Part shown: positions 1 through 51,324 of the stretch, piece after piece
Layout of the letters: each line of letters starts with the position of its first letter
Numbering within the stretch: the stretch's first letter is position 1
NCBI GenBank assembly: GCA_050257835.1
Contig: JBLMXP010000102.1
Span: 1-51,324 of the forward strand
Length of the DNA stretch: 51,324 nt
Source of the DNA: Planctomycetaceae bacterium
GTDB taxonomy: Bacteria; Actinomycetota; UBA4738; HRBIN12
Direction of reading: 5' to 3'
Made by a program: the position numbers and the translations under genes
The notes under the pieces: model-generated
What the model was told of the DNA's origin: nothing
The model's input: only the letters and a program-made list of their open reading frames with translations
Database searches by the model: none

Positions 1-5
1 CTGGC

Positions 6-1427
6 TCATGCCGAGGCCAACCGGAAGGCGAACGTCGCGCCGCCGCCCGGCGTCTCCTCCGTCCAGATCGTGCCGCCCATCGCCTCCACGAACCCCTTGC
101 AGATCGCGAGGCCCAGACCCGCGCCCAGACGCGGGGAGCGCTCTCCCAGGCGGTAGAAGGGGGTGAACAGCAGCTCGCGGTCCTCGGGGTCCAGCCCGGG
201 GCCGTGGTCGGCGACCCGCACGACGACGTCGGAGCCCGCGCGGGCCGTGCTGAGCATCACCCGGCGGTCTCCGCCGGCCCGCACCGACCTCGCCGCGTTC
301 TCGAGCAGGTTCACGACGACCCGCTCCACGAACACCGGGTCGCCGCGGACGATCGCGTCGGTGGGGACCTCAGCGCCGATGTCGACATCGGGCCAGCGGG
401 CGATCACCGACACGACGGCGGGCGGCACGGTCTCCGACAGGTCCACCGCGCGGGTCTTCGCGACGAGGGTGCCGCTCTCGATCCGCGACATGTCGAGCAG
501 GTTCGTGATCAGTTGCTCGAGCCGGCTGGTGGAGGCGCGCACGTCCTCGAGCACGTCGGCGACCTCGCCCGGCTGTGCCGCTTCGCCCCGGTCCAGCAGG
601 TCGGTCACCGCGGCGGTGATCGCGGCCACCGGGCTCTTCAGCTCGTGCGACGCGGCCGCCAGCAGCGATCGCCGCAGCGCGTCGGTGCGCTGCAGGACCT
701 CGGCCTCGCGAGCCGCGTCCTCCAGACGCCGGGCTTGCAGCGTCAGCGCCAGCTGGTCGGCGAACGTCCGCAGCACCCGGCCCTCGGTGGCCGACAGCGG
801 CGCGCGGTCCCCGACGAGCACGAGCATCCCAAGCTCGTCGGGCCCGACGTCGAGCGTGAACCGTGGGAACGGCACATCCTCCGGATCGTCCCGGCCGGGG
901 GGCCGGACCACCGCCGAGACGAACCCGAACCGCTCCGCGGTCCTGGCCAGCACGCGCACCAGCCCGTCCCTGGACCCGCCCTCGTCGGCGAGATCCCTGC
1001 TCAGCTCGTAGAGCACGCGGACCTCGGCTTCCCGCGCCTCGGCCGCCGCCGCACGCTCCTGCGCCCGCGCGACCAGGACCGAGATGATCGTGGCTGCCGC
1101 CGCGAACCCGACGAGCACCGCGACGAACTCCCCCCGCTCCACCGAGAGGCTCCCGTAGGGCGGGATGAACACGTAGTTGAAGAGCGCGGATCCGACCACC
1201 GCACCGACGATCCCGGGCCCGAGCCCCGCGATCCATGCGGCGGCGACGACCGGCACCAGCAGGACCAGCGTGATCAGCGCGTGGTTGACCTCGGCACGGA
1301 TCGGGCCGAGGACGAGCGCGACGAGGAGCGGGCCGAGGACCGCGACCGCGTAGGCGGACCGGCGCTTCCATGGCCCGGCCGTCGTGGCGAGCCTCGGCCC
1401 CGGTCGCGTGCGGACGTCCATCGGCAC
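6..1427 (-). CDS. KdpD-type sensor histidine kinase, C-terminal half only (membrane DUF4118-like block, GAF-like linker, HisKA, HATPase_c); orphan paralog
   Basis: 473-aa ORF. It has an N-terminal multi-TM block (LITLVLLVPVVAAAWIAG, FNYVFIPPYGS), an H-box SHELKSPVAAI, and ATPase boxes NLLENAARS, DHGPGL and GLGLAICKG. It starts at the membrane domain with no KdpD N-terminal/Usp region. It is closely similar to the kinase at 4706..6184 (RTDALRRSLLAAASHELKSP vs QTDAVRRSLLAAVSHDLRSP). Confidence 0.85.
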   Translation of the reverse strand: MPMDVRTRPGPRLATTAGPWKRRSAYAVAVLGPLLVALVLGPIRAEVNHALITLVLLVPVVAAAWIAGLGPGIVGAVVGSALFNYVFIPPYGSLSVERGEFVAVLVGFAAAATIISVLVARAQERAAAAEAREAEVRVLYELSRDLADEGGSRDGLVRVLARTAERFGFVSAVVRPPGRDDPEDVPFPRFTLDVGPDELGMLVLVGDRAPLSATEGRVLRTFADQLALTLQARRLEDAAREAEVLQRTDALRRSLLAAASHELKSPVAAITAAVTDLLDRGEAAQPGEVADVLEDVRASTSRLEQLITNLLDMSRIESGTLVAKTRAVDLSETVPPAVVSVIARWPDVDIGAEVPTDAIVRGDPVFVERVVVNLLENAARSVRAGGDRRVMLSTARAGSDVVVRVADHGPGLDPEDRELLFTPFYRLGERSPRLGAGLGLAICKGFVEAMGGTIWTEETPGGGATFAFRLASA

Positions 1428-1517
1428 GTCACCCTACCCGTCGCCCCCGCGCCCTTACGTTCCCCTTATCCGCGAGGCCTAGCGTCGCTGGTGAACGGAC
1501 GAGACGCAGGGGACACG

Positions 1518-3998
1518 ATGGCCCGCACGGACGCCCAACCCGGAACCACGCCGCGGACCGAGGTCGCCGGCAGCCGCGCGCCGCTTCCGCGTGGCCCGGG
1601 GTACGCGGTGAAGCGCGCGGTGCTCGGTCCCGCGCTGCCGACCGCCAACCTGATCCACGAGCGACTCGGCAAGGTCACCGCCCTCGCGATCTTCTCCTCC
1701 GACGCGCTGTCCTCCGTCGCCTACGCGACGCAGGAGATGCTGATCACGCTGTTCGCGGCCGGCGTGATCGCGGCGGCGGCCTTCCATCTGATCGTCCCGC
1801 TGTCGCTCGTGATCGTGTCGGTGCTCGCGATCTTGATGTTCAGCTACCGACAGACGATCAAGGCCTACCCCTCGGCCGGGGGCGCGTACATCGTCACGAA
1901 GGACAACTTCGGCCTGCTGCCGGCGCAGGTCGCCGGGGTGGCGCTCCTCACCGATTACGTGCTGACGGTCGCCGTGTCGGTCTCCGCCGGCGTCGCCGCG
2001 GTCGTCGCGGTCTTCCCAGAGCTCGCCTTCCTCCGCGTCGAGATGGCGGTCCTCGCGATCGTGATCCTCGCGCTCGGCAACCTGCGCGGGGTGAAGGAGT
2101 CCGGCCGGATCTTCGCGGCTCCGACCTACGTGTTCATCACGATGATCTTCTCGCTCCTGGTGATCGGCGCGATCCGATGGGCGACCGGATCGCTGCACGT
2201 GGCGTCGACCTCGGCGACGTACGCGACCGAGTGGGCCGCAGCGTTCAAGGCCAACGTCGGCACGTTGGCGCTCGTGAGCGCCGTCCCCCTCGGTCTGGCG
2301 ATGCACGCGCTCGCCTCCGGTTCCGCGGCGATGACCGGCGTCGAGGCGATCTCGAACGGCGTCCCGGCGTTCAAGCCGCCCGAATGGCGCAACGCGCGCA
2401 CGACGTTGATGGTCATGGGCGCCACGCTCGGCACGATGTTCCTCGGGATCTCGATCCTCGCCCAACGCGTGCAGGCGGTGCCCGATCCCGCCGACAAGGA
2501 CACGGTCCTGGCGGAGATCGGGCGCGCGATCTACGGCACCTCGGGGATCGGCCACCTCGCGTTCCTGATCCTGCAGGGCGCGACGATGCTGATCCTGGTC
2601 CTGGCGGCCAACACGGCGTTCGCGGACTTCCCGCGCCTGGCGAACTTCCACGCGGACGACGCCTTCCTGCCGCGGCAGTTCACGACGCGCGGCCACCGGC
2701 TCGTCTTCTCCAACGGCATCATCGCCCTCGCGGGGGCCGCCACGCTCCTGGTCGTCGCGTTCGGCGCCGACGTCACCCACCTGATCCCGTTCTACGCGAT
2801 CGGCGTGTTCACCTCGTTCACGCTGTCGCAGGCGGGGATGGCCAGACGCCACCTCCGGCTGCGGGAGCCGAGCTGGCGCCTCGGCCTGTTCGTCAACGGG
2901 CTCGGCTCGCTTGCCACGGGGCTCCTGCTGCTCGTGATCGGCGTCACGAAGTTCACGCACGGCGCCTGGGCCGTGATGGTGCTCGTGCCGGTGATGGTCT
3001 TCCTGCTGGTGCGGATGAACCACCAGTACGACCGCGAGAAGGTCGCGCTCGAACGCGACCTCGCAGCGTTCGGGCCACCCGAGCGCCTGGAGCACCCGGT
3101 GGTCGTGCTCCTCGTGGACGAGCTCGACCCGAGGACCGTCCACGCCCTGCAATACGCGAAGACGCTCCGCACGAAGGAGGTCATCGCGGTGCACCTGGAG
3201 GAGGACCCGGAGCGGACGCGCCGACTCCAACACGCCTGGCGCGTGGCAGGGCTGGATGCCGTCCCCCTGCGGGTCGTCCCCGGTCGCGGCGAGGACCCCG
3301 CGCGGCTGTGCGGCTTCGTCGGCGCGCTGTCGGCGCCGCAGGACACGGTGCTCGTCGTCGTGCCGGTGCCCCATCAACGTTCGCGGTTGGAGCGTCTGTC
3401 CGAGGCACGCGCCGGCGCGCGGCTCACCCGGGCCCTCCTGCCGTACGAGAACGTCGCGGTCACGCTCGTGCGGGACCACCCCGAGGGCGTCCATCCGCTC
3501 CAGCGGGACCCGCAAGGGCGGCCGATCGTCCACCTGAGCCCGCGGGCGACCCACGACGTCGTGATCCTGATCGACAAGCTCGACCGGGCGACCCTGCGCG
3601 CGATCCGCTACGCGATGACGCTCGGCGGCACCACCGTGCGGGCGCTGCACGCCGCGGCGGATCCGGATCGCGCCGTCCGGCTCGGTGAGCGCTGGCAGGA
3701 GCTGAACGCGCCGGTGCCGCTGGACATCGTCGAATGCTGGGACCGCGACGTCTCGCGGACGATCGAGCGGCACATCGTCTCGCTCTCACGTGGTGGCTCG
3801 CGCGGCAGCGAGGTGACCGTGGTGATGCCTCGCCGCGACTTCCCGAAGCTCCACCAGCGCCTGCTGCACGATCGGACGAGCCGGCGGATCCATCGCGCGC
3901 TCGGTCGCTACCCGCACATCGACGTCGCCGACGTGCCGTACTTCGTGCACGACGGCGCGACCGTAGGCGCCGCGGACCTCGAGACGGCCTCGGGCTAG
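1518..3998 (+). CDS. KimA-family (APC superfamily) putative K+/H+ symporter with two tandem C-terminal cytoplasmic domains
   Basis: The ATG at 1518 follows AGGGGA. The upstream part of the 204..3998 ORF is antisense shadow. Blocks recalled from B. subtilis KimA are present: SSDALSSVAYATQE, SYRQTIKAYPSAGGAYIV, LLTDYVLTVAVSVSAG, MTGVEAISNGVPAFKPP, LILVLAANTAFADFPRL, RGHRLVFSNGII, HLIPFYAIGVFTSFTLSQAGM. At 826 aa it is about 200 aa longer than KimA because the C-terminal domain occurs twice. Confidence 0.8.
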   Translation: MARTDAQPGTTPRTEVAGSRAPLPRGPGYAVKRAVLGPALPTANLIHERLGKVTALAIFSSDALSSVAYATQEMLITLFAAGVIAAAAFHLIVPLSLVIVSVLAILMFSYRQTIKAYPSAGGAYIVTKDNFGLLPAQVAGVALLTDYVLTVAVSVSAGVAAVVAVFPELAFLRVEMAVLAIVILALGNLRGVKESGRIFAAPTYVFITMIFSLLVIGAIRWATGSLHVASTSATYATEWAAAFKANVGTLALVSAVPLGLAMHALASGSAAMTGVEAISNGVPAFKPPEWRNARTTLMVMGATLGTMFLGISILAQRVQAVPDPADKDTVLAEIGRAIYGTSGIGHLAFLILQGATMLILVLAANTAFADFPRLANFHADDAFLPRQFTTRGHRLVFSNGIIALAGAATLLVVAFGADVTHLIPFYAIGVFTSFTLSQAGMARRHLRLREPSWRLGLFVNGLGSLATGLLLLVIGVTKFTHGAWAVMVLVPVMVFLLVRMNHQYDREKVALERDLAAFGPPERLEHPVVVLLVDELDPRTVHALQYAKTLRTKEVIAVHLEEDPERTRRLQHAWRVAGLDAVPLRVVPGRGEDPARLCGFVGALSAPQDTVLVVVPVPHQRSRLERLSEARAGARLTRALLPYENVAVTLVRDHPEGVHPLQRDPQGRPIVHLSPRATHDVVILIDKLDRATLRAIRYAMTLGGTTVRALHAAADPDRAVRLGERWQELNAPVPLDIVECWDRDVSRTIERHIVSLSRGGSRGSEVTVVMPRRDFPKLHQRLLHDRTSRRIHRALGRYPHIDVADVPYFVHDGATVGAADLETASG

Positions 3999-4001
3999 CG
4001 C

Positions 4002-4709
4002 TCAGCCGGCCGCAGCGCGGTCGGCGACTGGGCGCAGCATCCAGCGGTAGCCGATCCCCGGCTCGGTCACGATCGCCCGCGGTCTGCGCGGATCCGGCTC
4101 GATCTTGTGCCGGAGCTGGCTCACGAACACGCGGAGCACCTCAACGTCCTGTGCGTAGGGATCGCCCCACACCTTCTCGAGCAACCAGCGATGGGTGAGC
4201 AGCTTGCCCGAAGCGCCGACGAAGGCCTCCAGGAGCGCCCACTCGGTCCTCGTGAGGTGCACGTCGGCGCCGTCGCGACTGACGCGATGCTCGCCGAGGT
4301 CGATCAGCACGTCCCCAGCGCGGAACCGCGGCGGGGACGATCCCGCGGGCTCGGCCCGCCGCAGGAGCGCGCGCACGCGCGCCAGGAACTCCCCCACCCC
4401 GAAGGGCTTCGTCAGGTAGTCGTCGGCGCCGAGGTCGAGCGCGGCGATCTTGTCCGGCTCCTCCTCCCGCACCGACAGCACCAGCACCGGCACGGCGCTC
4501 CACGAGCGCAGCCGACGGCACACCTCCAGCCCGTCCATCACCGGCATGTTCAGGTCGAGGACCACGAGGTCGGGCGCCGCGGTCGCGACCCGATCGAGCC
4601 CTTCGGCGCCATCGGCCGCCGTGTCGACCTCGTACCCGCGCGCGGCCAGCGCGCGTTCCAGCGCGACGCGGATGTGCGCCTCGTCGTCGATCACGAGGAC
4701 CCGCGTCAT
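4002..4709 (-). CDS. kdpE: OmpR-family response regulator KdpE
   Basis: Starts at MTRVLVIDDE (the upstream part of the 324-aa ORF is Arg/Gly-rich junk). Receiver motifs are VVLDLNMP and TKPF; the winged-helix C-terminus has LTRTEWALLEAF and GIGYRW. The ATGA overlap with the upstream kinase stop (4706..4709) indicates translational coupling. Confidence 0.88.
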   Translation of the reverse strand: MTRVLVIDDEAHIRVALERALAARGYEVDTAADGAEGLDRVATAAPDLVVLDLNMPVMDGLEVCRRLRSWSAVPVLVLSVREEEPDKIAALDLGADDYLTKPFGVGEFLARVRALLRRAEPAGSSPPRFRAGDVLIDLGEHRVSRDGADVHLTRTEWALLEAFVGASGKLLTHRWLLEKVWGDPYAQDVEVLRVFVSQLRHKIEPDPRRPRAIVTEPGIGYRWMLRPVADRAAAG

Positions 4710-6184
4710 CCCGACCCCTTGGGCAGCGTGCAGACGAACGTCGCGCCCCCGCCGGGTGTGTCTTCGACCCAGAGGCTCCCGCCCATCAAGTCGACGAACC
4801 CCTTCGAGATCGCGAGCCCCAGCCCCGGGCCCAGGTGCGGCGTGCGCTCCGAGAGCCGGTAGAAGGCCGTGAACAGCTGCTCCCGCGCCTTCGCTTCGAT
4901 CCCCGGGCCGTGGTCTACGACCCGCACCGACGGGTCGGCCCCCTGGCGCCCGACGACGACCTCGACCTCGCGGCACGCGGCCGTCTCGGCGGCGCGGGCG
5001 GCGTTGTCGAGCAGGTTCGAGAGCACCCGGTCGAGGAACACGGGGTCGGCGGTCGCGGTCGCGGGATCTTCACCGATCTCTGCAACGAACGTCACCCCCG
5101 GCCATCTGCGCTCGACGTGGTCGAGCTCGCCGAGCACGATCTCGGCCAGGTCCACGACCTCCGGGCGGGCACGCAAGACGCCCGCCTCGATCCTCGACAT
5201 GTCGAGCAGGTTCGCCACCAAGGCGTCGAGCCGATCGGTCTCCGCGTCGATCGTGCGGAGCACGTCGTCGCGTTGCCCGTCTCCCCGGGCGACCTCGGGA
5301 TCCAACAGGTCCGTCACCGACGCCTTGATCGCGGCCAGCGGGCTCCGCAGGTCGTGCGACACCGCGGCGAGCAGGCTCCGTCGCACCGCGTCGGTCTGAC
5401 GCAGGACCTCGGCAGCGGTCGCGGCGCGCAGCAGCCGGTCGCGTTCGAGGACCAGGGCGAGCTGGTCGCACACGGCGCGCAGCACGCGGCCCTCGGCGTC
5501 CGTCAGCGGGTCGCGGTCGCCCGTGAGCACGATCAGGCCGAGGGTCCGGTTGCCGACCGTGAGCGGCAGGCGCTCGGGCGCGGCTCCGGGCGCCGACGGG
5601 TCCCACGTCGCCGAGAGCGGCCCTTCACCGATCCTGATCCGTTCCACCAGCGTCCCATCGTCGGCACGCTCGAACAGGCCGCCCGACGCGTATCCGAACG
5701 TCGCCACGAGCCGCTCGAGCAGGCTGCGGTAGGTCTCCTCCCCGGGCCCCCGGACGACGAGGTCGCGGCTCAGCTCCTGCAGCGTCCGAAGCTCGGCCTC
5801 CCGCGCCTCCGCCGCGTCCGCGCGGTCGGCGGCGTTGGCGACCAGGACCGACACGAGGACCGACAGCCCGAGGAAGACGAACAGCGCGAAGACGTCCTCC
5901 GCCGCGCCGATCGCGAACGTCCCGTAGGGCGGCAGGAACAGGAAGTTGAACGAGAGGAACGCGACGACCGATGCGACGATACCCGGGCCGAACCGGCCGA
6001 TCGCGGCGGTGATCACCACGAGCACGAGGAAGAAGAACCCCACCGTCTGGGGTCGCACGACGGTGCGCAGCGGGAGCAGCGCGAGGCCGAACACGACCGG
6101 GCCCACGACGCCGATCAAGTAGCCGACCGTGCGACGACGCGTCGCCGCGGGTTCTCGAACCAGGCGGAACATCCGGGTGCCCAC
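4706..6184 (-). CDS. kdpD: KdpD-type sensor histidine kinase lacking the N-terminal KdpD/Usp domains
   Basis: 492-aa ORF. It has a DUF4118-like TM block (FFFLVLVVITAAIGRFGPGIVASVVAFLSFNFLFLPPYG), a GAF-like region, an H-box SHDLRSPLAAI, and NLLDNAARA, DHGPGI, GLGLAISKG. It is coupled to kdpE and divergent from kdpF. The start could be M1 or M5. Confidence 0.88.
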   Translation of the reverse strand: MGTRMFRLVREPAATRRRTVGYLIGVVGPVVFGLALLPLRTVVRPQTVGFFFLVLVVITAAIGRFGPGIVASVVAFLSFNFLFLPPYGTFAIGAAEDVFALFVFLGLSVLVSVLVANAADRADAAEAREAELRTLQELSRDLVVRGPGEETYRSLLERLVATFGYASGGLFERADDGTLVERIRIGEGPLSATWDPSAPGAAPERLPLTVGNRTLGLIVLTGDRDPLTDAEGRVLRAVCDQLALVLERDRLLRAATAAEVLRQTDAVRRSLLAAVSHDLRSPLAAIKASVTDLLDPEVARGDGQRDDVLRTIDAETDRLDALVANLLDMSRIEAGVLRARPEVVDLAEIVLGELDHVERRWPGVTFVAEIGEDPATATADPVFLDRVLSNLLDNAARAAETAACREVEVVVGRQGADPSVRVVDHGPGIEAKAREQLFTAFYRLSERTPHLGPGLGLAISKGFVDLMGGSLWVEDTPGGGATFVCTLPKGSG

Positions 6185-6331
6185 GACCCGAGGATAGGCA
6201 CACCCGTGTCGCGGCGGAACGGGTCGCCGGCCAGGCGCGCCAACCCATACGGTTCCCGAACGCCGTACACGGCAGACCTCACGGGGGCCTCACACCGGAT
6301 GCGTAGCGTCGCGGGTGGAGGTGAGATCCAC

Positions 6332-6415
6332 GTGACGGACCTGATGATGATCGCGCTCACGGTCGTGACGTTCCTCGCGATCGGGCTGTTCGTCGTCGCG
6401 ATGGACCGGGTGTGA
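6332..6415 (+). CDS. 27-aa hydrophobic peptide upstream of and overlapping kdpF (candidate extra Kdp small subunit or leader peptide)
   Basis: The GTG at 6332 lies 8 nt after GGAGGTGAG. Every codon ends in G or C. The product VTDLMMIALTVVTFLAIGLFVVAMDRV is a single TM helix. Its TGA overlaps the kdpF GTG (GTGA at 6412..6415). Confidence 0.45.
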   Translation: MTDLMMIALTVVTFLAIGLFVVAMDRV

Positions 6416-6501
6416 CGACCGCCGACGTCCTCGAGCTGATCGTCTCGGTCGCGCTGCTCGTGTACCTAACGGTCGCGCTGCTCCGTCCGGAGCGGTTCTG
6501 A
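6412..6501 (+). CDS. kdpF: K+-transporting ATPase subunit F
   Basis: 29 aa, VTTADVLELIVSVALLVYLTVALLRPERF. This is a typical KdpF: a single TM, an aromatic residue mid-helix and a C-terminal (P)E(R/K)F. It ends 1 nt before the kdpA ATG. It is too small for the ORF track. Confidence 0.8.
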   Translation: MTTADVLELIVSVALLVYLTVALLRPERF

Positions 6502-6502
6502 G

Positions 6503-8173
6503 ATGGCCACCGTCTTGGCCCTGCTCGTCCTGATCGTCGCCCTGACGCCGCCGCTCGGCGCCTACATGTACCGGGTCTACACGGCGGAGCGGATCGGACG
6601 CGCGGAGGGCCTGCTGTACCGGCTGATCGGCGTCAACCCGGCGACCGAGCAGAGCTGGAAGCGCTACGCGAGCTGTGTCGTGTGGTTCAGCGCGATCTCG
6701 ATGCTGCTGACCTACGCGGTCCTGCGGCTGCAGGCGCACCTCCCGCTCGACCCCACCGGGGTGCCGGCGGTCGGCACGAACGTCGCCTTCAACACCGCGG
6801 CCAGCTTCGCGTCCAACACGAACTGGCAGACCTACGGGGGCGAGACGACGATGAGCTACCTGAGCCAGATGCTCGGGCTCACGTTCCAGAACTTCGTCTC
6901 GGCCGCCGTCGGCATGGCGGTGCTGGTCGCGACGATCCGCGGCTTCGTGCGCTCGCGCGGCGAGGGCCTCGGCAACTTCTGGCGCGACCTGGTGCGCACG
7001 GTCGTGTACATCCTCCTGCCGCTCGCGGCCCTCGTCGCCCTGCTCCTCATCGCCCAGGGCGTCGTGCAGACCTTCGCGGGCTCCGTCGTGGTCAGGGGGA
7101 TCCAGGGGTTCGAGCAGACGATCGCCCGCGGTCCGGTCGCGTCGCAGGTCGCGATCAAACAGCTCGGCACGAACGGCGGGGGGTTCTTCAACGTGAACTC
7201 CGCGCACCCGTTCGAAGGCGGCACGCCGCTCGCGGACTTCCTCGAGCTCGTCTCGATCCTGCTGATCCCCGCCGCCCTGACCTACACCTTCGGCAAGATG
7301 GTCGGCAACGTCCGCCAGGGCTGGGCGCTGTTCGCGGCGATGCTGGTGCTCTTCCTCGCCGGCCTCGCCGTCACGGTCCCCCAGGAGCACACGGCGACCC
7401 AGGCGATGCAGACGGCGGGCGTCGCCGCGGCCCAGCCGAACCTGGAGGGCAAGGAGGTCCGCTACGGACCGGACCTCTCGGGGACCTGGGCGGTCGCCAC
7501 CACGGCCGCATCCAACGGCTCGGTCGACTCGATGCACGACTCATACCAGCCGCTCGCGATGGTCGTGCCGGTGTTCAACATCGCGGTCGGCGAGATCGTG
7601 TTCGGCGGCGTCGGCAGCGGCCTGTACGGGATGCTCTTCTACGTCGTGATCGCCGTGTTCATCGGCGGCCTGATGGTGGGGCGCACGCCCGAGTACCTGG
7701 GCAAGAAGATCGGCGCCCGTCAGGTCAAGATCTCCGCGATCGCGGTGCTGGTGCCGTTCCTGCTGGCGCTCGCGATGACGGCGGTGGCCGTGGTGACCCC
7801 CGCCGGCCTGTCGGCACGGCTCAACGACGGACCGCACGGCTTCACCGAGATCCTCTACGCCTTCTCGTCGATGGGGAACAACAACGGCTCGGCGTTCGCG
7901 GGTCTGACGGCGACCGGCGCGCTCTACTCGGTCGGCGGCGGGGTGCTGATGCTCGCCGCGAGGTTCGTCCCGTTGATCGCCGCGCTGGCCCTCGGAGGTT
8001 CGCTCGTCGTGGAGGGCGTGGTTCCCGAGACCGAGGGCACGCTGCCGACCGATCGGCCGTTGTTCGTGGGTCTGCTGGACGGCGTGATCGTCGTGATCGG
8101 CGCCCTCACCTTCTTCCCGGCCCTCGCGCTCGGGCTGATCGTGGAGGGTCTGACCAAGGGGGTGACACGATGA
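6503..8173 (+). CDS. kdpA: K+-transporting ATPase subunit A
   Basis: 556-aa polytopic protein. KdpA blocks include [29 protein letters not shown] and [11 protein letters not shown]. Confidence 0.95.
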
Positions 8174-10242
8174 CCACGGTGCAGGCGCCGCCGATCGCGC
8201 CCCCGCAGGAGCCCCACGGCGCCGTCAAGGCCAGGCCGCTGTTCGACCCGCCGATCGTCCGGCGCGCGGTGCTCGACAGCATCCTGAAGCTGAACCCCCG
8301 CACGCTCATGAAGAACCCCGTGATCTTCGTGGTCGAGGTCGTCTCGGTCATGGTCACGGTCCGGATCGTCGCCGACGCCCTCGGCGGCGGTCCGGTCGCC
8401 TTCGAGGCGGCGATCGCCGCAGGGTTGTGGTTCACGGTCCTGTTCGCGAACTTCGCGGAGGCGATGGCCGAGGGCCGCGGCAAGGCGCAGGCCGACGCCC
8501 TGCGCAGGACCCGGGCCGACCTCGTCGCGCGCCGGATCGGACCCGACGGCGAAGAGACCGTCGCGGCGTCCGAGCTGCGGGCGGGCGACCTCGTGATGAT
8601 CGCGGCGGGCGAGCTGATCCCCGGCGACGGTGAGATCGAGGAGGGCATCGCGTCGGTGGACGAGTCGGCGATCACCGGGGAGTCGGCGCCCGTGATCCGC
8701 GAGTCGGGCGGCGATCGCTCGGCCGTGACCGGCGGGACGAAGGTGCTGTCGGACTGGATCAAGGTTCGGATCACGGCCGATCCGGGGCAGTCCTTCCTCG
8801 ACCGGATGATCTCCCTGGTCGAGGGGGCCGAGCGCCAGAAGACCCCCAACGAGATCGCGCTGTCGATCCTGCTCGCGAAGTTCACGATCATCTTCCTGAT
8901 CGTCTGCGTGGCCCTGCAGCCGTTCGCGATCTACGCGGGCGGTCGCGTGTCCGACGCGGTGCTGATCGCGCTGTTCGTGTGCCTGATCCCGACCACGATC
9001 GGCGGCCTGCTCTCCGCGATCGGGATCGCCGGGATGGACCGGCTCGTCCAGCACAACGTGCTCGCGATGAGCGGGCGCGCCGTCGAGGCGGCCGGCGACG
9101 TCTCCACGCTCCTGCTCGACAAGACGGGGACGATCACCCTGGGCAACCGGCAGGCGGTCGCCCTCGTGCCGGCCCCCGGCATCGAGGAGCGCGAGCTCGC
9201 CGAGGTCGCGCAGCTGGCCTCGCTCGCCGACGAAACCCCCGAGGGACGTTCGATCGTGATCCTCGCGAAGGAGCGCCACGGGATCCGCGGCCGCGAGCTG
9301 ATGGAGACGCACGCGCGTTTCGTCCCGTTCACCGCGCAGACACGGATGAGCGGCGTCGACCTCGACGGGACTGAGATCCGCAAGGGCGCCGTGGACTCCG
9401 TGCTGGCCTGGTCCGGGCGCGAGATGCCGGCGCCGCTCGCCGAGGAGGTCGAGCGCATCGCGCGTGGCGGCGGGACCCCGCTCGCGGTGGGGCGCGACCG
9501 CGAGCTCCTCGGCGTGATCGAGCTGAAGGACGTGATCAAGGAGGGCCTGCGCGACCGCTTCGACCAGCTGCGCGCGATGGGGATCCGCACCGTGATGATC
9601 ACCGGCGACAACGTCCTGACCGCCGCGGCGATCGCGCAGGAGTCCGGGGTCGACGACTTCCTCGCCGAGGCCACCCCCGAGACGAAGATGGCGCTGATCA
9701 AGCGCGAGCAGGAGGGCGGCAAGCTCGTCGCCATGACCGGGGACGGCACGAACGACGCCCCCGCCCTCGCGCAGGCCGACGTCGGCGTGGCGATGAACAC
9801 GGGCACCACCGCCGCGAAGGAGGCCGGCAACATGGTCGACCTCGACTCCAACCCCACGAAGCTGATGGAGATCGTCGAGATCGGCAAGCAGCTGCTGATC
9901 ACCCGCGGTGCCCTCACCACGTTCTCGATCGCGAACGACGTCGCGAAGTACTTCGCGATCATCCCCGCGATGTTCGTGACGACGTTCCCGGTGCTCGACC
10001 GGCTGAACGTCATGCACCTGCGGACCCCCGAGTCGGCGATCCTGTCCGCGGTGATCTTCAACGCCGTGATCATCGTGTTGCTCGTCCCCCTCGCGCTGCG
10101 CGGCGTGGCGTACCGGCCCCTGGGCGCTGCCGCGCTACTCCGTCGCAACCTGCTGATCTACGGCCTCGGCGGCCTGATCGCGCCGTTCGTCGGCATCAAG
10201 CTGATCGACCTGCTGCTCGCGGCCGTCCACTTCCCGAGGTGA
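8170..10242 (+). CDS. kdpB: K+-transporting P-type ATPase subunit B
   Basis: The ATG at 8170 overlaps the kdpA stop (ATGA). P-type motifs are DKTGTIT, MITGDN and [11 protein letters not shown]. The 6682..8169 extension of the ORF is out-of-frame overlap with kdpA. Confidence 0.95.
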
Positions 10243-10832
10243 TGACATTGAAGACCGCCGTCCGCGCGCTGCTCGCCACGATCGTCCTGGCCGCGATCAC
10301 CGGGCTGCTGTACCCGCTGGCGATGACCGGCGTGGCGCAGGTCGCCTTCGGAACGAAGGCGAACGGCTCGTTGGTCGACGTGCACGGCCGCCCCGCCGGC
10401 AGCGCGATGATCGGGCAGGCCTGGAGCGGACCGGACTGGTTCCACGGCCGGCCCTCCGCGGACGGCTACGACGCGAGCGCCTCGGCCGGCTCGAACCTCG
10501 GCCCGACCTCCGCGACCCTGTCCGAGGAGATCCACCAGCGGATCGCCGCGGTCCTGAAGCGGGAAGGCCCGTACCAGCCGGGGCTGACCGCGGCAGACGT
10601 CCCCGCGGACCTCGTCACCGCCTCGGCGAGCGGGCTCGACCCGGACATCTCGGTCGCCTCCGCCCTGCTGCAGGCGCCGCGGATCGCCGCCGTCCGGGGG
10701 ATCGCCCTGGCGCAGGTCCGGCAGCTGATCGACGCGCACACGTCGAGCAAGGAGCTCGGGTTCCTCGGGGAGCTGCGCGTGAACGTGCTCGAGCTGAACC
10801 TCGCCCTCGAACAGATGGCCCCGCGGGGATGA
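10239..10832 (+). CDS. kdpC: K+-transporting ATPase subunit C
   Basis: 197 aa with an N-terminal TM anchor and the [10 protein letters not shown] motif. ATGA overlap with the kdpB stop. Confidence 0.93.
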
Positions 10833-11164
10833 TGGCGATGACCCAGGCCCGGACCGTGCTCGTGGTGGGCCGGAAGGCAGCCTCGGTGCCGGAGCTCAAC
10901 GGCACCTTGCTGTTCGGCGCGGGGATCTGCATCCTGACGATCGGGTGGCCCGTCACCGCGGTGCAATCCGCGCTCGTCGAGCGCGCGATCGACGCGGCTC
11001 GCGACGCCCGGGTGCCCGTCGAAGCGATCCTCGTCACGTCCGACATGCGCGCAACGGATCATCTACGTACCGATGACGACGTCCGCGTGGTCGCGCCACG
11101 CCGCGAGAGCATGCGGCTCGCGCGGGCCCTCGCCGCCGTCGGCATCGACGCCCGGCCGCTCTGA
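10829..11164 (+). CDS. Hypothetical 111-aa soluble protein translationally coupled to kdpC
   Basis: ATGA overlap with the kdpC stop. About 90% of codons end in G/C, matching the genome's coding bias. The alternating beta/alpha-like pattern is TVLVVGRK .. AVQSALVERAIDAARDA .. VEAILVTSD .. VRVVAP .. MRLARALAAVGI. I recognise no family. Confidence 0.6.
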   Translation: MMAMTQARTVLVVGRKAASVPELNGTLLFGAGICILTIGWPVTAVQSALVERAIDAARDARVPVEAILVTSDMRATDHLRTDDDVRVVAPRRESMRLARALAAVGIDARPL

Positions 11165-11176
11165 GGCTCCCCCCGC

Positions 11177-12370
11177 TCAGCGCTCGCGATGCGCGATCAC
11201 GTGGATGTCGGTGTTCGCCGCCCTGCGGATCAACTCGTTGACGAAGGAGCCGCGGAGCATCTCCTTCCAGCGCGAGCGCAGCGGCTCCCCAACCACGATC
11301 TGCGTGACGAACTGACGGTAAGCGAATCCCAGCACGGCCTCGACCGCGTCGTCCGCATCGATCACGTGCAGCTCCCCGCCGAGCGCGTCCGCGAGCTGCC
11401 GGATCGTCTCGAGCCAAGCCTCCTTCGGCTCCGCGCCCTCGCGGACGTGGACCACGAGGAGGTCGCCACGGGCCCGCTGCGAGATGCGCGCCCCCCGACG
11501 GACGAGATCCTCGGAGAAGTCGGGATGCGAGACGCAGATCAGCACCCGCTCGCGGGTCTCCGGCACCTTCCCCTTCGTCCAGCGGGACAGGAGCGTCTCG
11601 TCGACCTGGTTCGCGACCCGCATCAGGGCCAGCTCGCGCAGCGCCGTCAGGTTCTCGGTCGTGAAGAAGCGCTGCAGCGCCAGCTCGGCCTTGCGCTGGT
11701 CGGGATAGACGTTGCCGTGCAGCATCCGCCGGCGGAGCGCGTAGGGCGACATGTCGACCAGCTCGATCTGATCGGCGAGGTCGACGAGCCAATCCGGCAC
11801 GGTCTCCCGCTGGCGGATCCCGGTCGCGTCGGCGACGACGTCGTTGAGGCTCTCGAGGTGCTGCACGTTGACCGTCGTGATGACCTCGATCCCGTCGGCG
11901 AGCAGGTCGAGGACGTCCTCCCACCGCTTCGCGTGCGCGCCGCCGGGGACGTTCGTGTGCGCCAGCTCGTCGATCAGCGCCACCTCGGGCTGGAGGGCGC
12001 GGACCCCGTCGGTGTCGAGCTCGGGGAACTCCGTGCCGCGGTAGGCGCGCCTCGCGGGCGGCACCACCTCGAGCCCTTCGAGCATCGCGATCGTCTGCGG
12101 ACGTCCGTAGGTCTCGACGCAGCCGACCACGACCCGCGCGCCCCGTCCGGCACGGCGGCGCCCTTCCGACAGCATCGCGTAGGTCTTGCCGACCCCCGGC
12201 GCGGCGCCGAGGTAGACGCGCAGCGGCGCGTGCTTGGCCGCGAGCGCCGTGTCGCGGTTCCAGGCCCGCGCCCCCGCCGGCTCGGGCACGACGCTGCGCC
12301 CGACGAGCGACTCGACCGACTCCGAGCCGCTGGGGTACGTCTCCGGAGGCACCTGCGGCGCCTGGCTCAT
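11177..12370 (-). CDS. Stand-alone KdpD N-terminal sensor domain plus Usp domain protein (no membrane or kinase part)
   Basis: 397 aa. It has a Walker A GAAPGVGKT, and KdpD N-domain blocks ALIDELAHTN, RWEDVLDLLADGIEVITTVNVQHLESLND, MSPYALRRRM and FFTTENLTALRELALM. A Usp-like segment follows (RVLICVSHPDFSEDLVRRGARISQRARGDLLVVHV). It ends without TM helices or an H-box. Confidence 0.9.
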   Translation of the reverse strand: MSQAPQVPPETYPSGSESVESLVGRSVVPEPAGARAWNRDTALAAKHAPLRVYLGAAPGVGKTYAMLSEGRRRAGRGARVVVGCVETYGRPQTIAMLEGLEVVPPARRAYRGTEFPELDTDGVRALQPEVALIDELAHTNVPGGAHAKRWEDVLDLLADGIEVITTVNVQHLESLNDVVADATGIRQRETVPDWLVDLADQIELVDMSPYALRRRMLHGNVYPDQRKAELALQRFFTTENLTALRELALMRVANQVDETLLSRWTKGKVPETRERVLICVSHPDFSEDLVRRGARISQRARGDLLVVHVREGAEPKEAWLETIRQLADALGGELHVIDADDAVEAVLGFAYRQFVTQIVVGEPLRSRWKEMLRGSFVNELIRRAANTDIHVIAHRER

Positions 12371-12390
12371 CCCCGAAGGGTACGCCCCGC

Positions 12391-12750
12391 CTAGCCCGTG
12401 AACTCCAGCCGAGGGTTGATCATCTGGATCGCGTTCTTCTGCTCGGAGAGCAACCCTTCGACGACGACCCGGGTCCCCAGTCCGAGGCCGCGGATCGCCC
12501 GGCGCCCCATGAACCGCACGACGACCTCGCCGGTGCCGTCAGACACGACCGCCTCGAGCGACTCGTTGTCCTGCAGCGGGAACACCGTGAGCCGGCGGAT
12601 CACCCCGGCGATGCGCACCTGCTCGCGCAACGGGGCGCGGCCGATCCGCACCGACCCCGGCACGGTCTCGGCCCATTCGCGGATCTCGGCGTTCAGGCGC
12701 GCTTCGTCGGACTCGGTCAACCGGTCGAAGAACCGACGGAGCGCCCCCAT
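12391..12750 (-). CDS. Small OB-fold domain protein (actinobacterial family usually seen next to trkA/ceoBC)
   Basis: 119 aa. The pattern VRIAGVIRRLTV .. LEAVVSDGTGEVVVRFMGRRAIRGLGLGTRVVVEG .. NPRLEF matches my recollection of the mycobacterial Rv2694c-type OB-fold protein. Spacers to both neighbours are 20-25 nt. Confidence 0.72.
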   Translation of the reverse strand: MGALRRFFDRLTESDEARLNAEIREWAETVPGSVRIGRAPLREQVRIAGVIRRLTVFPLQDNESLEAVVSDGTGEVVVRFMGRRAIRGLGLGTRVVVEGLLSEQKNAIQMINPRLEFTG

Positions 12751-12775
12751 CTCGACCGCAGCCTAGCCCTGCCGC

Positions 12776-15079
<2,304 letters not shown>

Positions 15080-15225
15080 CGAACCTCCTGCGTGACGGGT
15101 TGGAGTCCCTCCGCGGACGGCGACGCCGTTCCACGTACCCCCGGTCGAGCGGGGACGTTGAAGGATACCCGAGCGGTTTGCCCTCCGACCTGCGAGGACG
15201 TCCCGGTCACAGGCCCGCCACGCGG

Positions 15226-15255
15226 GGCCGGCGCGGTCAGAGCACCGCGCCGGCC
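15226..15255 (-). terminator. 12-bp perfect GC hairpin between the SRPBCC gene and hppA
   Basis: GGCCGGCGCGGT-CAGAGC-ACCGCGCCGGCC lies 14 nt past the stop of the gene at 15269..15847. There is no U-tract, which is common in high-GC genomes. Confidence 0.4.
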
Positions 15256-15268
15256 ATCGCTCGCCTCC

Positions 15269-15847
15269 TCATCGTTCGCCGGTGTAGGCGATCAGGTTGC
15301 GGAGCATCCGTCTCGCGTAGCTCTTCATCGCGATCCGCGCCAACGGTTGCAGCGCCTTCGAACGCAGCAGCGCGGGCGCCCCGGTCCATCGCGAGATGTG
15401 CGCCCGGTACCGCACCGAGGCGCCGTCGCCGGCGGGGTCCATCTCGAACCGGTACGTGATCCTCGTGTCGCTGCTGGGCTTGCCCGCCTTCTTCGGCGTG
15501 AGATGGCCCTCCGTGACGAACTCGAACACCGACGGGCTCGTGGCCTCGGTGACCACCGAGCGGTCCGAGAACGACCCCATCGGATCGACGCCGGTGCTCC
15601 GGAACTCCGTGCCGACCCCCGCCGGCCCAGCCGGCGCGTCGAGGCTCCGCAGCCCGAAGTTCTTCTTGCCGTGCATCGTCCCGGCCCAGGTCGTGTGGGT
15701 CGGCAGGTCCGCGAGCGCCGCGTAGATCCGTTCCGGCGCCACCGGCGCCGTCGCCGACACCGCCACGTCGGCGATGTCGATCCGCCCGTCTTGAGCGGTC
15801 CCTTGCTTCGTCACCGCAACCACCTCCCGTGGTCTCGTCACGGCCAC
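15269..15847 (-). CDS. SRPBCC-fold (polyketide cyclase/dehydrase-like) protein
   Basis: 192-aa ORF with a soluble, START/Bet v1-like pattern (ERIYAALADLPTHTTWAG .. FEFVTEG .. RITYRFEM). The start is uncertain. Confidence 0.6.
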   Translation of the reverse strand: MAVTRPREVVAVTKQGTAQDGRIDIADVAVSATAPVAPERIYAALADLPTHTTWAGTMHGKKNFGLRSLDAPAGPAGVGTEFRSTGVDPMGSFSDRSVVTEATSPSVFEFVTEGHLTPKKAGKPSSDTRITYRFEMDPAGDGASVRYRAHISRWTGAPALLRSKALQPLARIAMKSYARRMLRNLIAYTGER

Positions 15848-15886
15848 GATGAGGGAGCGGTGGGCCGGAAGGATCGGGAGGATGAC

Positions 15887-17548
15887 CTATCTCTGAACCG
15901 ATCCCGTCGCGAAGCGTTGCGCGTAGGCCGCGGCTTCGGACCGGTTCCGCACCCCGAGCTTGGCGAGGATGTTGCTCACGTGGTGGCTCGCGGTCTTCGT
16001 GCTGACGTACAGGCGAGCGGCGATCTCGGCGTTCGTGAGTCCCTGCCCGAGGAGTGCGAGGACCTCGCGCTCGCGCTTGGTGAGGCGCTCCAGGCCCTTC
16101 GGTCCGGCGCGCCCCGCCGATCCGAGCTCCCGCAGGAAGCTCGCGGCCACGTCCGCGTCGCGGACGGCACCGACCTCGTCGAAGGTGGAGAGCGCGACGC
16201 GCGCCTCCTCGATCGCGACCTGGGGCCGCTCGTTCCGCTCCAGCCGGGCGAGCTCGAACCGGGCTCGTGCGGCGTCCAACGAGATCTCGAGGCTCGCGAA
16301 GCGTTCCCGCGCCCGCTCGAACGCGGCCCGGGCTTCCTCACGGCGCCCCTGGGCGGCTGCCACCCGGCCGGCCGCGAGCGCGGCGTCGGCGCCGTCGCGC
16401 TCGCGCTCGGAGCGGCCCGACAGCGCCTCGAGCTCCGCCTGCGCGACCGAGGCCGCCTCCAGGTCCCCATGGGCGATCTCGGCCTCGGTGAGGGCCGCGA
16501 GCAGCGGCGCCGACAGGAGGTTGTCGCGGCCGAGCACGTTCAGCCGACGGTGGAGCTCCGCCACGGCGACCGCCGACTCCCCCCGGGCCAGGAACAGGGA
16601 CGCCCGCGGGAGGGCCATCTCCGGCAGGTCCTCCAACCCGACCATCAGCTCATCGGCTTCCTCGAACCTGCTCTGCGCGATGCGAAGCTCCGATAGGAGC
16701 GCCGCCGGATGGACGCATCGCGCGCGCTGCGCGCCGGCGCGGATCGGCTCGAGCGCCGCCAGGAGCGCCTGCTCGGCCTCGTCCCACCTGCCCTTGGCGA
16801 TCCGGTCCTCCGCGTCGCAGACCATGCAGAAGGACAGGAGCGGCGGGTGGTGGTGCCGCTCCATGTAGTCGTTGAAGACCTCGGTCCAGCGCTCCACCCG
16901 GCTCATGTCCGCGGTGAGCGTGCACGCCTCGACCACGTCGCAGAACACGTCGCCGAGGATGCGCGGGTCGCCCCCTCCCACGGTCGCCGCGGCGAGCGCC
17001 GCATCCAGCAGGTCCATGCCCTCCCCGATCCGTCCGCGGCGAACCGCGCAGATGCCCAGGCGAGCGAGCGCGTGGATCTCGAGCTCCCGATCGTGGAACT
17101 CCCGCGCGATCGCCAGGGCGATCTCGGCGCGAGAAGTGGCGGCGTCGGGGTCGGGAGCACGTTCGGACTCCGCGAGCGCGATCCACCCACGCTCGGCGCA
17201 CGGGCCGTCGGACCGGATCGGGTCTGCCGCACGCTGGAGCCAGCCGTTGGCCGCGACCCGATTGCCCAGCGCCGAGACGTACTCCCGCGCGATCGCGACG
17301 GCGATCCTCGACGCCGCCCTGCGGTCCCCGGGTCCGCCGCGGTCGAGGTAGCCGGCGTAGGCCTCCTCCCAGGCCGCGATCGCGCCCTTGGGGTCGTCGA
17401 GCCACCACCGCGCTCGAGCGAGCGCGTCGCTCACCTCCGGCTCGCGATCGGGCACGTCCGCGAACGCCGCGGCAGCGGCGGCCCAATCTCCCGCGTCGAA
17501 CGCGGCACGTCCGGCGGCGAGCGCCCCTCCCTCGCCCACAGCGTGCAT
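15887..17548 (-). CDS. LuxR-family transcriptional regulator with a long TPR-like helical N-terminal region
   Basis: The C-terminal HTH is LTKREREVLALLGQGLTNAEIAARLYVSTKTASHHVSNILAKLGV. The upstream region is Ala/Leu/Arg-rich helical repeats. I place the start at MHAVGEG (17548); the 117 codons upstream in the 669-aa ORF look non-coding. Confidence 0.8.
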   Translation of the reverse strand: MHAVGEGGALAAGRAAFDAGDWAAAAAAFADVPDREPEVSDALARARWWLDDPKGAIAAWEEAYAGYLDRGGPGDRRAASRIAVAIAREYVSALGNRVAANGWLQRAADPIRSDGPCAERGWIALAESERAPDPDAATSRAEIALAIAREFHDRELEIHALARLGICAVRRGRIGEGMDLLDAALAAATVGGGDPRILGDVFCDVVEACTLTADMSRVERWTEVFNDYMERHHHPPLLSFCMVCDAEDRIAKGRWDEAEQALLAALEPIRAGAQRARCVHPAALLSELRIAQSRFEEADELMVGLEDLPEMALPRASLFLARGESAVAVAELHRRLNVLGRDNLLSAPLLAALTEAEIAHGDLEAASVAQAELEALSGRSERERDGADAALAAGRVAAAQGRREEARAAFERARERFASLEISLDAARARFELARLERNERPQVAIEEARVALSTFDEVGAVRDADVAASFLRELGSAGRAGPKGLERLTKREREVLALLGQGLTNAEIAARLYVSTKTASHHVSNILAKLGVRNRSEAAAYAQRFATGSVQR

Positions 17549-17684
17549 CCTGGGCTCCGACCGCCTCGGACGCAACCGGAGCCGGCGACGAGGGAGCCCA
17601 CCGCTCGGGCTCGGCCGCGAACCCCTCATCGGGTAGGCTGAGGACTGGTGCGCCGGGAAGCCTGGTCGGCAGGAGGAGTCGACC

Positions 17685-19091
17685 GTGGCCCGAGAGCGCA
17701 CCGCATCCGTACGCACGCGTCGCGCCGTGCGACCGGGCGTGCTCCTGTTCGCGTTCGCGTTCGCGGTGATGGCCGACCCCGTCTCCTCGGTCGCGTACGC
17801 GATCGAGGCAGGCCTGCGAGCGCTCGCCGGCGACCTGTTGTTGCTGGTGCCCACGATGCTGATCGTGCTCGGGATCATCACCGTGGTCCGGCTCAACTAC
17901 GACCAGCTGATCCGGCGCTTCCCGCAGGGCGGCGGGGCCGTCGCCGCCACCGGAGCCGCGTTCGGCGAGAGCTGGGCCTTCCTGCCGCTCGGGGCGCTGG
18001 TCGTCGACTACGTGCTCACCATCGCGATCAGCGTGGCGGCGGCCGCGAGCGCCGTGATCGCGTACGTGCCGTCGCTCGCCTCCTACCGGATCGAGATCGC
18101 AGTCGTACTCTGCGTGGCGGTCGCGGCGATCACGTGGTTCGGCCATCTCGGACGCAGCGTGTTCGCGACGATGACGACGCTGTTCATCGCTTCGGCGATC
18201 CCCGTCCTCGTCCTGGGGTTCGTCGCGCCCCACGCGGTCGGACACGCGGCCCTGCGCGGCGCCGGCACGGCGTCGGTCTGGACGGTCCTGCTGGCGTTCC
18301 CCGTGGCGATGGCGCTCGCCACCGGCGTCGAGGCGCCCTCGAGCGCGATCGCACAGCTCGGCCAGCTCGACGATCGAGGCCGCGAGCGTTTCGGCCGGAT
18401 CACCCTGTGGCTCACGTTCGTGATCGAGGGCTCGCTCACCGTCTTGATCGCGGCCCTCGCGGTGCGGCTCCACACGGGCGTGCCGCCGGAAGACAGCACC
18501 TTGATCGCCGACGTCGCACGACTGTCGGTGGGCAAGGGCCCTCTGTTCGCGGCGTTCCAGCTGACCAGCTCGCTGCTGCTGCTCGCCGCCGCATCCTCGT
18601 CGTTCCAGGCCGGACCCGGCCTTCTCAAGGCGCTCGCGCGTCAGCGCCGGCCGAACGGGGAGCACGTGGGGATCCTCCCCGGTCCCCTCGGGGACACGAA
18701 CGACCACCACACCCCGTACTGGAGCGTGGCCGTGTACCTGGGCATCGCGGTCGCGGTCGTGATCGCGGCCAAGGGACGCGACCAGGAGCTCGTCCTGTTC
18801 TACGCGGTCGCCGTGTTCATCAGCTTCCTGTGCGGGCTCCTCGCGATGGTGCGCTTCTCCCGGCGCGACGGCGACCGTCTCCATGTGGCCGTGAACGCGG
18901 TCGGTGCGGCACTCGTGCTGTTCACCCTGGCGGTGAACCTGCGCCGCGGCTACCCCATCGCGTCGGTCGTCGCCTCGCTCGCGATCGGCGGGCTGTTCAT
19001 GTGGCTCTGGCTCAGACAGGGCCGCCCCCGGGGCATCGCGATGGCCGAGGCGGAGGCCGAGCGCCTCGTCGGCGAGGAGCTCGAGGTCTGA
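17685..19091 (+). CDS. KimA-like APC-superfamily transporter, membrane core only
   Basis: The GTG at 17685 lies 7 nt after AGGAGGAG. At 468 aa it shares core blocks with the 1518..3998 protein (DPVSSVAYAIEAG, NYDQLIRRFPQGGGA, LVVDYVLTIAISVAA) but ends right after the last TM, with no cytoplasmic domain. Confidence 0.75.
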   Translation: MARERTASVRTRRAVRPGVLLFAFAFAVMADPVSSVAYAIEAGLRALAGDLLLLVPTMLIVLGIITVVRLNYDQLIRRFPQGGGAVAATGAAFGESWAFLPLGALVVDYVLTIAISVAAAASAVIAYVPSLASYRIEIAVVLCVAVAAITWFGHLGRSVFATMTTLFIASAIPVLVLGFVAPHAVGHAALRGAGTASVWTVLLAFPVAMALATGVEAPSSAIAQLGQLDDRGRERFGRITLWLTFVIEGSLTVLIAALAVRLHTGVPPEDSTLIADVARLSVGKGPLFAAFQLTSSLLLLAAASSSFQAGPGLLKALARQRRPNGEHVGILPGPLGDTNDHHTPYWSVAVYLGIAVAVVIAAKGRDQELVLFYAVAVFISFLCGLLAMVRFSRRDGDRLHVAVNAVGAALVLFTLAVNLRRGYPIASVVASLAIGGLFMWLWLRQGRPRGIAMAEAEAERLVGEELEV

Positions 19092-19104
19092 TCGAGCCCT
19101 CCGT

Positions 19105-19479
19105 CTACGGTCGGCCGCCGATGGCCAGCCCGGCGGCCGCTAGCAGCAGCCCTACCGCCGTGCTGCCGACGAGGTTGAGCAGCCCGTAGCGGGGCGCGCC
19201 TTCACGGAGCAGCCGCAGGGACTCGAACGCGAGCGTGGAGAACGTGGTGAACGCGCCGATCAGGCCCGTGCCGATCCCGACCTTGATCACGGCGGGCGCG
19301 CTCGCGTGCTGCGTCACGAACCCGGTCACCACCCCGAGCAGGCAGGCGCCCACGAGGTTCACGGCGAGGGTCCCGGCCGGGAACGCGCCGTCCCACCGCT
19401 CCTGCACGAAGCCGTCGAGGAGGTAGCGGCAGACCGCGCCGGCGGCTCCTGCGGCGAAGACCGTCAGCAGCAACGTCAC
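19105..19479 (-). CDS. crcB: Fluoride channel CrcB/FluC, second copy
   Basis: 124 aa, starting at a GTG that overlaps the upstream crcB stop (GTGA at 19476..19479). Motifs are GAAGAVCRY, NLVGACLLG and GLIGAFTTFSTLAFES. The remainder of the 543-aa ORF upstream is shadow. Confidence 0.85.
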   Translation of the reverse strand: MTLLLTVFAAGAAGAVCRYLLDGFVQERWDGAFPAGTLAVNLVGACLLGVVTGFVTQHASAPAVIKVGIGTGLIGAFTTFSTLAFESLRLLREGAPRYGLLNLVGSTAVGLLLAAAGLAIGGRP

Positions 19480-19889
19480 CGGCGGGGACGCCCCTTCACC
19501 GACAGGCGCTCCCAGGCCAGGGCCGCCCCGTAGCCCAGCGCGCAGGCAGCGACACCGCCCGCGAGCGACACGACGACGTACACGAACGCAGCCACGACCT
19601 GTCCGTCGCCCGTCAGCCGCGCCGACTCGACCACGAACGTCGAGAAGGTGGTGAACCCGCCGAGGACCCCGATCCCGACGAACGGGCGCACGTAGGTGGT
19701 CGGCGGCCACACGTCGAGGACCAGCGTCAGGACGAGTCCCAGCAGGAACGACCCGCCCAGGTTGATCAGGAGCGTGACCCACGGGAAGGCGGGCGGCGTG
19801 GCAGGGGCGAACGTCAGCGCGAGCTCGTAACGCGCGCACGCGCCGAGCCCGCCGCCGAGCGCGACGGCCAGGACGATCCGGGGCCGCAC
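19476..19889 (-). CDS. crcB: Fluoride channel CrcB/FluC, first copy
   Basis: 137 aa. Motifs are GGGLGACARY, NLGGSFLLG and VLGGFTTFSTFVVES. Confidence 0.9.
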   Translation of the reverse strand: MRPRIVLAVALGGGLGACARYELALTFAPATPPAFPWVTLLINLGGSFLLGLVLTLVLDVWPPTTYVRPFVGIGVLGGFTTFSTFVVESARLTGDGQVVAAFVYVVVSLAGGVAACALGYGAALAWERLSVKGRPRR

Positions 19890-20252
19890 CTAGCCCGGGT
19901 CCTTGCCCCGATAGGTGATGACGTGGACCTTCTCGATCGTGACGAGGCCGTCGGCGACCATCTCGTCGAGGATCGGGAGGATCCGCTGGATGTGCTCCTC
20001 CGTGTCGACGATCTCGATCACGAGCGGCAGATCTTCGCTCAGCCGGAGGATCCGCGCGGAGTGCAGGTGCGAGCTGGCGCCGAAGCCCTCGACGCCCCGC
20101 ACCACGGTGGCGCCGGCGAGGCCCTCGTCGCGGACGCGCCGGACGATCTCCTCGTACAACGGCTTGCCGTGCCAGCGGTCGGAGTCGCCGACGAAGATCC
20201 GGACGAGCTGACCCTCTCCTTCCAGACGCATCTCCACCTCCCGCTCGGGCAC
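19890..20252 (-). CDS. DUF190 (PII-like fold) protein associated with crcB
   Basis: 120 aa with LVRIFVGDSDRWHGKPLYEEIV and GATVVRGVEGFG. Its stop abuts the crcB start with no gap. Confidence 0.85.
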   Translation of the reverse strand: MPEREVEMRLEGEGQLVRIFVGDSDRWHGKPLYEEIVRRVRDEGLAGATVVRGVEGFGASSHLHSARILRLSEDLPLVIEIVDTEEHIQRILPILDEMVADGLVTIEKVHVITYRGKDPG

Positions 20253-20280
20253 GTTCCGGCCTCACCGTAGACTGCGCCGC

Positions 20281-20907
20281 GTGAGCGCGACGACGGTGCA
20301 CCTGGTCCGCCACGGTCGCACCGCCCTCAACGCGGAGGGACGGTACCGCGGGCGCCTCGATCCGCCCCTCGACGACGTGGGGCGCGCGCAGGCCGACGAA
20401 GCCGCCGCGTCGCTCGCCGGGGCACCCTTGGTCGCCGTCCTGGCCAGCCCGCTCGTGCGCGCCACGGAGACCGCGCGGCCGATCGCCGCCGGCCACGATC
20501 TCGCGGTCGAGCCGCTCGTCGCGGTGACCGACCTCGACCACGGCCGGTGGACCGGGCTGACCCCCGTCGAGGCCGAGGCGCTGGATCCGGACGGGTTCGC
20601 GCTGTTCCGCGAGGACCCGCTGGCGTGCGTTCCGCCCGGCGGCGAGCCGGTCGCCGAGCTGGCCGCGCGGATGCGCGAGGCGATGCGGGTCCTCGCCGCG
20701 GGGTTCCCGGGCGCCGACGTCGTGGTCGTCACCCACGAGATCCCGATCCGCGTGCTGCTCGCGTCGATCCTCGCGCTGGAGGGCTCGCGGCCGTGGGAGC
20801 TCGACGTCCCGACCGGGTCGATCGCGGAGCTCCGGATCGACGGCGACGGCGTGTCGGTGGCCCGGATGCCGAGCGAGCGCTTCGGGCGGACCGGGGGTGA
20901 CCGATGA
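20281..20907 (+). CDS. Histidine phosphatase family protein (phosphoglycerate mutase-like)
   Basis: GTG start. It has the catalytic VRHGRT motif near the N-terminus, SPLVRATETA, and a distal THE(I) histidine. Confidence 0.85.
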   Translation: MSATTVHLVRHGRTALNAEGRYRGRLDPPLDDVGRAQADEAAASLAGAPLVAVLASPLVRATETARPIAAGHDLAVEPLVAVTDLDHGRWTGLTPVEAEALDPDGFALFREDPLACVPPGGEPVAELAARMREAMRVLAAGFPGADVVVVTHEIPIRVLLASILALEGSRPWELDVPTGSIAELRIDGDGVSVARMPSERFGRTGGDR

Positions 20908-21614
20908 CCGGCGCCGCCCGGCCCGAGTCGCACGCGCCCGGCTACTTCGACCTCCGGCGCGACCTCGAGCAGCCGGGGTGCGCGGTGTGTCGGGGCGCCT
21001 CCCGGTCGGCGTGGCGCCTGGTAGACGGCCTGCTCTGGGAGGGGGTGACCGACCCCCTCACGCGCACGCGCCTGCGCCGCTCGCGCGGGTTCTGCCGCGA
21101 ACACTCGCTCATGGCGATCCGGGTGGCCGACGCGGAGAACGGACAGCTCGGGATGGCGATCGTCTACGAGGACCTGCTCGCACAGCTCGAGGCCGCGCTC
21201 GGGCAGGAGCCCGCGAAGCCGCGGTGGGGCGGCGTGGCTCGTCGTTCCGTGCCCGCGCCCGACCTGCCCTGCCCGGCCTGCGTCAGCGCCCTTGGCACGG
21301 AGGAGAACTACCTGCGCCTGCTCGGACGGGCCGATCCCACATCCGAGCTGGGCACGCTCGCCCGCTCTGGAGCCGGCACCCTCTGCCTGCGACACCTGCG
21401 GCTCGGCCTCGCGACCACGGACCCCGACGAGCAGCGGCGGTTGGTCCAGATCGCGCTCACCGGCATCGCCGCGATGCGCGGCGACCTCCAGGAATTCATC
21501 CGCAAGCGGGACTACCGCTTCAGCCACGAGCCGCTGTCGGCCGAGGAGGGAGACGCCTGGCGGCGCGCGGTGCGGTTCTTGGAGGGCGAGCCGGTCCGCC
21601 GCCCGGACCCTTGA
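20904..21614 (+). CDS. Cysteine-rich hypothetical protein with a duplicated CxxC-x34-CxxH motif (possibly DUF6062-like)
   Basis: ATGA overlap with the phosphatase stop. At 236 aa it has C26-C29...C64-H67 and C123-C126...C161-H164 with identical 38-residue spacing. The family name is from memory only. Confidence 0.7.
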   Translation: MTGAARPESHAPGYFDLRRDLEQPGCAVCRGASRSAWRLVDGLLWEGVTDPLTRTRLRRSRGFCREHSLMAIRVADAENGQLGMAIVYEDLLAQLEAALGQEPAKPRWGGVARRSVPAPDLPCPACVSALGTEENYLRLLGRADPTSELGTLARSGAGTLCLRHLRLGLATTDPDEQRRLVQIALTGIAAMRGDLQEFIRKRDYRFSHEPLSAEEGDAWRRAVRFLEGEPVRRPDP

Positions 21615-21638
21615 CGGCCCTGCTCCGGCGACCTGACC

Positions 21639-23057
21639 CTATCGCCGGCGCCCCTCGGAGGTGGCGTCTGCGAGCGTGGTCGGCGGGTCCGGCGCGACCC
21701 GCAGCACCACCCAGCCGGTCACGCCCGCGACCATCGACGCGAACAGGATCGCGACCTTCGCCTCAGCGAGCAGGCCCGACCCCCGCTCGAAGGCGAGCTC
21801 CGCGATGAACAGCGCGACCGTGAACCCGATGCCCGCCGTCGCGCCCACGCCGGCGAGATCCCCCCAGCTCGTATCGGAGGGCAGCGAGGCCGCACGCGTG
21901 CGCACCGCGAAGGCGCTCGCGACCACGATGCCGAGTGGCTTGCCCACCACGAGCCCGAGCACGATCCCGAGCGCGGCCGCACTGGAGAGCGTCGCTCGGA
22001 TCACGCCGACGTGCACCTCCACGCCGGCGTTGGCCAGCGCGAACAGCGGCACGATCATCCACGCCGACCACGGCAGCAACGTGTGCTCCACGCGTGCGAG
22101 CGGCGAGACCGCCTCCTTCGAGATCCCCGCGAGACGGAGCCAGGCGGGCGCATCGGCGTCCGGCGGGTACGGGTCGTCGACCGTCTCGTCTGCGGTCCGC
22201 TTCGCCTCCGCGCTCACCGCAGCCGGTCGCTGGAACGGCTCGGCCGGCGTCAGCAGCCCCAGAGCCACACCCGCGATCGTCGGATGCACGCCGCCCTCGT
22301 AGGTGGCGAGCCACAGGGCGGCTCCGATCACGACGTAGGGCAGGATCGCCCGGACGTGCTGGCGCTGCAGCCCGAGGATCAGGAGCACCAGCAACGCGGC
22401 GACCGCGAGCGCCTCCGGGTGGCCCCCGTGCGAATAGACGATCGCGATCACGAGGATCGCGCCGATGTCGTCCACGATGGCGAGCGTGAGCAGCAGTGGC
22501 TTCAGGCTGGGCGGCGCGTGCCGGGCCGCGAGGGCAAGAGCGCCGAGCGCCAGGGCGATGTCCGTCGCCATCGGTATCCCCCACCCGTGGGAACCTTCGC
22601 CGCCGCGCACCACGGCGAGGAAGATCAGCGCGGGCGCGACCATGCCGCCGATCGCCGCCACGGCAGGGAGCACAGCGGCCCGGGGCCTCCGCAGCTCACC
22701 GGTCGTCAGCTCCCGCTTGATCTCGATCCCGACCAGCAGGAAGAAGATCGTCATCGCCCCGTCGTTCACCCAGAAACGGACGTCCTTCGCCAGCGCCCAG
22801 GAGCCGAACCGGAGCGTCACCGGGGTGGTCCACACCTGTTCGTAGGTGTGTCCCCACGGCGAGTTGACCCACGCGAGCGCCACGACGACGGCAGCGAACA
22901 GGAGCAACGCGCTCGAGGTGGAGGTCTGCAGGAACTCCTGGAGCGGTCGAACGATGACCCGGGGTACGAGCCGGTCCGACCGCGACCAGGGGAGCCTGAT
23001 GTCGTGCCCCGCATCCGCCATCCTCACATCATGGCAGCGGCCCGCCGCCGGCTCCAC
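21639..23057 (-). CDS. nhaA: Na+/H+ antiporter NhaA
   Basis: NhaA blocks include WVNDGAMTIFFLLVGIEIKRE, GWGIPMATDIALALG, LAIVDDIG and LFALANAG. The start is either 23057 or the M at 23021 (MADAGH). Confidence 0.9.
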   Translation of the reverse strand: MEPAAGRCHDVRMADAGHDIRLPWSRSDRLVPRVIVRPLQEFLQTSTSSALLLFAAVVVALAWVNSPWGHTYEQVWTTPVTLRFGSWALAKDVRFWVNDGAMTIFFLLVGIEIKRELTTGELRRPRAAVLPAVAAIGGMVAPALIFLAVVRGGEGSHGWGIPMATDIALALGALALAARHAPPSLKPLLLTLAIVDDIGAILVIAIVYSHGGHPEALAVAALLVLLILGLQRQHVRAILPYVVIGAALWLATYEGGVHPTIAGVALGLLTPAEPFQRPAAVSAEAKRTADETVDDPYPPDADAPAWLRLAGISKEAVSPLARVEHTLLPWSAWMIVPLFALANAGVEVHVGVIRATLSSAAALGIVLGLVVGKPLGIVVASAFAVRTRAASLPSDTSWGDLAGVGATAGIGFTVALFIAELAFERGSGLLAEAKVAILFASMVAGVTGWVVLRVAPDPPTTLADATSEGRRR

Positions 23058-23116
23058 AGCATCGCAACCGGGCAGATACCGAAGAACGCCGCGGCGGCTG
23101 GTAGGGTCCTTGCGCT

Positions 23117-23863
23117 TTGGTTTCCGATCGCAAGACCCCCCTCCGCGAGACCGCGCCCCCGGTGTCGACGCGCGCCGCCAAGACCGGCGACCGGTCCAAG
23201 GTGGCCCGCAAACGACTGCTCGTCGGGCTCGTCGCCGTGCTCGTCGTGGTCGGCGGCGTCGGGTTCCTGCTGACCCGCGGCTCCAGCGGCGGCGGCATCT
23301 TGGGCATCGGCAAGTCGGCCGCTCCCGCCGTGCCGGTCCACTTCAAGGCCACGAAGGTCGAGGCCGAGCGCGGGGCGCAGGGCGTCGACCAGAAGGCCAT
23401 GAAGGCATCGCTCGCCAAGGCGAGCGACGGCGTCACGAAGACCCTCGACTCGCTGTTCACCACCGGCTACTCGGACCCGGGCAACTGGGGCGACCCCGGC
23501 AACATCCAGGACCTGTTCGTCTCCGACGCGGCGCAGAACGTCCAGAACGACGTCAACACGCTCACGATCGGCGAGAACGCCGGCGACTACGAGTCGCTGC
23601 AGCCGGTCACGAGCACCGTGCTCGTACGCCCGCTGATCGACCAGAGGGGGGCGGCGGTCCGCGCGTACGCCGACGCGACGTTCGTCGGCCTCGCCAAGCA
23701 CACGGACGGCACCTACACGAAGATCACCGTACAGGGGTCGTTCTTCCTGATCCCGGGCGGCGACGGTTGGAAGATCGAGGCCTACCGCGCGACCCGCAGC
23801 GAGAAGCCCGCGAAGGCTCCCGCGTCGCCGACGGCCTCGGCCTCCACGGGAGCGTCGTCGTGA
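23117..23863 (+). CDS. Membrane-anchored hypothetical protein with a Ser/Ala/Pro-rich tail
   Basis: 248-aa ORF with a single TM (LLVGLVAVLVVVGGVGFLL). Its stop overlaps the GTG of the LCP gene. The TTG start is uncertain. Confidence 0.6.
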   Translation: MVSDRKTPLRETAPPVSTRAAKTGDRSKVARKRLLVGLVAVLVVVGGVGFLLTRGSSGGGILGIGKSAAPAVPVHFKATKVEAERGAQGVDQKAMKASLAKASDGVTKTLDSLFTTGYSDPGNWGDPGNIQDLFVSDAAQNVQNDVNTLTIGENAGDYESLQPVTSTVLVRPLIDQRGAAVRAYADATFVGLAKHTDGTYTKITVQGSFFLIPGGDGWKIEAYRATRSEKPAKAPASPTASASTGASS

Positions 23864-24804
23864 CGAAGCGGCTGCTCGCGGTCGTCCTCACGCTGTCCGC
23901 GTGGATCGGCGGCACCGTGCTCGGCTCGATCGGGGCCGCCCAGCCCGCCGCGGGCAAGGCGCTGCTCACGATCGGCCGCGCGCACGGCGACTACGAGCCG
24001 CCGCTCGACGGCTCGACGCCGATCTTCGTCCTGATCCTCGGCTCGGACTCCCGGCCCGGCACGCCGACCGACAAGGGCCTGAGCGACTCGATCCACATCC
24101 TGGGCATCAACCCCGCGAAGCACCGCGCGACCCTGTTCGGGATCCCGCGCGACTCGTGGGTCCCGCTCGCCACCGGCGGCACGAACAAGATCAACTCGGC
24201 GATGGCGCTCGGCGGTCCCCAGGCGACGATCAAGACGGTCGAGAACCTGACCGGGATCACGTTCGACTACTACGCCCTCACCGGGTTCGGCGGGCTCGTG
24301 CGCGCCGTCGACGACATCGGCGGCGTGAAGGTCGACGTGCCCTACACGATCCAGGGAGCCGACCACCTCTACCAGCCCGGGGTCACCACCCTGAGCGGCT
24401 CCGAGGCGCTCGGGTTCGCCCGGACCCGCGACACGGTGCCGCTGGGCGACTTCGACCGCTCGATGAACCAGGGCCGGCTGATGATCGCCACCCTCGCGCA
24501 GTTCCGCACGCAGTACGCGAAGGACGCCGGCACGCTCTACACCTACCTCGGCGCCGGCCTGCGCAACGTCCAGACCTCGCTGTCGATCGACGAGCTGATG
24601 CGCCTGGCGTTCACAGCGCGCACGATCGCACCGAAGAACGTCACGAACCTCGTCGCGCTCGGGACCTCGATGACCGTGAACGGCGTGAGCATCGTGAAGC
24701 TCTCCGACCAGAACCAGGCGCTCTGGCAGGACATGGCCAAGGACGGGTACATCCTGCAGAAGGACATCCCGGCCGCGGCCGAGGCGACGCCTCCGAGCCA
24801 CTGA
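23860..24804 (+). CDS. LCP (LytR-CpsA-Psr) family cell-envelope phosphotransferase
   Basis: The GTG at 23860 gives a GTGA overlap. It has an N-terminal anchor and LCP blocks VLILGSDSR, SDSIHILGINP, IPRDSWV, INSAMALGG and FDRSMNQ. Confidence 0.85.
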   Translation: MTKRLLAVVLTLSAWIGGTVLGSIGAAQPAAGKALLTIGRAHGDYEPPLDGSTPIFVLILGSDSRPGTPTDKGLSDSIHILGINPAKHRATLFGIPRDSWVPLATGGTNKINSAMALGGPQATIKTVENLTGITFDYYALTGFGGLVRAVDDIGGVKVDVPYTIQGADHLYQPGVTTLSGSEALGFARTRDTVPLGDFDRSMNQGRLMIATLAQFRTQYAKDAGTLYTYLGAGLRNVQTSLSIDELMRLAFTARTIAPKNVTNLVALGTSMTVNGVSIVKLSDQNQALWQDMAKDGYILQKDIPAAAEATPPSH

Positions 24805-24824
24805 CCCGTAACCGCGGCCGCCCG

Positions 24825-25862
24825 TCAGATCCGCGTCAGCACGTACGCGACGTAGCCGACGTAGAACACGCCCTGCGCGAGCAGCAGCGGCGCCTCCAGC
24901 CGCCCGCGGAACCGGAGCGTCAGGTAGAGGACGCCGCCCGCCGCCAGCGCGATGACCGCGGCCACCAGCGCCTCGCCGGTCAGGACCCACGGGGTGAGCA
25001 GCAGGCCGACGGTGACCGGGAACGAGGATTGGAACACCATCGCGCCGGTCATGTTGCCCATCGCCAGGGTGTCCTTCCCGCGGCGCACCCACAGCACGCT
25101 GTTGAACTTCTCGGGGAGCTCCGTCGCGAGCGGCGCCAGCAGCAGCGAGAACGCGAGCGGGGCCACACCGAAGCGCTCGCTGAGCGCGCCTACGACGTGG
25201 ACGAACAGCTCCGCGCCGCCCACGATCAGCCCGAGCGCGAGCGCCACCTGCACGAACGGCGCCGCCACCGAGCCGTCCTTCGTCCAGGGCGCGAGCGAGG
25301 AACGCATGCGCCGGAGCCACTGCCAGACGTAGAGCGGCTTGATCTCCGAGCCCGCCTCGACCTCGAGCTCGTCTTCGCCGGGAGCCTGGAAGTGCCGCCG
25401 CACGTAGTAGACGTAGCCGACCACCAGCACGATCACGAGCGCGTAGTCGACAGCCTTCAGGTGCAGGAGCCCGGCGAGGGTGGCGAGCGCGTACATCACG
25501 AGGAAGTAGCCGAGGTCCTGGCGGATCACGCCCGCGTCGATCCGCAGGACGTGCGGACGCCGCCCGCCACGCCCGAAGATCAGGATCGACACGGCGATCA
25601 CGACCATCGCGAGCGTGGTCAGCATGAAGGGCGCCCCGAGGATCGCGCCGGTCCCGATCTCTTCGCCGGCCCCGTGGCCCGAGGCGATCGCGACGATCGG
25701 CAGGAGCGTCTCGGGTAGCGCGGTCCCGACCGCGGCGAGCACGGAGCCGACCGCGCCGTCGGACAGCCCGAACCCCTCGCCGACCCACTCGACGCCGTTC
25801 GTGAACAGCTCGGCCCCGGCCAGGATCACCAGCAGCGAACACACGAGCAGCGCCCAGTCCAT
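24825..25862 (-). CDS. CaCA-family sodium/calcium (cation) exchanger
   Basis: 345-aa polytopic protein with two alpha-repeat signatures, GTALPETL and ATELPEKF. Confidence 0.85.
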   Translation of the reverse strand: MDWALLVCSLLVILAGAELFTNGVEWVGEGFGLSDGAVGSVLAAVGTALPETLLPIVAIASGHGAGEEIGTGAILGAPFMLTTLAMVVIAVSILIFGRGGRRPHVLRIDAGVIRQDLGYFLVMYALATLAGLLHLKAVDYALVIVLVVGYVYYVRRHFQAPGEDELEVEAGSEIKPLYVWQWLRRMRSSLAPWTKDGSVAAPFVQVALALGLIVGGAELFVHVVGALSERFGVAPLAFSLLLAPLATELPEKFNSVLWVRRGKDTLAMGNMTGAMVFQSSFPVTVGLLLTPWVLTGEALVAAVIALAAGGVLYLTLRFRGRLEAPLLLAQGVFYVGYVAYVLTRI

Positions 25863-25900
25863 CGGCGGCCCATGCTCCCAGGGCTGCTAGGTTCCACGCA

Positions 25901-27259
25901 ATGAGGGGAGGGGCTCGCAGCGACGCCGGGGACGGCGGCGTCTACCGGCTGGCGCTCGGCCTGGCCCTGCTGGCCGCGGCGCCCGCCCTGTGGCTCCGGT
26001 TCGGCGGTGGGGAGGCCTCCCATCCCGTGTCGGCGTTGCTCTTCGGCCTCGCGATCGTCGGGGCCGCGTTCCTGCTCTCGTGGGCGGCCGAGGTCGCGCA
26101 GCTGGACATCTCGGCCGGGCTGGCGCTCGCCGTCCTCGCGTTGATCGCGGTGCTTCCCGAGTACGCCGTGGACTTCGTGTTCGCGTGGAAGGGCGGGCAG
26201 GCCGTGGCGACCTACGGCGCGGCGTGCCCGAGCGGAGAGCCCGGCGGGGAGTCCCCCTGCTCGCTCGCGCTCGCGAACATGACGGGCGCGAACCGGCTGC
26301 TGATCGGGGTCGGCTGGGCCGCGGTCGTGTTCATCGCTTGGTACCGCACGCGACGCAAGCGCGAGGCCCTTCCCGAGGGCGACGCGGAGCGGCCGGTGCG
26401 CTGGACCGGCGTCCAGCTCGAACGCAGCCACGCCGTAGAGCTGTCGTTCCTCACCGCGGCGACCGTCTACTCGCTGACGCTGCCGCTGAAGCACTCGATC
26501 ACGCTGGTCGACGCCGCGATCTTGATCTCGATCTTCGTCGTGTACACCCTTCGGGTGTCGCGGGCGCCGGCCGAGGAGCCCCACCTCGTGGGGCCGGCGC
26601 GGTGGATCGGCTCCTACCCAGACGGTCCGCGGCGCGCGATCGTCGGCGCGATGTTCGCGTGGGCGGCCCTGATGATCGTGCTGTTCGCCGAGCCGTTCGC
26701 GCACTCGCTCGTGGAAACCGGCAAGGACTGGGGGGTCTCCGAGTTCCTGCTCGTGCAGTGGGTCGCGCCGCTCGCCTCCGAAGCGCCGGAGTTCATCGTC
26801 GCGGGGCTGTTCGCCTGGCGCCTCAACACGAACAGCGCGCTCGGCACCCTCGTGTCCTCGAAGGTGAACCAGTGGACGCTGCTCGTCGGGTCCCTGCCCA
26901 TCGTGTTCGCGGTCGCGTCGGGCTCCCTGCACGGCCTGCCGATCGCCGGCGTGCAGCGCGAGGAGATCCTGCTCACGGCGGCGCAGTCCGTGTTCGCGAT
27001 CGCCGTCCTGGTCAACCTGCGGATGTCGCTCGGCGAGGCCGGCGCGATCTTCGTGCTGTTCATCACCCAGTTCGTGCTGTCGGGCGTGATCTCGGCGCAC
27101 TTCCACGACGAGGTGCTCCTGGCGACGTCGGCGGTCTACCTCGTGCTGGCCGGCTGGCTGCTCTGGCGCAACCGGCAGGAGATGCGGCACCTGCTCCGCG
27201 ACGGGTTCCGCACGCCGTACGCGGAGCTCGTCGACCTCGAGTTCGACGCGCGCCCGTAG
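25901..27259 (+). CDS. CaCA-like cation exchanger, divergent paralog type
   Basis: 452-aa polytopic protein with degenerate alpha-repeat-like segments LIAVLPEYAVDF and LASEAPEFIVAG. Confidence 0.68.
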   Translation: MRGGARSDAGDGGVYRLALGLALLAAAPALWLRFGGGEASHPVSALLFGLAIVGAAFLLSWAAEVAQLDISAGLALAVLALIAVLPEYAVDFVFAWKGGQAVATYGAACPSGEPGGESPCSLALANMTGANRLLIGVGWAAVVFIAWYRTRRKREALPEGDAERPVRWTGVQLERSHAVELSFLTAATVYSLTLPLKHSITLVDAAILISIFVVYTLRVSRAPAEEPHLVGPARWIGSYPDGPRRAIVGAMFAWAALMIVLFAEPFAHSLVETGKDWGVSEFLLVQWVAPLASEAPEFIVAGLFAWRLNTNSALGTLVSSKVNQWTLLVGSLPIVFAVASGSLHGLPIAGVQREEILLTAAQSVFAIAVLVNLRMSLGEAGAIFVLFITQFVLSGVISAHFHDEVLLATSAVYLVLAGWLLWRNRQEMRHLLRDGFRTPYAELVDLEFDARP

Positions 27260-27269
27260 CCTGTCGCGC

Positions 27270-29549
27270 GTGGATCCCCGCGCGTTCCTCGACCGGCTGA
27301 CCGCCGACCCCGACCTGGCCGACTCGCTGGTGCACGTCGAGGAGCTCGGGGCGCGCGCGCCACGGCTCGAGCCGTTCCCCGAGGATCTGCCGGAGGTGCT
27401 CGTGTCCCGGCTGGGCCTGCTCGGGATCGAGGGCCTCTACCCGCACCAGCGCGCAGGGCTCGAGGTGCTCCGCGGCGGCCGCGGCGTGGTGATGGCGACC
27501 GGCACCGCGAGCGGCAAGACCCTCGTCTACGACCTCGCGGCGGCCGAGGCGATCCTGACCTCGCCGAAAGCGACCGCGCTGTTCTTGTTCCCGACGAAGG
27601 CGCTCGCCCGCGACCAGCTGCGCCAGGTCCGGGCGCTCAAGCTCCCCCAGCTGAAGGCGGCCGTCTACGACGGCGACACGCCGCAGGCCGAACGCCCGCT
27701 CGTGCGCAAGAACGCGAACGTCGTGCTGACGAACCCGGACATGCTGCACCTGTCGATCCTCGCCGACCACGCGCGATGGGCGGACTTCCTGTTCCGGCTG
27801 TCGCTCGTGGTGGTCGACGAGGCGCACGTGCTCCGCGGCGTGTTCGGCTCCCAGGTCGCGATGGTGCTCCGACGTCTTCGCCGGTTGGTCGCCCATCACG
27901 GCGGGGAGCCCCGCTGGTGCCTCGCGAGCGCCACGATCGGCAACCCGGGCGAGCTCGCCGAGCGGCTCACCGGCCTGGACCTACCGGTGATCGAGGAGGA
28001 CGCCTCGCCGCGCGGGCGGAAGCTGTTCGCGCTGTGGAACCCACCCGTGATCGACGACGAGACCGGCGCGCGGCGGAGCGCGCTCGCGGAGTCGGCGACG
28101 CTGATGGCCGACCTCGTCGACGACGGCGTCCGCACGATCGGGTTCGCGCGGTCGCGGCGCGCGGCCGAGCTGCTCGCCGAGTTCACGCGACGCGGTGTGG
28201 GCGACGCGCAGGCACGCACGCGGATCCGCTCCTATCGCGCCGGCTACCTCGCCGAGGACCGCCGGGCGATCGAACAGGCCCTCGCCGGCGGCGAGCTGCT
28301 CGCGGTCGCCTCCACGAACGCGCTCGAGCTCGGGATCGACATCGGCTCGCTCGACGCCGCGGTCCTCACCGGCTACCCGGGCACCCGCGCGTCGATGTGG
28401 CAGCAGGCCGGGCGTGCCGGGCGGCGCGAGGCCGAGTCGCTCGCGATGCTGGTCGCCCAGGACGACCCGCTCGACCAGTTCCTCGTCGAGCACCCCGACG
28501 AGCTGTTCGAGAAGCCCCCCGAGGCGGCGGTGATCGATCCCACGAACCCGTACGTGCTCGAGCCGCACCTGCGCTGCGCCGCGCGGGAGCAGCCCCTGAC
28601 CTCCGAGGAGGCGACGACGTTCTTCGGTGGGAACGCCGCCGCGGCGGCGCTCGAGCACCTCGAGGCCAGCGGTGGTCTGCGCCGCCGCGGCGACACCTGG
28701 CACGACACCGGCGGCGGCTCCCCCCATCGCGACGTCGACGTCCGCGCCGGTGGCGGCCACGTGTACCGGATCGTCCTGGCCGACTCCGGCGAGCTGCTCG
28801 GCACCGCCGACGAGCACCGCGCGTTCGCCACCTTGCACCCGGGCGCCGTCTACCTGCACCAGGGCGAGCAGTACCTCGTGCGCGCGCTCGACCTCGACGG
28901 CCGCGTCGCGCTCGTCGAGGAAGCCGACCCCGACTTCTACACGCAGGCGCGCGACGTCACCGACGTCCGGATCACGGCCGTGCTCGACAGGCGCCCGATG
29001 GGCGACGCCGAGCTCTCCTTCGGCGACGTCGAGGTCACGAACCAGGTGGTCGGGTTCGTCCGCAAGCTCGTCTCCACGAACGAGGTCCTCGCCGACGTCC
29101 CCCTCGACCTGCCCGACGTCGTCCTGCAGACCCGCGCGGTGTGGTGGACGCTCCCGGGCCGGCTGATCGATCGCGCGGGGGTCGAGCCGCGCGACCTCGC
29201 CGGCGGGATCCACGCCGCCGAGCATGCGGCGATCGGGCTGCTGCCGCTCGTCGCGACCTGCGACCGCTGGGACATCGGCGGCGTCTCCACCCCGCTGCAC
29301 GAGGACACCGGCCTCACCACGATCTTCGTCTACGACGGCTATCCCGGCGGCGCCGGCGTCACCGAACGCGGGTTCCGCAGCGTCGACCGGTGGCTCCACG
29401 CCACGCTCGAGCGCGTCCGCGACTGCCCCTGCCGCGACGGCTGCCCCTCGTGCGTGCAGTCTCCGAAGTGCGGCAACGGCAACGAGCCGCTCGACAAGCG
29501 GGCAGCGGTCGCGCTGCTCGCCGCGATCCTCGGCGCCGCCTGGGGTTGA
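27270..29549 (+). CDS. DEAD/DEAH-box helicase with a C-terminal DUF1998 four-Cys domain (MrfA/YprA/SftH-like)
   Basis: GTG start. It has Walker A ATGTASGKT, DEAH (VVVDEAHVL), helicase C motifs (QQAGRAGRR) and a C-terminal CPCRDGCPSCVQSPKCGNGNEPLDK. Confidence 0.9.
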   Translation: MDPRAFLDRLTADPDLADSLVHVEELGARAPRLEPFPEDLPEVLVSRLGLLGIEGLYPHQRAGLEVLRGGRGVVMATGTASGKTLVYDLAAAEAILTSPKATALFLFPTKALARDQLRQVRALKLPQLKAAVYDGDTPQAERPLVRKNANVVLTNPDMLHLSILADHARWADFLFRLSLVVVDEAHVLRGVFGSQVAMVLRRLRRLVAHHGGEPRWCLASATIGNPGELAERLTGLDLPVIEEDASPRGRKLFALWNPPVIDDETGARRSALAESATLMADLVDDGVRTIGFARSRRAAELLAEFTRRGVGDAQARTRIRSYRAGYLAEDRRAIEQALAGGELLAVASTNALELGIDIGSLDAAVLTGYPGTRASMWQQAGRAGRREAESLAMLVAQDDPLDQFLVEHPDELFEKPPEAAVIDPTNPYVLEPHLRCAAREQPLTSEEATTFFGGNAAAAALEHLEASGGLRRRGDTWHDTGGGSPHRDVDVRAGGGHVYRIVLADSGELLGTADEHRAFATLHPGAVYLHQGEQYLVRALDLDGRVALVEEADPDFYTQARDVTDVRITAVLDRRPMGDAELSFGDVEVTNQVVGFVRKLVSTNEVLADVPLDLPDVVLQTRAVWWTLPGRLIDRAGVEPRDLAGGIHAAEHAAIGLLPLVATCDRWDIGGVSTPLHEDTGLTTIFVYDGYPGGAGVTERGFRSVDRWLHATLERVRDCPCRDGCPSCVQSPKCGNGNEPLDKRAAVALLAAILGAAWG

Positions 29550-29555
29550 GTCCGT

Positions 29556-29572
29556 CGCGCGACGATCGCGCG
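29556..29572 (+). terminator. Hairpin directly after the helicase stop
   Basis: CGCGCGA-CGA-TCGCGCG (7-bp stem) begins 7 nt after the TGA at 29547..29549. Confidence 0.35.
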
Positions 29573-29711
29573 TAAGGGTTCCGCAAGGGATCGAGACCCG
29601 CGCGTTGGAAGAACCTACGGACCTCATCCGCAGGGTGTCCCCTCCGGCGACACCCTCCTAGCCTCGCCGCATGGGACACGGCCCATCGCGCCTCGTGGCC
29701 GGGCGATCGAC

Positions 29712-30170
29712 GTGAGGACCGAGGCGAGCGGCGCGTTGGCCGTGGGCGTGATCCTCCCGATCAGCGTCGCCGTGGTGGTTGCCTGGCTGCCGCGGATCGA
29801 GCGCCGATCCCTTCGCGTCCGGCCGGAGCCGGGGCTGGGCTCGAGCTCCGCGTGCCCGACGGAGGATGGGAACGTCGCGGTGACCGCGACCGCCGAGGCG
29901 ACGACCGTCATCGAGCGAGCGGGCGGACTGGTCTTCCTCACGACGTCCCGCTGCCGCATCCCTCGACTGCGCGTGTCGGCGGTCGTGGCGTCGTGCGAGC
30001 CGCCATCCGATGTGCTGGCGTTCCGACGATGCCACGTGGGATCCTTCCTCCTCTTCATCGACCCCACGATCCCCGAACCTCGTCACGTGCTGCTCGACGT
30101 CGCGCGCGAGCCCCGAGGCGACGAGATCGTCGCGTACCTCGACGGCTTCGCATACGTGGTGTGGCGCTGA
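29712..30170 (+). CDS. Hypothetical small protein
   Basis: 152-aa ORF with strong G/C third-position bias throughout. It has an N-terminal TM-like segment (ALAVGVILPISVAVVVAWL). An alternative GTG at 29880, following GGAGGA, would give 96 aa. I recognise no family. Confidence 0.5.
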   Translation: MRTEASGALAVGVILPISVAVVVAWLPRIERRSLRVRPEPGLGSSSACPTEDGNVAVTATAEATTVIERAGGLVFLTTSRCRIPRLRVSAVVASCEPPSDVLAFRRCHVGSFLLFIDPTIPEPRHVLLDVAREPRGDEIVAYLDGFAYVVWR

Positions 30171-30173
30171 GCC

Positions 30174-31019
30174 CTACTCGACCGGCTCTCCCGCGTACTT
30201 CCGTTCCGACACCCGCCGGCCGATCTCGGCGGCCAGCACGAGCAGCACTGAGATCGCGAGGATCACGGTCGACACGGCGATCAGCTGCGGAAGCTGGCTC
30301 GGCACGCGTAGCTGCGCGAACAGGTAGACGGGCCAGGTCGGCGTGGTGCCGGCGAGGAACGACGCGATCGCGTACTCGTCGAACGACAGCGTGAACGCGA
30401 TCAGGAACGCCGAGACGAGCGCGGGGAACAGCAGCGGCAGCGTCACCCGGCGGAACGTGCTCCACGCGTTCGCGCCGAGATCCTGGGCCGCCTCCTCGAG
30501 CGTCACGCTCAGTCGTTCCATCAGCGGCAGGATCGTGAGGATCGCGTACGGCAACGACACCACGACGTGGCCGACCGCCACGGTCTGCACGCCGAAGCCG
30601 ATGAACGAGCCGGTCGTGGAGATCAAGAACCGGTCGAACGCGGTGAATAGGACGAGCAGCGCGATCCCGAACACGAGGTAGGGGATCACGAGCGGGGAGA
30701 ACACGAGCGCGGAGAACGCCCCCTTCCCGCGGAAGTTCCGGCGCACCAGGGCGTAGGTGGCGAGCACCGCGAGCACGACGCAGATCAGGCTGGAGATCGT
30801 CGCCACCACGAGGCTCCGTCGCACCGCGTCGAGCAGCTGGGGGTTCGTGATCATCCGCTTGTACCAGTCGAGCGTGAACCCCTGCAGCGGGAACGACGCG
30901 TCGCCCGCGTTGAACGAGAAGATCACCAGCACGAGCAGGGGCACGTACAGGAACACCACCAACGCGACGAAGAACGCACGCAGCCCCCAGAGGGCTCGCC
31001 GCGATGCCGACAGCTCCAT
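30174..31019 (-). CDS. ABC transporter permease (PotC/PotI-like)
   Basis: 281 aa with 6 TM and an EAA-type loop LEEAAQDLGANAWSTFRRVTLPL. Confidence 0.9.
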   Translation of the reverse strand: MELSASRRALWGLRAFFVALVVFLYVPLLVLVIFSFNAGDASFPLQGFTLDWYKRMITNPQLLDAVRRSLVVATISSLICVVLAVLATYALVRRNFRGKGAFSALVFSPLVIPYLVFGIALLVLFTAFDRFLISTTGSFIGFGVQTVAVGHVVVSLPYAILTILPLMERLSVTLEEAAQDLGANAWSTFRRVTLPLLFPALVSAFLIAFTLSFDEYAIASFLAGTTPTWPVYLFAQLRVPSQLPQLIAVSTVILAISVLLVLAAEIGRRVSERKYAGEPVE

Positions 31020-31029
31020 CAGTCGCCCC

Positions 31030-31911
31030 TCACGCCTGCACGTTCCGCACGTTCATGAACCGCCCGAAGATCGTCATCAGCACCCCGACGACGATCAGCA
31101 GGAACAGCGCGAGCACCGACCCGCTCTGCCAGTCCAGCGCCTTCGTGAACCGGTCCTGGATCGCGTTGCCGAACAGGTACCCGTTCGTCCCGCCGACGAG
31201 CTGCGGCGTCACGAACTCCCCGATCGTCGGCACGAACACGAACACGAACGCCGCCACGACCCCCGGCATGCTGAGCGGGAGCGTCACCCGTCGGAACGTC
31301 TGCCACCGCCCGGCGCCGAGGTCGCCGGCGGCCTCCAAGTAGGACCGGTCGAGGTTGTCGAGGCTCACGAAGATCGGCAGCGCGACGAACGGGATCCACA
31401 CGTAGGCGAGCACGAGCATCACCGCGAACTGGCTGTAGAGGAGCCATTGCACCGGGTTGTCCGCCGTGCGCAGGTGCAGCTCCACGAGGAGCGTGTTGAT
31501 CACGCCCTCGTCGCCGAGGATCACCTTCCACGCGAGCACCCGCAGCAGGTAGCTCGTGAGGAACGGTGCGATGATCAGCAGCAGCAGGACGTACTTCCGC
31601 TTGCGGACGCAGAGCGCGAGGAAATAGCCGACCGGGTAGGCCACGACCACCACGACTACCGACACGATCAGCGAGACCCGGACCGACTTCCAGAACAGCC
31701 CGAGGTAGATCGAATCTCCCGTCAGGAAGTGGTGCCAGTCCGAGAACGAGATCACCCGCGGGTCCAACGACGGCGGGAGGACGTGGACGGCGCCGAAGCT
31801 GTAGAGCGCGATGAAACCGACCGGCACGAGGAAGAACACGGTCAACCACAGCAGCGGCGCCGCGAGGATCGCGGCGGTGGCCCGCCAGGTGCGGGGCTCG
31901 GTCGTGCTCAC
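31030..31911 (-). CDS. ABC transporter permease (PotB/PotH-like)
   Basis: 293 aa with an EAA-type loop LEAAGDLGAGRWQTFRRVTLPL. Confidence 0.9.
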   Translation of the reverse strand: MSTTEPRTWRATAAILAAPLLWLTVFFLVPVGFIALYSFGAVHVLPPSLDPRVISFSDWHHFLTGDSIYLGLFWKSVRVSLIVSVVVVVVAYPVGYFLALCVRKRKYVLLLLIIAPFLTSYLLRVLAWKVILGDEGVINTLLVELHLRTADNPVQWLLYSQFAVMLVLAYVWIPFVALPIFVSLDNLDRSYLEAAGDLGAGRWQTFRRVTLPLSMPGVVAAFVFVFVPTIGEFVTPQLVGGTNGYLFGNAIQDRFTKALDWQSGSVLALFLLIVVGVLMTIFGRFMNVRNVQA

Positions 31912-31914
31912 GGG

Positions 31915-33081
31915 CTACGCGGCGAGGACCTGCTGCCAGTAGTCCGCGTACACGGAGCGACGCGGGATGTAGGACTCGGGGTTCGAGTTCGGCGGCTCCA
32001 GGATCGACAGATCGTTCAGGCTGAACGTCTTGACGATGTAATCGGGGATCTTCGACAGGTCCGCCGTCGTGTTCGCGTGCCCGTAGTAGTAGTAGGCGAG
32101 CAGGAACTCGGCCGCCGTCGTGCTGGACCACGAATCCACGTAGGCGTGCGCGTGGTAGTAGTTCGGCGTGTCGTTGAACAGACCGAAGCCGCACGACCAG
32201 GTGATCCGGCCTTCCTTCGGCTGCATGTAGACGACGTCCATGCCCGCCGACAGCGCGTAGCCGACCGTGTCGGGCCACGAGTAGCCGATCCACACCTCGT
32301 CGCGCTTGAACGCCTGCCACAGCTCGTAGGACTGGTTCCACATGAACCGCACGAGCGGCTTCTTCGAGATCAGGAAGTCACGCATCTGCGTGAGCTCGTC
32401 GTCGGTCATCTGCCACGGGTTCTCGACCTGGTGGTAGAAGCCTGCGATCACGAGCATCTCGAGCGTGTCGATCCAGGAGATCTTCCCCTTGTAGCGGTCG
32501 TCCCACAGCAGCGACCACGAGTCCTCGGTCGGCTCCACCTTGTCGGCGCGGTACAGCGGCGCGATGAAGCCCCAGTCCTCCACGATGAAGTACTGCTTGC
32601 CGCCGATCACGCCGAACTTCTCGAGCGTGGGGTTGAGGTCGGGGTAGTTCTTGATCAGCGTCGTGTCCCACGGCTGCATCACGCCGAGGTCGACGTAGTC
32701 CTGGAACCGGTACGCGCACGGGTGCACCACGTCGTAGTGCGTGCCCGAGGCGACCTTCGTGAACCCGGCGTCGTCGTTCTCGAACAGGATGAACTTCGGC
32801 GTGTCTCCGGTCGCGGTCTGATACTGCTGCCAGAGGTCCTTCTTCTCGAGCTTCGGGTAGTAGTCCCCGTTGCCGTAGCCCGACCAGTCGAAGACCTGGA
32901 GGTTGCCGGGCTCCTGGCTCATGCTCGGGCGCGCCGAGCCCTCCGCGATCGCGCTCGACGACGTCGAGGCCTTCTGGCAGGCGGCGAGCACGGCGCTCAT
33001 GCCGACGCCCATCCCCGCGTAGCGGAGCAGGTCGCGGCGTCCGATACGCTGCGCGAACAGACGGTCCATGTCGCCAGGCAT
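31915..33081 (-). CDS. Extracellular solute-binding lipoprotein (spermidine/putrescine PotD/F-like) with a Tat-type signal
   Basis: 388 aa. It has a twin-arginine motif RRDLLRY followed by the lipobox VLAAC. The mature part is Trp/Tyr/Asp-rich, typical of type II SBPs. Confidence 0.82.
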   Translation of the reverse strand: MPGDMDRLFAQRIGRRDLLRYAGMGVGMSAVLAACQKASTSSSAIAEGSARPSMSQEPGNLQVFDWSGYGNGDYYPKLEKKDLWQQYQTATGDTPKFILFENDDAGFTKVASGTHYDVVHPCAYRFQDYVDLGVMQPWDTTLIKNYPDLNPTLEKFGVIGGKQYFIVEDWGFIAPLYRADKVEPTEDSWSLLWDDRYKGKISWIDTLEMLVIAGFYHQVENPWQMTDDELTQMRDFLISKKPLVRFMWNQSYELWQAFKRDEVWIGYSWPDTVGYALSAGMDVVYMQPKEGRITWSCGFGLFNDTPNYYHAHAYVDSWSSTTAAEFLLAYYYYGHANTTADLSKIPDYIVKTFSLNDLSILEPPNSNPESYIPRRSVYADYWQQVLAA

Positions 33082-33171
33082 GTGTGTCCTCCCCCCACCC
33101 GGCGACCCCTCGCCGGAGCGCGCGTATCATGCGCGCATGCTGGCCCGGGCGCAATCCGTCGGGGTCGCTCA

Positions 33172-33753
33172 GTGCGGGTAGTCCGGACGGCGCTCGTGGC
33201 GCTCCTGGTCACGGGCACGGCGTGCGCATCCTCGGGCGGCTCCCTCTCGCCGTCGTCCTCGGCGGCCGCCGTCCGCGTCGCGATGCCGTCGGCGACGCTC
33301 CCCGGCATGCACCGCACCGACGACACCCTCGACGCGACCGGCGCCGCCGCCGACGCGGTCCAGCCCCAGGACCTGCGGTCCCTCCTCGAAGGAGCGGGGT
33401 TCGTCGGGGCGCGCGAGCGCACCTGGGCCGGGATGCAGGGGCCGTTCGCGCGGGTGGTCGTGCGCGCCTGGGTGTTCGGGAGCGCGGGCGGCGCCGCGAC
33501 GTTCCTCACCTGGGTCCGCGACCAGCCGGCACAGCTGATCGGGATCGCCCAGCCGGTCGACGGTGGGGCGGGCTTGCCGGACTCGGTCGCGCTCGCGCTG
33601 CATCGGCCGAGCGGCTGCTGCCACGAGGAGACGCCGATCTACCTCGCGTCGTGGCGGCGCGGCCCGGTCGTGTGGACGATCCGCGCCAGCGGCCCCAGGA
33701 TCCGCACGACGCCCGTGCTGTCGCTCGTGGCGCAGATCGAACAGGAGGTGTGA
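33172..33753 (+). CDS. Hypothetical lipoprotein
   Basis: GTG start. The signal-plus-lipobox is VRVVRTALVALLVTGTAC. The upstream 2.4 kb of the 998-aa ORF is shadow of the ABC genes. Confidence 0.6.
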   Translation: MRVVRTALVALLVTGTACASSGGSLSPSSSAAAVRVAMPSATLPGMHRTDDTLDATGAAADAVQPQDLRSLLEGAGFVGARERTWAGMQGPFARVVVRAWVFGSAGGAATFLTWVRDQPAQLIGIAQPVDGGAGLPDSVALALHRPSGCCHEETPIYLASWRRGPVVWTIRASGPRIRTTPVLSLVAQIEQEV

Positions 33754-33755
33754 GG

Positions 33756-34589
33756 GTGCTGGAGCGGTTCGGTCCCGTCGCGGAGGGACTCGATCATCCC
33801 GAGGGCGTGGCCTGGGGGCCCGACGGCCGGCTGTACGCAGGCGGCGAGGCGGGCCAGGTCTACGCGATCGACCCCGGTGGCGACGTCACCGAGGTGGGCA
33901 CGACCGGCGGGTTCCTCTACGGCGTCACCGTCGACGCCGACGCGAACGTCTACGCGTGCGACTTCGGCAACGCCTCCCTGCAACGGATCGCGCCCGACGG
34001 CGCCGTCACGACCTGGTCCTCGGGAACCGAGGACCGCCCGATGCGCGTGCCGAACTACGCGGCCTTCGACGACACCGGCAACCTGTACGTGACCGACTCG
34101 GGCGGCTGGGCCGACGACGACGGGTCGCTCTACCGGATCACCCCCGAGGGTCGGACAGAGGTCTGGAGCGAGGACGTCCCGGCGTTCCCGAACGGCTGCT
34201 GCCTCAGCGCCGACGGCGACGCGCTGCTCGTGATCGAGTCGCACGCGCGCCGGGTCGTGCGCGTGCCGATCCACGACGACGGGTCGGCAGGCGCGCCCAC
34301 GGCGGTGGTCGACCTCACGGGCTCGCAGCCCGACGGGATCGCGCTCGCGGCCGACGGCACGATGCTGATCGGCTGCTACCGTCCCGACCGGATCTGGCGG
34401 GTCGACCCCGACGGCCGCGCCGAGGTCCTCGCCGAGGATCCCGACGGGGTCGTCCTGAACCAGCCGGCCAACATCGCGTTCTGGGGCCCCGCCCGGGACC
34501 GGATCGTCGTCTCCAGCCTCGGTGGGTGGAACCTGATGAGCGCCGACATCGGACTCGTCGGACTCCCGCTCCGCTACCCGCGCCTGTGA
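33756..34589 (+). CDS. SMP-30/gluconolactonase/LRE-like beta-propeller protein
   Basis: The GTG lies 7 nt after AGGAGG. Repeated propeller strands include PEGVAWGPDGRLY, NVYACD, GNLYVTDS, PNGCCLSADGDALLV and PDGIALAADGTMLI. Confidence 0.8.
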   Translation: MLERFGPVAEGLDHPEGVAWGPDGRLYAGGEAGQVYAIDPGGDVTEVGTTGGFLYGVTVDADANVYACDFGNASLQRIAPDGAVTTWSSGTEDRPMRVPNYAAFDDTGNLYVTDSGGWADDDGSLYRITPEGRTEVWSEDVPAFPNGCCLSADGDALLVIESHARRVVRVPIHDDGSAGAPTAVVDLTGSQPDGIALAADGTMLIGCYRPDRIWRVDPDGRAEVLAEDPDGVVLNQPANIAFWGPARDRIVVSSLGGWNLMSADIGLVGLPLRYPRL

Positions 34590-34623
34590 CGCGGAGGGCT
34601 CCGCGCGCTGGGATACTCGACCG

Positions 34624-35112
34624 ATGGCGACCCCCCGGCCCTACGTCTCGGTGATCGGCGCCAGCAACGCCACCGAGTGGGAGCTCGCCACGGCGGAGCG
34701 TGTGGGCGTCCTGCTCGCCGAGGCCGGCTGTGTGCTCGTGTGCGGCGGGCTCGGCGGCGTGATGGACGCGGCCGCCCGCGGCGCCGCCTCGCGCGACGGC
34801 GTGTCGGTCGGGATCCTCCCCGGCACCGACCGTTCGATCGCGTCGCGGCACCTCACCGTGGCGATCGCCACCGGCTTCGGTGAGGCGCGCAACGCGATCG
34901 TCGCCCGCAGCGCGGACGCCGTGATCGCGGTCGGCGGCGAGTTCGGCACCCTGTCGGAGATCGCCCTCGCGCTCAAGATGGGGACGCCCGTGATCGGGCT
35001 CGGCACCTGGGCCCTGGGCCGCGACGACCTCGACCGGGACCCGATCGTCCGCGCGGAGACCCCCGAGGAGGCGATCGCGGAGCTGCGACGTTTCTTGCCG
35101 CACACGTCGTAG
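34624..35112 (+). CDS. TIGR00725-type LOG/SLOG-like Rossmann protein
   Basis: 162 aa with VSVIGAS, VCGGLGGVMDAAARGA and IAVGGEFGTLSEIALA. Confidence 0.78.
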   Translation: MATPRPYVSVIGASNATEWELATAERVGVLLAEAGCVLVCGGLGGVMDAAARGAASRDGVSVGILPGTDRSIASRHLTVAIATGFGEARNAIVARSADAVIAVGGEFGTLSEIALALKMGTPVIGLGTWALGRDDLDRDPIVRAETPEEAIAELRRFLPHTS

Positions 35113-35159
35113 TCCGCTCGGTTGACCGCGCGACCGCCCGCGAGGGAGGATGCGGGTCC

Positions 35160-35789
35160 ATGGTGCTCGCGTGGTTGCTCGTGATCCTGTCCGCCGCGGT
35201 GGCCGGCACGGCCGTCGACATGGTGGTCGAGAGCGCCGACACGGGCGGGGGAACCCTCATCGCGTTCGGCAGGACGCTCGGCCAACCCGGCCTGCCCGCC
35301 GGCACCTGGATCCTCTGCGGGTTCTCGGCGCTCGCGGCGCTGATGCTGGTCGCGGCGCTCATGAACCGACGGGCCCGCACGATCGAGCGTCGCGTCGCCG
35401 GCGAGTACGACGCGAAGTACGAGGAGCTCTCCCAGCGCCACGCCGGCGACATCGCCCGTGCGCGCCTCCTGGAGGGTCGGGCCAAGGAGCTCGAGGACAC
35501 GGTCGGCACGCTCACGACGCAACGCGACGCGGTCTTCCAGGAGCTCGACACGGGGCGGCACCAGTTGCTGGAGGTCCGCCGCGCGGCGAACCAGCAGCGC
35601 CGGGCGCTCCGCGAGCTCGCCCACCTCTCCGACGAGCAGGTCGTCAAGATCCCCGAGCTGCCCGCCGACGTGAAGGCGCTGATGGTCGACGACAACCTCG
35701 ACGAGGTCGAGGTCGAGGGGGCGCCGTCCGTGCCCTTGCCGTCGGCTCCGCCCGTGCGGACCGGCAACGTCCAGGGCACCCGCCGCTGA
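35160..35789 (+). CDS. Hypothetical membrane protein with a coiled-coil cytoplasmic region
   Basis: The ATG lies 9 nt after GGAGGA. Two TM segments are followed by a heptad-like charged region (ELEDTVGTLTTQRDAVFQELDTGRHQLLEVRRAANQQRRALRELAHL). Confidence 0.6.
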   Translation: MVLAWLLVILSAAVAGTAVDMVVESADTGGGTLIAFGRTLGQPGLPAGTWILCGFSALAALMLVAALMNRRARTIERRVAGEYDAKYEELSQRHAGDIARARLLEGRAKELEDTVGTLTTQRDAVFQELDTGRHQLLEVRRAANQQRRALRELAHLSDEQVVKIPELPADVKALMVDDNLDEVEVEGAPSVPLPSAPPVRTGNVQGTRR

Positions 35790-35889
35790 CCCCGACCGTC
35801 CAGCCGTCGCTCCGGCGCCTGCCCGCTGCGGATATCTCCGTACCGCTGCCAGGTCGCTCGCGCGCGCGTCAGGGATACTAGCCCGCGTC

Positions 35890-37569
35890 TTGGAGACCCC
35901 CGACGAACTCGCCGAGTACGCCGAAGCCGAGCTCCAGGGCGAGGCCGAGGGTCGCGCACGGGCAGCCGCGGGCGACGGCGGGGTGGCCGCGGCGGCGGCC
36001 GCCGCGGACGGCACCCGACTCGCCGGCCTGCTCGGCGCCGGCGAGGGCGCCCGCGACTCGCTGACCATCCTGTCGGGCACCGGCCAGAACATCGTCGGGC
36101 TGGCCGTCTTCGTGATCGCGAGCTTCGGGATGAACATCCTGATCGCTCGCGCCTTCGGGAAGGGCTCCGCCGCGTTCGGGTACATCACCCTCGTCACCCA
36201 GCTGGCGTTCGTGGCCGGCGCCGCGACGCGGTTCGGGATGGACATGGCCGCGGTGCGCAGGGTGGCGATCGAGGTCGGCAAGGGCGAGCCCGGTCGCTCC
36301 CGGGCGATCGTGCGGATCGCGATCGCGATCGCGGCGGTCGTGAGCGTCGGGGTGGCCCTGGTCGTCTACGTGTTCGCCGGCACGATCGCGGCCTTCCTGA
36401 ACGTCCCGGGCAACGCGATCCGCGCCGCGTCGGTCGGGCTGATCTTCGTGGCGATCGCGCAGGTCTACCTGGGTGCGTCGCGGGGCCTGAAGATCATGCG
36501 GCACACCCTCTACGCGTACTGGATCGGGCAGTCGCTGTCGTGGATCGCGATCACGCTGGTGCTGTGGGCCGCGCTCGGCAAGACCGTCACGGTCACGGTC
36601 GTCGCCTACGCGCTGTCGTGGATCTTCGCGACCGTGGTCGCGTTCGTGTCGTGGCATCACGCGACCCGGCCCTTCCCGCACCTGCCCGCCGAAGAGGGCG
36701 AGCCGCGCGCCCTCGTGCGCTACGGGGCGCCTCGCGCGCCGGCCGCCCTGCTGTCGCAGGCCCTCTTCTACACGGACCTCGCCGTGCTCTCCCACTTCTC
36801 GACCACGGCGGCCGAGAAGGCCCAGGTCTCCTACTACGCGGCGTCGATCCGCGTCGCGCAGGCGCTCGTCCTGTTCCTCACGGCGGTCTCCTACATGTTC
36901 AGCCCGTTCGTCGCGGACCTGCACGAGCGGGGCGAGCGCGATCGGTTGAACGCGCTCTTCAAGCAGATCACGCGGTGGACGCTCGGCGGCACGATCCCGC
37001 TGCTCCTGCTCTTCATGATCGCGCCGGGGCCCGTGCTCAAGGTGTTCGGCGGCTCCTACGACGCCGGCACGACGTGGCTGCGGATCCTCCTGATCGGGCA
37101 GATCGTGAACGTGAGCGTCGGCGCCGCCGGGTTCGTGCTGATCATGGCGGGGCGCACCGGATGGGACCTCACGGTCTACGCCTCGTCGTTCGTGCTCGAC
37201 CTCGCGGTCGCGGTCGCGCTCGTGCCCCACCTGGGTCCGACGGGCGCGGCGATCGCCCAGTCGACCACGCTGGTGTTCTCGAACATGTTCCGCCTCTACC
37301 TCGTGTGGCGGTTCGTCCACATCCAGCCCTACGACCGGTACTACGCGCGGCTGTTGATCCCCACGGCGATCGGCGCGGTCGCGATGATCGCGATCCACTC
37401 GGTGTTCGCCGGCCCCAAGTGGGGCGTCGACCTGCTCGCGACCGGGATCGTCGGCGGCGCGATCTACTACGTCGCGTTCCTGTTCTTCGGGCTGACGCCC
37501 GCCGAGTCGACGATGGTCAAGCGGGTGGCCGGCAAGGTGCTCCGGCGCCCGGCGCGGGCGACGTCGTGA
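35890..37569 (+). CDS. MOP-superfamily polysaccharide/lipid-linked oligosaccharide flippase
   Basis: 559-aa ORF with about 12-14 TM segments and Wzx/MurJ-like organisation. The TTG start is uncertain and the acidic/Ala-rich N-terminus may be shorter. Confidence 0.72.
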   Translation: METPDELAEYAEAELQGEAEGRARAAAGDGGVAAAAAAADGTRLAGLLGAGEGARDSLTILSGTGQNIVGLAVFVIASFGMNILIARAFGKGSAAFGYITLVTQLAFVAGAATRFGMDMAAVRRVAIEVGKGEPGRSRAIVRIAIAIAAVVSVGVALVVYVFAGTIAAFLNVPGNAIRAASVGLIFVAIAQVYLGASRGLKIMRHTLYAYWIGQSLSWIAITLVLWAALGKTVTVTVVAYALSWIFATVVAFVSWHHATRPFPHLPAEEGEPRALVRYGAPRAPAALLSQALFYTDLAVLSHFSTTAAEKAQVSYYAASIRVAQALVLFLTAVSYMFSPFVADLHERGERDRLNALFKQITRWTLGGTIPLLLLFMIAPGPVLKVFGGSYDAGTTWLRILLIGQIVNVSVGAAGFVLIMAGRTGWDLTVYASSFVLDLAVAVALVPHLGPTGAAIAQSTTLVFSNMFRLYLVWRFVHIQPYDRYYARLLIPTAIGAVAMIAIHSVFAGPKWGVDLLATGIVGGAIYYVAFLFFGLTPAESTMVKRVAGKVLRRPARATS

Positions 37570-39161
37570 GCGCGCCCGACATCGTCTACTGCAACGCGCG
37601 GATCTTCACGGCGAACGCGGTGGCGCCGTGGGCGTCGGCGATCGCCCTGGCCGGAGATCGGATCGTCGCGGTCGGGGGCGACGACGTGGCCGGGCTCGAG
37701 GCCGCCGGGACGGTCGACCTCGACGGGGCGCTCGTCCTGCCGGGCATCACCGACGCCCACTTCCACACGCTGATGACCGGCGACGCGCTCACCCGCGCCG
37801 ACCTCGTGCGCGCGAAGGACCTCGACGAGATCCAGGGGCTCGTCCGCGCGTGGGCCGAGGCGAACCCGTCCGCCGCCTGGGTGCTCGGCAAGGGCTGGCT
37901 CCACTCCGCGGTCCCGGGCGGCCGGCCCACGGCCGCGATGCTCGACGCCGTCGTCCCCGAACGCCCCGTCCTGCTCGACGCGAACGACTACCACTCCGGC
38001 TGGGTGAACACCGAGGGGCTCCGCGCGCTGGGCATCACCCGCGCCACCCCGGACCCTGAGGGCGGCGAGATCGTCCGCGGCGCCGACGGCGAGCCGACAG
38101 GCGAACTGAAGGAGACCGCGGTGATGCTCGCGTGGGCGGCGTTCGCCCGGACGAGGACCGCGGCCGAGCACGACGCCCACCTTCGCGCGGCGCTCGACGC
38201 GATGGCGCGCTCGGGCATCACCTCGGTGATCGACATGGCGCTGGAGGCCCACTCGCTCGACGCGATGACCCGCGCCGAGGCCGGCGGCACCCTCACCGCG
38301 CGCCTGCGCGGGCACTGGATCCTCTCCGAGGGAGAAGACCAGGGGTCCGTGGTGCAGGAGGTCGCCCGGCGTGCGCGCGAGCACGCGTCCGCGTGGCTGC
38401 GCGTGTCCGGTGTCAAGATCGTGTCCGACGGCGTGATCGACTCGTGCACCGCCGCGATGCTCCGCCCGTTCGCCGACGGCACGCTGCCGCCGCCGATCTG
38501 GCCGAGCGAGCCGCTCGTGGCCGCGGTGCGCGCCGCCGACGCCGCCGGGCTCCAGGTCGCGATCCACGCGATCGGCGACGCCGCGATCCGGGGCGGCCTC
38601 GACGCGTTCGCCGAGGCCGCCCGGACGAACGGCACGAGCGGGCGGCGCCACCGGATCGAGCACGTGGAGTACGCCGACGCCGCCGACGTCCCTCGGTTCG
38701 GGCCCCTCGGGGTGACCGCCTCGATGCAGCCGGTCCACGCCGACCCCGCGATCCGCGCGAACTGGGCCGCGATGCTGGGCGACGACCGGGCCGAGCGCGG
38801 CTTCCGCTGGGCCGACCTCGAGGCGGTCACGCCGCTCGCCCTGGGCACCGACGCCCCGACCGCGCCGCTGGAGGCGCTGCCCAACCTGTTCGTCGCCGCC
38901 ACCCGCAGATCGGCCCTGCAGCCCGGCCTCGGCGCAGCCGACGGCCAGCCGCCGCTCCCGCTCGAAGCGGCCCTTCGACACATGACGATCGACGCCGCCT
39001 GGTCCTGCTTCGACGAGGACGACCGCGGCTCGCTCGAACCCGGCAAGCTGGCCGACCTCGTCGTGCTCGACCGCGACCCGTTCGCCGAGGGTCCGGACTC
39101 GCTCCTGGAAGCGCAGGTCGTGCGGACCGTGGTCGGCGGCCGGGTCGTCTACGAGGGCTGA
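37566..39161 (+). CDS. Amidohydrolase-family (Amidohydro_3-like) metal-dependent hydrolase
   Basis: The GTG gives a GTGA overlap with the flippase stop. Motifs include PGITDAHFH, AIHAIGD, RIEH and LGTDAP. Confidence 0.85.
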   Translation: MSAPDIVYCNARIFTANAVAPWASAIALAGDRIVAVGGDDVAGLEAAGTVDLDGALVLPGITDAHFHTLMTGDALTRADLVRAKDLDEIQGLVRAWAEANPSAAWVLGKGWLHSAVPGGRPTAAMLDAVVPERPVLLDANDYHSGWVNTEGLRALGITRATPDPEGGEIVRGADGEPTGELKETAVMLAWAAFARTRTAAEHDAHLRAALDAMARSGITSVIDMALEAHSLDAMTRAEAGGTLTARLRGHWILSEGEDQGSVVQEVARRAREHASAWLRVSGVKIVSDGVIDSCTAAMLRPFADGTLPPPIWPSEPLVAAVRAADAAGLQVAIHAIGDAAIRGGLDAFAEAARTNGTSGRRHRIEHVEYADAADVPRFGPLGVTASMQPVHADPAIRANWAAMLGDDRAERGFRWADLEAVTPLALGTDAPTAPLEALPNLFVAATRRSALQPGLGAADGQPPLPLEAALRHMTIDAAWSCFDEDDRGSLEPGKLADLVVLDRDPFAEGPDSLLEAQVVRTVVGGRVVYEG

Positions 39162-39601
39162 TCGGCGGCGGGTACCCGCACGAGGATCTGCGCGAGGATC
39201 TCTTCCGAGATCGCGATCTCGGTCTCGCCGACGCGGACCACCGGCACCGGACGGCGCTGCAGCACGGCCACGGCGGTCCCCGGCGTGAGCCCGTAGGCCG
39301 TCAGCCGGCTGGCGCGCCCGGACGGCATCTCTCCGAGCCGGTGGACCACGACCTCCTCCCCCGTCGCGACATGGGTCAACGGCACCCCGACGTCGTCGGG
39401 GCGCCGGCTCGACGCGGCGTCGTCCTCGTTGCGGCCGAACCAGCGCGCGAGCGCCTTCGCGAGGCCGCTCTTGGACTCGTCGACCACCTGGTAGCCGCAG
39501 TTCGGGCAGCAGATCAGCGAGCACCGCGCACCGAGCGGGCAGCCGGCGTGGCACGCGAGCGCGCTCGCGTCGAACACGTGGCCGCAGAGGCGACACCGCA
39601 T
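39149..39601 (-). CDS. feoA: FeoA-domain protein with an N-terminal 8-Cys extension
   Basis: 150 aa. The C-terminal SH3-like FeoA domain is VVVHRLGEMPSGRASRLTAYGLTPGTAVAVLQRRPVPVVRVGETEIAIS. The N-terminus MRCRLCGHVFDASALACHAGCPLGARCSLICCPNCG has Cys at positions 3, 6, 17, 21, 27, 31, 32 and 35. Confidence 0.8.
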   Translation of the reverse strand: MRCRLCGHVFDASALACHAGCPLGARCSLICCPNCGYQVVDESKSGLAKALARWFGRNEDDAASSRRPDDVGVPLTHVATGEEVVVHRLGEMPSGRASRLTAYGLTPGTAVAVLQRRPVPVVRVGETEIAISEEILAQILVRVPAADQPS

Positions 39602-39602
39602 C

Positions 39603-41573
39603 TCAGCCCACCTCGATCCCGAAGGTCTTGAGCGCCAGGTTCAGCAGACCGCCCACCAACACCGCGAACGGGAAGACGAACCCGGCCACGGCCAGGGCAG
39701 TGCGCGTTCCGTGCTCGCGGACGATCATCAGCACGGTCGCGATGCAGGGGATGAACAGCGTGATCACGACGAGGCTCACGAGGATCTGGTTCCCGGTCAG
39801 GGCCCCGTGCTGCGCGAGCGCGAACAGCCCCGCCGCTCCGTAGTCGCGGCGGAGGAAGCCGATCAGGAACGAACCGGTCGCGGACTCGGGCAGCCCGAGC
39901 CAGCCGGAGATCAGCGGCGAGAAGGCCCGCTCAGCCCACGCGAGCGCGCCCGTCGCGTCCAGCACGAACAGGGCCGCCGTTCCGAGCACGAAGACCGGGA
40001 TGACCTCCTTCAGGTACCACTCGAGCCGCGCCGCGGTCTTCACGACCACGTTGCGGAGCGCCGGCACGCGCATCGGCGGCAGCTCCACGATGAAATCCGA
40101 GCGCGGTCCGGGGATCACCCGCGCACTGAGCCACCCGACCGACAGGAGCGTTGCGGCCACGATCGCAGACCAGATCCCCGCGCCGAGCGCCCCGGTCCAG
40201 GAGATCATCCCCAAGATCACCCCGAGCTGCGCGCTGCACGGCACGGCGAGCGCGAGCAGCAGTGTCACCTGCAGACGCTCCTTGCGGCTCTCGAGCGTCC
40301 GCGTGGTCACGGTGGCCATCGTGTCGCAGCCCAGGCCGAGGATCATCGGGATCACCGCACGGCCGTTCAGACCCATCATGCGGAACGCGCGGTCGAGCAT
40401 CACGGCGAGGCGCGGCAGGTAGCCCGAATCCTCGAGCACGCCGAACGCGAGGAAGAACGTCACGACGAGCGGGAGCACGATCGCGAACCCGTACGTGAGG
40501 CCCATCGTGATGATCCCGTAGGGGCCCACGAGCAGGTCGCGTGCGAGCGGGAACGGGATCGTCGCGTCGACGAGGCGGGTGGCCGCCGGGTTGATCACCT
40601 CGCCGAACAGTCCGTTCTCGAGCAGCCCGACGAGGACCGTCGCTCCGAGGATCCCCACGAACGCGAACAGCGCCGCGAGCACGGCGAGCAGGATCGGCCA
40701 ACCCCACACGGGGTCGCTCGCCCAGCGCCCCAGCGCGTCCCACCGGCGGCCGGTCGCACGGTCCCGCGTCACGACCTCCGCGACGATCGCGTCGGCCTCG
40801 GCCATCCGCCGCCGGTTCAGCTCTGCTCCGAGCCCGCGGCCGAGGAGCGACTCGGCCTCGTGGCGGGCCTCGGCGACGGTCGCCCTGGCGGCGCCGTCGA
40901 GACCGAGGACGTCGGCGAGGTCGTCGCCGCCGGCCAGCAGGAGGAGCGCCGTGGCACGGGCGCTGGTGGAGACCGCGGGCACCACCGCCTCCACCAGCGC
41001 GACCGCGCGCTCGATCCCGGACCCGTAGTCGACGCGGCGCGCCCCCGGCGACGCCTCCTCGAGCAGCGACCCGAGGCGCTCGATCCCGGCGCCCTTCGTC
41101 GCGACCGTCGACACGACGGGGGCGCCGAGCAGGCGACCCAGCGCGCGCGTGTCGATCCGCAGGCCTCGCCGCTCGGCCTCGTCGGTCATGTTGAGCGCCA
41201 CCACGAGCGGCACGCCGGCCTCCGCGAGCTGCAGGGAGAGCAGCAGGCCGCGGCGGAGGTTCTTCGCGTCGATCACCTGCACGACCGCATCGGCGGCTTC
41301 GGACACGAGGATGTCGCGCGTGACGCGCTCGTCGTCGGAGATCGCGGCGAGGTCCTGCACACCCGGCGTGTCGATCACCGGCGCGCGGCGCCCGTTCACG
41401 GCGAGGGTCCCCCGGGCGACCTCCACGGTCGTGCCCGGGTAGTTCGACACGGCGACGTACCGGCCGGTCAGCCGACCGAACAGCGCCGACTTGCCGACGT
41501 TGGGGTTGCCCACCAGCACGATGGGGCGTTCCGCGGTCGCGACGGCGGCGTCTCCGCTTCCGTGGCAGTCCAT
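39603..41573 (-). CDS. feoB: Ferrous iron transporter FeoB
   Basis: 656 aa. The G-domain has GNPNVGKS, DTPG and NMTD, followed by a polytopic membrane domain. Confidence 0.95.
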   Translation of the reverse strand: MDCHGSGDAAVATAERPIVLVGNPNVGKSALFGRLTGRYVAVSNYPGTTVEVARGTLAVNGRRAPVIDTPGVQDLAAISDDERVTRDILVSEAADAVVQVIDAKNLRRGLLLSLQLAEAGVPLVVALNMTDEAERRGLRIDTRALGRLLGAPVVSTVATKGAGIERLGSLLEEASPGARRVDYGSGIERAVALVEAVVPAVSTSARATALLLLAGGDDLADVLGLDGAARATVAEARHEAESLLGRGLGAELNRRRMAEADAIVAEVVTRDRATGRRWDALGRWASDPVWGWPILLAVLAALFAFVGILGATVLVGLLENGLFGEVINPAATRLVDATIPFPLARDLLVGPYGIITMGLTYGFAIVLPLVVTFFLAFGVLEDSGYLPRLAVMLDRAFRMMGLNGRAVIPMILGLGCDTMATVTTRTLESRKERLQVTLLLALAVPCSAQLGVILGMISWTGALGAGIWSAIVAATLLSVGWLSARVIPGPRSDFIVELPPMRVPALRNVVVKTAARLEWYLKEVIPVFVLGTAALFVLDATGALAWAERAFSPLISGWLGLPESATGSFLIGFLRRDYGAAGLFALAQHGALTGNQILVSLVVITLFIPCIATVLMIVREHGTRTALAVAGFVFPFAVLVGGLLNLALKTFGIEVG

Positions 41574-41794
41574 GTCCGTCGAAATCCGACCTTTCCGGTC
41601 GAGTCTCCCCAGATGGTCCCGGAAGCGCGTGCGCGCACCGAGGGACGGGAGGCCCGCCCCGCGCGGGACCGATGGCGGTTTGGCTCCGAGGCATCCGGCC
41701 GGACTGCTCGCGACGTATAGGGGTCGTGGTCTGGATCGATCCGCACAGCCGTCGGGAGGGGCGGCGGCCCGAGCAGTTGGGAGGGCACCGAGGG

Positions 41795-42328
41795 ATGCGA
41801 AGAACGACGTGGCTGATCGCGGCCGTGGCCCTGACCGTCACCGCCGCCGCATGTGCGAGCAGCTCGAGCTCGGACACGGCGTCGGCGGGCGCTTCGTCGT
41901 CGTCGATGTCGCAGAGCGCGAGCGCGCCGCCCATGCCGACGCCGGCCGCCGTCGAAGTCAAGACCGCGAGCGCCGCGGGGTACGGGACCTACCTGACGAA
42001 CCAAGACGGGATGACGCTCTACGTCTATCTGCTGGACGAGCCCGGCTCGGCGCCGGCGTGCACCGGGTCGTGCCTGTCGTCGTGGACGCCCGTGCTCGTG
42101 CAGGGCAAGCCGAAGGCCGGCTCAGGGGTCGACCCGAAGACGCTCGGCACCCAGAAGGTCGACGGCGCTCAGCAGCTCACGCTCGGCGGGCAGCCCGCGT
42201 ACACGTACTCCGGCGACATGGCCGCGGGCGACACGAACGGCCAGGGCATCGGTGGCCTCTGGTACGTGGTCGCGCCCGACGGCTCCCGGATCACCGGGGT
42301 CACCGCGACCGCCAGCCCCAGCATGTGA
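41795..42328 (+). CDS. Secreted lipoprotein of the COG4315 type (tandem Y-x-[FY]-x-x-D repeat family)
   Basis: The signal-plus-lipobox is LIAAVALTVTAAAC. It has GMTLYVY, CTGSCLSSWTP and GQPAYTYSGD. Confidence 0.8.
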   Translation: MRRTTWLIAAVALTVTAAACASSSSSDTASAGASSSSMSQSASAPPMPTPAAVEVKTASAAGYGTYLTNQDGMTLYVYLLDEPGSAPACTGSCLSSWTPVLVQGKPKAGSGVDPKTLGTQKVDGAQQLTLGGQPAYTYSGDMAAGDTNGQGIGGLWYVVAPDGSRITGVTATASPSM

Positions 42329-42426
42329 CCCAACCCGGAGCGCCCGGGCGGATGAACCGTCCGCCCGGGCGGCTCGTATCACCTCCATCGTTCGCCCACG
42401 GCGAGGGGCTCAGAAGGAGGTACCTC

Positions 42427-42981
42427 ATGCGCACGTTCCGGATCGCCGCCACGATCTCGGCGCTCGCCACCGCCCTCGCCGCGTGCTCGGGCAACTCCGG
42501 CGCCTCGAACCCGCCGATCGCGACCTCCACCCACTCGGTGATGCCGACCGGGGCCGACACGTTCACGGTCGACGTCGCGACCTCCCCGCTCGGGAAGGTC
42601 CTCGTCGACCAGGCGGGCAAGACCCTGTACCTGTTCGAGCAGGACACGGGGACGGCCAGCACGTGCTACGGCGACTGCGCCGGCAACTGGCCCGCGCTCA
42701 CCGTGAGTGGCAAGCCCACCGAAGGGCCCGGCGTGCACGGCACGCTCGGCACCTCGGCCCGCAAGGACGGCGCGATGCAACTCACGCTCGACGGGCACCC
42801 CCTGTACACGTTCGCGGGCGACCAGCCCGGCGACCTCAACGGCGAGGGGCTGTTCAACCTGTGGTACGCCGTCTCGCCGGATGGCAAGGCCCTCATGCCG
42901 TCGGGCTCGAAGGCGGCGCCGAGCGCCGGCGCAAGCTCCACGGGCAGCTCCTCGAGCTCCTCGGGCCGCAGCGGCTACTGA
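42427..42981 (+). CDS. Secreted lipoprotein, paralog of 41795..42328
   Basis: The ATG lies 6 nt after GAAGGAGG. The lipobox is ALAAC. It has GKTLYLF, CYGDCAGNWP and GHPLYTFAGD. Confidence 0.8.
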   Translation: MRTFRIAATISALATALAACSGNSGASNPPIATSTHSVMPTGADTFTVDVATSPLGKVLVDQAGKTLYLFEQDTGTASTCYGDCAGNWPALTVSGKPTEGPGVHGTLGTSARKDGAMQLTLDGHPLYTFAGDQPGDLNGEGLFNLWYAVSPDGKALMPSGSKAAPSAGASSTGSSSSSSGRSGY

Positions 42982-43331
42982 CGCGTCGTCGGCGCGGCGC
43001 CCTCGGTCGCCGCGTTCGCGAGCGACGTCGCGAACGCCAGCACGGCGAACGCGACGGCGAGCGGACCTCGGCCGGTCGCGGCCAGGCCGACGGCGGCCAG
43101 GCCGAACAGGACGAGCTCGATCGCGAGCCGCAGGCCCACGGGCACGGGCCATCGCGCCCTGGGCGCGACGAACGCGCCCCAGACCGCGGCGGCGAGCAGC
43201 GGGGCCACCAGACCGAAGACCCACGCCGTCGCGCCGACACCCGCGTGGAAGCCCCAGACCGCCAGGGCCGCCAGCAACCCCAGTTCGAGCAGGAACCGGA
43301 CCGTGAGGATCACCCAGCGAGCGCCGCGCAC
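42975..43331 (-). CDS. Small membrane protein (YrdB/DUF2568-like)
   Basis: 118 aa from the GTG at 43331, with four hydrophobic helices (FLLELGLLAALAVWGF and others). The upstream 300 codons of the ORF are shadow of the glycosylase gene. Confidence 0.55.
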   Translation of the reverse strand: MRGARWVILTVRFLLELGLLAALAVWGFHAGVGATAWVFGLVAPLLAAAVWGAFVAPRARWPVPVGLRLAIELVLFGLAAVGLAATGRGPLAVAFAVLAFATSLANAATEGAAPTTRQ

Positions 43332-43358
43332 GCCGTCATCTTCGCGGATGATGGGCGA

Positions 43359-43994
43359 GTGAAGCGTGCGGCGCTGACCGAGCGTTCCCTCCTGCGCGCG
43401 GCCCACGACCTGGCCGCTCGCGATCCCGCGCTCGCCCGCTCGGTCGAGCGGTTCGGACCGCCGCCGCTGTGGGCCCGCGAGCCGTCGTTCGCCACGCTCG
43501 TGCACCTGATCCTCGAGCAGCAGGTGTCGCTGGCCTCGGCTCAGGCCGCGTTCGATCGGCTCCGCGCGGCCTCCGGTGGTCGGGTCACTCCGGGGGCGTT
43601 CCTGCTGCTCGACGACGACGACCTGCGCGCGATCGGGTTCAGCCGGCAGAAGACCGCGTACGGGCGCGACCTCGCGCTGGCCCTGAGCGACGGCTTCGAC
43701 CTGGCCGATCTGTCGGCGCTCCCCGACGACGAGGTCCGCGCGCGGCTGACCGCGCTCCGCGGGATCGGCCGCTGGACGGCCGACGTCTACCTCACGATGT
43801 GCCTGCTCCGTCCCGACGTGTGGCCCCACGGCGACCAGGCGCTCGCGACCGGCGCCGCCGAGCTCCTCGGCCTCCTCGACCGTCCTACGTTCGATGCGCT
43901 CGAGGTCCTGGCGGAGCGCTGGCGCCCGTACCGCGCGGTCGCCGCCCGGATCATCTGGTACCACTACCTGGGGGTCCGCGGCCGCGACGACTGA
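43359..43994 (+). CDS. HhH-GPD DNA glycosylase (AlkA-like 3-methyladenine glycosylase II family)
   Basis: GTG start. Motifs include ILEQQVSLASA, the helix-hairpin-helix LTALRGIGRWTADVYL, and WPHGDQAL carrying the catalytic Asp. Confidence 0.8.
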   Translation: MKRAALTERSLLRAAHDLAARDPALARSVERFGPPPLWAREPSFATLVHLILEQQVSLASAQAAFDRLRAASGGRVTPGAFLLLDDDDLRAIGFSRQKTAYGRDLALALSDGFDLADLSALPDDEVRARLTALRGIGRWTADVYLTMCLLRPDVWPHGDQALATGAAELLGLLDRPTFDALEVLAERWRPYRAVAARIIWYHYLGVRGRDD

Positions 43995-45220
43995 CCGTCC
44001 GGCAGGAGGAAGAAGGTCTCCATCGGGCCCTTGCCCTTCACGTCGATCGTCCCGCGCGGCTCCAGCGCGAAGGCGGACCCGAGCGCCTCGGCGGTCCGCG
44101 CGCTCACCTGGATCCGCCCCGGCACGCCGTGGGACTCCATCCGGCTCGCGGTGTTCACGGTGTCGCCCCACAGGTCGTAGATGAACTTGCGCCGCCCGAT
44201 CACGCCGGCGACCGCCGGCCCCGTGTCGATCCCGATCCGGATCGCGAGCCACCCGCGATCGGGCCTCGCGGCGATCGCGTCGACCTCGCGCAGCATCGCC
44301 AGCGCGGCCCGCGCGACCGCCTGCGCGTGGTCGGGCCTCGGCTCGGGCAGCCCGCCGACCAGCATGTAGGCGTCACCGATCGTCTTGATCTTCTCCAGCC
44401 CCTCCGTGTCGGCGACCGCGTCGAACCGGGAGAAGATCTCGTCGAGCAGACCCACGAGATCGTCGGCCGGCATCGAGGCCGAATGGGTGGTGAAGCCCGC
44501 CAGGTCGGCGAACAGCACCGTTACCTCTTCGTGATGGTCGGCGAGCACGCCGGGGTCCCGCTTCAGGCGCCCCGCGATCGGCGCCGGCAGCACGTTCAGC
44601 AGCAGCCGCTCCGATCGCTCCCGCTCCGCTTGGAGCGCGGCGTGGGCGAGCTCGCGCTGGTGGACGAAGTACCCGAGGATCGCGAAGGCGGCGAGCGTCG
44701 TCCCCGTGATGTTCAGCGCGAAGAACCAGGTGCGGAGCCCATGCGGCAGATCCGGCGACCCGGCGACCAGCGGGTCGATCAGGGCGAGCCCCAGGGTGAT
44801 CGCGAGGAAGGCTACGAGCCACGGCGTCGCGCGGCGCGTCCCGAGCAGGGCGAGCGCCGCCAGCGGCGTCGCCAACGACCACATGGCGATGCCGCTCGAG
44901 GCCTCGAACCCGCCGAGGGAGAGCTGAAGCAGCGGAGGCAGCACGAGGAACATCACCAGCTGGGTCGTGCGGAACCACGGGAACCGCTTCGTGCGCGCCA
45001 GGACCCCGAGGCCCACCACCGTCACCACCTGATACGTGGCCGGGATCGCGGCCGACCCGTACAGCCCGTAGGCCGCGTACGCGATCACCCACACGAACGA
45101 CAGCAGGGCGATCAGGACCGACGCGAGGATCAGGGCGCCGGCCCGCAGCCGCTCGTCGCGCGACTCGTCGGGACGGGCGCCGATCGCCGACAGGCGTTCG
45201 ACGACGGCGACCGGTGTCAT
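43964..45220 (-). CDS. Class III adenylate/guanylate cyclase with an N-terminal 6-TM domain
   Basis: Cyclase blocks include VTVLFADLAGFT, IKTIGDAYM and DLWGDTVNTASRMES. Confidence 0.85.
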   Translation of the reverse strand: MTPVAVVERLSAIGARPDESRDERLRAGALILASVLIALLSFVWVIAYAAYGLYGSAAIPATYQVVTVVGLGVLARTKRFPWFRTTQLVMFLVLPPLLQLSLGGFEASSGIAMWSLATPLAALALLGTRRATPWLVAFLAITLGLALIDPLVAGSPDLPHGLRTWFFALNITGTTLAAFAILGYFVHQRELAHAALQAERERSERLLLNVLPAPIAGRLKRDPGVLADHHEEVTVLFADLAGFTTHSASMPADDLVGLLDEIFSRFDAVADTEGLEKIKTIGDAYMLVGGLPEPRPDHAQAVARAALAMLREVDAIAARPDRGWLAIRIGIDTGPAVAGVIGRRKFIYDLWGDTVNTASRMESHGVPGRIQVSARTAEALGSAFALEPRGTIDVKGKGPMETFFLLPDGQSSRPRTPR

Positions 45221-45259
45221 CGGCGCAGGTTATCGAGGCGGGCGATGCCTGTGGTATCG

Positions 45260-45277
45260 TTCAACCGTTCGGTTGAA
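45260..45277. promoter_or_regulatory. Candidate ArsR-family operator
   Basis: A perfect inverted repeat TTCAACCG-TT-CGGTTGAA sits in a locally AT-richer patch 17 nt upstream of the arsR-like ATG, just before the RBS GGAGAGGAG. Confidence 0.45.
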
Positions 45278-45294
45278 TATCGACGGAGAGGAGC

Positions 45295-45630
45295 ATGACG
45301 ACCGACCAGCTCAGCCTCACGTTCCAGGCCCTCGCCGACCCGACGCGACGGGCGATCTTGGCGCGCCTGGCGCGGGGTGAGGCGACCGTCAACGAGCTGG
45401 CAGAGCCGTTCCCCATCACCCTGCAGGCGGTCTCGAAGCACCTGAAGGTGCTCGAGCGTGCGGGGCTGATCACCCAGACCCGTTCGGCGCAGTGGCGCCC
45501 CTGCCGCTTGCGCGCCGAGCCCCTGGGGGATGCCGACGAGTGGCTGGAGCGCTACCGCCGGTTCTGGGAGGAGAGTTTCGACCGTCTCGAGGAGCACCTG
45601 CGCGAGATGCAGGAAGGAGCACAGCGATGA
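45295..45630 (+). CDS. ArsR/SmtB-family transcriptional regulator
   Basis: 111 aa with ALADPTRRAILARL and the wHTH segment VNELAEPFPITLQAVSKHLKVLERAGLI. Confidence 0.9.
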   Translation: MTTDQLSLTFQALADPTRRAILARLARGEATVNELAEPFPITLQAVSKHLKVLERAGLITQTRSAQWRPCRLRAEPLGDADEWLERYRRFWEESFDRLEEHLREMQEGAQR

Positions 45631-46109
45631 TGAACGTCGCCGACGTCACGATCGTGAGGGTCTTCGACGCCCCGCGGGCCCTCGTGTGGCGCGCCTTCAC
45701 CGACCCCGATCAACTGGCCCGCTGGTGGGGCCCGCATGGGTTCACGACGCCGCTCGCCGAGTTCGTCCCGCACGTGGGCGCCCCACTGCGCCTCGAGATG
45801 CGCGACCCCGACGGGGTCACGGTGGCCACGATCGGGGAGGTGATCGAGGTCACCGAGCCGTCGCGGCTCGCCTTCTCCACCGAGGCGTTCCACGACGAGA
45901 ACGGCGAGCCCCAACTCGAGGGTCACGTCACGGTGACCTTCGTCGAGCATGAGGACAGGACCGAGGTCACCGTGCACTCGGTGCTGACGAAGCTCGGTCC
46001 CGGATTGGAAGCGGCTGGCGCCGGCATGGAGCAGGGCTGGCGCGAGAGCCTGGACAAGCTCGCCGAGGACCTGCGGCAGACCGTCCTGAAGATGCGGCAC
46101 GACACCTGA
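45627..46109 (+). CDS. AHSA1/SRPBCC-family protein
   Basis: ATGA overlap with the arsR stop. Motifs are RVFDAPRALVWRAFTDPDQLARWWGP and GWRESLDKL. Confidence 0.85.
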   Translation: MMNVADVTIVRVFDAPRALVWRAFTDPDQLARWWGPHGFTTPLAEFVPHVGAPLRLEMRDPDGVTVATIGEVIEVTEPSRLAFSTEAFHDENGEPQLEGHVTVTFVEHEDRTEVTVHSVLTKLGPGLEAAGAGMEQGWRESLDKLAEDLRQTVLKMRHDT

Positions 46110-46123
46110 GGAAGGACCGACCG

Positions 46124-46588
46124 ATGAGCGACGCGGAACGCGGCTACACGATCACCCGGGTCTTCGAGGCGCCGCGCGAGCTGGTGTGGCGCGCGTGGAC
46201 CGAGCCCGACCAGTTCGCCCGGTGGTGGGGCGGCGCCCAGACCCGCGTGGAGGACGTGTCGATGGACGTCCAGCCGGGCGGCTCGTGGCGGGCGACGATG
46301 ATCCTGCCCGACGGCAGCCAGATCGGCTGGTCCGGGCGGTTCGAAGCGGTGGAGGAGCCGTCACGGCTCGAGATGACCCTCACCGACGGCACCGGCGGCC
46401 CCGACGAGTTCGAGCTCTTCACCGTCACCCTCGCGGAGGTCGAGCGCGGCACCGAGCTGACGCTCCGTCAAAGCGGCGGCCATCTCAGCGATGAGGAGTA
46501 CGCGCGGGCGAAGCAGGGCACCGGGACCTTCCTGGACGAGATGGCGGCGCTCCTCGCCGACCAGCTCAAGATGCGCCACGACACGTGA
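46124..46588 (+). CDS. AHSA1/SRPBCC-family protein, paralog
   Basis: It has RVFEAPRELVWRAWTEPDQFARWWG and the same C-terminal heptapeptide LKMRHDT as the preceding gene. Confidence 0.85.
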   Translation: MSDAERGYTITRVFEAPRELVWRAWTEPDQFARWWGGAQTRVEDVSMDVQPGGSWRATMILPDGSQIGWSGRFEAVEEPSRLEMTLTDGTGGPDEFELFTVTLAEVERGTELTLRQSGGHLSDEEYARAKQGTGTFLDEMAALLADQLKMRHDT

Positions 46589-46718
46589 CGGTCGCTCGAA
46601 GGGAGCGTCGGCTCGCGGAGAGGCCCGGGCGTCCAGGTGAGACGTCGCTCGGGCACCGCAGGGAGCCCACCTGACGCAACGGGCCTACCATGGGTTCAAC
46701 CCACGAGGAGGACGCACC

Positions 46719-46952
46719 ATGGTCGACGCATACATCCTGCTCCAGACCGAGGTCGGGAAGGCCACTCCCGTGACGGGCAAGGTTCGAGGCATCGCCGGCG
46801 TCACCGACGCCCAGCATGTGACGGGTCCGTACGACGTGGTCGTGCGCGCGCAGGCCGAAACCCTGGATGAGCTCGCACAGCTCGTCTCCGCGCGCATCCA
46901 GGCGATCGACTCGGTCACGCGCACGCTGACGTGCCCGATCGTCCATCTCTGA
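46719..46952 (+). CDS. Stand-alone Lrp/AsnC ligand-binding (RAM) domain protein
   Basis: 77 aa, preceded by GAGGAGGA. Blocks include AYILLQTEVGK, VTGPYDVVVRAQA and LDELAQLV. There is no HTH. Confidence 0.75.
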   Translation: MVDAYILLQTEVGKATPVTGKVRGIAGVTDAQHVTGPYDVVVRAQAETLDELAQLVSARIQAIDSVTRTLTCPIVHL

Positions 46953-47066
46953 GTCGGCTCCTTCACGACGGAGAGACCTTCGCGATCGATCGGAGGATCG
47001 GCCCGTAGGCTGGTGTATCCCGTACACGGACGGTCCCCAGCCGACCCGAGGGATGGAGTTCCGATC

Positions 47067-47651
47067 ATGCGCAAACTCATCGCGACGGTGTTCAACTACT
47101 CAGTCGACGGCCTGCTGGCCGACGAGGGAACCGACTTCTGGGACTTCTGCTTCAGCCTGCCCGAGAACCGTGTTCCCGACGACCAAGCGCAGCTGGACTT
47201 CATCCAGGGCGCGTACGCGCACGTCATGGGTCGCACCGCCTACGAAGCCATCTCCAAGGCCATGATGACGGCCACCGACCACCCGTTCTCCGGCATCCTG
47301 ACGGCCGGGCGAAAGGTCGTCTTCTCCCGGAGCCTGAAGACCGCCGAGTGGGCCAACACGACCATCGCCGCCGGCGACACGGTCGACGAGGTCGACGAGC
47401 TCAGGCGAGGCGGTGACGGCCACATCGTGGTCTGGGGCGGCGTCCGCCTCTGGCGGTCGCTGATGCAGCTCGACCTGATCGACGAGCTTCATGTGAGCAT
47501 GTACCCCTACGTTGCGGGCGAGGGTACCCGACTGTTCGAGGGCGTTCCCCGGTCCTACCAACTCGACCTGATCTCCAGCACTCCCTCCGGCAGCGGGATC
47601 GTCGAGCTGCGGTACCGCCGGCACCGCGACCCGGCGGCCGAGCCACGATGA
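47067..47651 (+). CDS. Dihydrofolate reductase-like (RibD C-terminal domain) family protein
   Basis: Starts at MRKLIATVFNYSVDG. Motifs include VMGRTAYE, HIVVWGG and LIDELHVSMYPYVAGEGTRLF. Confidence 0.8.
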   Translation: MRKLIATVFNYSVDGLLADEGTDFWDFCFSLPENRVPDDQAQLDFIQGAYAHVMGRTAYEAISKAMMTATDHPFSGILTAGRKVVFSRSLKTAEWANTTIAAGDTVDEVDELRRGGDGHIVVWGGVRLWRSLMQLDLIDELHVSMYPYVAGEGTRLFEGVPRSYQLDLISSTPSGSGIVELRYRRHRDPAAEPR

Positions 47652-48109
47652 CGCCGGGCAAGCTCCTGCGTCCGCTGGCCGGGGTCGTCGTCGCCATGAT
47701 CCTCGGGGCCTGCTCCGGTCTTGCCCGTGAGCCGGCGGGAAGGCTCGCCTACCCGGGCGCGGTGCTCACGAAGACGGATCAGAGCGTCGGGGATGCGAAC
47801 CAGGTGACGCGATGGTATTCGACCCCCTCGCGGCCGACCGCGGCCCAGGTGTTCTCCTGGTACGAGGCGCACCTGACCGCGATGGGGTACACGTCGGTCG
47901 CGCCGCCCGACGTCATCGGGTCCACCGAGCACCCCGTCTCGGAGCTGTTCGATCCCCCGAACGGCTCGAGCAACGACGTCGACGTCGGCGTCCAGGTCGT
48001 CGGGCCCCTCTCCCCGGACCAGGCACGGACGACAGGTGGCGACCGGCCGGCTTCACACCGGACCCTCCGACTGCCCGTCTCCGAGATCGACGTCACGATC
48101 GGCAACTAG
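47648..48109 (+). CDS. Hypothetical lipoprotein
   Basis: ATGA overlap with the preceding stop. The signal-plus-lipobox is VVVAMILGAC. Confidence 0.6.
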   Translation: MTPGKLLRPLAGVVVAMILGACSGLAREPAGRLAYPGAVLTKTDQSVGDANQVTRWYSTPSRPTAAQVFSWYEAHLTAMGYTSVAPPDVIGSTEHPVSELFDPPNGSSNDVDVGVQVVGPLSPDQARTTGGDRPASHRTLRLPVSEIDVTIGN

Positions 48110-48220
48110 GCGAGCGACGAACGCGCGGCAACCGCAGCGGCCGGTAGGCGGCCGCACCCCTTGTGCCGGCTTCTCGCGGCGTGCTGGAATCGCCCGCGTC
48201 GAGCCGAAGGGGGTTGGGGG

Positions 48221-48964
48221 ATGCACGGCAGACGGACACGTCGGCCATCGCCGGCGATGGTGGTCGCTTCGTTGGCCCTGACGTTGAACCTGGCGGGGAT
48301 CGCGTACGCCGCGACCGGCGGGAACTTCGTCCTCGGGGCCAAGAACACGGCCAACAAGACGACCGCGCTCGTGGGAACGCCGGCCAAGGGCCCGACGCTC
48401 TCGGTCGTGAACCAGACGGCCGGTCACGCGGCCGCCGCGTTCCACACGAGCAGCACCGCTCAGCCGTTCACCGTCTCGTCGTCCACGACGGTCGGCGGGC
48501 TGAGCGCCGACCTGCTCGACGGACTGTCCTCGGCCGCGTTCCAGAAGTCGAAGGACCTCGTCAGGCTGGACGCGGTGGTGAACTTCGGGCAGTCCAAGAG
48601 CTGGGACGTCGGCCCGTACATCACGCTCTACGCGGACTGCACCGGAACGTCCGGGAACGACACGTTCACGCAGAGGCTCCTGAACAACACGCCGTCCGCG
48701 GGGCAGTGGACCAGCGGGGAGATCGCCGGCGTCAACGCCACCAACCCGGCAACCGCCGAGTTGCACGGCGGATCAGCCGCTTCGGGCCTCGACACGCAGA
48801 TCTCGAAGGAGACGAACCCGGCGTCGAGCAGCCTGGTGGGGCCGAGCGTCTGGGAGAACGTGGTCTGGCGGGATGAAAGCGGGGAAACCGTCACCGCCGA
48901 CTACACGGCCGTCGCCTACACCAACTACTGCGAGATCACGGGCACGCTCACCCGCGCGACCTAG
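48221..48964 (+). CDS. Secreted hypothetical protein
   Basis: The ATG at 48221 is followed by a signal peptide ending AYA. The mature N-terminal module FVLGAKNTANKTTALVG..GPTLSVVN..FTVSSSTTVGGLSADLLDGLSS resembles a recurrent module in uncharacterised secreted actinobacterial proteins. Confidence 0.62.
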   Translation: MHGRRTRRPSPAMVVASLALTLNLAGIAYAATGGNFVLGAKNTANKTTALVGTPAKGPTLSVVNQTAGHAAAAFHTSSTAQPFTVSSSTTVGGLSADLLDGLSSAAFQKSKDLVRLDAVVNFGQSKSWDVGPYITLYADCTGTSGNDTFTQRLLNNTPSAGQWTSGEIAGVNATNPATAELHGGSAASGLDTQISKETNPASSSLVGPSVWENVVWRDESGETVTADYTAVAYTNYCEITGTLTRAT

Positions 48965-48977
48965 GGGCGGACGCCGT

Positions 48978-48995
48978 CGGCGCCGGCCGGCGCCG
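48978..48995. terminator. Bidirectional GC palindrome between convergent genes
   Basis: CGGCGCCGGCCGGCGCCG is a perfect 18-nt palindrome in the 41-nt spacer between the stops at 48964 and 49006. Confidence 0.4.
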
Positions 48996-49005
48996 AGCCG
49001 AACGG

Positions 49006-50604
49006 CTACTCGATGTAGCCGAGGCCCCGGAGGTGCTCCTCCATCTCGTCGGCCTCGGTGTCGCTGACCCCGGCTTCGTTGCCCATCCCGGGGATGCCCG
49101 CCCCCGCCGACGATGCCTCCGTCGCCTCGCGCTCGGTGAGCTTCGCCTCGGACCCGACGATCTCGTGCAGCACCCGCCCGGTGGGCTTCACGGCCGTCGG
49201 GGCGTCGAGCGCCGCGACGAGCGTCGGCGCCATGTCGATCAGCGCCGGCGGCTGCTCGAACGGCTTCGCCTTCGGCCCGACCGCCACGATCACACCTTCG
49301 ATCCGGTGGTCGCCGCTCACCCAGTCGGCGTCCTCGATCGCGGACTTCGCGTGCGTGAGCGAGTAGCCCTCGGCGGGAACCATCAGGATGTCGGGTGCGG
49401 TCTCCGCGTAGCGGCCTTTGAAGACCTCCTCGCGCTTGTGGATCTCCTTGACCGGCTTCTTGCCCGTCTTGGGGTCCACGTAGTTGCCGAGGCGGTCCAT
49501 CAGCGCCTCGCGGACCTTCTCGAAGTCGCCGGGGTCGACCACGCCGTCGATCTCGCGCCCCGCGAGGTTCACGGAAACGCCCTCGCCCGTCGAGCGGATC
49601 GTCGTGTACGCCCGGGTCTTCGCCCAGTTCACGGGCTGCGGGAGCGACACCTTCCCGTGCAGGCCGAGGGTGTCGTAGACCTTGCGCGCGATCTTGCGCA
49701 TCGGCCCCCACTGCATCGGTCCGAGCACCGCGTTCGACGCCGTGAACTCGAGGTAGCCGAACTCCTTGAGCATCCGGTCCATGTTGATCGTGCGGGTGCA
49801 CGACTGGAACCCGTGGTCGGAGATGAACAGGATGATGTCGTCCTCGCGCGCCCGCGAGACGAACGACCCGATCGCCTCGTCGGTCTGGCGGAAGATGTCG
49901 GCGACCTTCTTCCCGATCCGCGTGTCCTTGTTCTTCACGTAGTCCGGGTGGTCGGGCGCGACGTAGTTGCTGAGCGCGTGCTGCGTCCGGTCGATCGAGA
50001 CCCAGACGCTCGCCATCAGGTCCCACTCGGTGTTGTCCATCAGCCATTCGGCGACCTTGATCCGCTTGGCCGTGACCTCGTAGGCCTCGTCGAGGTAGGG
50101 GTCCGGCTTGTTGTGGTAGGTCGTCCACGACATCCCGTTGATCGGCCAGTCGAGCCCTGCCTTCGAGAGCGTCTCGGGCAGGTCGTCCGGCGCCGTGAAG
50201 GTCCGGTTCTTCGGCAGGACCCCCCCGGCCAGCAGGCTCCCGTGCACCTTCGGCGGCGGGAACGTGAGGGGTACGTCCACCATCAGCACGTTCTTGTCCG
50301 CCGCGGTCAGGTCGTCCAGGAACGTCCGCGCCTTGATCGACTTGTAGGTGACCGGGTACTGCTTGTGCGTCCCCGGCACCGTCTCGAGGATGTCGTAGAC
50401 GCCGTGGTCCACCGGGTCGACCCCGGTCAGGAACGAGGGCCACGCCGCCCAGGAGTGCGTCGGCACCGTCGAGCGCAGGACGTCGCGCTGCCCCCGGTCG
50501 AGCAACGCCTGCAGGTTCGGCAAGGCCCCCTGCTCCAGCAACGGGTCCAGGATGCGCCAGTCCGCGCCGTCCCAGGCGATCAAGATCACTCGTGACATCA
50601 GCAA
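49006..50604 (-). CDS. Alkaline-phosphatase-superfamily protein (type I phosphodiesterase/nucleotide pyrophosphatase-like)
   Basis: 532 aa. Blocks include VILIAWDGADW, VPTHSWAAWPSFLTG and FISDHGF. There is no signal peptide, and the C-terminal tail is acidic. Confidence 0.8.
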   Translation of the reverse strand: MLMSRVILIAWDGADWRILDPLLEQGALPNLQALLDRGQRDVLRSTVPTHSWAAWPSFLTGVDPVDHGVYDILETVPGTHKQYPVTYKSIKARTFLDDLTAADKNVLMVDVPLTFPPPKVHGSLLAGGVLPKNRTFTAPDDLPETLSKAGLDWPINGMSWTTYHNKPDPYLDEAYEVTAKRIKVAEWLMDNTEWDLMASVWVSIDRTQHALSNYVAPDHPDYVKNKDTRIGKKVADIFRQTDEAIGSFVSRAREDDIILFISDHGFQSCTRTINMDRMLKEFGYLEFTASNAVLGPMQWGPMRKIARKVYDTLGLHGKVSLPQPVNWAKTRAYTTIRSTGEGVSVNLAGREIDGVVDPGDFEKVREALMDRLGNYVDPKTGKKPVKEIHKREEVFKGRYAETAPDILMVPAEGYSLTHAKSAIEDADWVSGDHRIEGVIVAVGPKAKPFEQPPALIDMAPTLVAALDAPTAVKPTGRVLHEIVGSEAKLTEREATEASSAGAGIPGMGNEAGVSDTEADEMEEHLRGLGYIE

Positions 50605-50704
50605 GCCTCGTTTCCGCAGGTCAGGAACGAGCGGAGTCTATCGAAGAGGGCGACGAAGCTCGCCGGAAGATCCAGGACGTCGCGCGAAGGCATGATGCCT
50701 GTCT

Positions 50705-51324
50705 ATGAAGTCCCTCGGTGTCCGACGGTTGAACCGGACGCTGCTCGACCGGCAGCTGCTCCTGCGTCGCCGGCGCGGGCCGGGCCTGGAGCTCGTCGCG
50801 CGGCTCGTCGGGCTCCAGGCGCAGGTGCCGCGAGATCCATACGTCGCGCTGTGGGGGCGGATCGAGGGGTTCGCGCCGGGGGAGTTGGCCGGCGCCATGC
50901 TCGAGCGGCGCGCGGTGAGGTTGACGCTGCTGCGGGGGACCCTGCACCTCGTCACGGCCGAGGATGCGCTTCGGATCCGGCCGGTGATGCAGCCCGTGCT
51001 GGAGCGGGTCCTGCACCGGCAGAGCCCGTTCGGGCGGGATCTCGAGGGGCTCGACGTCGCCGAGCTGACGCGATTCGGGGCGGCGCTGCTGGAGGAGCGG
51101 CCGCGGACGCGGGCGCAGCTGGCGGCACCGCTCACTGAGCGGTGGCCGGACAAGGACGGGGCGTCCCTCGCCTACGCGCTCACCTATCTCCTGCCGCTCG
51201 TGCAGGTGACGCCGCGCGGGGTGTGGGGTCGGACCGGGCCGTCGGCCTTCACGACGGTCGAGCACTGGCTCGGGCGGCCGCTCGAGAGCTCGGCCGACCC
51301 GGAGCCGTTGATCCTCCGGTACCT
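50705..51324 (+). CDS. Winged-helix DNA-binding domain protein (YcaQ/DUF1006-like), 5' partial, runs off the window
   Basis: This is my own translation from the ATG at 50705: MKSLGVRRLNRTLLDRQLLLRRR..LVARLVGLQAQVPRDPYVALWGRIEGF..RAVRLTLLRGTLHLV. The frame is open to the window end with strong GC3 bias. It is absent from the ORF track because it has no stop. Confidence 0.7.
   Translation, partial: MKSLGVRRLNRTLLDRQLLLRRRRGPGLELVARLVGLQAQVPRDPYVALWGRIEGFAPGELAGAMLERRAVRLTLLRGTLHLVTAEDALRIRPVMQPVLERVLHRQSPFGRDLEGLDVAELTRFGAALLEERPRTRAQLAAPLTERWPDKDGASLAYALTYLLPLVQVTPRGVWGRTGPSAFTTVEHWLGRPLESSADPEPLILRY

Follow-up and report, generated by a model that had tools for sequence, protein, structure and literature searches.

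A stand-alone KdpD N-domain/Usp protein and separate KdpD-type kinases in a K+ uptake gene cluster of an uncultured actinomycetote

The N-domain of KdpD acts as an atypical serine kinase, switching KdpB off by phosphorylation of Ser162, and mutagenesis of the E. coli protein has shown that G36, K37, T38, D109, E110 and R190 are required for this phosphorylation (PMC11018627). KdpB is phosphorylated in vitro by isolated KdpD 1-230 and also by the short KdpD that occurs naturally in D. geothermalis, a KdpD/Usp protein whose KdpB serine kinase activity is stimulated by c-di-AMP (PMC11018627). An earlier note on the DNA studied here had proposed an unusual branched K+ sensing circuit, but the splitting of KdpD as such is nothing unusual: it forms a named class in a survey of 5495 species (PMC11018627), with examples from Alicyclobacillus, Deinococcus and cyanobacteria (PMC11018627, PMC5716572). 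In D. radiodurans and D. geothermalis a kdpBAC-kdpD-N operon stands divergent from genes for a sensor kinase and a response regulator (PMC5716572). In a split-kdpD system of 2006 (ref. 55 of PMC11018627), as the citing text presents it, the N-part and the kinase part lie in separate transcription units around kdp. The short KdpD proteins of Anabaena L-31 and Synechococcus are covered by the family NF038185, 'KdpD-like non-kinase potassium sensor'.

The stretch of DNA analysed here (the window) is an entire contig of 51,324 bp from an uncultured member of the Actinomycetota, so the ends of the window are the ends of the contig. We consider that it probably carries naturally split Kdp control of the class already published, placed inside a larger K+ homeostasis cluster (Table 1).

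Table 1. Annotated features of the kdp region and its flanks.
Feature	Position	Strand	Basis or remark
RR2 start, codons ATG AGC CAG (MSQ), gene cut by contig end	1..9	-	ATGA overlap at window edge
HK2, 473 aa, KdpD C-terminal type: DUF4118, short linker, HisKA, HATPase_c	6..1427	-	Pfam; HK1 paralogue
Direct repeat CCTTA-N6-CCTTA, divergent HK2/KimA promoter	1453..1469	.	10 nt upstream of -10-like TAGCGT
KimA-type K+/H+ symporter homologue, 826 aa, tandemly duplicated cytoplasmic domain	1518..3998	+	PDB 6s3k; PF13520
kdpE, OmpR-type response regulator, 235 aa	about 4002..4709	-	Response_reg + Trans_reg_C; start overlaps HK1 stop
HK1, 492 aa, DUF4118, weak GAF, HisKA, HATPase_c	4706..6184	-	Pfam; divergent from kdpF
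Conserved element CCATACGGTTCCCGAAC, HK1/kdp divergent promoter	6245..6261	.	unique in window
Hydrophobic ORF VTDLMMIALTVVTFLAIGLFVVAMDRV, 27 aa	6332..6415	+	GGAGG ribosome-binding site; stop overlaps kdpF start (GTGA)
kdpF, 29 aa	6412..6501	+	ORF; orthologous 29-aa genes carry PF09604
kdpA	6503..8173	+	PF03814, E 6e-218
kdpB, 690 aa, TGES E171/S172	8170..10242	+	63% identical to E. coli KdpB; TGES motif region aligns
kdpC	10239..10832	+	PF02669, E 2e-68
orf111, conserved 111-aa ORF, last kdp operon gene in clade	10829..11164	+	orthologues; coupled to kdpC (ATGA)
KdpD N-domain + Usp protein (KdpD-N/Usp), 397 aa, predicted atypical KdpB serine kinase	11177..12370	-	Pfam, NCBIfam, PDB 2r8r
OB-fold protein, 119 aa	12391..12750	-	PF01336 at its threshold; 20 nt upstream of KdpD-N gene
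Membrane pyrophosphatase (PPase)	12776..15079	-	PF03030, E 1e-253; 25 nt upstream of OB-fold gene

KdpD parts on separate polypeptides

That the N-domain and Usp parts form a protein of their own, as the earlier note had claimed, was borne out by HMM searches, in which PF02702 matched residues 48-256 (E 1.7e-84) and the Pfam Usp domain residues 274-365 (25.7 bits; cut-off 24). No further domain was found in the protein, and the chain stops without TM, GAF, DHp or CA domains, as in the published split class. A match to 2r8r, the solved structure of a KdpD N-domain, had an E of 2e-64, and the protein covers residues 21-375 of E. coli KdpD at 43% identity, with residues ~426-884 covered by the two kinases HK1 (30% identical over 429-884) and HK2 (28% over 426-875). 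The two activities united on one polypeptide in E. coli are here carried by separate ones. The canonical KdpD model NF007793 (PRK10490), which describes one polypeptide from the N-domain to CA with a curated cut-off of 1123 bits, gave 302 bits for KdpD-N/Usp (21-375), 177 bits for HK1 (416-883) and 173 bits for HK2.

The Deinococcus KdpD-N protein, likewise an N-domain with Usp but without the membrane or kinase part, shares 43% identity and the same catalytic residues with the window protein, and Usp region I is similar in the two (RRGARISQRARGDLLVVHV in Deinococcus vs RRGGQLAERLRGELHVVTV here). The two-domain architecture is also that of cyanobacterial short KdpD, which belongs to another phylum and stands in another gene order; the window protein aligns over positions 17-372 of the 373-position NF038185, but its 349.8 bits fall below the cut-off of 550, and it therefore lies outside this curated family.

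Both kinases begin directly at the membrane block, as had been proposed, each starting ~20 residues before DUF4118, and an N-domain would not fit even into their maximal ORFs. They are indeed paralogues (48% identical over the full length, E 3e-116). Compared with E. coli KdpD, HK1 has a short GAF-like region with a weak GAF match (22.8 bits against a cut-off of 22.4), and that of HK2 is shorter still. The H-box SHDLRSP, the N-box and the G-boxes of HK1 are intact, and its coupling to kdpE holds, so that HK1 is a separate kinase with a KdpE-type regulator as in the split class. The regulator is 49% identical to E. coli KdpE and has KdpE as its best NCBIfam model, at 228.9 bits and so under the equivalog cut-off of 325.

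The split is conserved. Homologues of KdpD-N fall into more than 100 clusters, each of ~395 aa, at 68-89% identity; HK1 orthologues occupy the same position in eight related loci (a ninth, L003, ends before that side); and the whole architecture is identical in nine independent loci from different samples. A dN/dS of 0.07-0.28 over all parts (0.17-0.24 for the KdpD-N gene, 0.11 for HK2) indicates purifying selection.

Kinase/regulator pairs and divergent uptake genes

HK2 had been described as an orphan, and the two kinases as being served by a single KdpE; neither description survives. At the contig end the minus strand reads ...GC ATGA GCCAG, where the HK2 stop TGA is overlapped by the ATG of a second regulator gene, RR2, which is cut after its third codon. 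In the relative L083 the same ATGA junction is followed by a complete 228-aa Response_reg + Trans_reg_C protein (MSERILVVDDE...), the RR2 of L082 begins MSQRVLVVDDE, and a complete regulator occupies this position in four relatives in all (L082, L083, L087 and L088). HK2 looks like an orphan only because the contig stops there. RR2 shares 60% identity with KdpE, yet is distinct from it, and the HK1 and HK2 sequences form separate clades (bootstrap 100 each), with the HK2 clade sister to all HK1. Each HK2 orthologue (57-92% identity) is flanked by a KimA-like gene on one side and by its own regulator on the other. An HK2-RR2 'fusion' in L082 is a frameshift in a related long-read MAG, and the PPase of L002 is likewise found in three pieces.

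The gene between the two systems, absent from the earlier note, encodes a homologue of KimA, and its coding strand and frame were fixed by GC3. KimA of B. subtilis (6s3k) is a K+/H+ symporter inhibited by c-di-AMP, with a LeuT-fold membrane domain, a K+ site formed by D36, Y43, T121 and Y377, and E233 for proton coupling (PMC6994465). The window protein aligned to residues 29-576 of 6s3k with an E of 3.9e-109 (phmmer), and D36, Y43, D117, T121, S125, T230, E233 and Y377 are all identical in this alignment, so that both the K+ site and E233, which mark the KimA type, are present. It is longer than the 607-aa B. subtilis protein because its cytoplasmic domain is duplicated, the two copies forming an internal repeat (35% identical, E 2e-11). 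Expression of KimA in Bacillus is under the control of a c-di-AMP riboswitch; in the window no Rfam riboswitch is present, and the symporter gene instead adjoins a KdpD-C/KdpE-like pair.

The window shares with L082, L083, L087 and L088 the divergent arrangement of the HK2-RR2 pair and the KimA-like gene, and in these four relatives the direct repeat of the intervening promoter is conserved amid diverging intergenic flanks. The repeat is unique in the window and is a candidate binding site for an OmpR-family regulator. Conserved adjacency and this promoter footprint suggest that HK2-RR2 most likely regulates the KimA-like gene. A second element, CCATACGGTTCCCGAAC, is conserved between HK1 and kdp in L082, L084, L087 and L088 and may be regulatory for that promoter; its first half is related to the KimA-promoter element.

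The relatives carry three KdpD-C/KdpE-like pairs in a conserved cluster, each divergent from a different K+ uptake system, namely Kdp, a KimA-like protein, and TrkA with a second KimA-like protein. In the D. radiodurans locus the kinase/regulator pair is likewise separate and divergent from the pump operon. Deinococcus has one such pair at the locus, whereas up to three occur in the clade of the window, with KimA-like and trkA genes interspersed. For the 2006 split-kdpD system, with its N-part and kinase part in separate units around kdp as here, the citing text reports neither paralogous kinase pairs nor KimA linkage, unlike what is seen in the window. The presence of the sensor pair in triplicate is one of two modestly new features of this type of cluster.

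Convergent placement of the KdpD-N gene

The other new feature is the position of the KdpD-N gene, which, rather than being transcribed together with the pump genes, runs convergently towards the kdp operon and meets or overlaps its 3' end. Convergence with the operon end had been recognised earlier, but not the ORF following kdpC: orf111 closes the kdp operon and is therefore the actual convergent partner of the KdpD-N gene, at a distance of 12 nt. Orthologues of orf111 are present in L082, L084, L085, L087 and L088 (dN/dS 0.28); the protein has no match in Pfam, and its AF2 model (pLDDT 60) no fold match. At the other end of the operon, the hydrophobic ORF upstream of kdpF has counterparts of equal size and position in L082, L084 and L087.

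In the window and all nine clade loci the KdpD-N gene lies on the strand opposite to kdpC-orf111 and converges with them, while it is co-directional in five of five stand-alone loci outside the clade. In Deinococcus the gene closes the pump operon and shares its strand, and co-transcription with the pump holds for every split system discussed in PMC11018627. On its upstream side the KdpD-N gene follows the PPase and OB-fold genes, and this order is kept in L002, L003, L084 and L085; with gaps of 25 and 20 nt, the three genes are probably one transcription unit with PPase first. Whatever the position of the kinases, in all 15 stand-alone loci examined the gene either adjoins kdpABC or, in L086, stands one gene away from it.

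Function of the free protein and control of K+ uptake

The KdpD-N/Usp protein has a Walker A motif, G55-X5-G61K62T63, and a Walker B motif, D134/E135, as in the split class, and an adenine-coordinating pair in Y64 (E. coli W39) and R215 (E. coli R190). The residues corresponding to E. coli G30 (the first Walker A glycine), G36, K37, T38, D109, E110 and R190 are the same in the window protein and all nine other sequences of the alignment, and the W39 position is Tyr, aromatic too. The TGES serine of KdpB is also kept, E171/S172 corresponding to E. coli E161/S162. Since this serine is conserved across P-type ATPases generally, an intact target loop is necessary but does not discriminate between readings. 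With the catalytic residues and the target serine all conserved, a serine kinase explains the free protein better than the input module shared by two kinases that had been proposed.

Control of such a kinase by the K+-sensing membrane/GAF part, as in E. coli, is impossible in cis for the window protein. The c-di-AMP motif of staphylococcal Usp domains, (A/G/C)-X-S-X-S-X2-N ... (Y/F) in the beta1-alpha1 loop and beta2 (PMC8214093), is matched at two of five positions (C-V-S-H-P-D-F-S ... VVHV), and the Usp domain of M. tuberculosis KdpD, with one of five, binds c-di-AMP at ~0.7% of the S. aureus domain. The motif is firmicute-derived and is absent also from the short KdpD of D. radiodurans, whereas the D. 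geothermalis protein responds to c-di-AMP (PMC11018627), so its failure here leaves room for c-di-AMP control.

An unlikely alternative, which might coexist with a serine-kinase role, is that KdpD-N/Usp docks in trans on the truncated HK1 and HK2 (and HK3 in relatives), tuning their kinase/phosphatase balance or scaffolding the regulators, so that one nucleotide signal would be broadcast to several K+ transport regulons. Every kinase in the cluster lacks the N-domain, and each locus has one KdpD-N gene. In E. coli, a separately expressed N-domain reportedly makes a truncated KdpD functional again, and Anabaena short KdpD is reported to work as a chimera (Heermann/Jung and Ballal/Altendorf). 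For D. radiodurans, an interaction of KdpD-N, sensor kinase and regulator at the membrane has been suggested (PMC5716572). However, the two kinases do not share a single KdpE, as this model had assumed, but have a regulator each; the residues conserved in the protein are those of serine-kinase catalysis; and KdpD/Usp-only proteins are retained in species without KdpE and without any KdpD-type kinase (PMC11018627), so that the domain has a function independent of such kinases.

Because the KdpD-N gene lies outside the kdp operon, behind PPase/OB-fold or trkA genes, another target is conceivable for its product, and the kinase could act on the membrane pyrophosphatase, the OB-fold protein or the TrkA/KimA systems instead of KdpB. 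This would account for the departure of the gene from the kdp operon and would fit its place closely downstream of the OB-fold gene, its position directly after two trkA genes in L086, and the KimA-like genes that follow it in L033 and L069. We nevertheless judge it improbable: the upstream neighbours vary between PPase-OB and trkA-trkA, while in none of the loci does more than one gene separate the KdpD-N gene from kdpFABC; the target loop of KdpB is intact; and we know of no precedent for a KdpD serine-kinase substrate other than KdpB.

It is largely refuted, and highly improbable, that the three genes are decaying kdpD fragments or arose through errors of assembly or frameshifts while a functional full-length kdpD exists at another place in the genome. 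L055 (Acidimicrobiaceae) does have two KdpD-N genes, the stand-alone one and another immediately upstream of a kinase that clusters with the C-halves of full-length KdpD, and frameshifts do occur in related long-read MAGs, but the parts lie 5 kb apart on opposite strands (which had already made a joining frameshift unlikely in the earlier note), the catalytic motifs of all three proteins are intact, the dN/dS values, the more than 100 clusters of one length and the nine independent loci speak against it too, no second PF02702 gene is present within the 51-kb window, and of the 80 best genome matches, extending to 45% identity, a single one falls on the 2.77-Mb L002 contig.

Returning to the serine-kinase reading, homology would assign the split parts as follows. 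HK1, through its membrane/GAF part, would sense K+ limitation and phosphorylate KdpE, which would activate the divergent kdpF-A-B-C-orf111 operon, the pair acting as the transcriptional switch of kdp. The free KdpD-N/Usp protein, with its Walker A/B serine kinase, is predicted to phosphorylate KdpB Ser172 in the TGES loop, shutting off existing pumps when K+ is sufficient. Because the protein is without a K+-sensing membrane part, its input would come through the Usp domain, possibly from a nucleotide such as c-di-AMP, a ligand that we name speculatively. HK2, as the first gene of the second KdpD-C/KdpE-like pair, would most likely control the divergent KimA-type symporter. More speculatively, the convergent, 3'-overlapping placement could cause the inhibitor kinase to be expressed inversely to the induction of kdp.

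Carried further, these features could amount to fully modularised K+ sensing, a reading that we regard as rather doubtful: the kinase/regulator pair is triplicated, each uptake system would have a dedicated sensor with related but distinct promoter sites, and the free serine kinase gene converges on the kdp 3' end with an overlap of up to 23 nt. If this is true, read-through from kdp, once induced, would silence the inhibitor of the pump by transcriptional interference or antisense RNA, a logic opposite to the co-transcription of every split system described so far, and the free kinase/Usp protein might also act as a hub on several transporters or kinases.

Gene content and domain architecture

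The window has a G+C content of about 72% and therefore contains long ORFs on both strands, and coding frames were set by third-position GC together with profile searches. Pfam and profile searches, ORF limits and pairwise alignments upheld the domain description and coordinates of the earlier note, which had divided KdpD between a stand-alone N-terminal protein (KdpD-N) and two kinases, HK1 (kdp-linked) and HK2 (left end); PF02702, the check it had named, was matched in KdpD-N. The protein also aligned with the solved KdpD N-terminal domain 2r8r (E 2e-64). HK1 and HK2 start about 20 residues ahead of the membrane block, and even the longest possible ORFs are too short for an N-domain. They are 48% identical to each other over the full length, and each shows 28-30% identity to the E. 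coli KdpD region that runs from near residue 426 to the C-terminus. No second KdpD-domain gene was found in the window.

Features of the window with their positions, strands and distinguishing matches
Feature	Position	Strand	Remarks
HK2, 473 aa	6..1427	-	DUF4118, HisKA, HATPase_c
KimA-like, 826 aa	1518..3998	+	B. subtilis KimA (6s3k), E 3.9e-109
kdpE	~4002..4709	-	overlaps HK1 stop
HK1, 492 aa	4706..6184	-	DUF4118, weak GAF, HisKA, HATPase_c
Hydrophobic ORF, 27 aa, VTDLMMIALTVVTFLAIGLFVVAMDRV	6332..6415	+	GGAGG ribosome-binding site; directly upstream of kdpF
kdpF	6412..6501	+	
kdpA	6503..8173	+	
kdpB	8170..10242	+	
kdpC	10239..10832	+	
orf111, 111 aa	10829..11164	+	after kdpC, coupled by ATGA; conserved
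KdpD-N/Usp, 397 aa	11177..12370	-	PF02702 residues 48-256, E 1.7e-84; Usp 274-365, just above threshold; no other domain
PPase	12776..15079	-	motif GNSTKAITKG
CrcB + DUF190	19476..20261		
NhaA	21639..23342		
Two CaCA-family exchangers	24825..27259		
FeoA/FeoB	39149..41837		
Class III adenylate/guanylate cyclase	43964..45229		

Ion-transport and signalling genes are abundant in the rest of the contig (19476..29549 and 39149..45229). The source MAG is labelled 'Planctomycetaceae bacterium' at NCBI; close homologues of the genes examined (database proteins P0001, P0198 and P0241) all belong to Actinomycetota MAGs, and the gene set likewise looks actinobacterial (DUF6062, a LuxR-family GerE/TPR regulator, and a membrane pyrophosphatase, PPase, paired with an OB-fold gene, OB). 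The contig is probably mis-binned or mislabelled.

Distribution of the split and role of the free N-terminal protein

Almost all of the best 120 homologue clusters of KdpD-N (68-100% identity) are 385-410 aa long, and they come mostly from Actinomycetota MAGs and metagenomes. A genome scan with one genome per species placed the gene alone in the three closest loci listed (67-69% identity, Actinomycetota MAGs) and in five more distant loci (Acidimicrobiia, Actinomycetes, Thermomicrobiales, Chloroflexota), while about 70 further matches listed, from Streptomyces, Mycobacterium and similar genera, are full-length KdpD at about 50% identity. Among 1.84 billion proteins, the nearest 150 representatives at the 50%-identity level include 66 of full-length and 15 of stand-alone size. 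Against close relatives, dN/dS was 0.17-0.24 for KdpD-N, 0.12 for HK1, 0.11 for HK2, 0.07 for KdpE and 0.13 for the KimA-like gene. The conserved length, the stand-alone relatives and the low dN/dS therefore exclude, for practical purposes, decaying fragments or frameshift products, and the divided KdpD and its two paralogous kinases are real.

The split itself is not an unusual one, for it falls in a class already described, catalogued and partly characterised, in which a KdpD/Usp chain plus a TM/GAF/DHpCA chain is the commonest two-chain combination and Alicyclobacillus, Deinococcus and Anabaena are cited as cases (PMC11018627). The D. radiodurans locus as retrieved has the same split layout (PMC5716572). 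Our search for split KdpD in Actinobacteria returned no relevant literature beyond the papers cited, which is weak evidence with most subscription journals outside its coverage.

About a dozen of the 150 representatives (P0246, P0248, P0250, P0251, P0254, P0255 and others) are about 720-780 aa long and contain two Walker A motifs spaced by about 380 residues but lack an H-box; their sequences suggest two KdpD-N/Usp modules in tandem, a form of which we found no mention in the papers cited. A Chloroflexota locus (L073, 5976..8413) has two adjacent KdpD-N/Usp genes after kdpC. KdpD-N, kinase and kdpE are adjacent on one strand in an Acidimicrobiia locus (L018, 10001..13536), with 88 nt between KdpD-N and the kinase, and L055 (431..5258 and 10001..11167) combines a KdpD-N-kinase pair with a second kinase and a KdpD-N gene standing alone after kdpC. 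The kinases adjoining KdpD-N in these two loci group with C-terminal halves of full-length KdpD (bootstrap 99), suggesting later fissions or frameshifts that arose independently.

Silberberg et al. (2024, PMC11018627) identified the KdpD N-domain as an atypical serine kinase whose phosphorylation of KdpB at Ser162 inhibits the pump. Residues 1-230 on their own suffice for this phosphorylation, which depends on Walker A (G36/K37/T38), W39/R190 and Walker B (D109, E110). A KdpD/Usp-only protein that occurs naturally in D. geothermalis also phosphorylates E. coli KdpB; it is stimulated by c-di-AMP, not by K+, and proteins of this kind persist in species without KdpE (PMC11018627). In the window protein these positions hold G55, G61, K62, T63, D134, E135 and R215, which are invariant in it and nine other aligned sequences, and the W39 equivalent is Tyr. 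In the ITGES motif of KdpB, E171/S172 align with E. coli E161/S162. Because of the N-domain kinase precedent, the conserved catalytic residues and KdpB E171/S172, we consider it somewhat probable, by homology, that the stand-alone protein is a post-translational brake on KdpFABC, with HK1-KdpE as the presumed transcriptional switch.

The c-di-AMP motif of S. aureus, (A/G/C)xSxSx2N...(Y/F) (PMC8214093), is matched at two of five positions in the window Usp domain and at one of five in that of M. tuberculosis KdpD, which binds about 0.7% as well as the S. aureus domain. The short KdpD of D. radiodurans also lacks the motif and has a region I close to that of the window protein, yet the D. geothermalis protein responds to c-di-AMP. 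Residues 14-26 of KdpD-N, in its N-terminal extension, read SGSESVESLVGR; they are kept in four relatives' loci (L001, L002, L084 and L085), and KdpD of E. coli and Deinococcus, like full-length actinobacterial KdpD, lacks the motif.

The second kinase, its regulator and the KimA-like gene

HK2 had been described as an orphan beside a single KdpE. The window is a complete contig, for the matching database protein gives 51,324 bp as its longest contig. The minus strand of the contig ends ...GGC ATGA GCCAG, where the TGA stop of HK2 is overlapped by an ATG, and the frame ATG AGC CAG (MSQ) runs off the contig. In L083, whose kinase is 92% identical to HK2, an identical ATGA precedes a 228-aa protein with Response_reg and Trans_reg_C domains that begins MSERILVVDDE...; the L082 regulator starts MSQRVLVVDDE, and L087 and L088 also have a regulator in the corresponding position. 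HK2 therefore has a cognate regulator, RR2, and both the orphan kinase and the single KdpE are artefacts of the contig end, at which orphan calls are unsafe. The regulators are 51-61% identical among themselves and 43-49% identical to E. coli KdpE.

Neighbour-joining analysis of the kinases (200 bootstrap replicates) placed seven kdp-linked kinases in one clade and three HK2 in another (bootstrap 100 each), as sister clades (100). HK3, the kinase of a third pair known from relatives, groups with the KimA-linked kinase of L001 (100), and a separate group (99) comprises the C-terminal halves of full-length actinobacterial KdpD. HK2 is therefore an old paralogue of the kdp kinase, neither a recent copy nor a fragment. 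In two long-read MAG contigs, apparent frameshifts have the kinase and regulator of L082 (10001..12100) called as a single 699-aa 'fusion' and the pyrophosphatase of L002 (7304..9528) in three pieces; domain fusions called in assemblies of this sort need checking before they are trusted.

Between HK2 and the KimA-like gene lies CCTTACGTTCCCCTTAT, a direct repeat of CCTTA with an 11-bp period, 10 nt upstream of a -10-like TAGCGT; this element is kept in L082, L083, L087 and L088 although the flanks diverge. The HK1/kdp region carries a distinct conserved element, CCATACGGTTCCCGAAC, whose first half resembles the KimA-promoter element (TTACGG(N)TCCC-like). Because the elements are alike only in this half and each promoter 17-mer is unique in the window, even with three mismatches allowed, a single KdpE regulon over both promoters is unsupported, and one regulator site common to both was rejected. 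Paralogous OmpR-family regulators with related, distinct candidate binding sites fit separate circuits with possible cross-talk. The branched circuit of the earlier note, with the free KdpD-N as a shared input acting in trans on both kinases, is not supported and is the less probable account; we retain the reading of this protein as a putative serine kinase acting on KdpB.

GC3 phase assigned the KimA-like gene, a homologue of the B. subtilis K+/H+ symporter KimA, to the third plus frame, and the ORFs 1479..3773(-) and 1370..3688(+), which have no Pfam match, were rejected as the gene here. Residues D36, Y43, D117, T121, S125, T230, E233 and Y377 of KimA, which matter for K+ binding or proton coupling (PMC6994465), are all identical in the 6s3k alignment. 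Whereas B. subtilis KimA has one cytoplasmic domain, the window homologue has two in tandem (residues ~520-826; 35% identical, E 2e-11). The clade has two KimA-like paralogue types, about 37% identical, one adjoining HK2 and the other downstream of HK3-RR3. No c-di-AMP (ydaO) or other riboswitch matched Rfam at gathering thresholds in the whole window.

The convergent kdp locus and its small genes

A core arrangement is common to nine clade loci from different samples (L001, L002, L003, L082, L084, L085, L086, L087 and L088): KdpD-N converges with kdpF-A-B-C, which is on the opposite strand and usually has an orf111 homologue behind it, and HK1-KdpE diverges from kdpF in every locus that extends to that side (L003 ends within kdpB). 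The L087 locus, from a 1.23-Mb contig, reads KdpD-N >< orf112-kdpC-B-A <> HK1-RR1 >< KimA-like 1 <> HK2-RR2 >< trkA-trkA <> HK3-RR3-KimA-like 2 (RR1, KdpE; orf112, the orf111 counterpart); L082, L083 and, up to its left end, the window agree with this map. The KdpD-N gene is on the strand opposite the kdp operon in the window and all nine clade loci, whereas it is co-directional with kdp in all five stand-alone loci outside the clade (L033, L038, L055, L069 and L073).

The distance from the KdpD-N 3' end to the kdp operon end was always short in the six of ten loci where it was measured, with gaps of 12 nt (window, L084) and 2 nt (L085) and overlaps of 4 nt (L082) and 23 nt (L087, L088). No terminator was found at the window junction (11164..11177), where terminator and inverted-repeat searches turned up nothing beyond a 5-bp palindrome around both stop codons. 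Convergent, overlapping transcription might make the inhibitor kinase anticorrelate with pump induction, an attractive idea. In L086, a CaCA-family gene (PF01699) lies between KdpD-N and the kdp operon.

The same strand carries, upstream of KdpD-N, PPase and OB in the window, L002, L003, L084 and L085, and two trkA genes in L086; the measured gaps are 20-35 nt. The PPase motif reportedly marks the K+-independent (Lys) type (Belogurov and Lahti 2002); K+-dependence of the enzyme was therefore set aside as a tie to K+ homeostasis, and 'sodium-translocating pyrophosphatase', its NCBIfam name, is probably a generic label.

orf111 has orthologues in L082, L084, L085, L087 and L088. It has no Pfam match, a word-indexed search returned only four sequence relatives, and its AF2 model is poor (pLDDT 60; alternating beta/alpha elements), with no Foldseek match in the PDB below E 0.1; it is apparently an accessory gene, so far undescribed, of this clade's kdp operon. 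The stop of the 27-aa ORF overlaps the GTG start of kdpF (coupling GTGA), and hydrophobic ORFs of the same size and position occur in L082, L084 and L087; it may encode a second KdpF-like membrane peptide.

The split alone is ordinary, one more lineage in its class; what is new, and of moderate interest, is the convergent placement together with the triplication of KdpD-C/KdpE-like pairs next to KimA-like and TrkA genes. The locus is a natural separation-of-function system, in which the serine-kinase gene is also apart from the pump transcriptionally, and it offers a clean test of how a post-translational KdpFABC brake is controlled without borrowing the K+ sensor of a histidine kinase. The searchable literature held no case of KdpD-like paralogues controlling KimA or Trk, which is weak evidence with most subscription journals outside coverage. 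Three such pairs beside Kdp, KimA-like and TrkA genes suggest that KdpD-type K+ sensing governs more than Kdp in this clade.

What the first reader, a model, noticed from the sequence alone, without database searches (positions are those of the whole stretch)
10829..11164. Extra 111-aa ORF translationally coupled to kdpC: a possible fifth Kdp operon product
- kdpFABC normally ends with kdpC or continues into kdpDE.
- Here the kdpC stop overlaps (ATGA) the start of a 111-aa soluble ORF with clean coding bias and no family I recognise.
- Its beta-alpha-beta rhythm (TVLVVGRK / AVQSALVERAIDAARDA / VEAILVTSD / VRVVAP) is vaguely reminiscent of a small HUP/Usp-like nucleotide-binding fold.
- Its position, between the pump genes and the convergent KdpD N-domain gene, suggests a pump accessory or regulatory factor.
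Basis: seen in the sequence. Interest (0 to 1): 0.6.

Follow-up and report, generated by a model that had tools for sequence, protein, structure and literature searches.

The report
New small partner protein of Kdp pump
The 111-codon reading frame after kdpC is a real, conserved gene of an uncharacterised protein family that occurs only beside the potassium-pump genes, or fused to the pump-inhibiting KdpD serine-kinase module, so it is very probably a new regulatory accessory of a textbook transporter.

Summary
Window 10829-11164 (+) encodes a 111-aa protein, here called X, whose ATG overlaps the kdpC stop (ATGA). Its GC1/2/3 is 0.73/0.52/0.89, and pairwise dN/dS between orthologues is 0.17-0.53.

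X has relatives in about 45 of 223 genomes of its family (13 of 33 genera), in three other families of the order, and in one genome of another class. In every locus inspected it lies directly 3' of kdpC. An NTGA start/stop overlap is present in 25 of 29 loci.

X matches no Pfam or NCBIfam model and no solved structure. A confident AlphaFold model (pLDDT 87) gives a small Rossmann-like alpha/beta fold. Membership of the Usp/HUP group is not supported, and classical nucleotide-binding motifs are absent.

The locus carries the split KdpD described in 2024: a soluble KdpD-N/Usp serine kinase and a separate membrane histidine kinase. In one clade of the X family, X is fused in frame, through a disordered linker of about 60-90 residues, to the N-terminus of KdpD-N/Usp.

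My best reading is that X is a cytoplasmic regulatory or adaptor partner of that kinase and the pump. The mechanism is untested.

The scan had noted a different (OB-fold) small protein at this position in another genome, not this family.

The parts
10829..11164 (+). X: 111-aa cytoplasmic protein of an orphan family with a Rossmann-like alpha/beta fold. Conserved motifs: R-x-V-x-V-L-G-R, L-x-x-G-(Y/W)-P-V-(T/S)-x-x-Q, D-A-x-L-V, D-x-V, R-E-x-R-R. The alternative start at 10838 gives 108 aa.
10829..10832 (+). ATGA overlap of the kdpC stop and the X start (translational coupling). An NTGA overlap is present in 25 of 29 related loci, and a 1-nt overlap in 2 more.
10239..10832 (+). kdpC
8170..10242 (+). 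kdpB, a P-type ATPase. It has TGES at residues 169-172 (the serine that KdpD-N phosphorylates in E. coli) and DKTGT at residue 317.
6503..8173 (+). kdpA
6412..6501 (+). kdpF, 29 aa, ending LLRPERF
   Evidence: read from the sequence; Potass_KdpF is called at the same place in relatives
11177..12370 (-). Stand-alone KdpD-N + Usp protein (the serine-kinase half of a split KdpD). It has Walker A GAAPGVGKT, Walker B LIDE and an N-terminal extension with the motif SESVESLVGR. It converges on X with a 12-nt gap.
12391..12750 (-). OB-fold protein, co-oriented with and upstream of KdpD-N. It is conserved at this place in relatives.
4706..6184 (-). Membrane histidine-kinase half of the split KdpD (DUF4118, GAF-like, HisKA, HATPase_c), divergent from kdpF
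4002..4709 (-). kdpE-type response regulator (Response_reg + Trans_reg_C); its start overlaps the kinase stop

Best explanation
X is a genuine last gene of the kdpFABC operon in an uncultured soil actinobacterial lineage.

It is a small cytoplasmic alpha/beta domain made in step with the pump subunits through start/stop coupling to kdpC.

It works together with the soluble KdpD-N/Usp protein. In E. coli and Deinococcus that module is the atypical serine kinase that switches KdpFABC off by phosphorylating the TGES serine of KdpB.

X most likely acts by protein-protein contact, as an adaptor or modulator that couples or gates this kinase with respect to the pump or the membrane histidine kinase. 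A catalytic role is less likely.

Shown here:
- The gene is real and under purifying selection.
- It has an exclusive kdpC-adjacent position.
- The start/stop coupling is conserved.
- It has a confident Rossmann-like fold without known catalytic or nucleotide motifs.
- In a whole clade, X is the N-terminal domain of KdpD-N/Usp proteins, joined by a disordered tether.

Inferred only:
- That X binds KdpD-N, possibly its lineage-specific N-terminal [ST]ES[VI]E[AS]LxG[RH] peptide.
- That the outcome is control of KdpB phosphorylation or of Kdp signalling.
For: Reality of the gene:
- Codon-position GC is coding-like.
- dN/dS is 0.17-0.53.
- There are 88 protein clusters at 90% identity and 130 representatives at 50% identity, all about 100-115 aa.
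- The AF2 model has pLDDT 87 and pTM 0.81.

Link to Kdp:
- All 30 loci from the family search have X directly 3' of kdpC.
- The same holds for further loci of other families and of another class.
- It also holds on six independent metagenome contigs.
- All 15 genomes of the window's genus that have kdpC have X.
- NTGA overlap is present in 25 of 29 loci.

Link to KdpD-N:
- In-frame fusions X-linker-KdpD_N-Usp of 551, 552 and 562 aa exist, with Pfam KdpD and Usp domains.
- Partial sequences show the same fusion (P0119, P0125, P0207).
- Three genomes show it too (G001, G242, G290).
- In these the usual X stop codon is missing.
- In the fused model the X domain has pLDDT 92-97 and the linker about 30.
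- Canonical kdpFABC-kdpD(full length)-kdpE operons of the same family lack X.

Kinase function of KdpD-N and the split KdpD class are taken from PMC11018627. The window's KdpD-N keeps Walker A and B, and KdpB keeps TGES.

No classical nucleotide or phosphatase motif occurs in 62 members.
Against:
- AF2 of the natural fusion gives pTM 0.48, so no confident docking of X on KdpD-N/Usp. The alignment for the kinase part was shallow.
- The fused and co-directional forms group together in the X tree, so the fusion may be a single evolutionary event.
- X also occurs with a full-length KdpD that lacks the N-terminal motif (G496).
- One split-type locus lacks X altogether (G085; a 24-bp gap between kdpC and KdpD-N), and X looks degenerate in G002. 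X is therefore dispensable in some lineages.
- X evolves faster than its neighbours: 31-65% identity to the window, against 58-71% for kdpC and 64-81% for KdpD-N.
Confidence: 0.5

Rival explanations
1. X is a pump-side accessory: an assembly factor, or a cytoplasmic subunit binding KdpB. It would work independently of KdpD-N, and the fusion to KdpD-N would be a single incidental gene-fusion event between neighbours.
For: - The one invariant association is with kdpC, not with KdpD-N. In G225, G226 and G268 KdpD-N lies 6-14 kb away, and in G496 KdpD is full-length and divergent.
- The coupling to kdpC implies stoichiometric synthesis with the pump.
- The tree does not exclude one origin of the fusion.
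Against: - The fusion is kept across deeply diverged sequences (51-71% identity among three full-length fusions; long branches in the tree).
- Canonical kdpFABCDE pumps in the same family do without X.
- X is lost or degenerate in some loci whose pump genes are intact.
Confidence: 0.2
2. X is a small-ligand sensor. A basic pocket at the C-terminal edge of the sheet would bind a nucleotide, second messenger or other anion. This would feed the cell's K+ or osmotic status into the KdpD-N serine kinase, in a lineage that has no c-di-AMP.
For: - Conserved G14-R15, G-(Y/W)-P-V-T-x-x-Q and R92/R95/R96 lie on loops and helix starts. The C-terminal strand ends among these are where Rossmann-like folds usually bind ligands.
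- No diadenylate cyclase domain was found in any of 182 genomes (>= 85% complete) of the class, while the controls ring.
- According to PMC11018627, short KdpD/Usp kinases rely on c-di-AMP.
Against: - No known nucleotide-binding motif occurs in 62 members.
- No fold match to a specific ligand-binding family was found.
- G496 has both X and a DAC gene.
- Canonical kdpFABCDE operons without X exist in the same DAC-less family.
Confidence: 0.15
3. X is a very divergent Usp/HUP-type domain that pairs with the Usp domain of KdpD-N. E. coli UspC scaffolds KdpD in this way, and X would be comparable to the regulator KdpQ encoded after kdpC in Halobacterium.
For: - Usp is the most recurrent weak Pfam hit (4 of 62 members, best E = 0.0017).
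- Foldseek lists Usp structures 5ahw and 1q77 at TM about 0.5.
- kdpQ is described as a positive auto-regulator of Kdp in the kdpFABCQ cluster (PMC8303175, PMC7002104).
- That KdpQ is Usp-like, and the role of UspC, rest on my own memory.
Against: - hhalign against the KdpD Usp domain gives a probability of 0.6%.
- No Foldseek hit reaches E <= 0.001.
- The Usp ATP motif is absent.
- X has about 105 aa with four or five strands, against about 140 aa for Usp.
Confidence: 0.1
4. The ORF is a chance open frame of GC-rich DNA, or a decaying remnant without function.
For: - Long spurious open frames are common in this 71% GC window.
- X is degenerate in G002 and absent in G085.
Against: - The codon-position GC is coding-like only in this frame.
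- dN/dS is below 1 in all 15 pairs.
- Motifs and length are conserved across an order and beyond.
- The predicted fold is confident.
Confidence: 0.03

Closest known systems
Split KdpD: KdpD-N/Usp atypical serine kinase plus a separate TM/GAF/DHpCA histidine kinase (Silberberg et al. 2024, PMC11018627)
   Same: The window has exactly this split: a stand-alone KdpD-N/Usp protein with Walker A and B, a separate DUF4118-GAF-HisKA-HATPase kinase with kdpE, and kdpFABC with TGES in KdpB.
   Different: I read only section 8 and word-search extracts of that paper, and saw no further partner domain there. Here an extra 105-112-aa domain X is either coupled to kdpC or fused N-terminally to KdpD-N/Usp. 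The kinase also carries a lineage-specific N-terminal peptide motif. The class has no detectable diadenylate cyclase.
KdpQ of Halobacterium salinarum (kdpFABCQ)
   Same: It is an extra soluble protein gene placed directly after kdpC and tied to the regulation of Kdp (PMC8303175, PMC7002104).
   Different: KdpQ is archaeal and, from my memory, a Usp-family protein acting on transcription. X is not a recognisable Usp. The sequences could not be compared here.
OB-fold partner of split KdpD in other Actinomycetota (earlier scan note e1-2416260; relatives of M. tuberculosis Rv2694c)
   Same: It is a small soluble protein in the kdpC / KdpD-N neighbourhood of a split-KdpD locus. An OB-fold gene is also present here, at 12391-12750 just upstream of KdpD-N.
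   Different: It belongs to a different fold and family. In this window the position between kdpC and KdpD-N is held by X, a Rossmann-like protein, not by the OB-fold protein.
Universal stress proteins and E. coli UspC, which scaffolds KdpD through its Usp domain
   Same: Both are small alpha/beta proteins of Rossmann-like topology linked to KdpD's N-terminal region.
   Different: There is no significant sequence, profile or fold match, and no ATP motif.

Membership tests
Universal stress protein / HUP class (Pfam PF00582) | Match to the Usp profile above the curated cut-off | tested here: not met
   P0001 has no hit at E <= 1. Four of 62 relatives give sub-threshold hits, best E = 0.0017.
Universal stress protein / HUP class (Pfam PF00582) | ATP-binding motif G-x2-G-x9-G[ST] | tested here: not met
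   0 of 62 members carry it.
Universal stress protein / HUP class (Pfam PF00582) | Profile or fold similarity to a bona fide Usp domain | tested here: not met
   hhalign against 38 KdpD Usp domains gives probability 0.6%. Foldseek matches to Usp structures have E = 0.28-0.45 and TM about 0.5.
KTN/RCK NAD-binding domain (TrkA_N, PF02254) | GxGxxG loop after the first strand, and a profile match | tested here: not met
   GxGxxG occurs in 1 of 62 members. There is no TrkA_N hit and no KTN structure among the top Foldseek matches.
Canonical Kdp pump subunits (KdpF, KdpA, KdpB, KdpC) | Homology to one of the four subunit families | tested here: not met
   No Pfam or NCBIfam Kdp model matches X. An apparent KdpC-X fusion (P0096) is a frameshifted read of the kdpC 3' end.
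Kdp operon product (functional membership of the operon) | Same strand, no intergenic gap, and a conserved position within kdpFABC across relatives | tested here: met
   The 4-nt overlap with kdpC is present here and in 25 of 29 loci. X is directly 3' of kdpC in every locus inspected.
Kdp operon product (functional membership of the operon) | Co-transcription and co-translation with kdpC | not testable with these tools
No promoter-like site lies within 10600-11700. One terminator-like hairpin lies inside X at 10885-10906 (shuffles average 0.1 per region), and none lies between X and the convergent KdpD-N gene.
N-terminal domain of KdpD-N/Usp serine-kinase proteins (fused form) | One uninterrupted reading frame: X - linker - KdpD_N - Usp | tested here: not met
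   In the window X ends with its own stop and KdpD-N is on the opposite strand. The fused form is met in relatives: P0134, P0215, P0216, G001, G242, G290.
Low-molecular-weight or HAD-type phosphatases (considered as a possible eraser of KdpB phosphoserine) | CX5R or DxDx[TV] catalytic loop after the first strand | tested here: not met
   CX5R occurs in 0 of 62 members. DxDx[TV] occurs in 4 of 62 and not at a conserved place.

The most novel reading that the evidence does not exclude
X would be a previously unknown post-translational regulator of a P-type ATPase.

It would be a pump-stoichiometric domain that docks on the conserved N-terminal peptide of the KdpD-N serine kinase and gates phosphorylation of the KdpB TGES serine. 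For example, it might hold the kinase off newly made pumps during K+ starvation.

It would thereby replace the c-di-AMP input in an actinobacterial class that has no diadenylate cyclase.
Probability: 0.2. Interest if true: 0.75.

Novelty: new variant of a known kind. Interest (0 to 1): 0.55.

Why it matters
KdpFABC and KdpDE form one of the best-studied bacterial transport and signalling systems. The serine-kinase role of the KdpD N-terminal domain was recognised only in 2024, and how kinase-only KdpD/Usp proteins sense K+ status is still open, apart from c-di-AMP.

Here a lineage with no detectable c-di-AMP cyclase carries a dedicated protein domain of unknown family. That domain is either made together with the pump or tethered to the kinase. 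This points to a new component of the inhibition circuit.

It also gives a concrete experiment. Co-express the pump, the kinase and X in a laboratory E. coli strain and read KdpB phosphorylation.

Finally, it defines a new domain family (about 130 clusters at 50% identity) that could be added to domain databases and named in annotation.

Tried and rejected
Searches that found nothing for X:
- Pfam and NCBIfam scans of X gave nothing.
- A profile search of PDB sequences gave a best E of 0.077, to HU, which is meaningless.
- Foldseek of the confident model against the PDB gave no hit at E <= 0.001, only generic Rossmann, HUP and CARF folds.
- hhalign against the Usp domain of the neighbouring KdpD-N gave probability 0.6%.
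- Motif searches for Usp ATP, GxGxxG, Walker A, CX5R and DxDx[TV] were negative.
- Literature searches found no paper on a gene of this kind after kdpC in Actinobacteria.

Tools that failed or were unavailable:
- The search for related loci with the wide alignment failed for lack of a conserved stretch.
- With P0001 alone it found nothing.
- With a narrow alignment it returned five Microflora Danica MAG loci, labelled only 'uncultured Actinomycetes bacterium'.

Ideas tested and dropped or weakened:
- AF2 of the natural fusion P0134, as a test for docking of X on the kinase, gave pTM 0.48 with a disordered linker, so there is no support for a fixed arrangement.
- The apparent KdpC-X fusion P0096 is a frameshift artefact. 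P0098, P0116 and P0210 are co-directional forms whose kinase part is out of frame, through sequencing errors or separate genes.
- Multiple independent fusion events would have been stronger Rosetta-stone evidence, but the tree is compatible with one origin.
- A strict correlation of X with split KdpD does not hold: G496 has X with a full-length KdpD, and G085 has a split KdpD without X.
- A strict correlation of X with absence of a diadenylate cyclase does not hold either: G496 has both.
- No terminator lies between the convergent genes, and the region shows no unusual RNA structure (z = 0.16).

Full report
1. What is at the coordinates

Window 10829-11164 (+) is an open frame of 111 codons. 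Its first ATG overlaps the stop of the upstream gene as ATGA.

The upstream gene (10239-10832) is kdpC (Pfam KdpC E = 2e-68; NCBIfam equivalogs above cut-off). It is preceded by kdpB (8170-10242), kdpA (6503-8173) and kdpF (6412-6501). The kdpF/kdpA junction has a 1-nt gap. The kdpA/kdpB, kdpB/kdpC and kdpC/X junctions are all 4-nt overlaps.

Twelve bases after the ORF's stop lies the stop of a convergent gene (11177-12370, -). That gene encodes a KdpD N-terminal domain plus a Usp domain and nothing else (PF02702 E = 2e-84; NF038185 'KdpD-like non-kinase', below cut-off).

Upstream of it on the minus strand are an OB-fold protein (12391-12750) and an H+-pyrophosphatase-like membrane protein (12776-15079). 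The latter is named from reading its translation and from the earlier scan note e1-3774119; it was not scanned against Pfam.

Divergent from kdpF lie a histidine kinase that has only the membrane DUF4118, GAF-like, HisKA and HATPase domains (4706-6184, -) and a kdpE-type response regulator (4002-4709, -).

KdpD is therefore split into two genes. This class was catalogued by Silberberg et al. 2024 (PMC11018627). They showed that the KdpD N-terminal domain is an atypical serine kinase that inhibits KdpFABC by phosphorylating the TGES serine of KdpB. They also showed that a short KdpD/Usp protein from Deinococcus is stimulated by c-di-AMP. The window's KdpD-N keeps Walker A (GAAPGVGKT) and Walker B (LIDE), and KdpB keeps TGES.

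2. Is the ORF a gene?

This matters because the window has 71% GC and is full of long spurious frames. Four lines of evidence say yes.

- Composition. GC at codon positions 1/2/3 is 0.73/0.52/0.89, the pattern of the neighbouring genes. The same pattern appears in the same frame in ten orthologous loci.
- Selection. Fifteen pairwise comparisons of orthologues give dN/dS of 0.17-0.53, and 0.17-0.28 for the closest pairs.
- Protein-level conservation. Alignments of 13, 27 and 62 sequences are almost gapless, with lengths of 101-115 aa. The conserved motifs are R-x-V-x-V-L-G-R, L-x-x-G-(Y/W)-P-V-(T/S)-x-x-Q, D-A-x-L-V, D-x-V and R-E-x-R-R.
- Structure. AlphaFold2 with the 62-sequence alignment gives pLDDT 87 and pTM 0.81 for a beta-loop-beta-alpha-beta-alpha-beta-alpha-beta domain. 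In a relative, the loop after the first strand is a helix, which completes a regular Rossmann-like beta-alpha repeat, with pLDDT 92-97.

The protein has no predicted membrane segment. Its hydrophobic stretch is the second beta strand. I call it X.

3. Distribution and context

X is rare and narrowly distributed.

- A word-indexed search of 5.8 billion proteins found 4 hits with the single sequence and 88 with a profile. All are unnamed or 'hypothetical' and come from Actinomycetota metagenome bins.
- An exhaustive HMMER search of 1.84 billion representatives found only 130 clusters.
- Among species-representative genomes, X is in about 45 of 223 genomes of the window's family (13 of 33 genera).
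- It is also in five genomes of three other families of the same order, and in 1 of the roughly 370 searched genomes of other classes of the phylum.
- Titles of related records read 'uncultured Actinomycetes bacterium', Microflora Danica bins.

Every locus I inspected has X directly 3' of kdpC. This covers 30 loci from the family search, loci of other families and of the other class, and six independent metagenome contigs with their own gene calls.

kdpC itself occurs in 70 of the 223 family genomes. In the window's genus, all 15 genomes with kdpC have X.

The start/stop arrangement is conserved. An ATG or GTG overlaps the kdpC stop as NTGA in 25 of 29 loci, and by 1 nt (TGATG, TAGTG) in 2 more. 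In six genomes this overlapping codon is the only possible start.

The family holds two kinds of kdp operon.

- One kind is the canonical kdpFABC-kdpD(full length)-kdpE, whose kdpC is only 43-53% identical to the window's. It has no X.
- The other kind is the split-KdpD type found here, and it has X.

There are exceptions. G085 has the split type with kdpC and KdpD-N 24 bp apart and no X. G002 has a degenerate copy. G496, of another class, has X after kdpC together with a divergent full-length kdpDE.

X is thus an accessory, not an obligatory part. It also evolves faster than its neighbours: 31-65% identity to the window, against 58-71% for KdpC and 64-81% for KdpD-N.

4. The fusion

Among the 130 representatives, several long proteins consist of X at the N-terminus, a linker, and then KdpD_N and Usp (Pfam). 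Three full-length versions of 551, 552 and 562 aa are 51-71% identical in the X part.

The same uninterrupted frame is found in genomes G001 (the window's own genus), G242 and G290 (two other families).

In these loci KdpD-N is co-directional with kdpFABC, and the stop codon that normally ends X is missing. Translation from the X start must therefore run into the kinase. An in-frame ATG at the usual KdpD-N start could additionally give the free kinase.

AlphaFold of the 551-aa fusion gives confident X, KdpD-N and Usp domains joined by a disordered stretch (residues 115-172, pLDDT about 30). The pTM is 0.48, so no fixed docking is predicted.

Three co-directional sequences have the kinase part out of frame, which is either sequencing error or separate genes. 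One apparent KdpC-X fusion is a frameshift artefact.

In a tree of X domains, 10 of the 11 fused or co-directional forms fall on one side, so a single fusion or fission event is not excluded. The fusion has nevertheless been kept over long divergence.

5. A second lineage-specific feature

The stand-alone and fused KdpD-N proteins of the split type have an N-terminal extension of about 45 residues. It carries a conserved peptide, [ST]ES[VI]E[AS]LxG[RH], in 36 of 40 distinct N-termini.

The 10 canonical full-length KdpD proteins examined start right at the Walker A strand and lack it. In the fusions the disordered linker leads into this peptide. It is a candidate docking site for X. This is an inference, not a result.

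6. What X is not

- No Pfam, NCBIfam or PDB sequence match.
- Foldseek against the PDB has no match at E <= 0.001. The list is a mixture of Rossmann-like, HUP (LarE, PPAT, Usp) and CARF folds with TM <= 0.57.
- Usp is the commonest weak Pfam hit among relatives (4 of 62, best E = 0.0017). However, profile comparison with the Usp domain next door gives a probability of 0.6%, and the Usp ATP motif is absent from all members.
- GxGxxG, Walker A, CX5R and HAD-type loops are also absent.

7. Most likely function

The position and coupling say that X is made with the pump. The fusion says that X acts on, or beside, the KdpD-N/Usp kinase. The lack of catalytic or nucleotide motifs and the long flexible tether point to a protein-binding module.

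I therefore read X as an adaptor or modulator of the KdpD-N serine kinase in the control of KdpFABC (confidence about 0.5). Nearly all the remaining probability goes to three alternatives: a pump-side accessory unrelated to the kinase, a ligand sensor, and a very divergent Usp-like scaffold.

One contextual observation makes the question sharper. No diadenylate cyclase domain was found in any of 182 genomes (>= 85% complete) of the class, although the control genomes, including Corynebacterium, are detected. The c-di-AMP input proposed for short KdpD/Usp kinases is therefore apparently unavailable here.

X is not simply a substitute, because G496 has both X and a cyclase. Whether X gates, recruits or senses cannot be decided by computation with the tools at hand.

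8. Comparison and novelty

- The split KdpD is known (PMC11018627).
- An extra regulator gene after kdpC is known in Halobacterium (kdpQ, 'positive auto-regulator'; PMC8303175, PMC7002104).
- Earlier notes of this scan describe a different, OB-fold protein between kdpC and KdpD-N in another actinobacterial genome (e1-2416260). A look-up by sequence found X in no other window.

X is therefore a new protein family and a new accessory of a known system, that is, a new variant of a known kind.

Noticed in passing
whole genome and class (genome search); bears on window 11177-12370: No diadenylate cyclase (DAC, PF02457) was found in any of 182 genomes (>= 85% complete) of the window's class, while controls including Corynebacterium are detected. 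The class nevertheless has kinase-only KdpD-N/Usp proteins, which published work ties to c-di-AMP.
   Followed up: partly
window 12236-12370 (-), N-terminus of KdpD-N: Split-type KdpD-N proteins carry an N-terminal extension of about 45 aa with a conserved [ST]ES[VI]E[AS]LxG[RH] peptide (36 of 40 distinct N-termini). It is absent from the 10 canonical full-length KdpD proteins examined (9 of the same family and G496's) and is predicted disordered. It looks like a short linear docking motif.
   Followed up: partly
window 11165-11176: The kdpFABC-X operon and the hppA / OB-fold / KdpD-N operon converge with only 12 nt between their stops and no terminator-like hairpin. In several relatives the two 3' ends overlap by up to about 20 nt. 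Strong induction of the pump operon could therefore run antisense into the gene of the pump-inhibiting kinase.
   Followed up: partly
window 6332-6415: A 27-codon hydrophobic ORF (VTDLMMIALTVVTFLAIGLFVVAMDRV) precedes kdpF and overlaps its start by GTGA. I did not test its conservation.
   Followed up: no
L042-L055 (relatives G186, G198, G209, G212 and others): The same bacterial family also holds canonical kdpFABC-kdpD(full length)-kdpE operons, with a kdpC only 43-53% identical to the window's. G053 carries two kdpC-X copies and G202 carries two kdpC genes.
   Followed up: partly
L098-L101 and L088 (metagenome contigs): In several relatives KdpD-N is followed by two TrkA (TrkA_N + TrkA_C) genes and an AA_permease_2 (KimA-like) gene, instead of the OB-fold and pyrophosphatase genes seen here. 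The locus is a potassium-homeostasis supercluster whose outer parts vary.
   Followed up: no
L044 (G121:C7) and L050 (G119): Two split-type loci have kdpC followed, on the same strand, by the first 250-260 residues of the DUF4118-type kinase. They have no X and no KdpD-N nearby.
   Followed up: no
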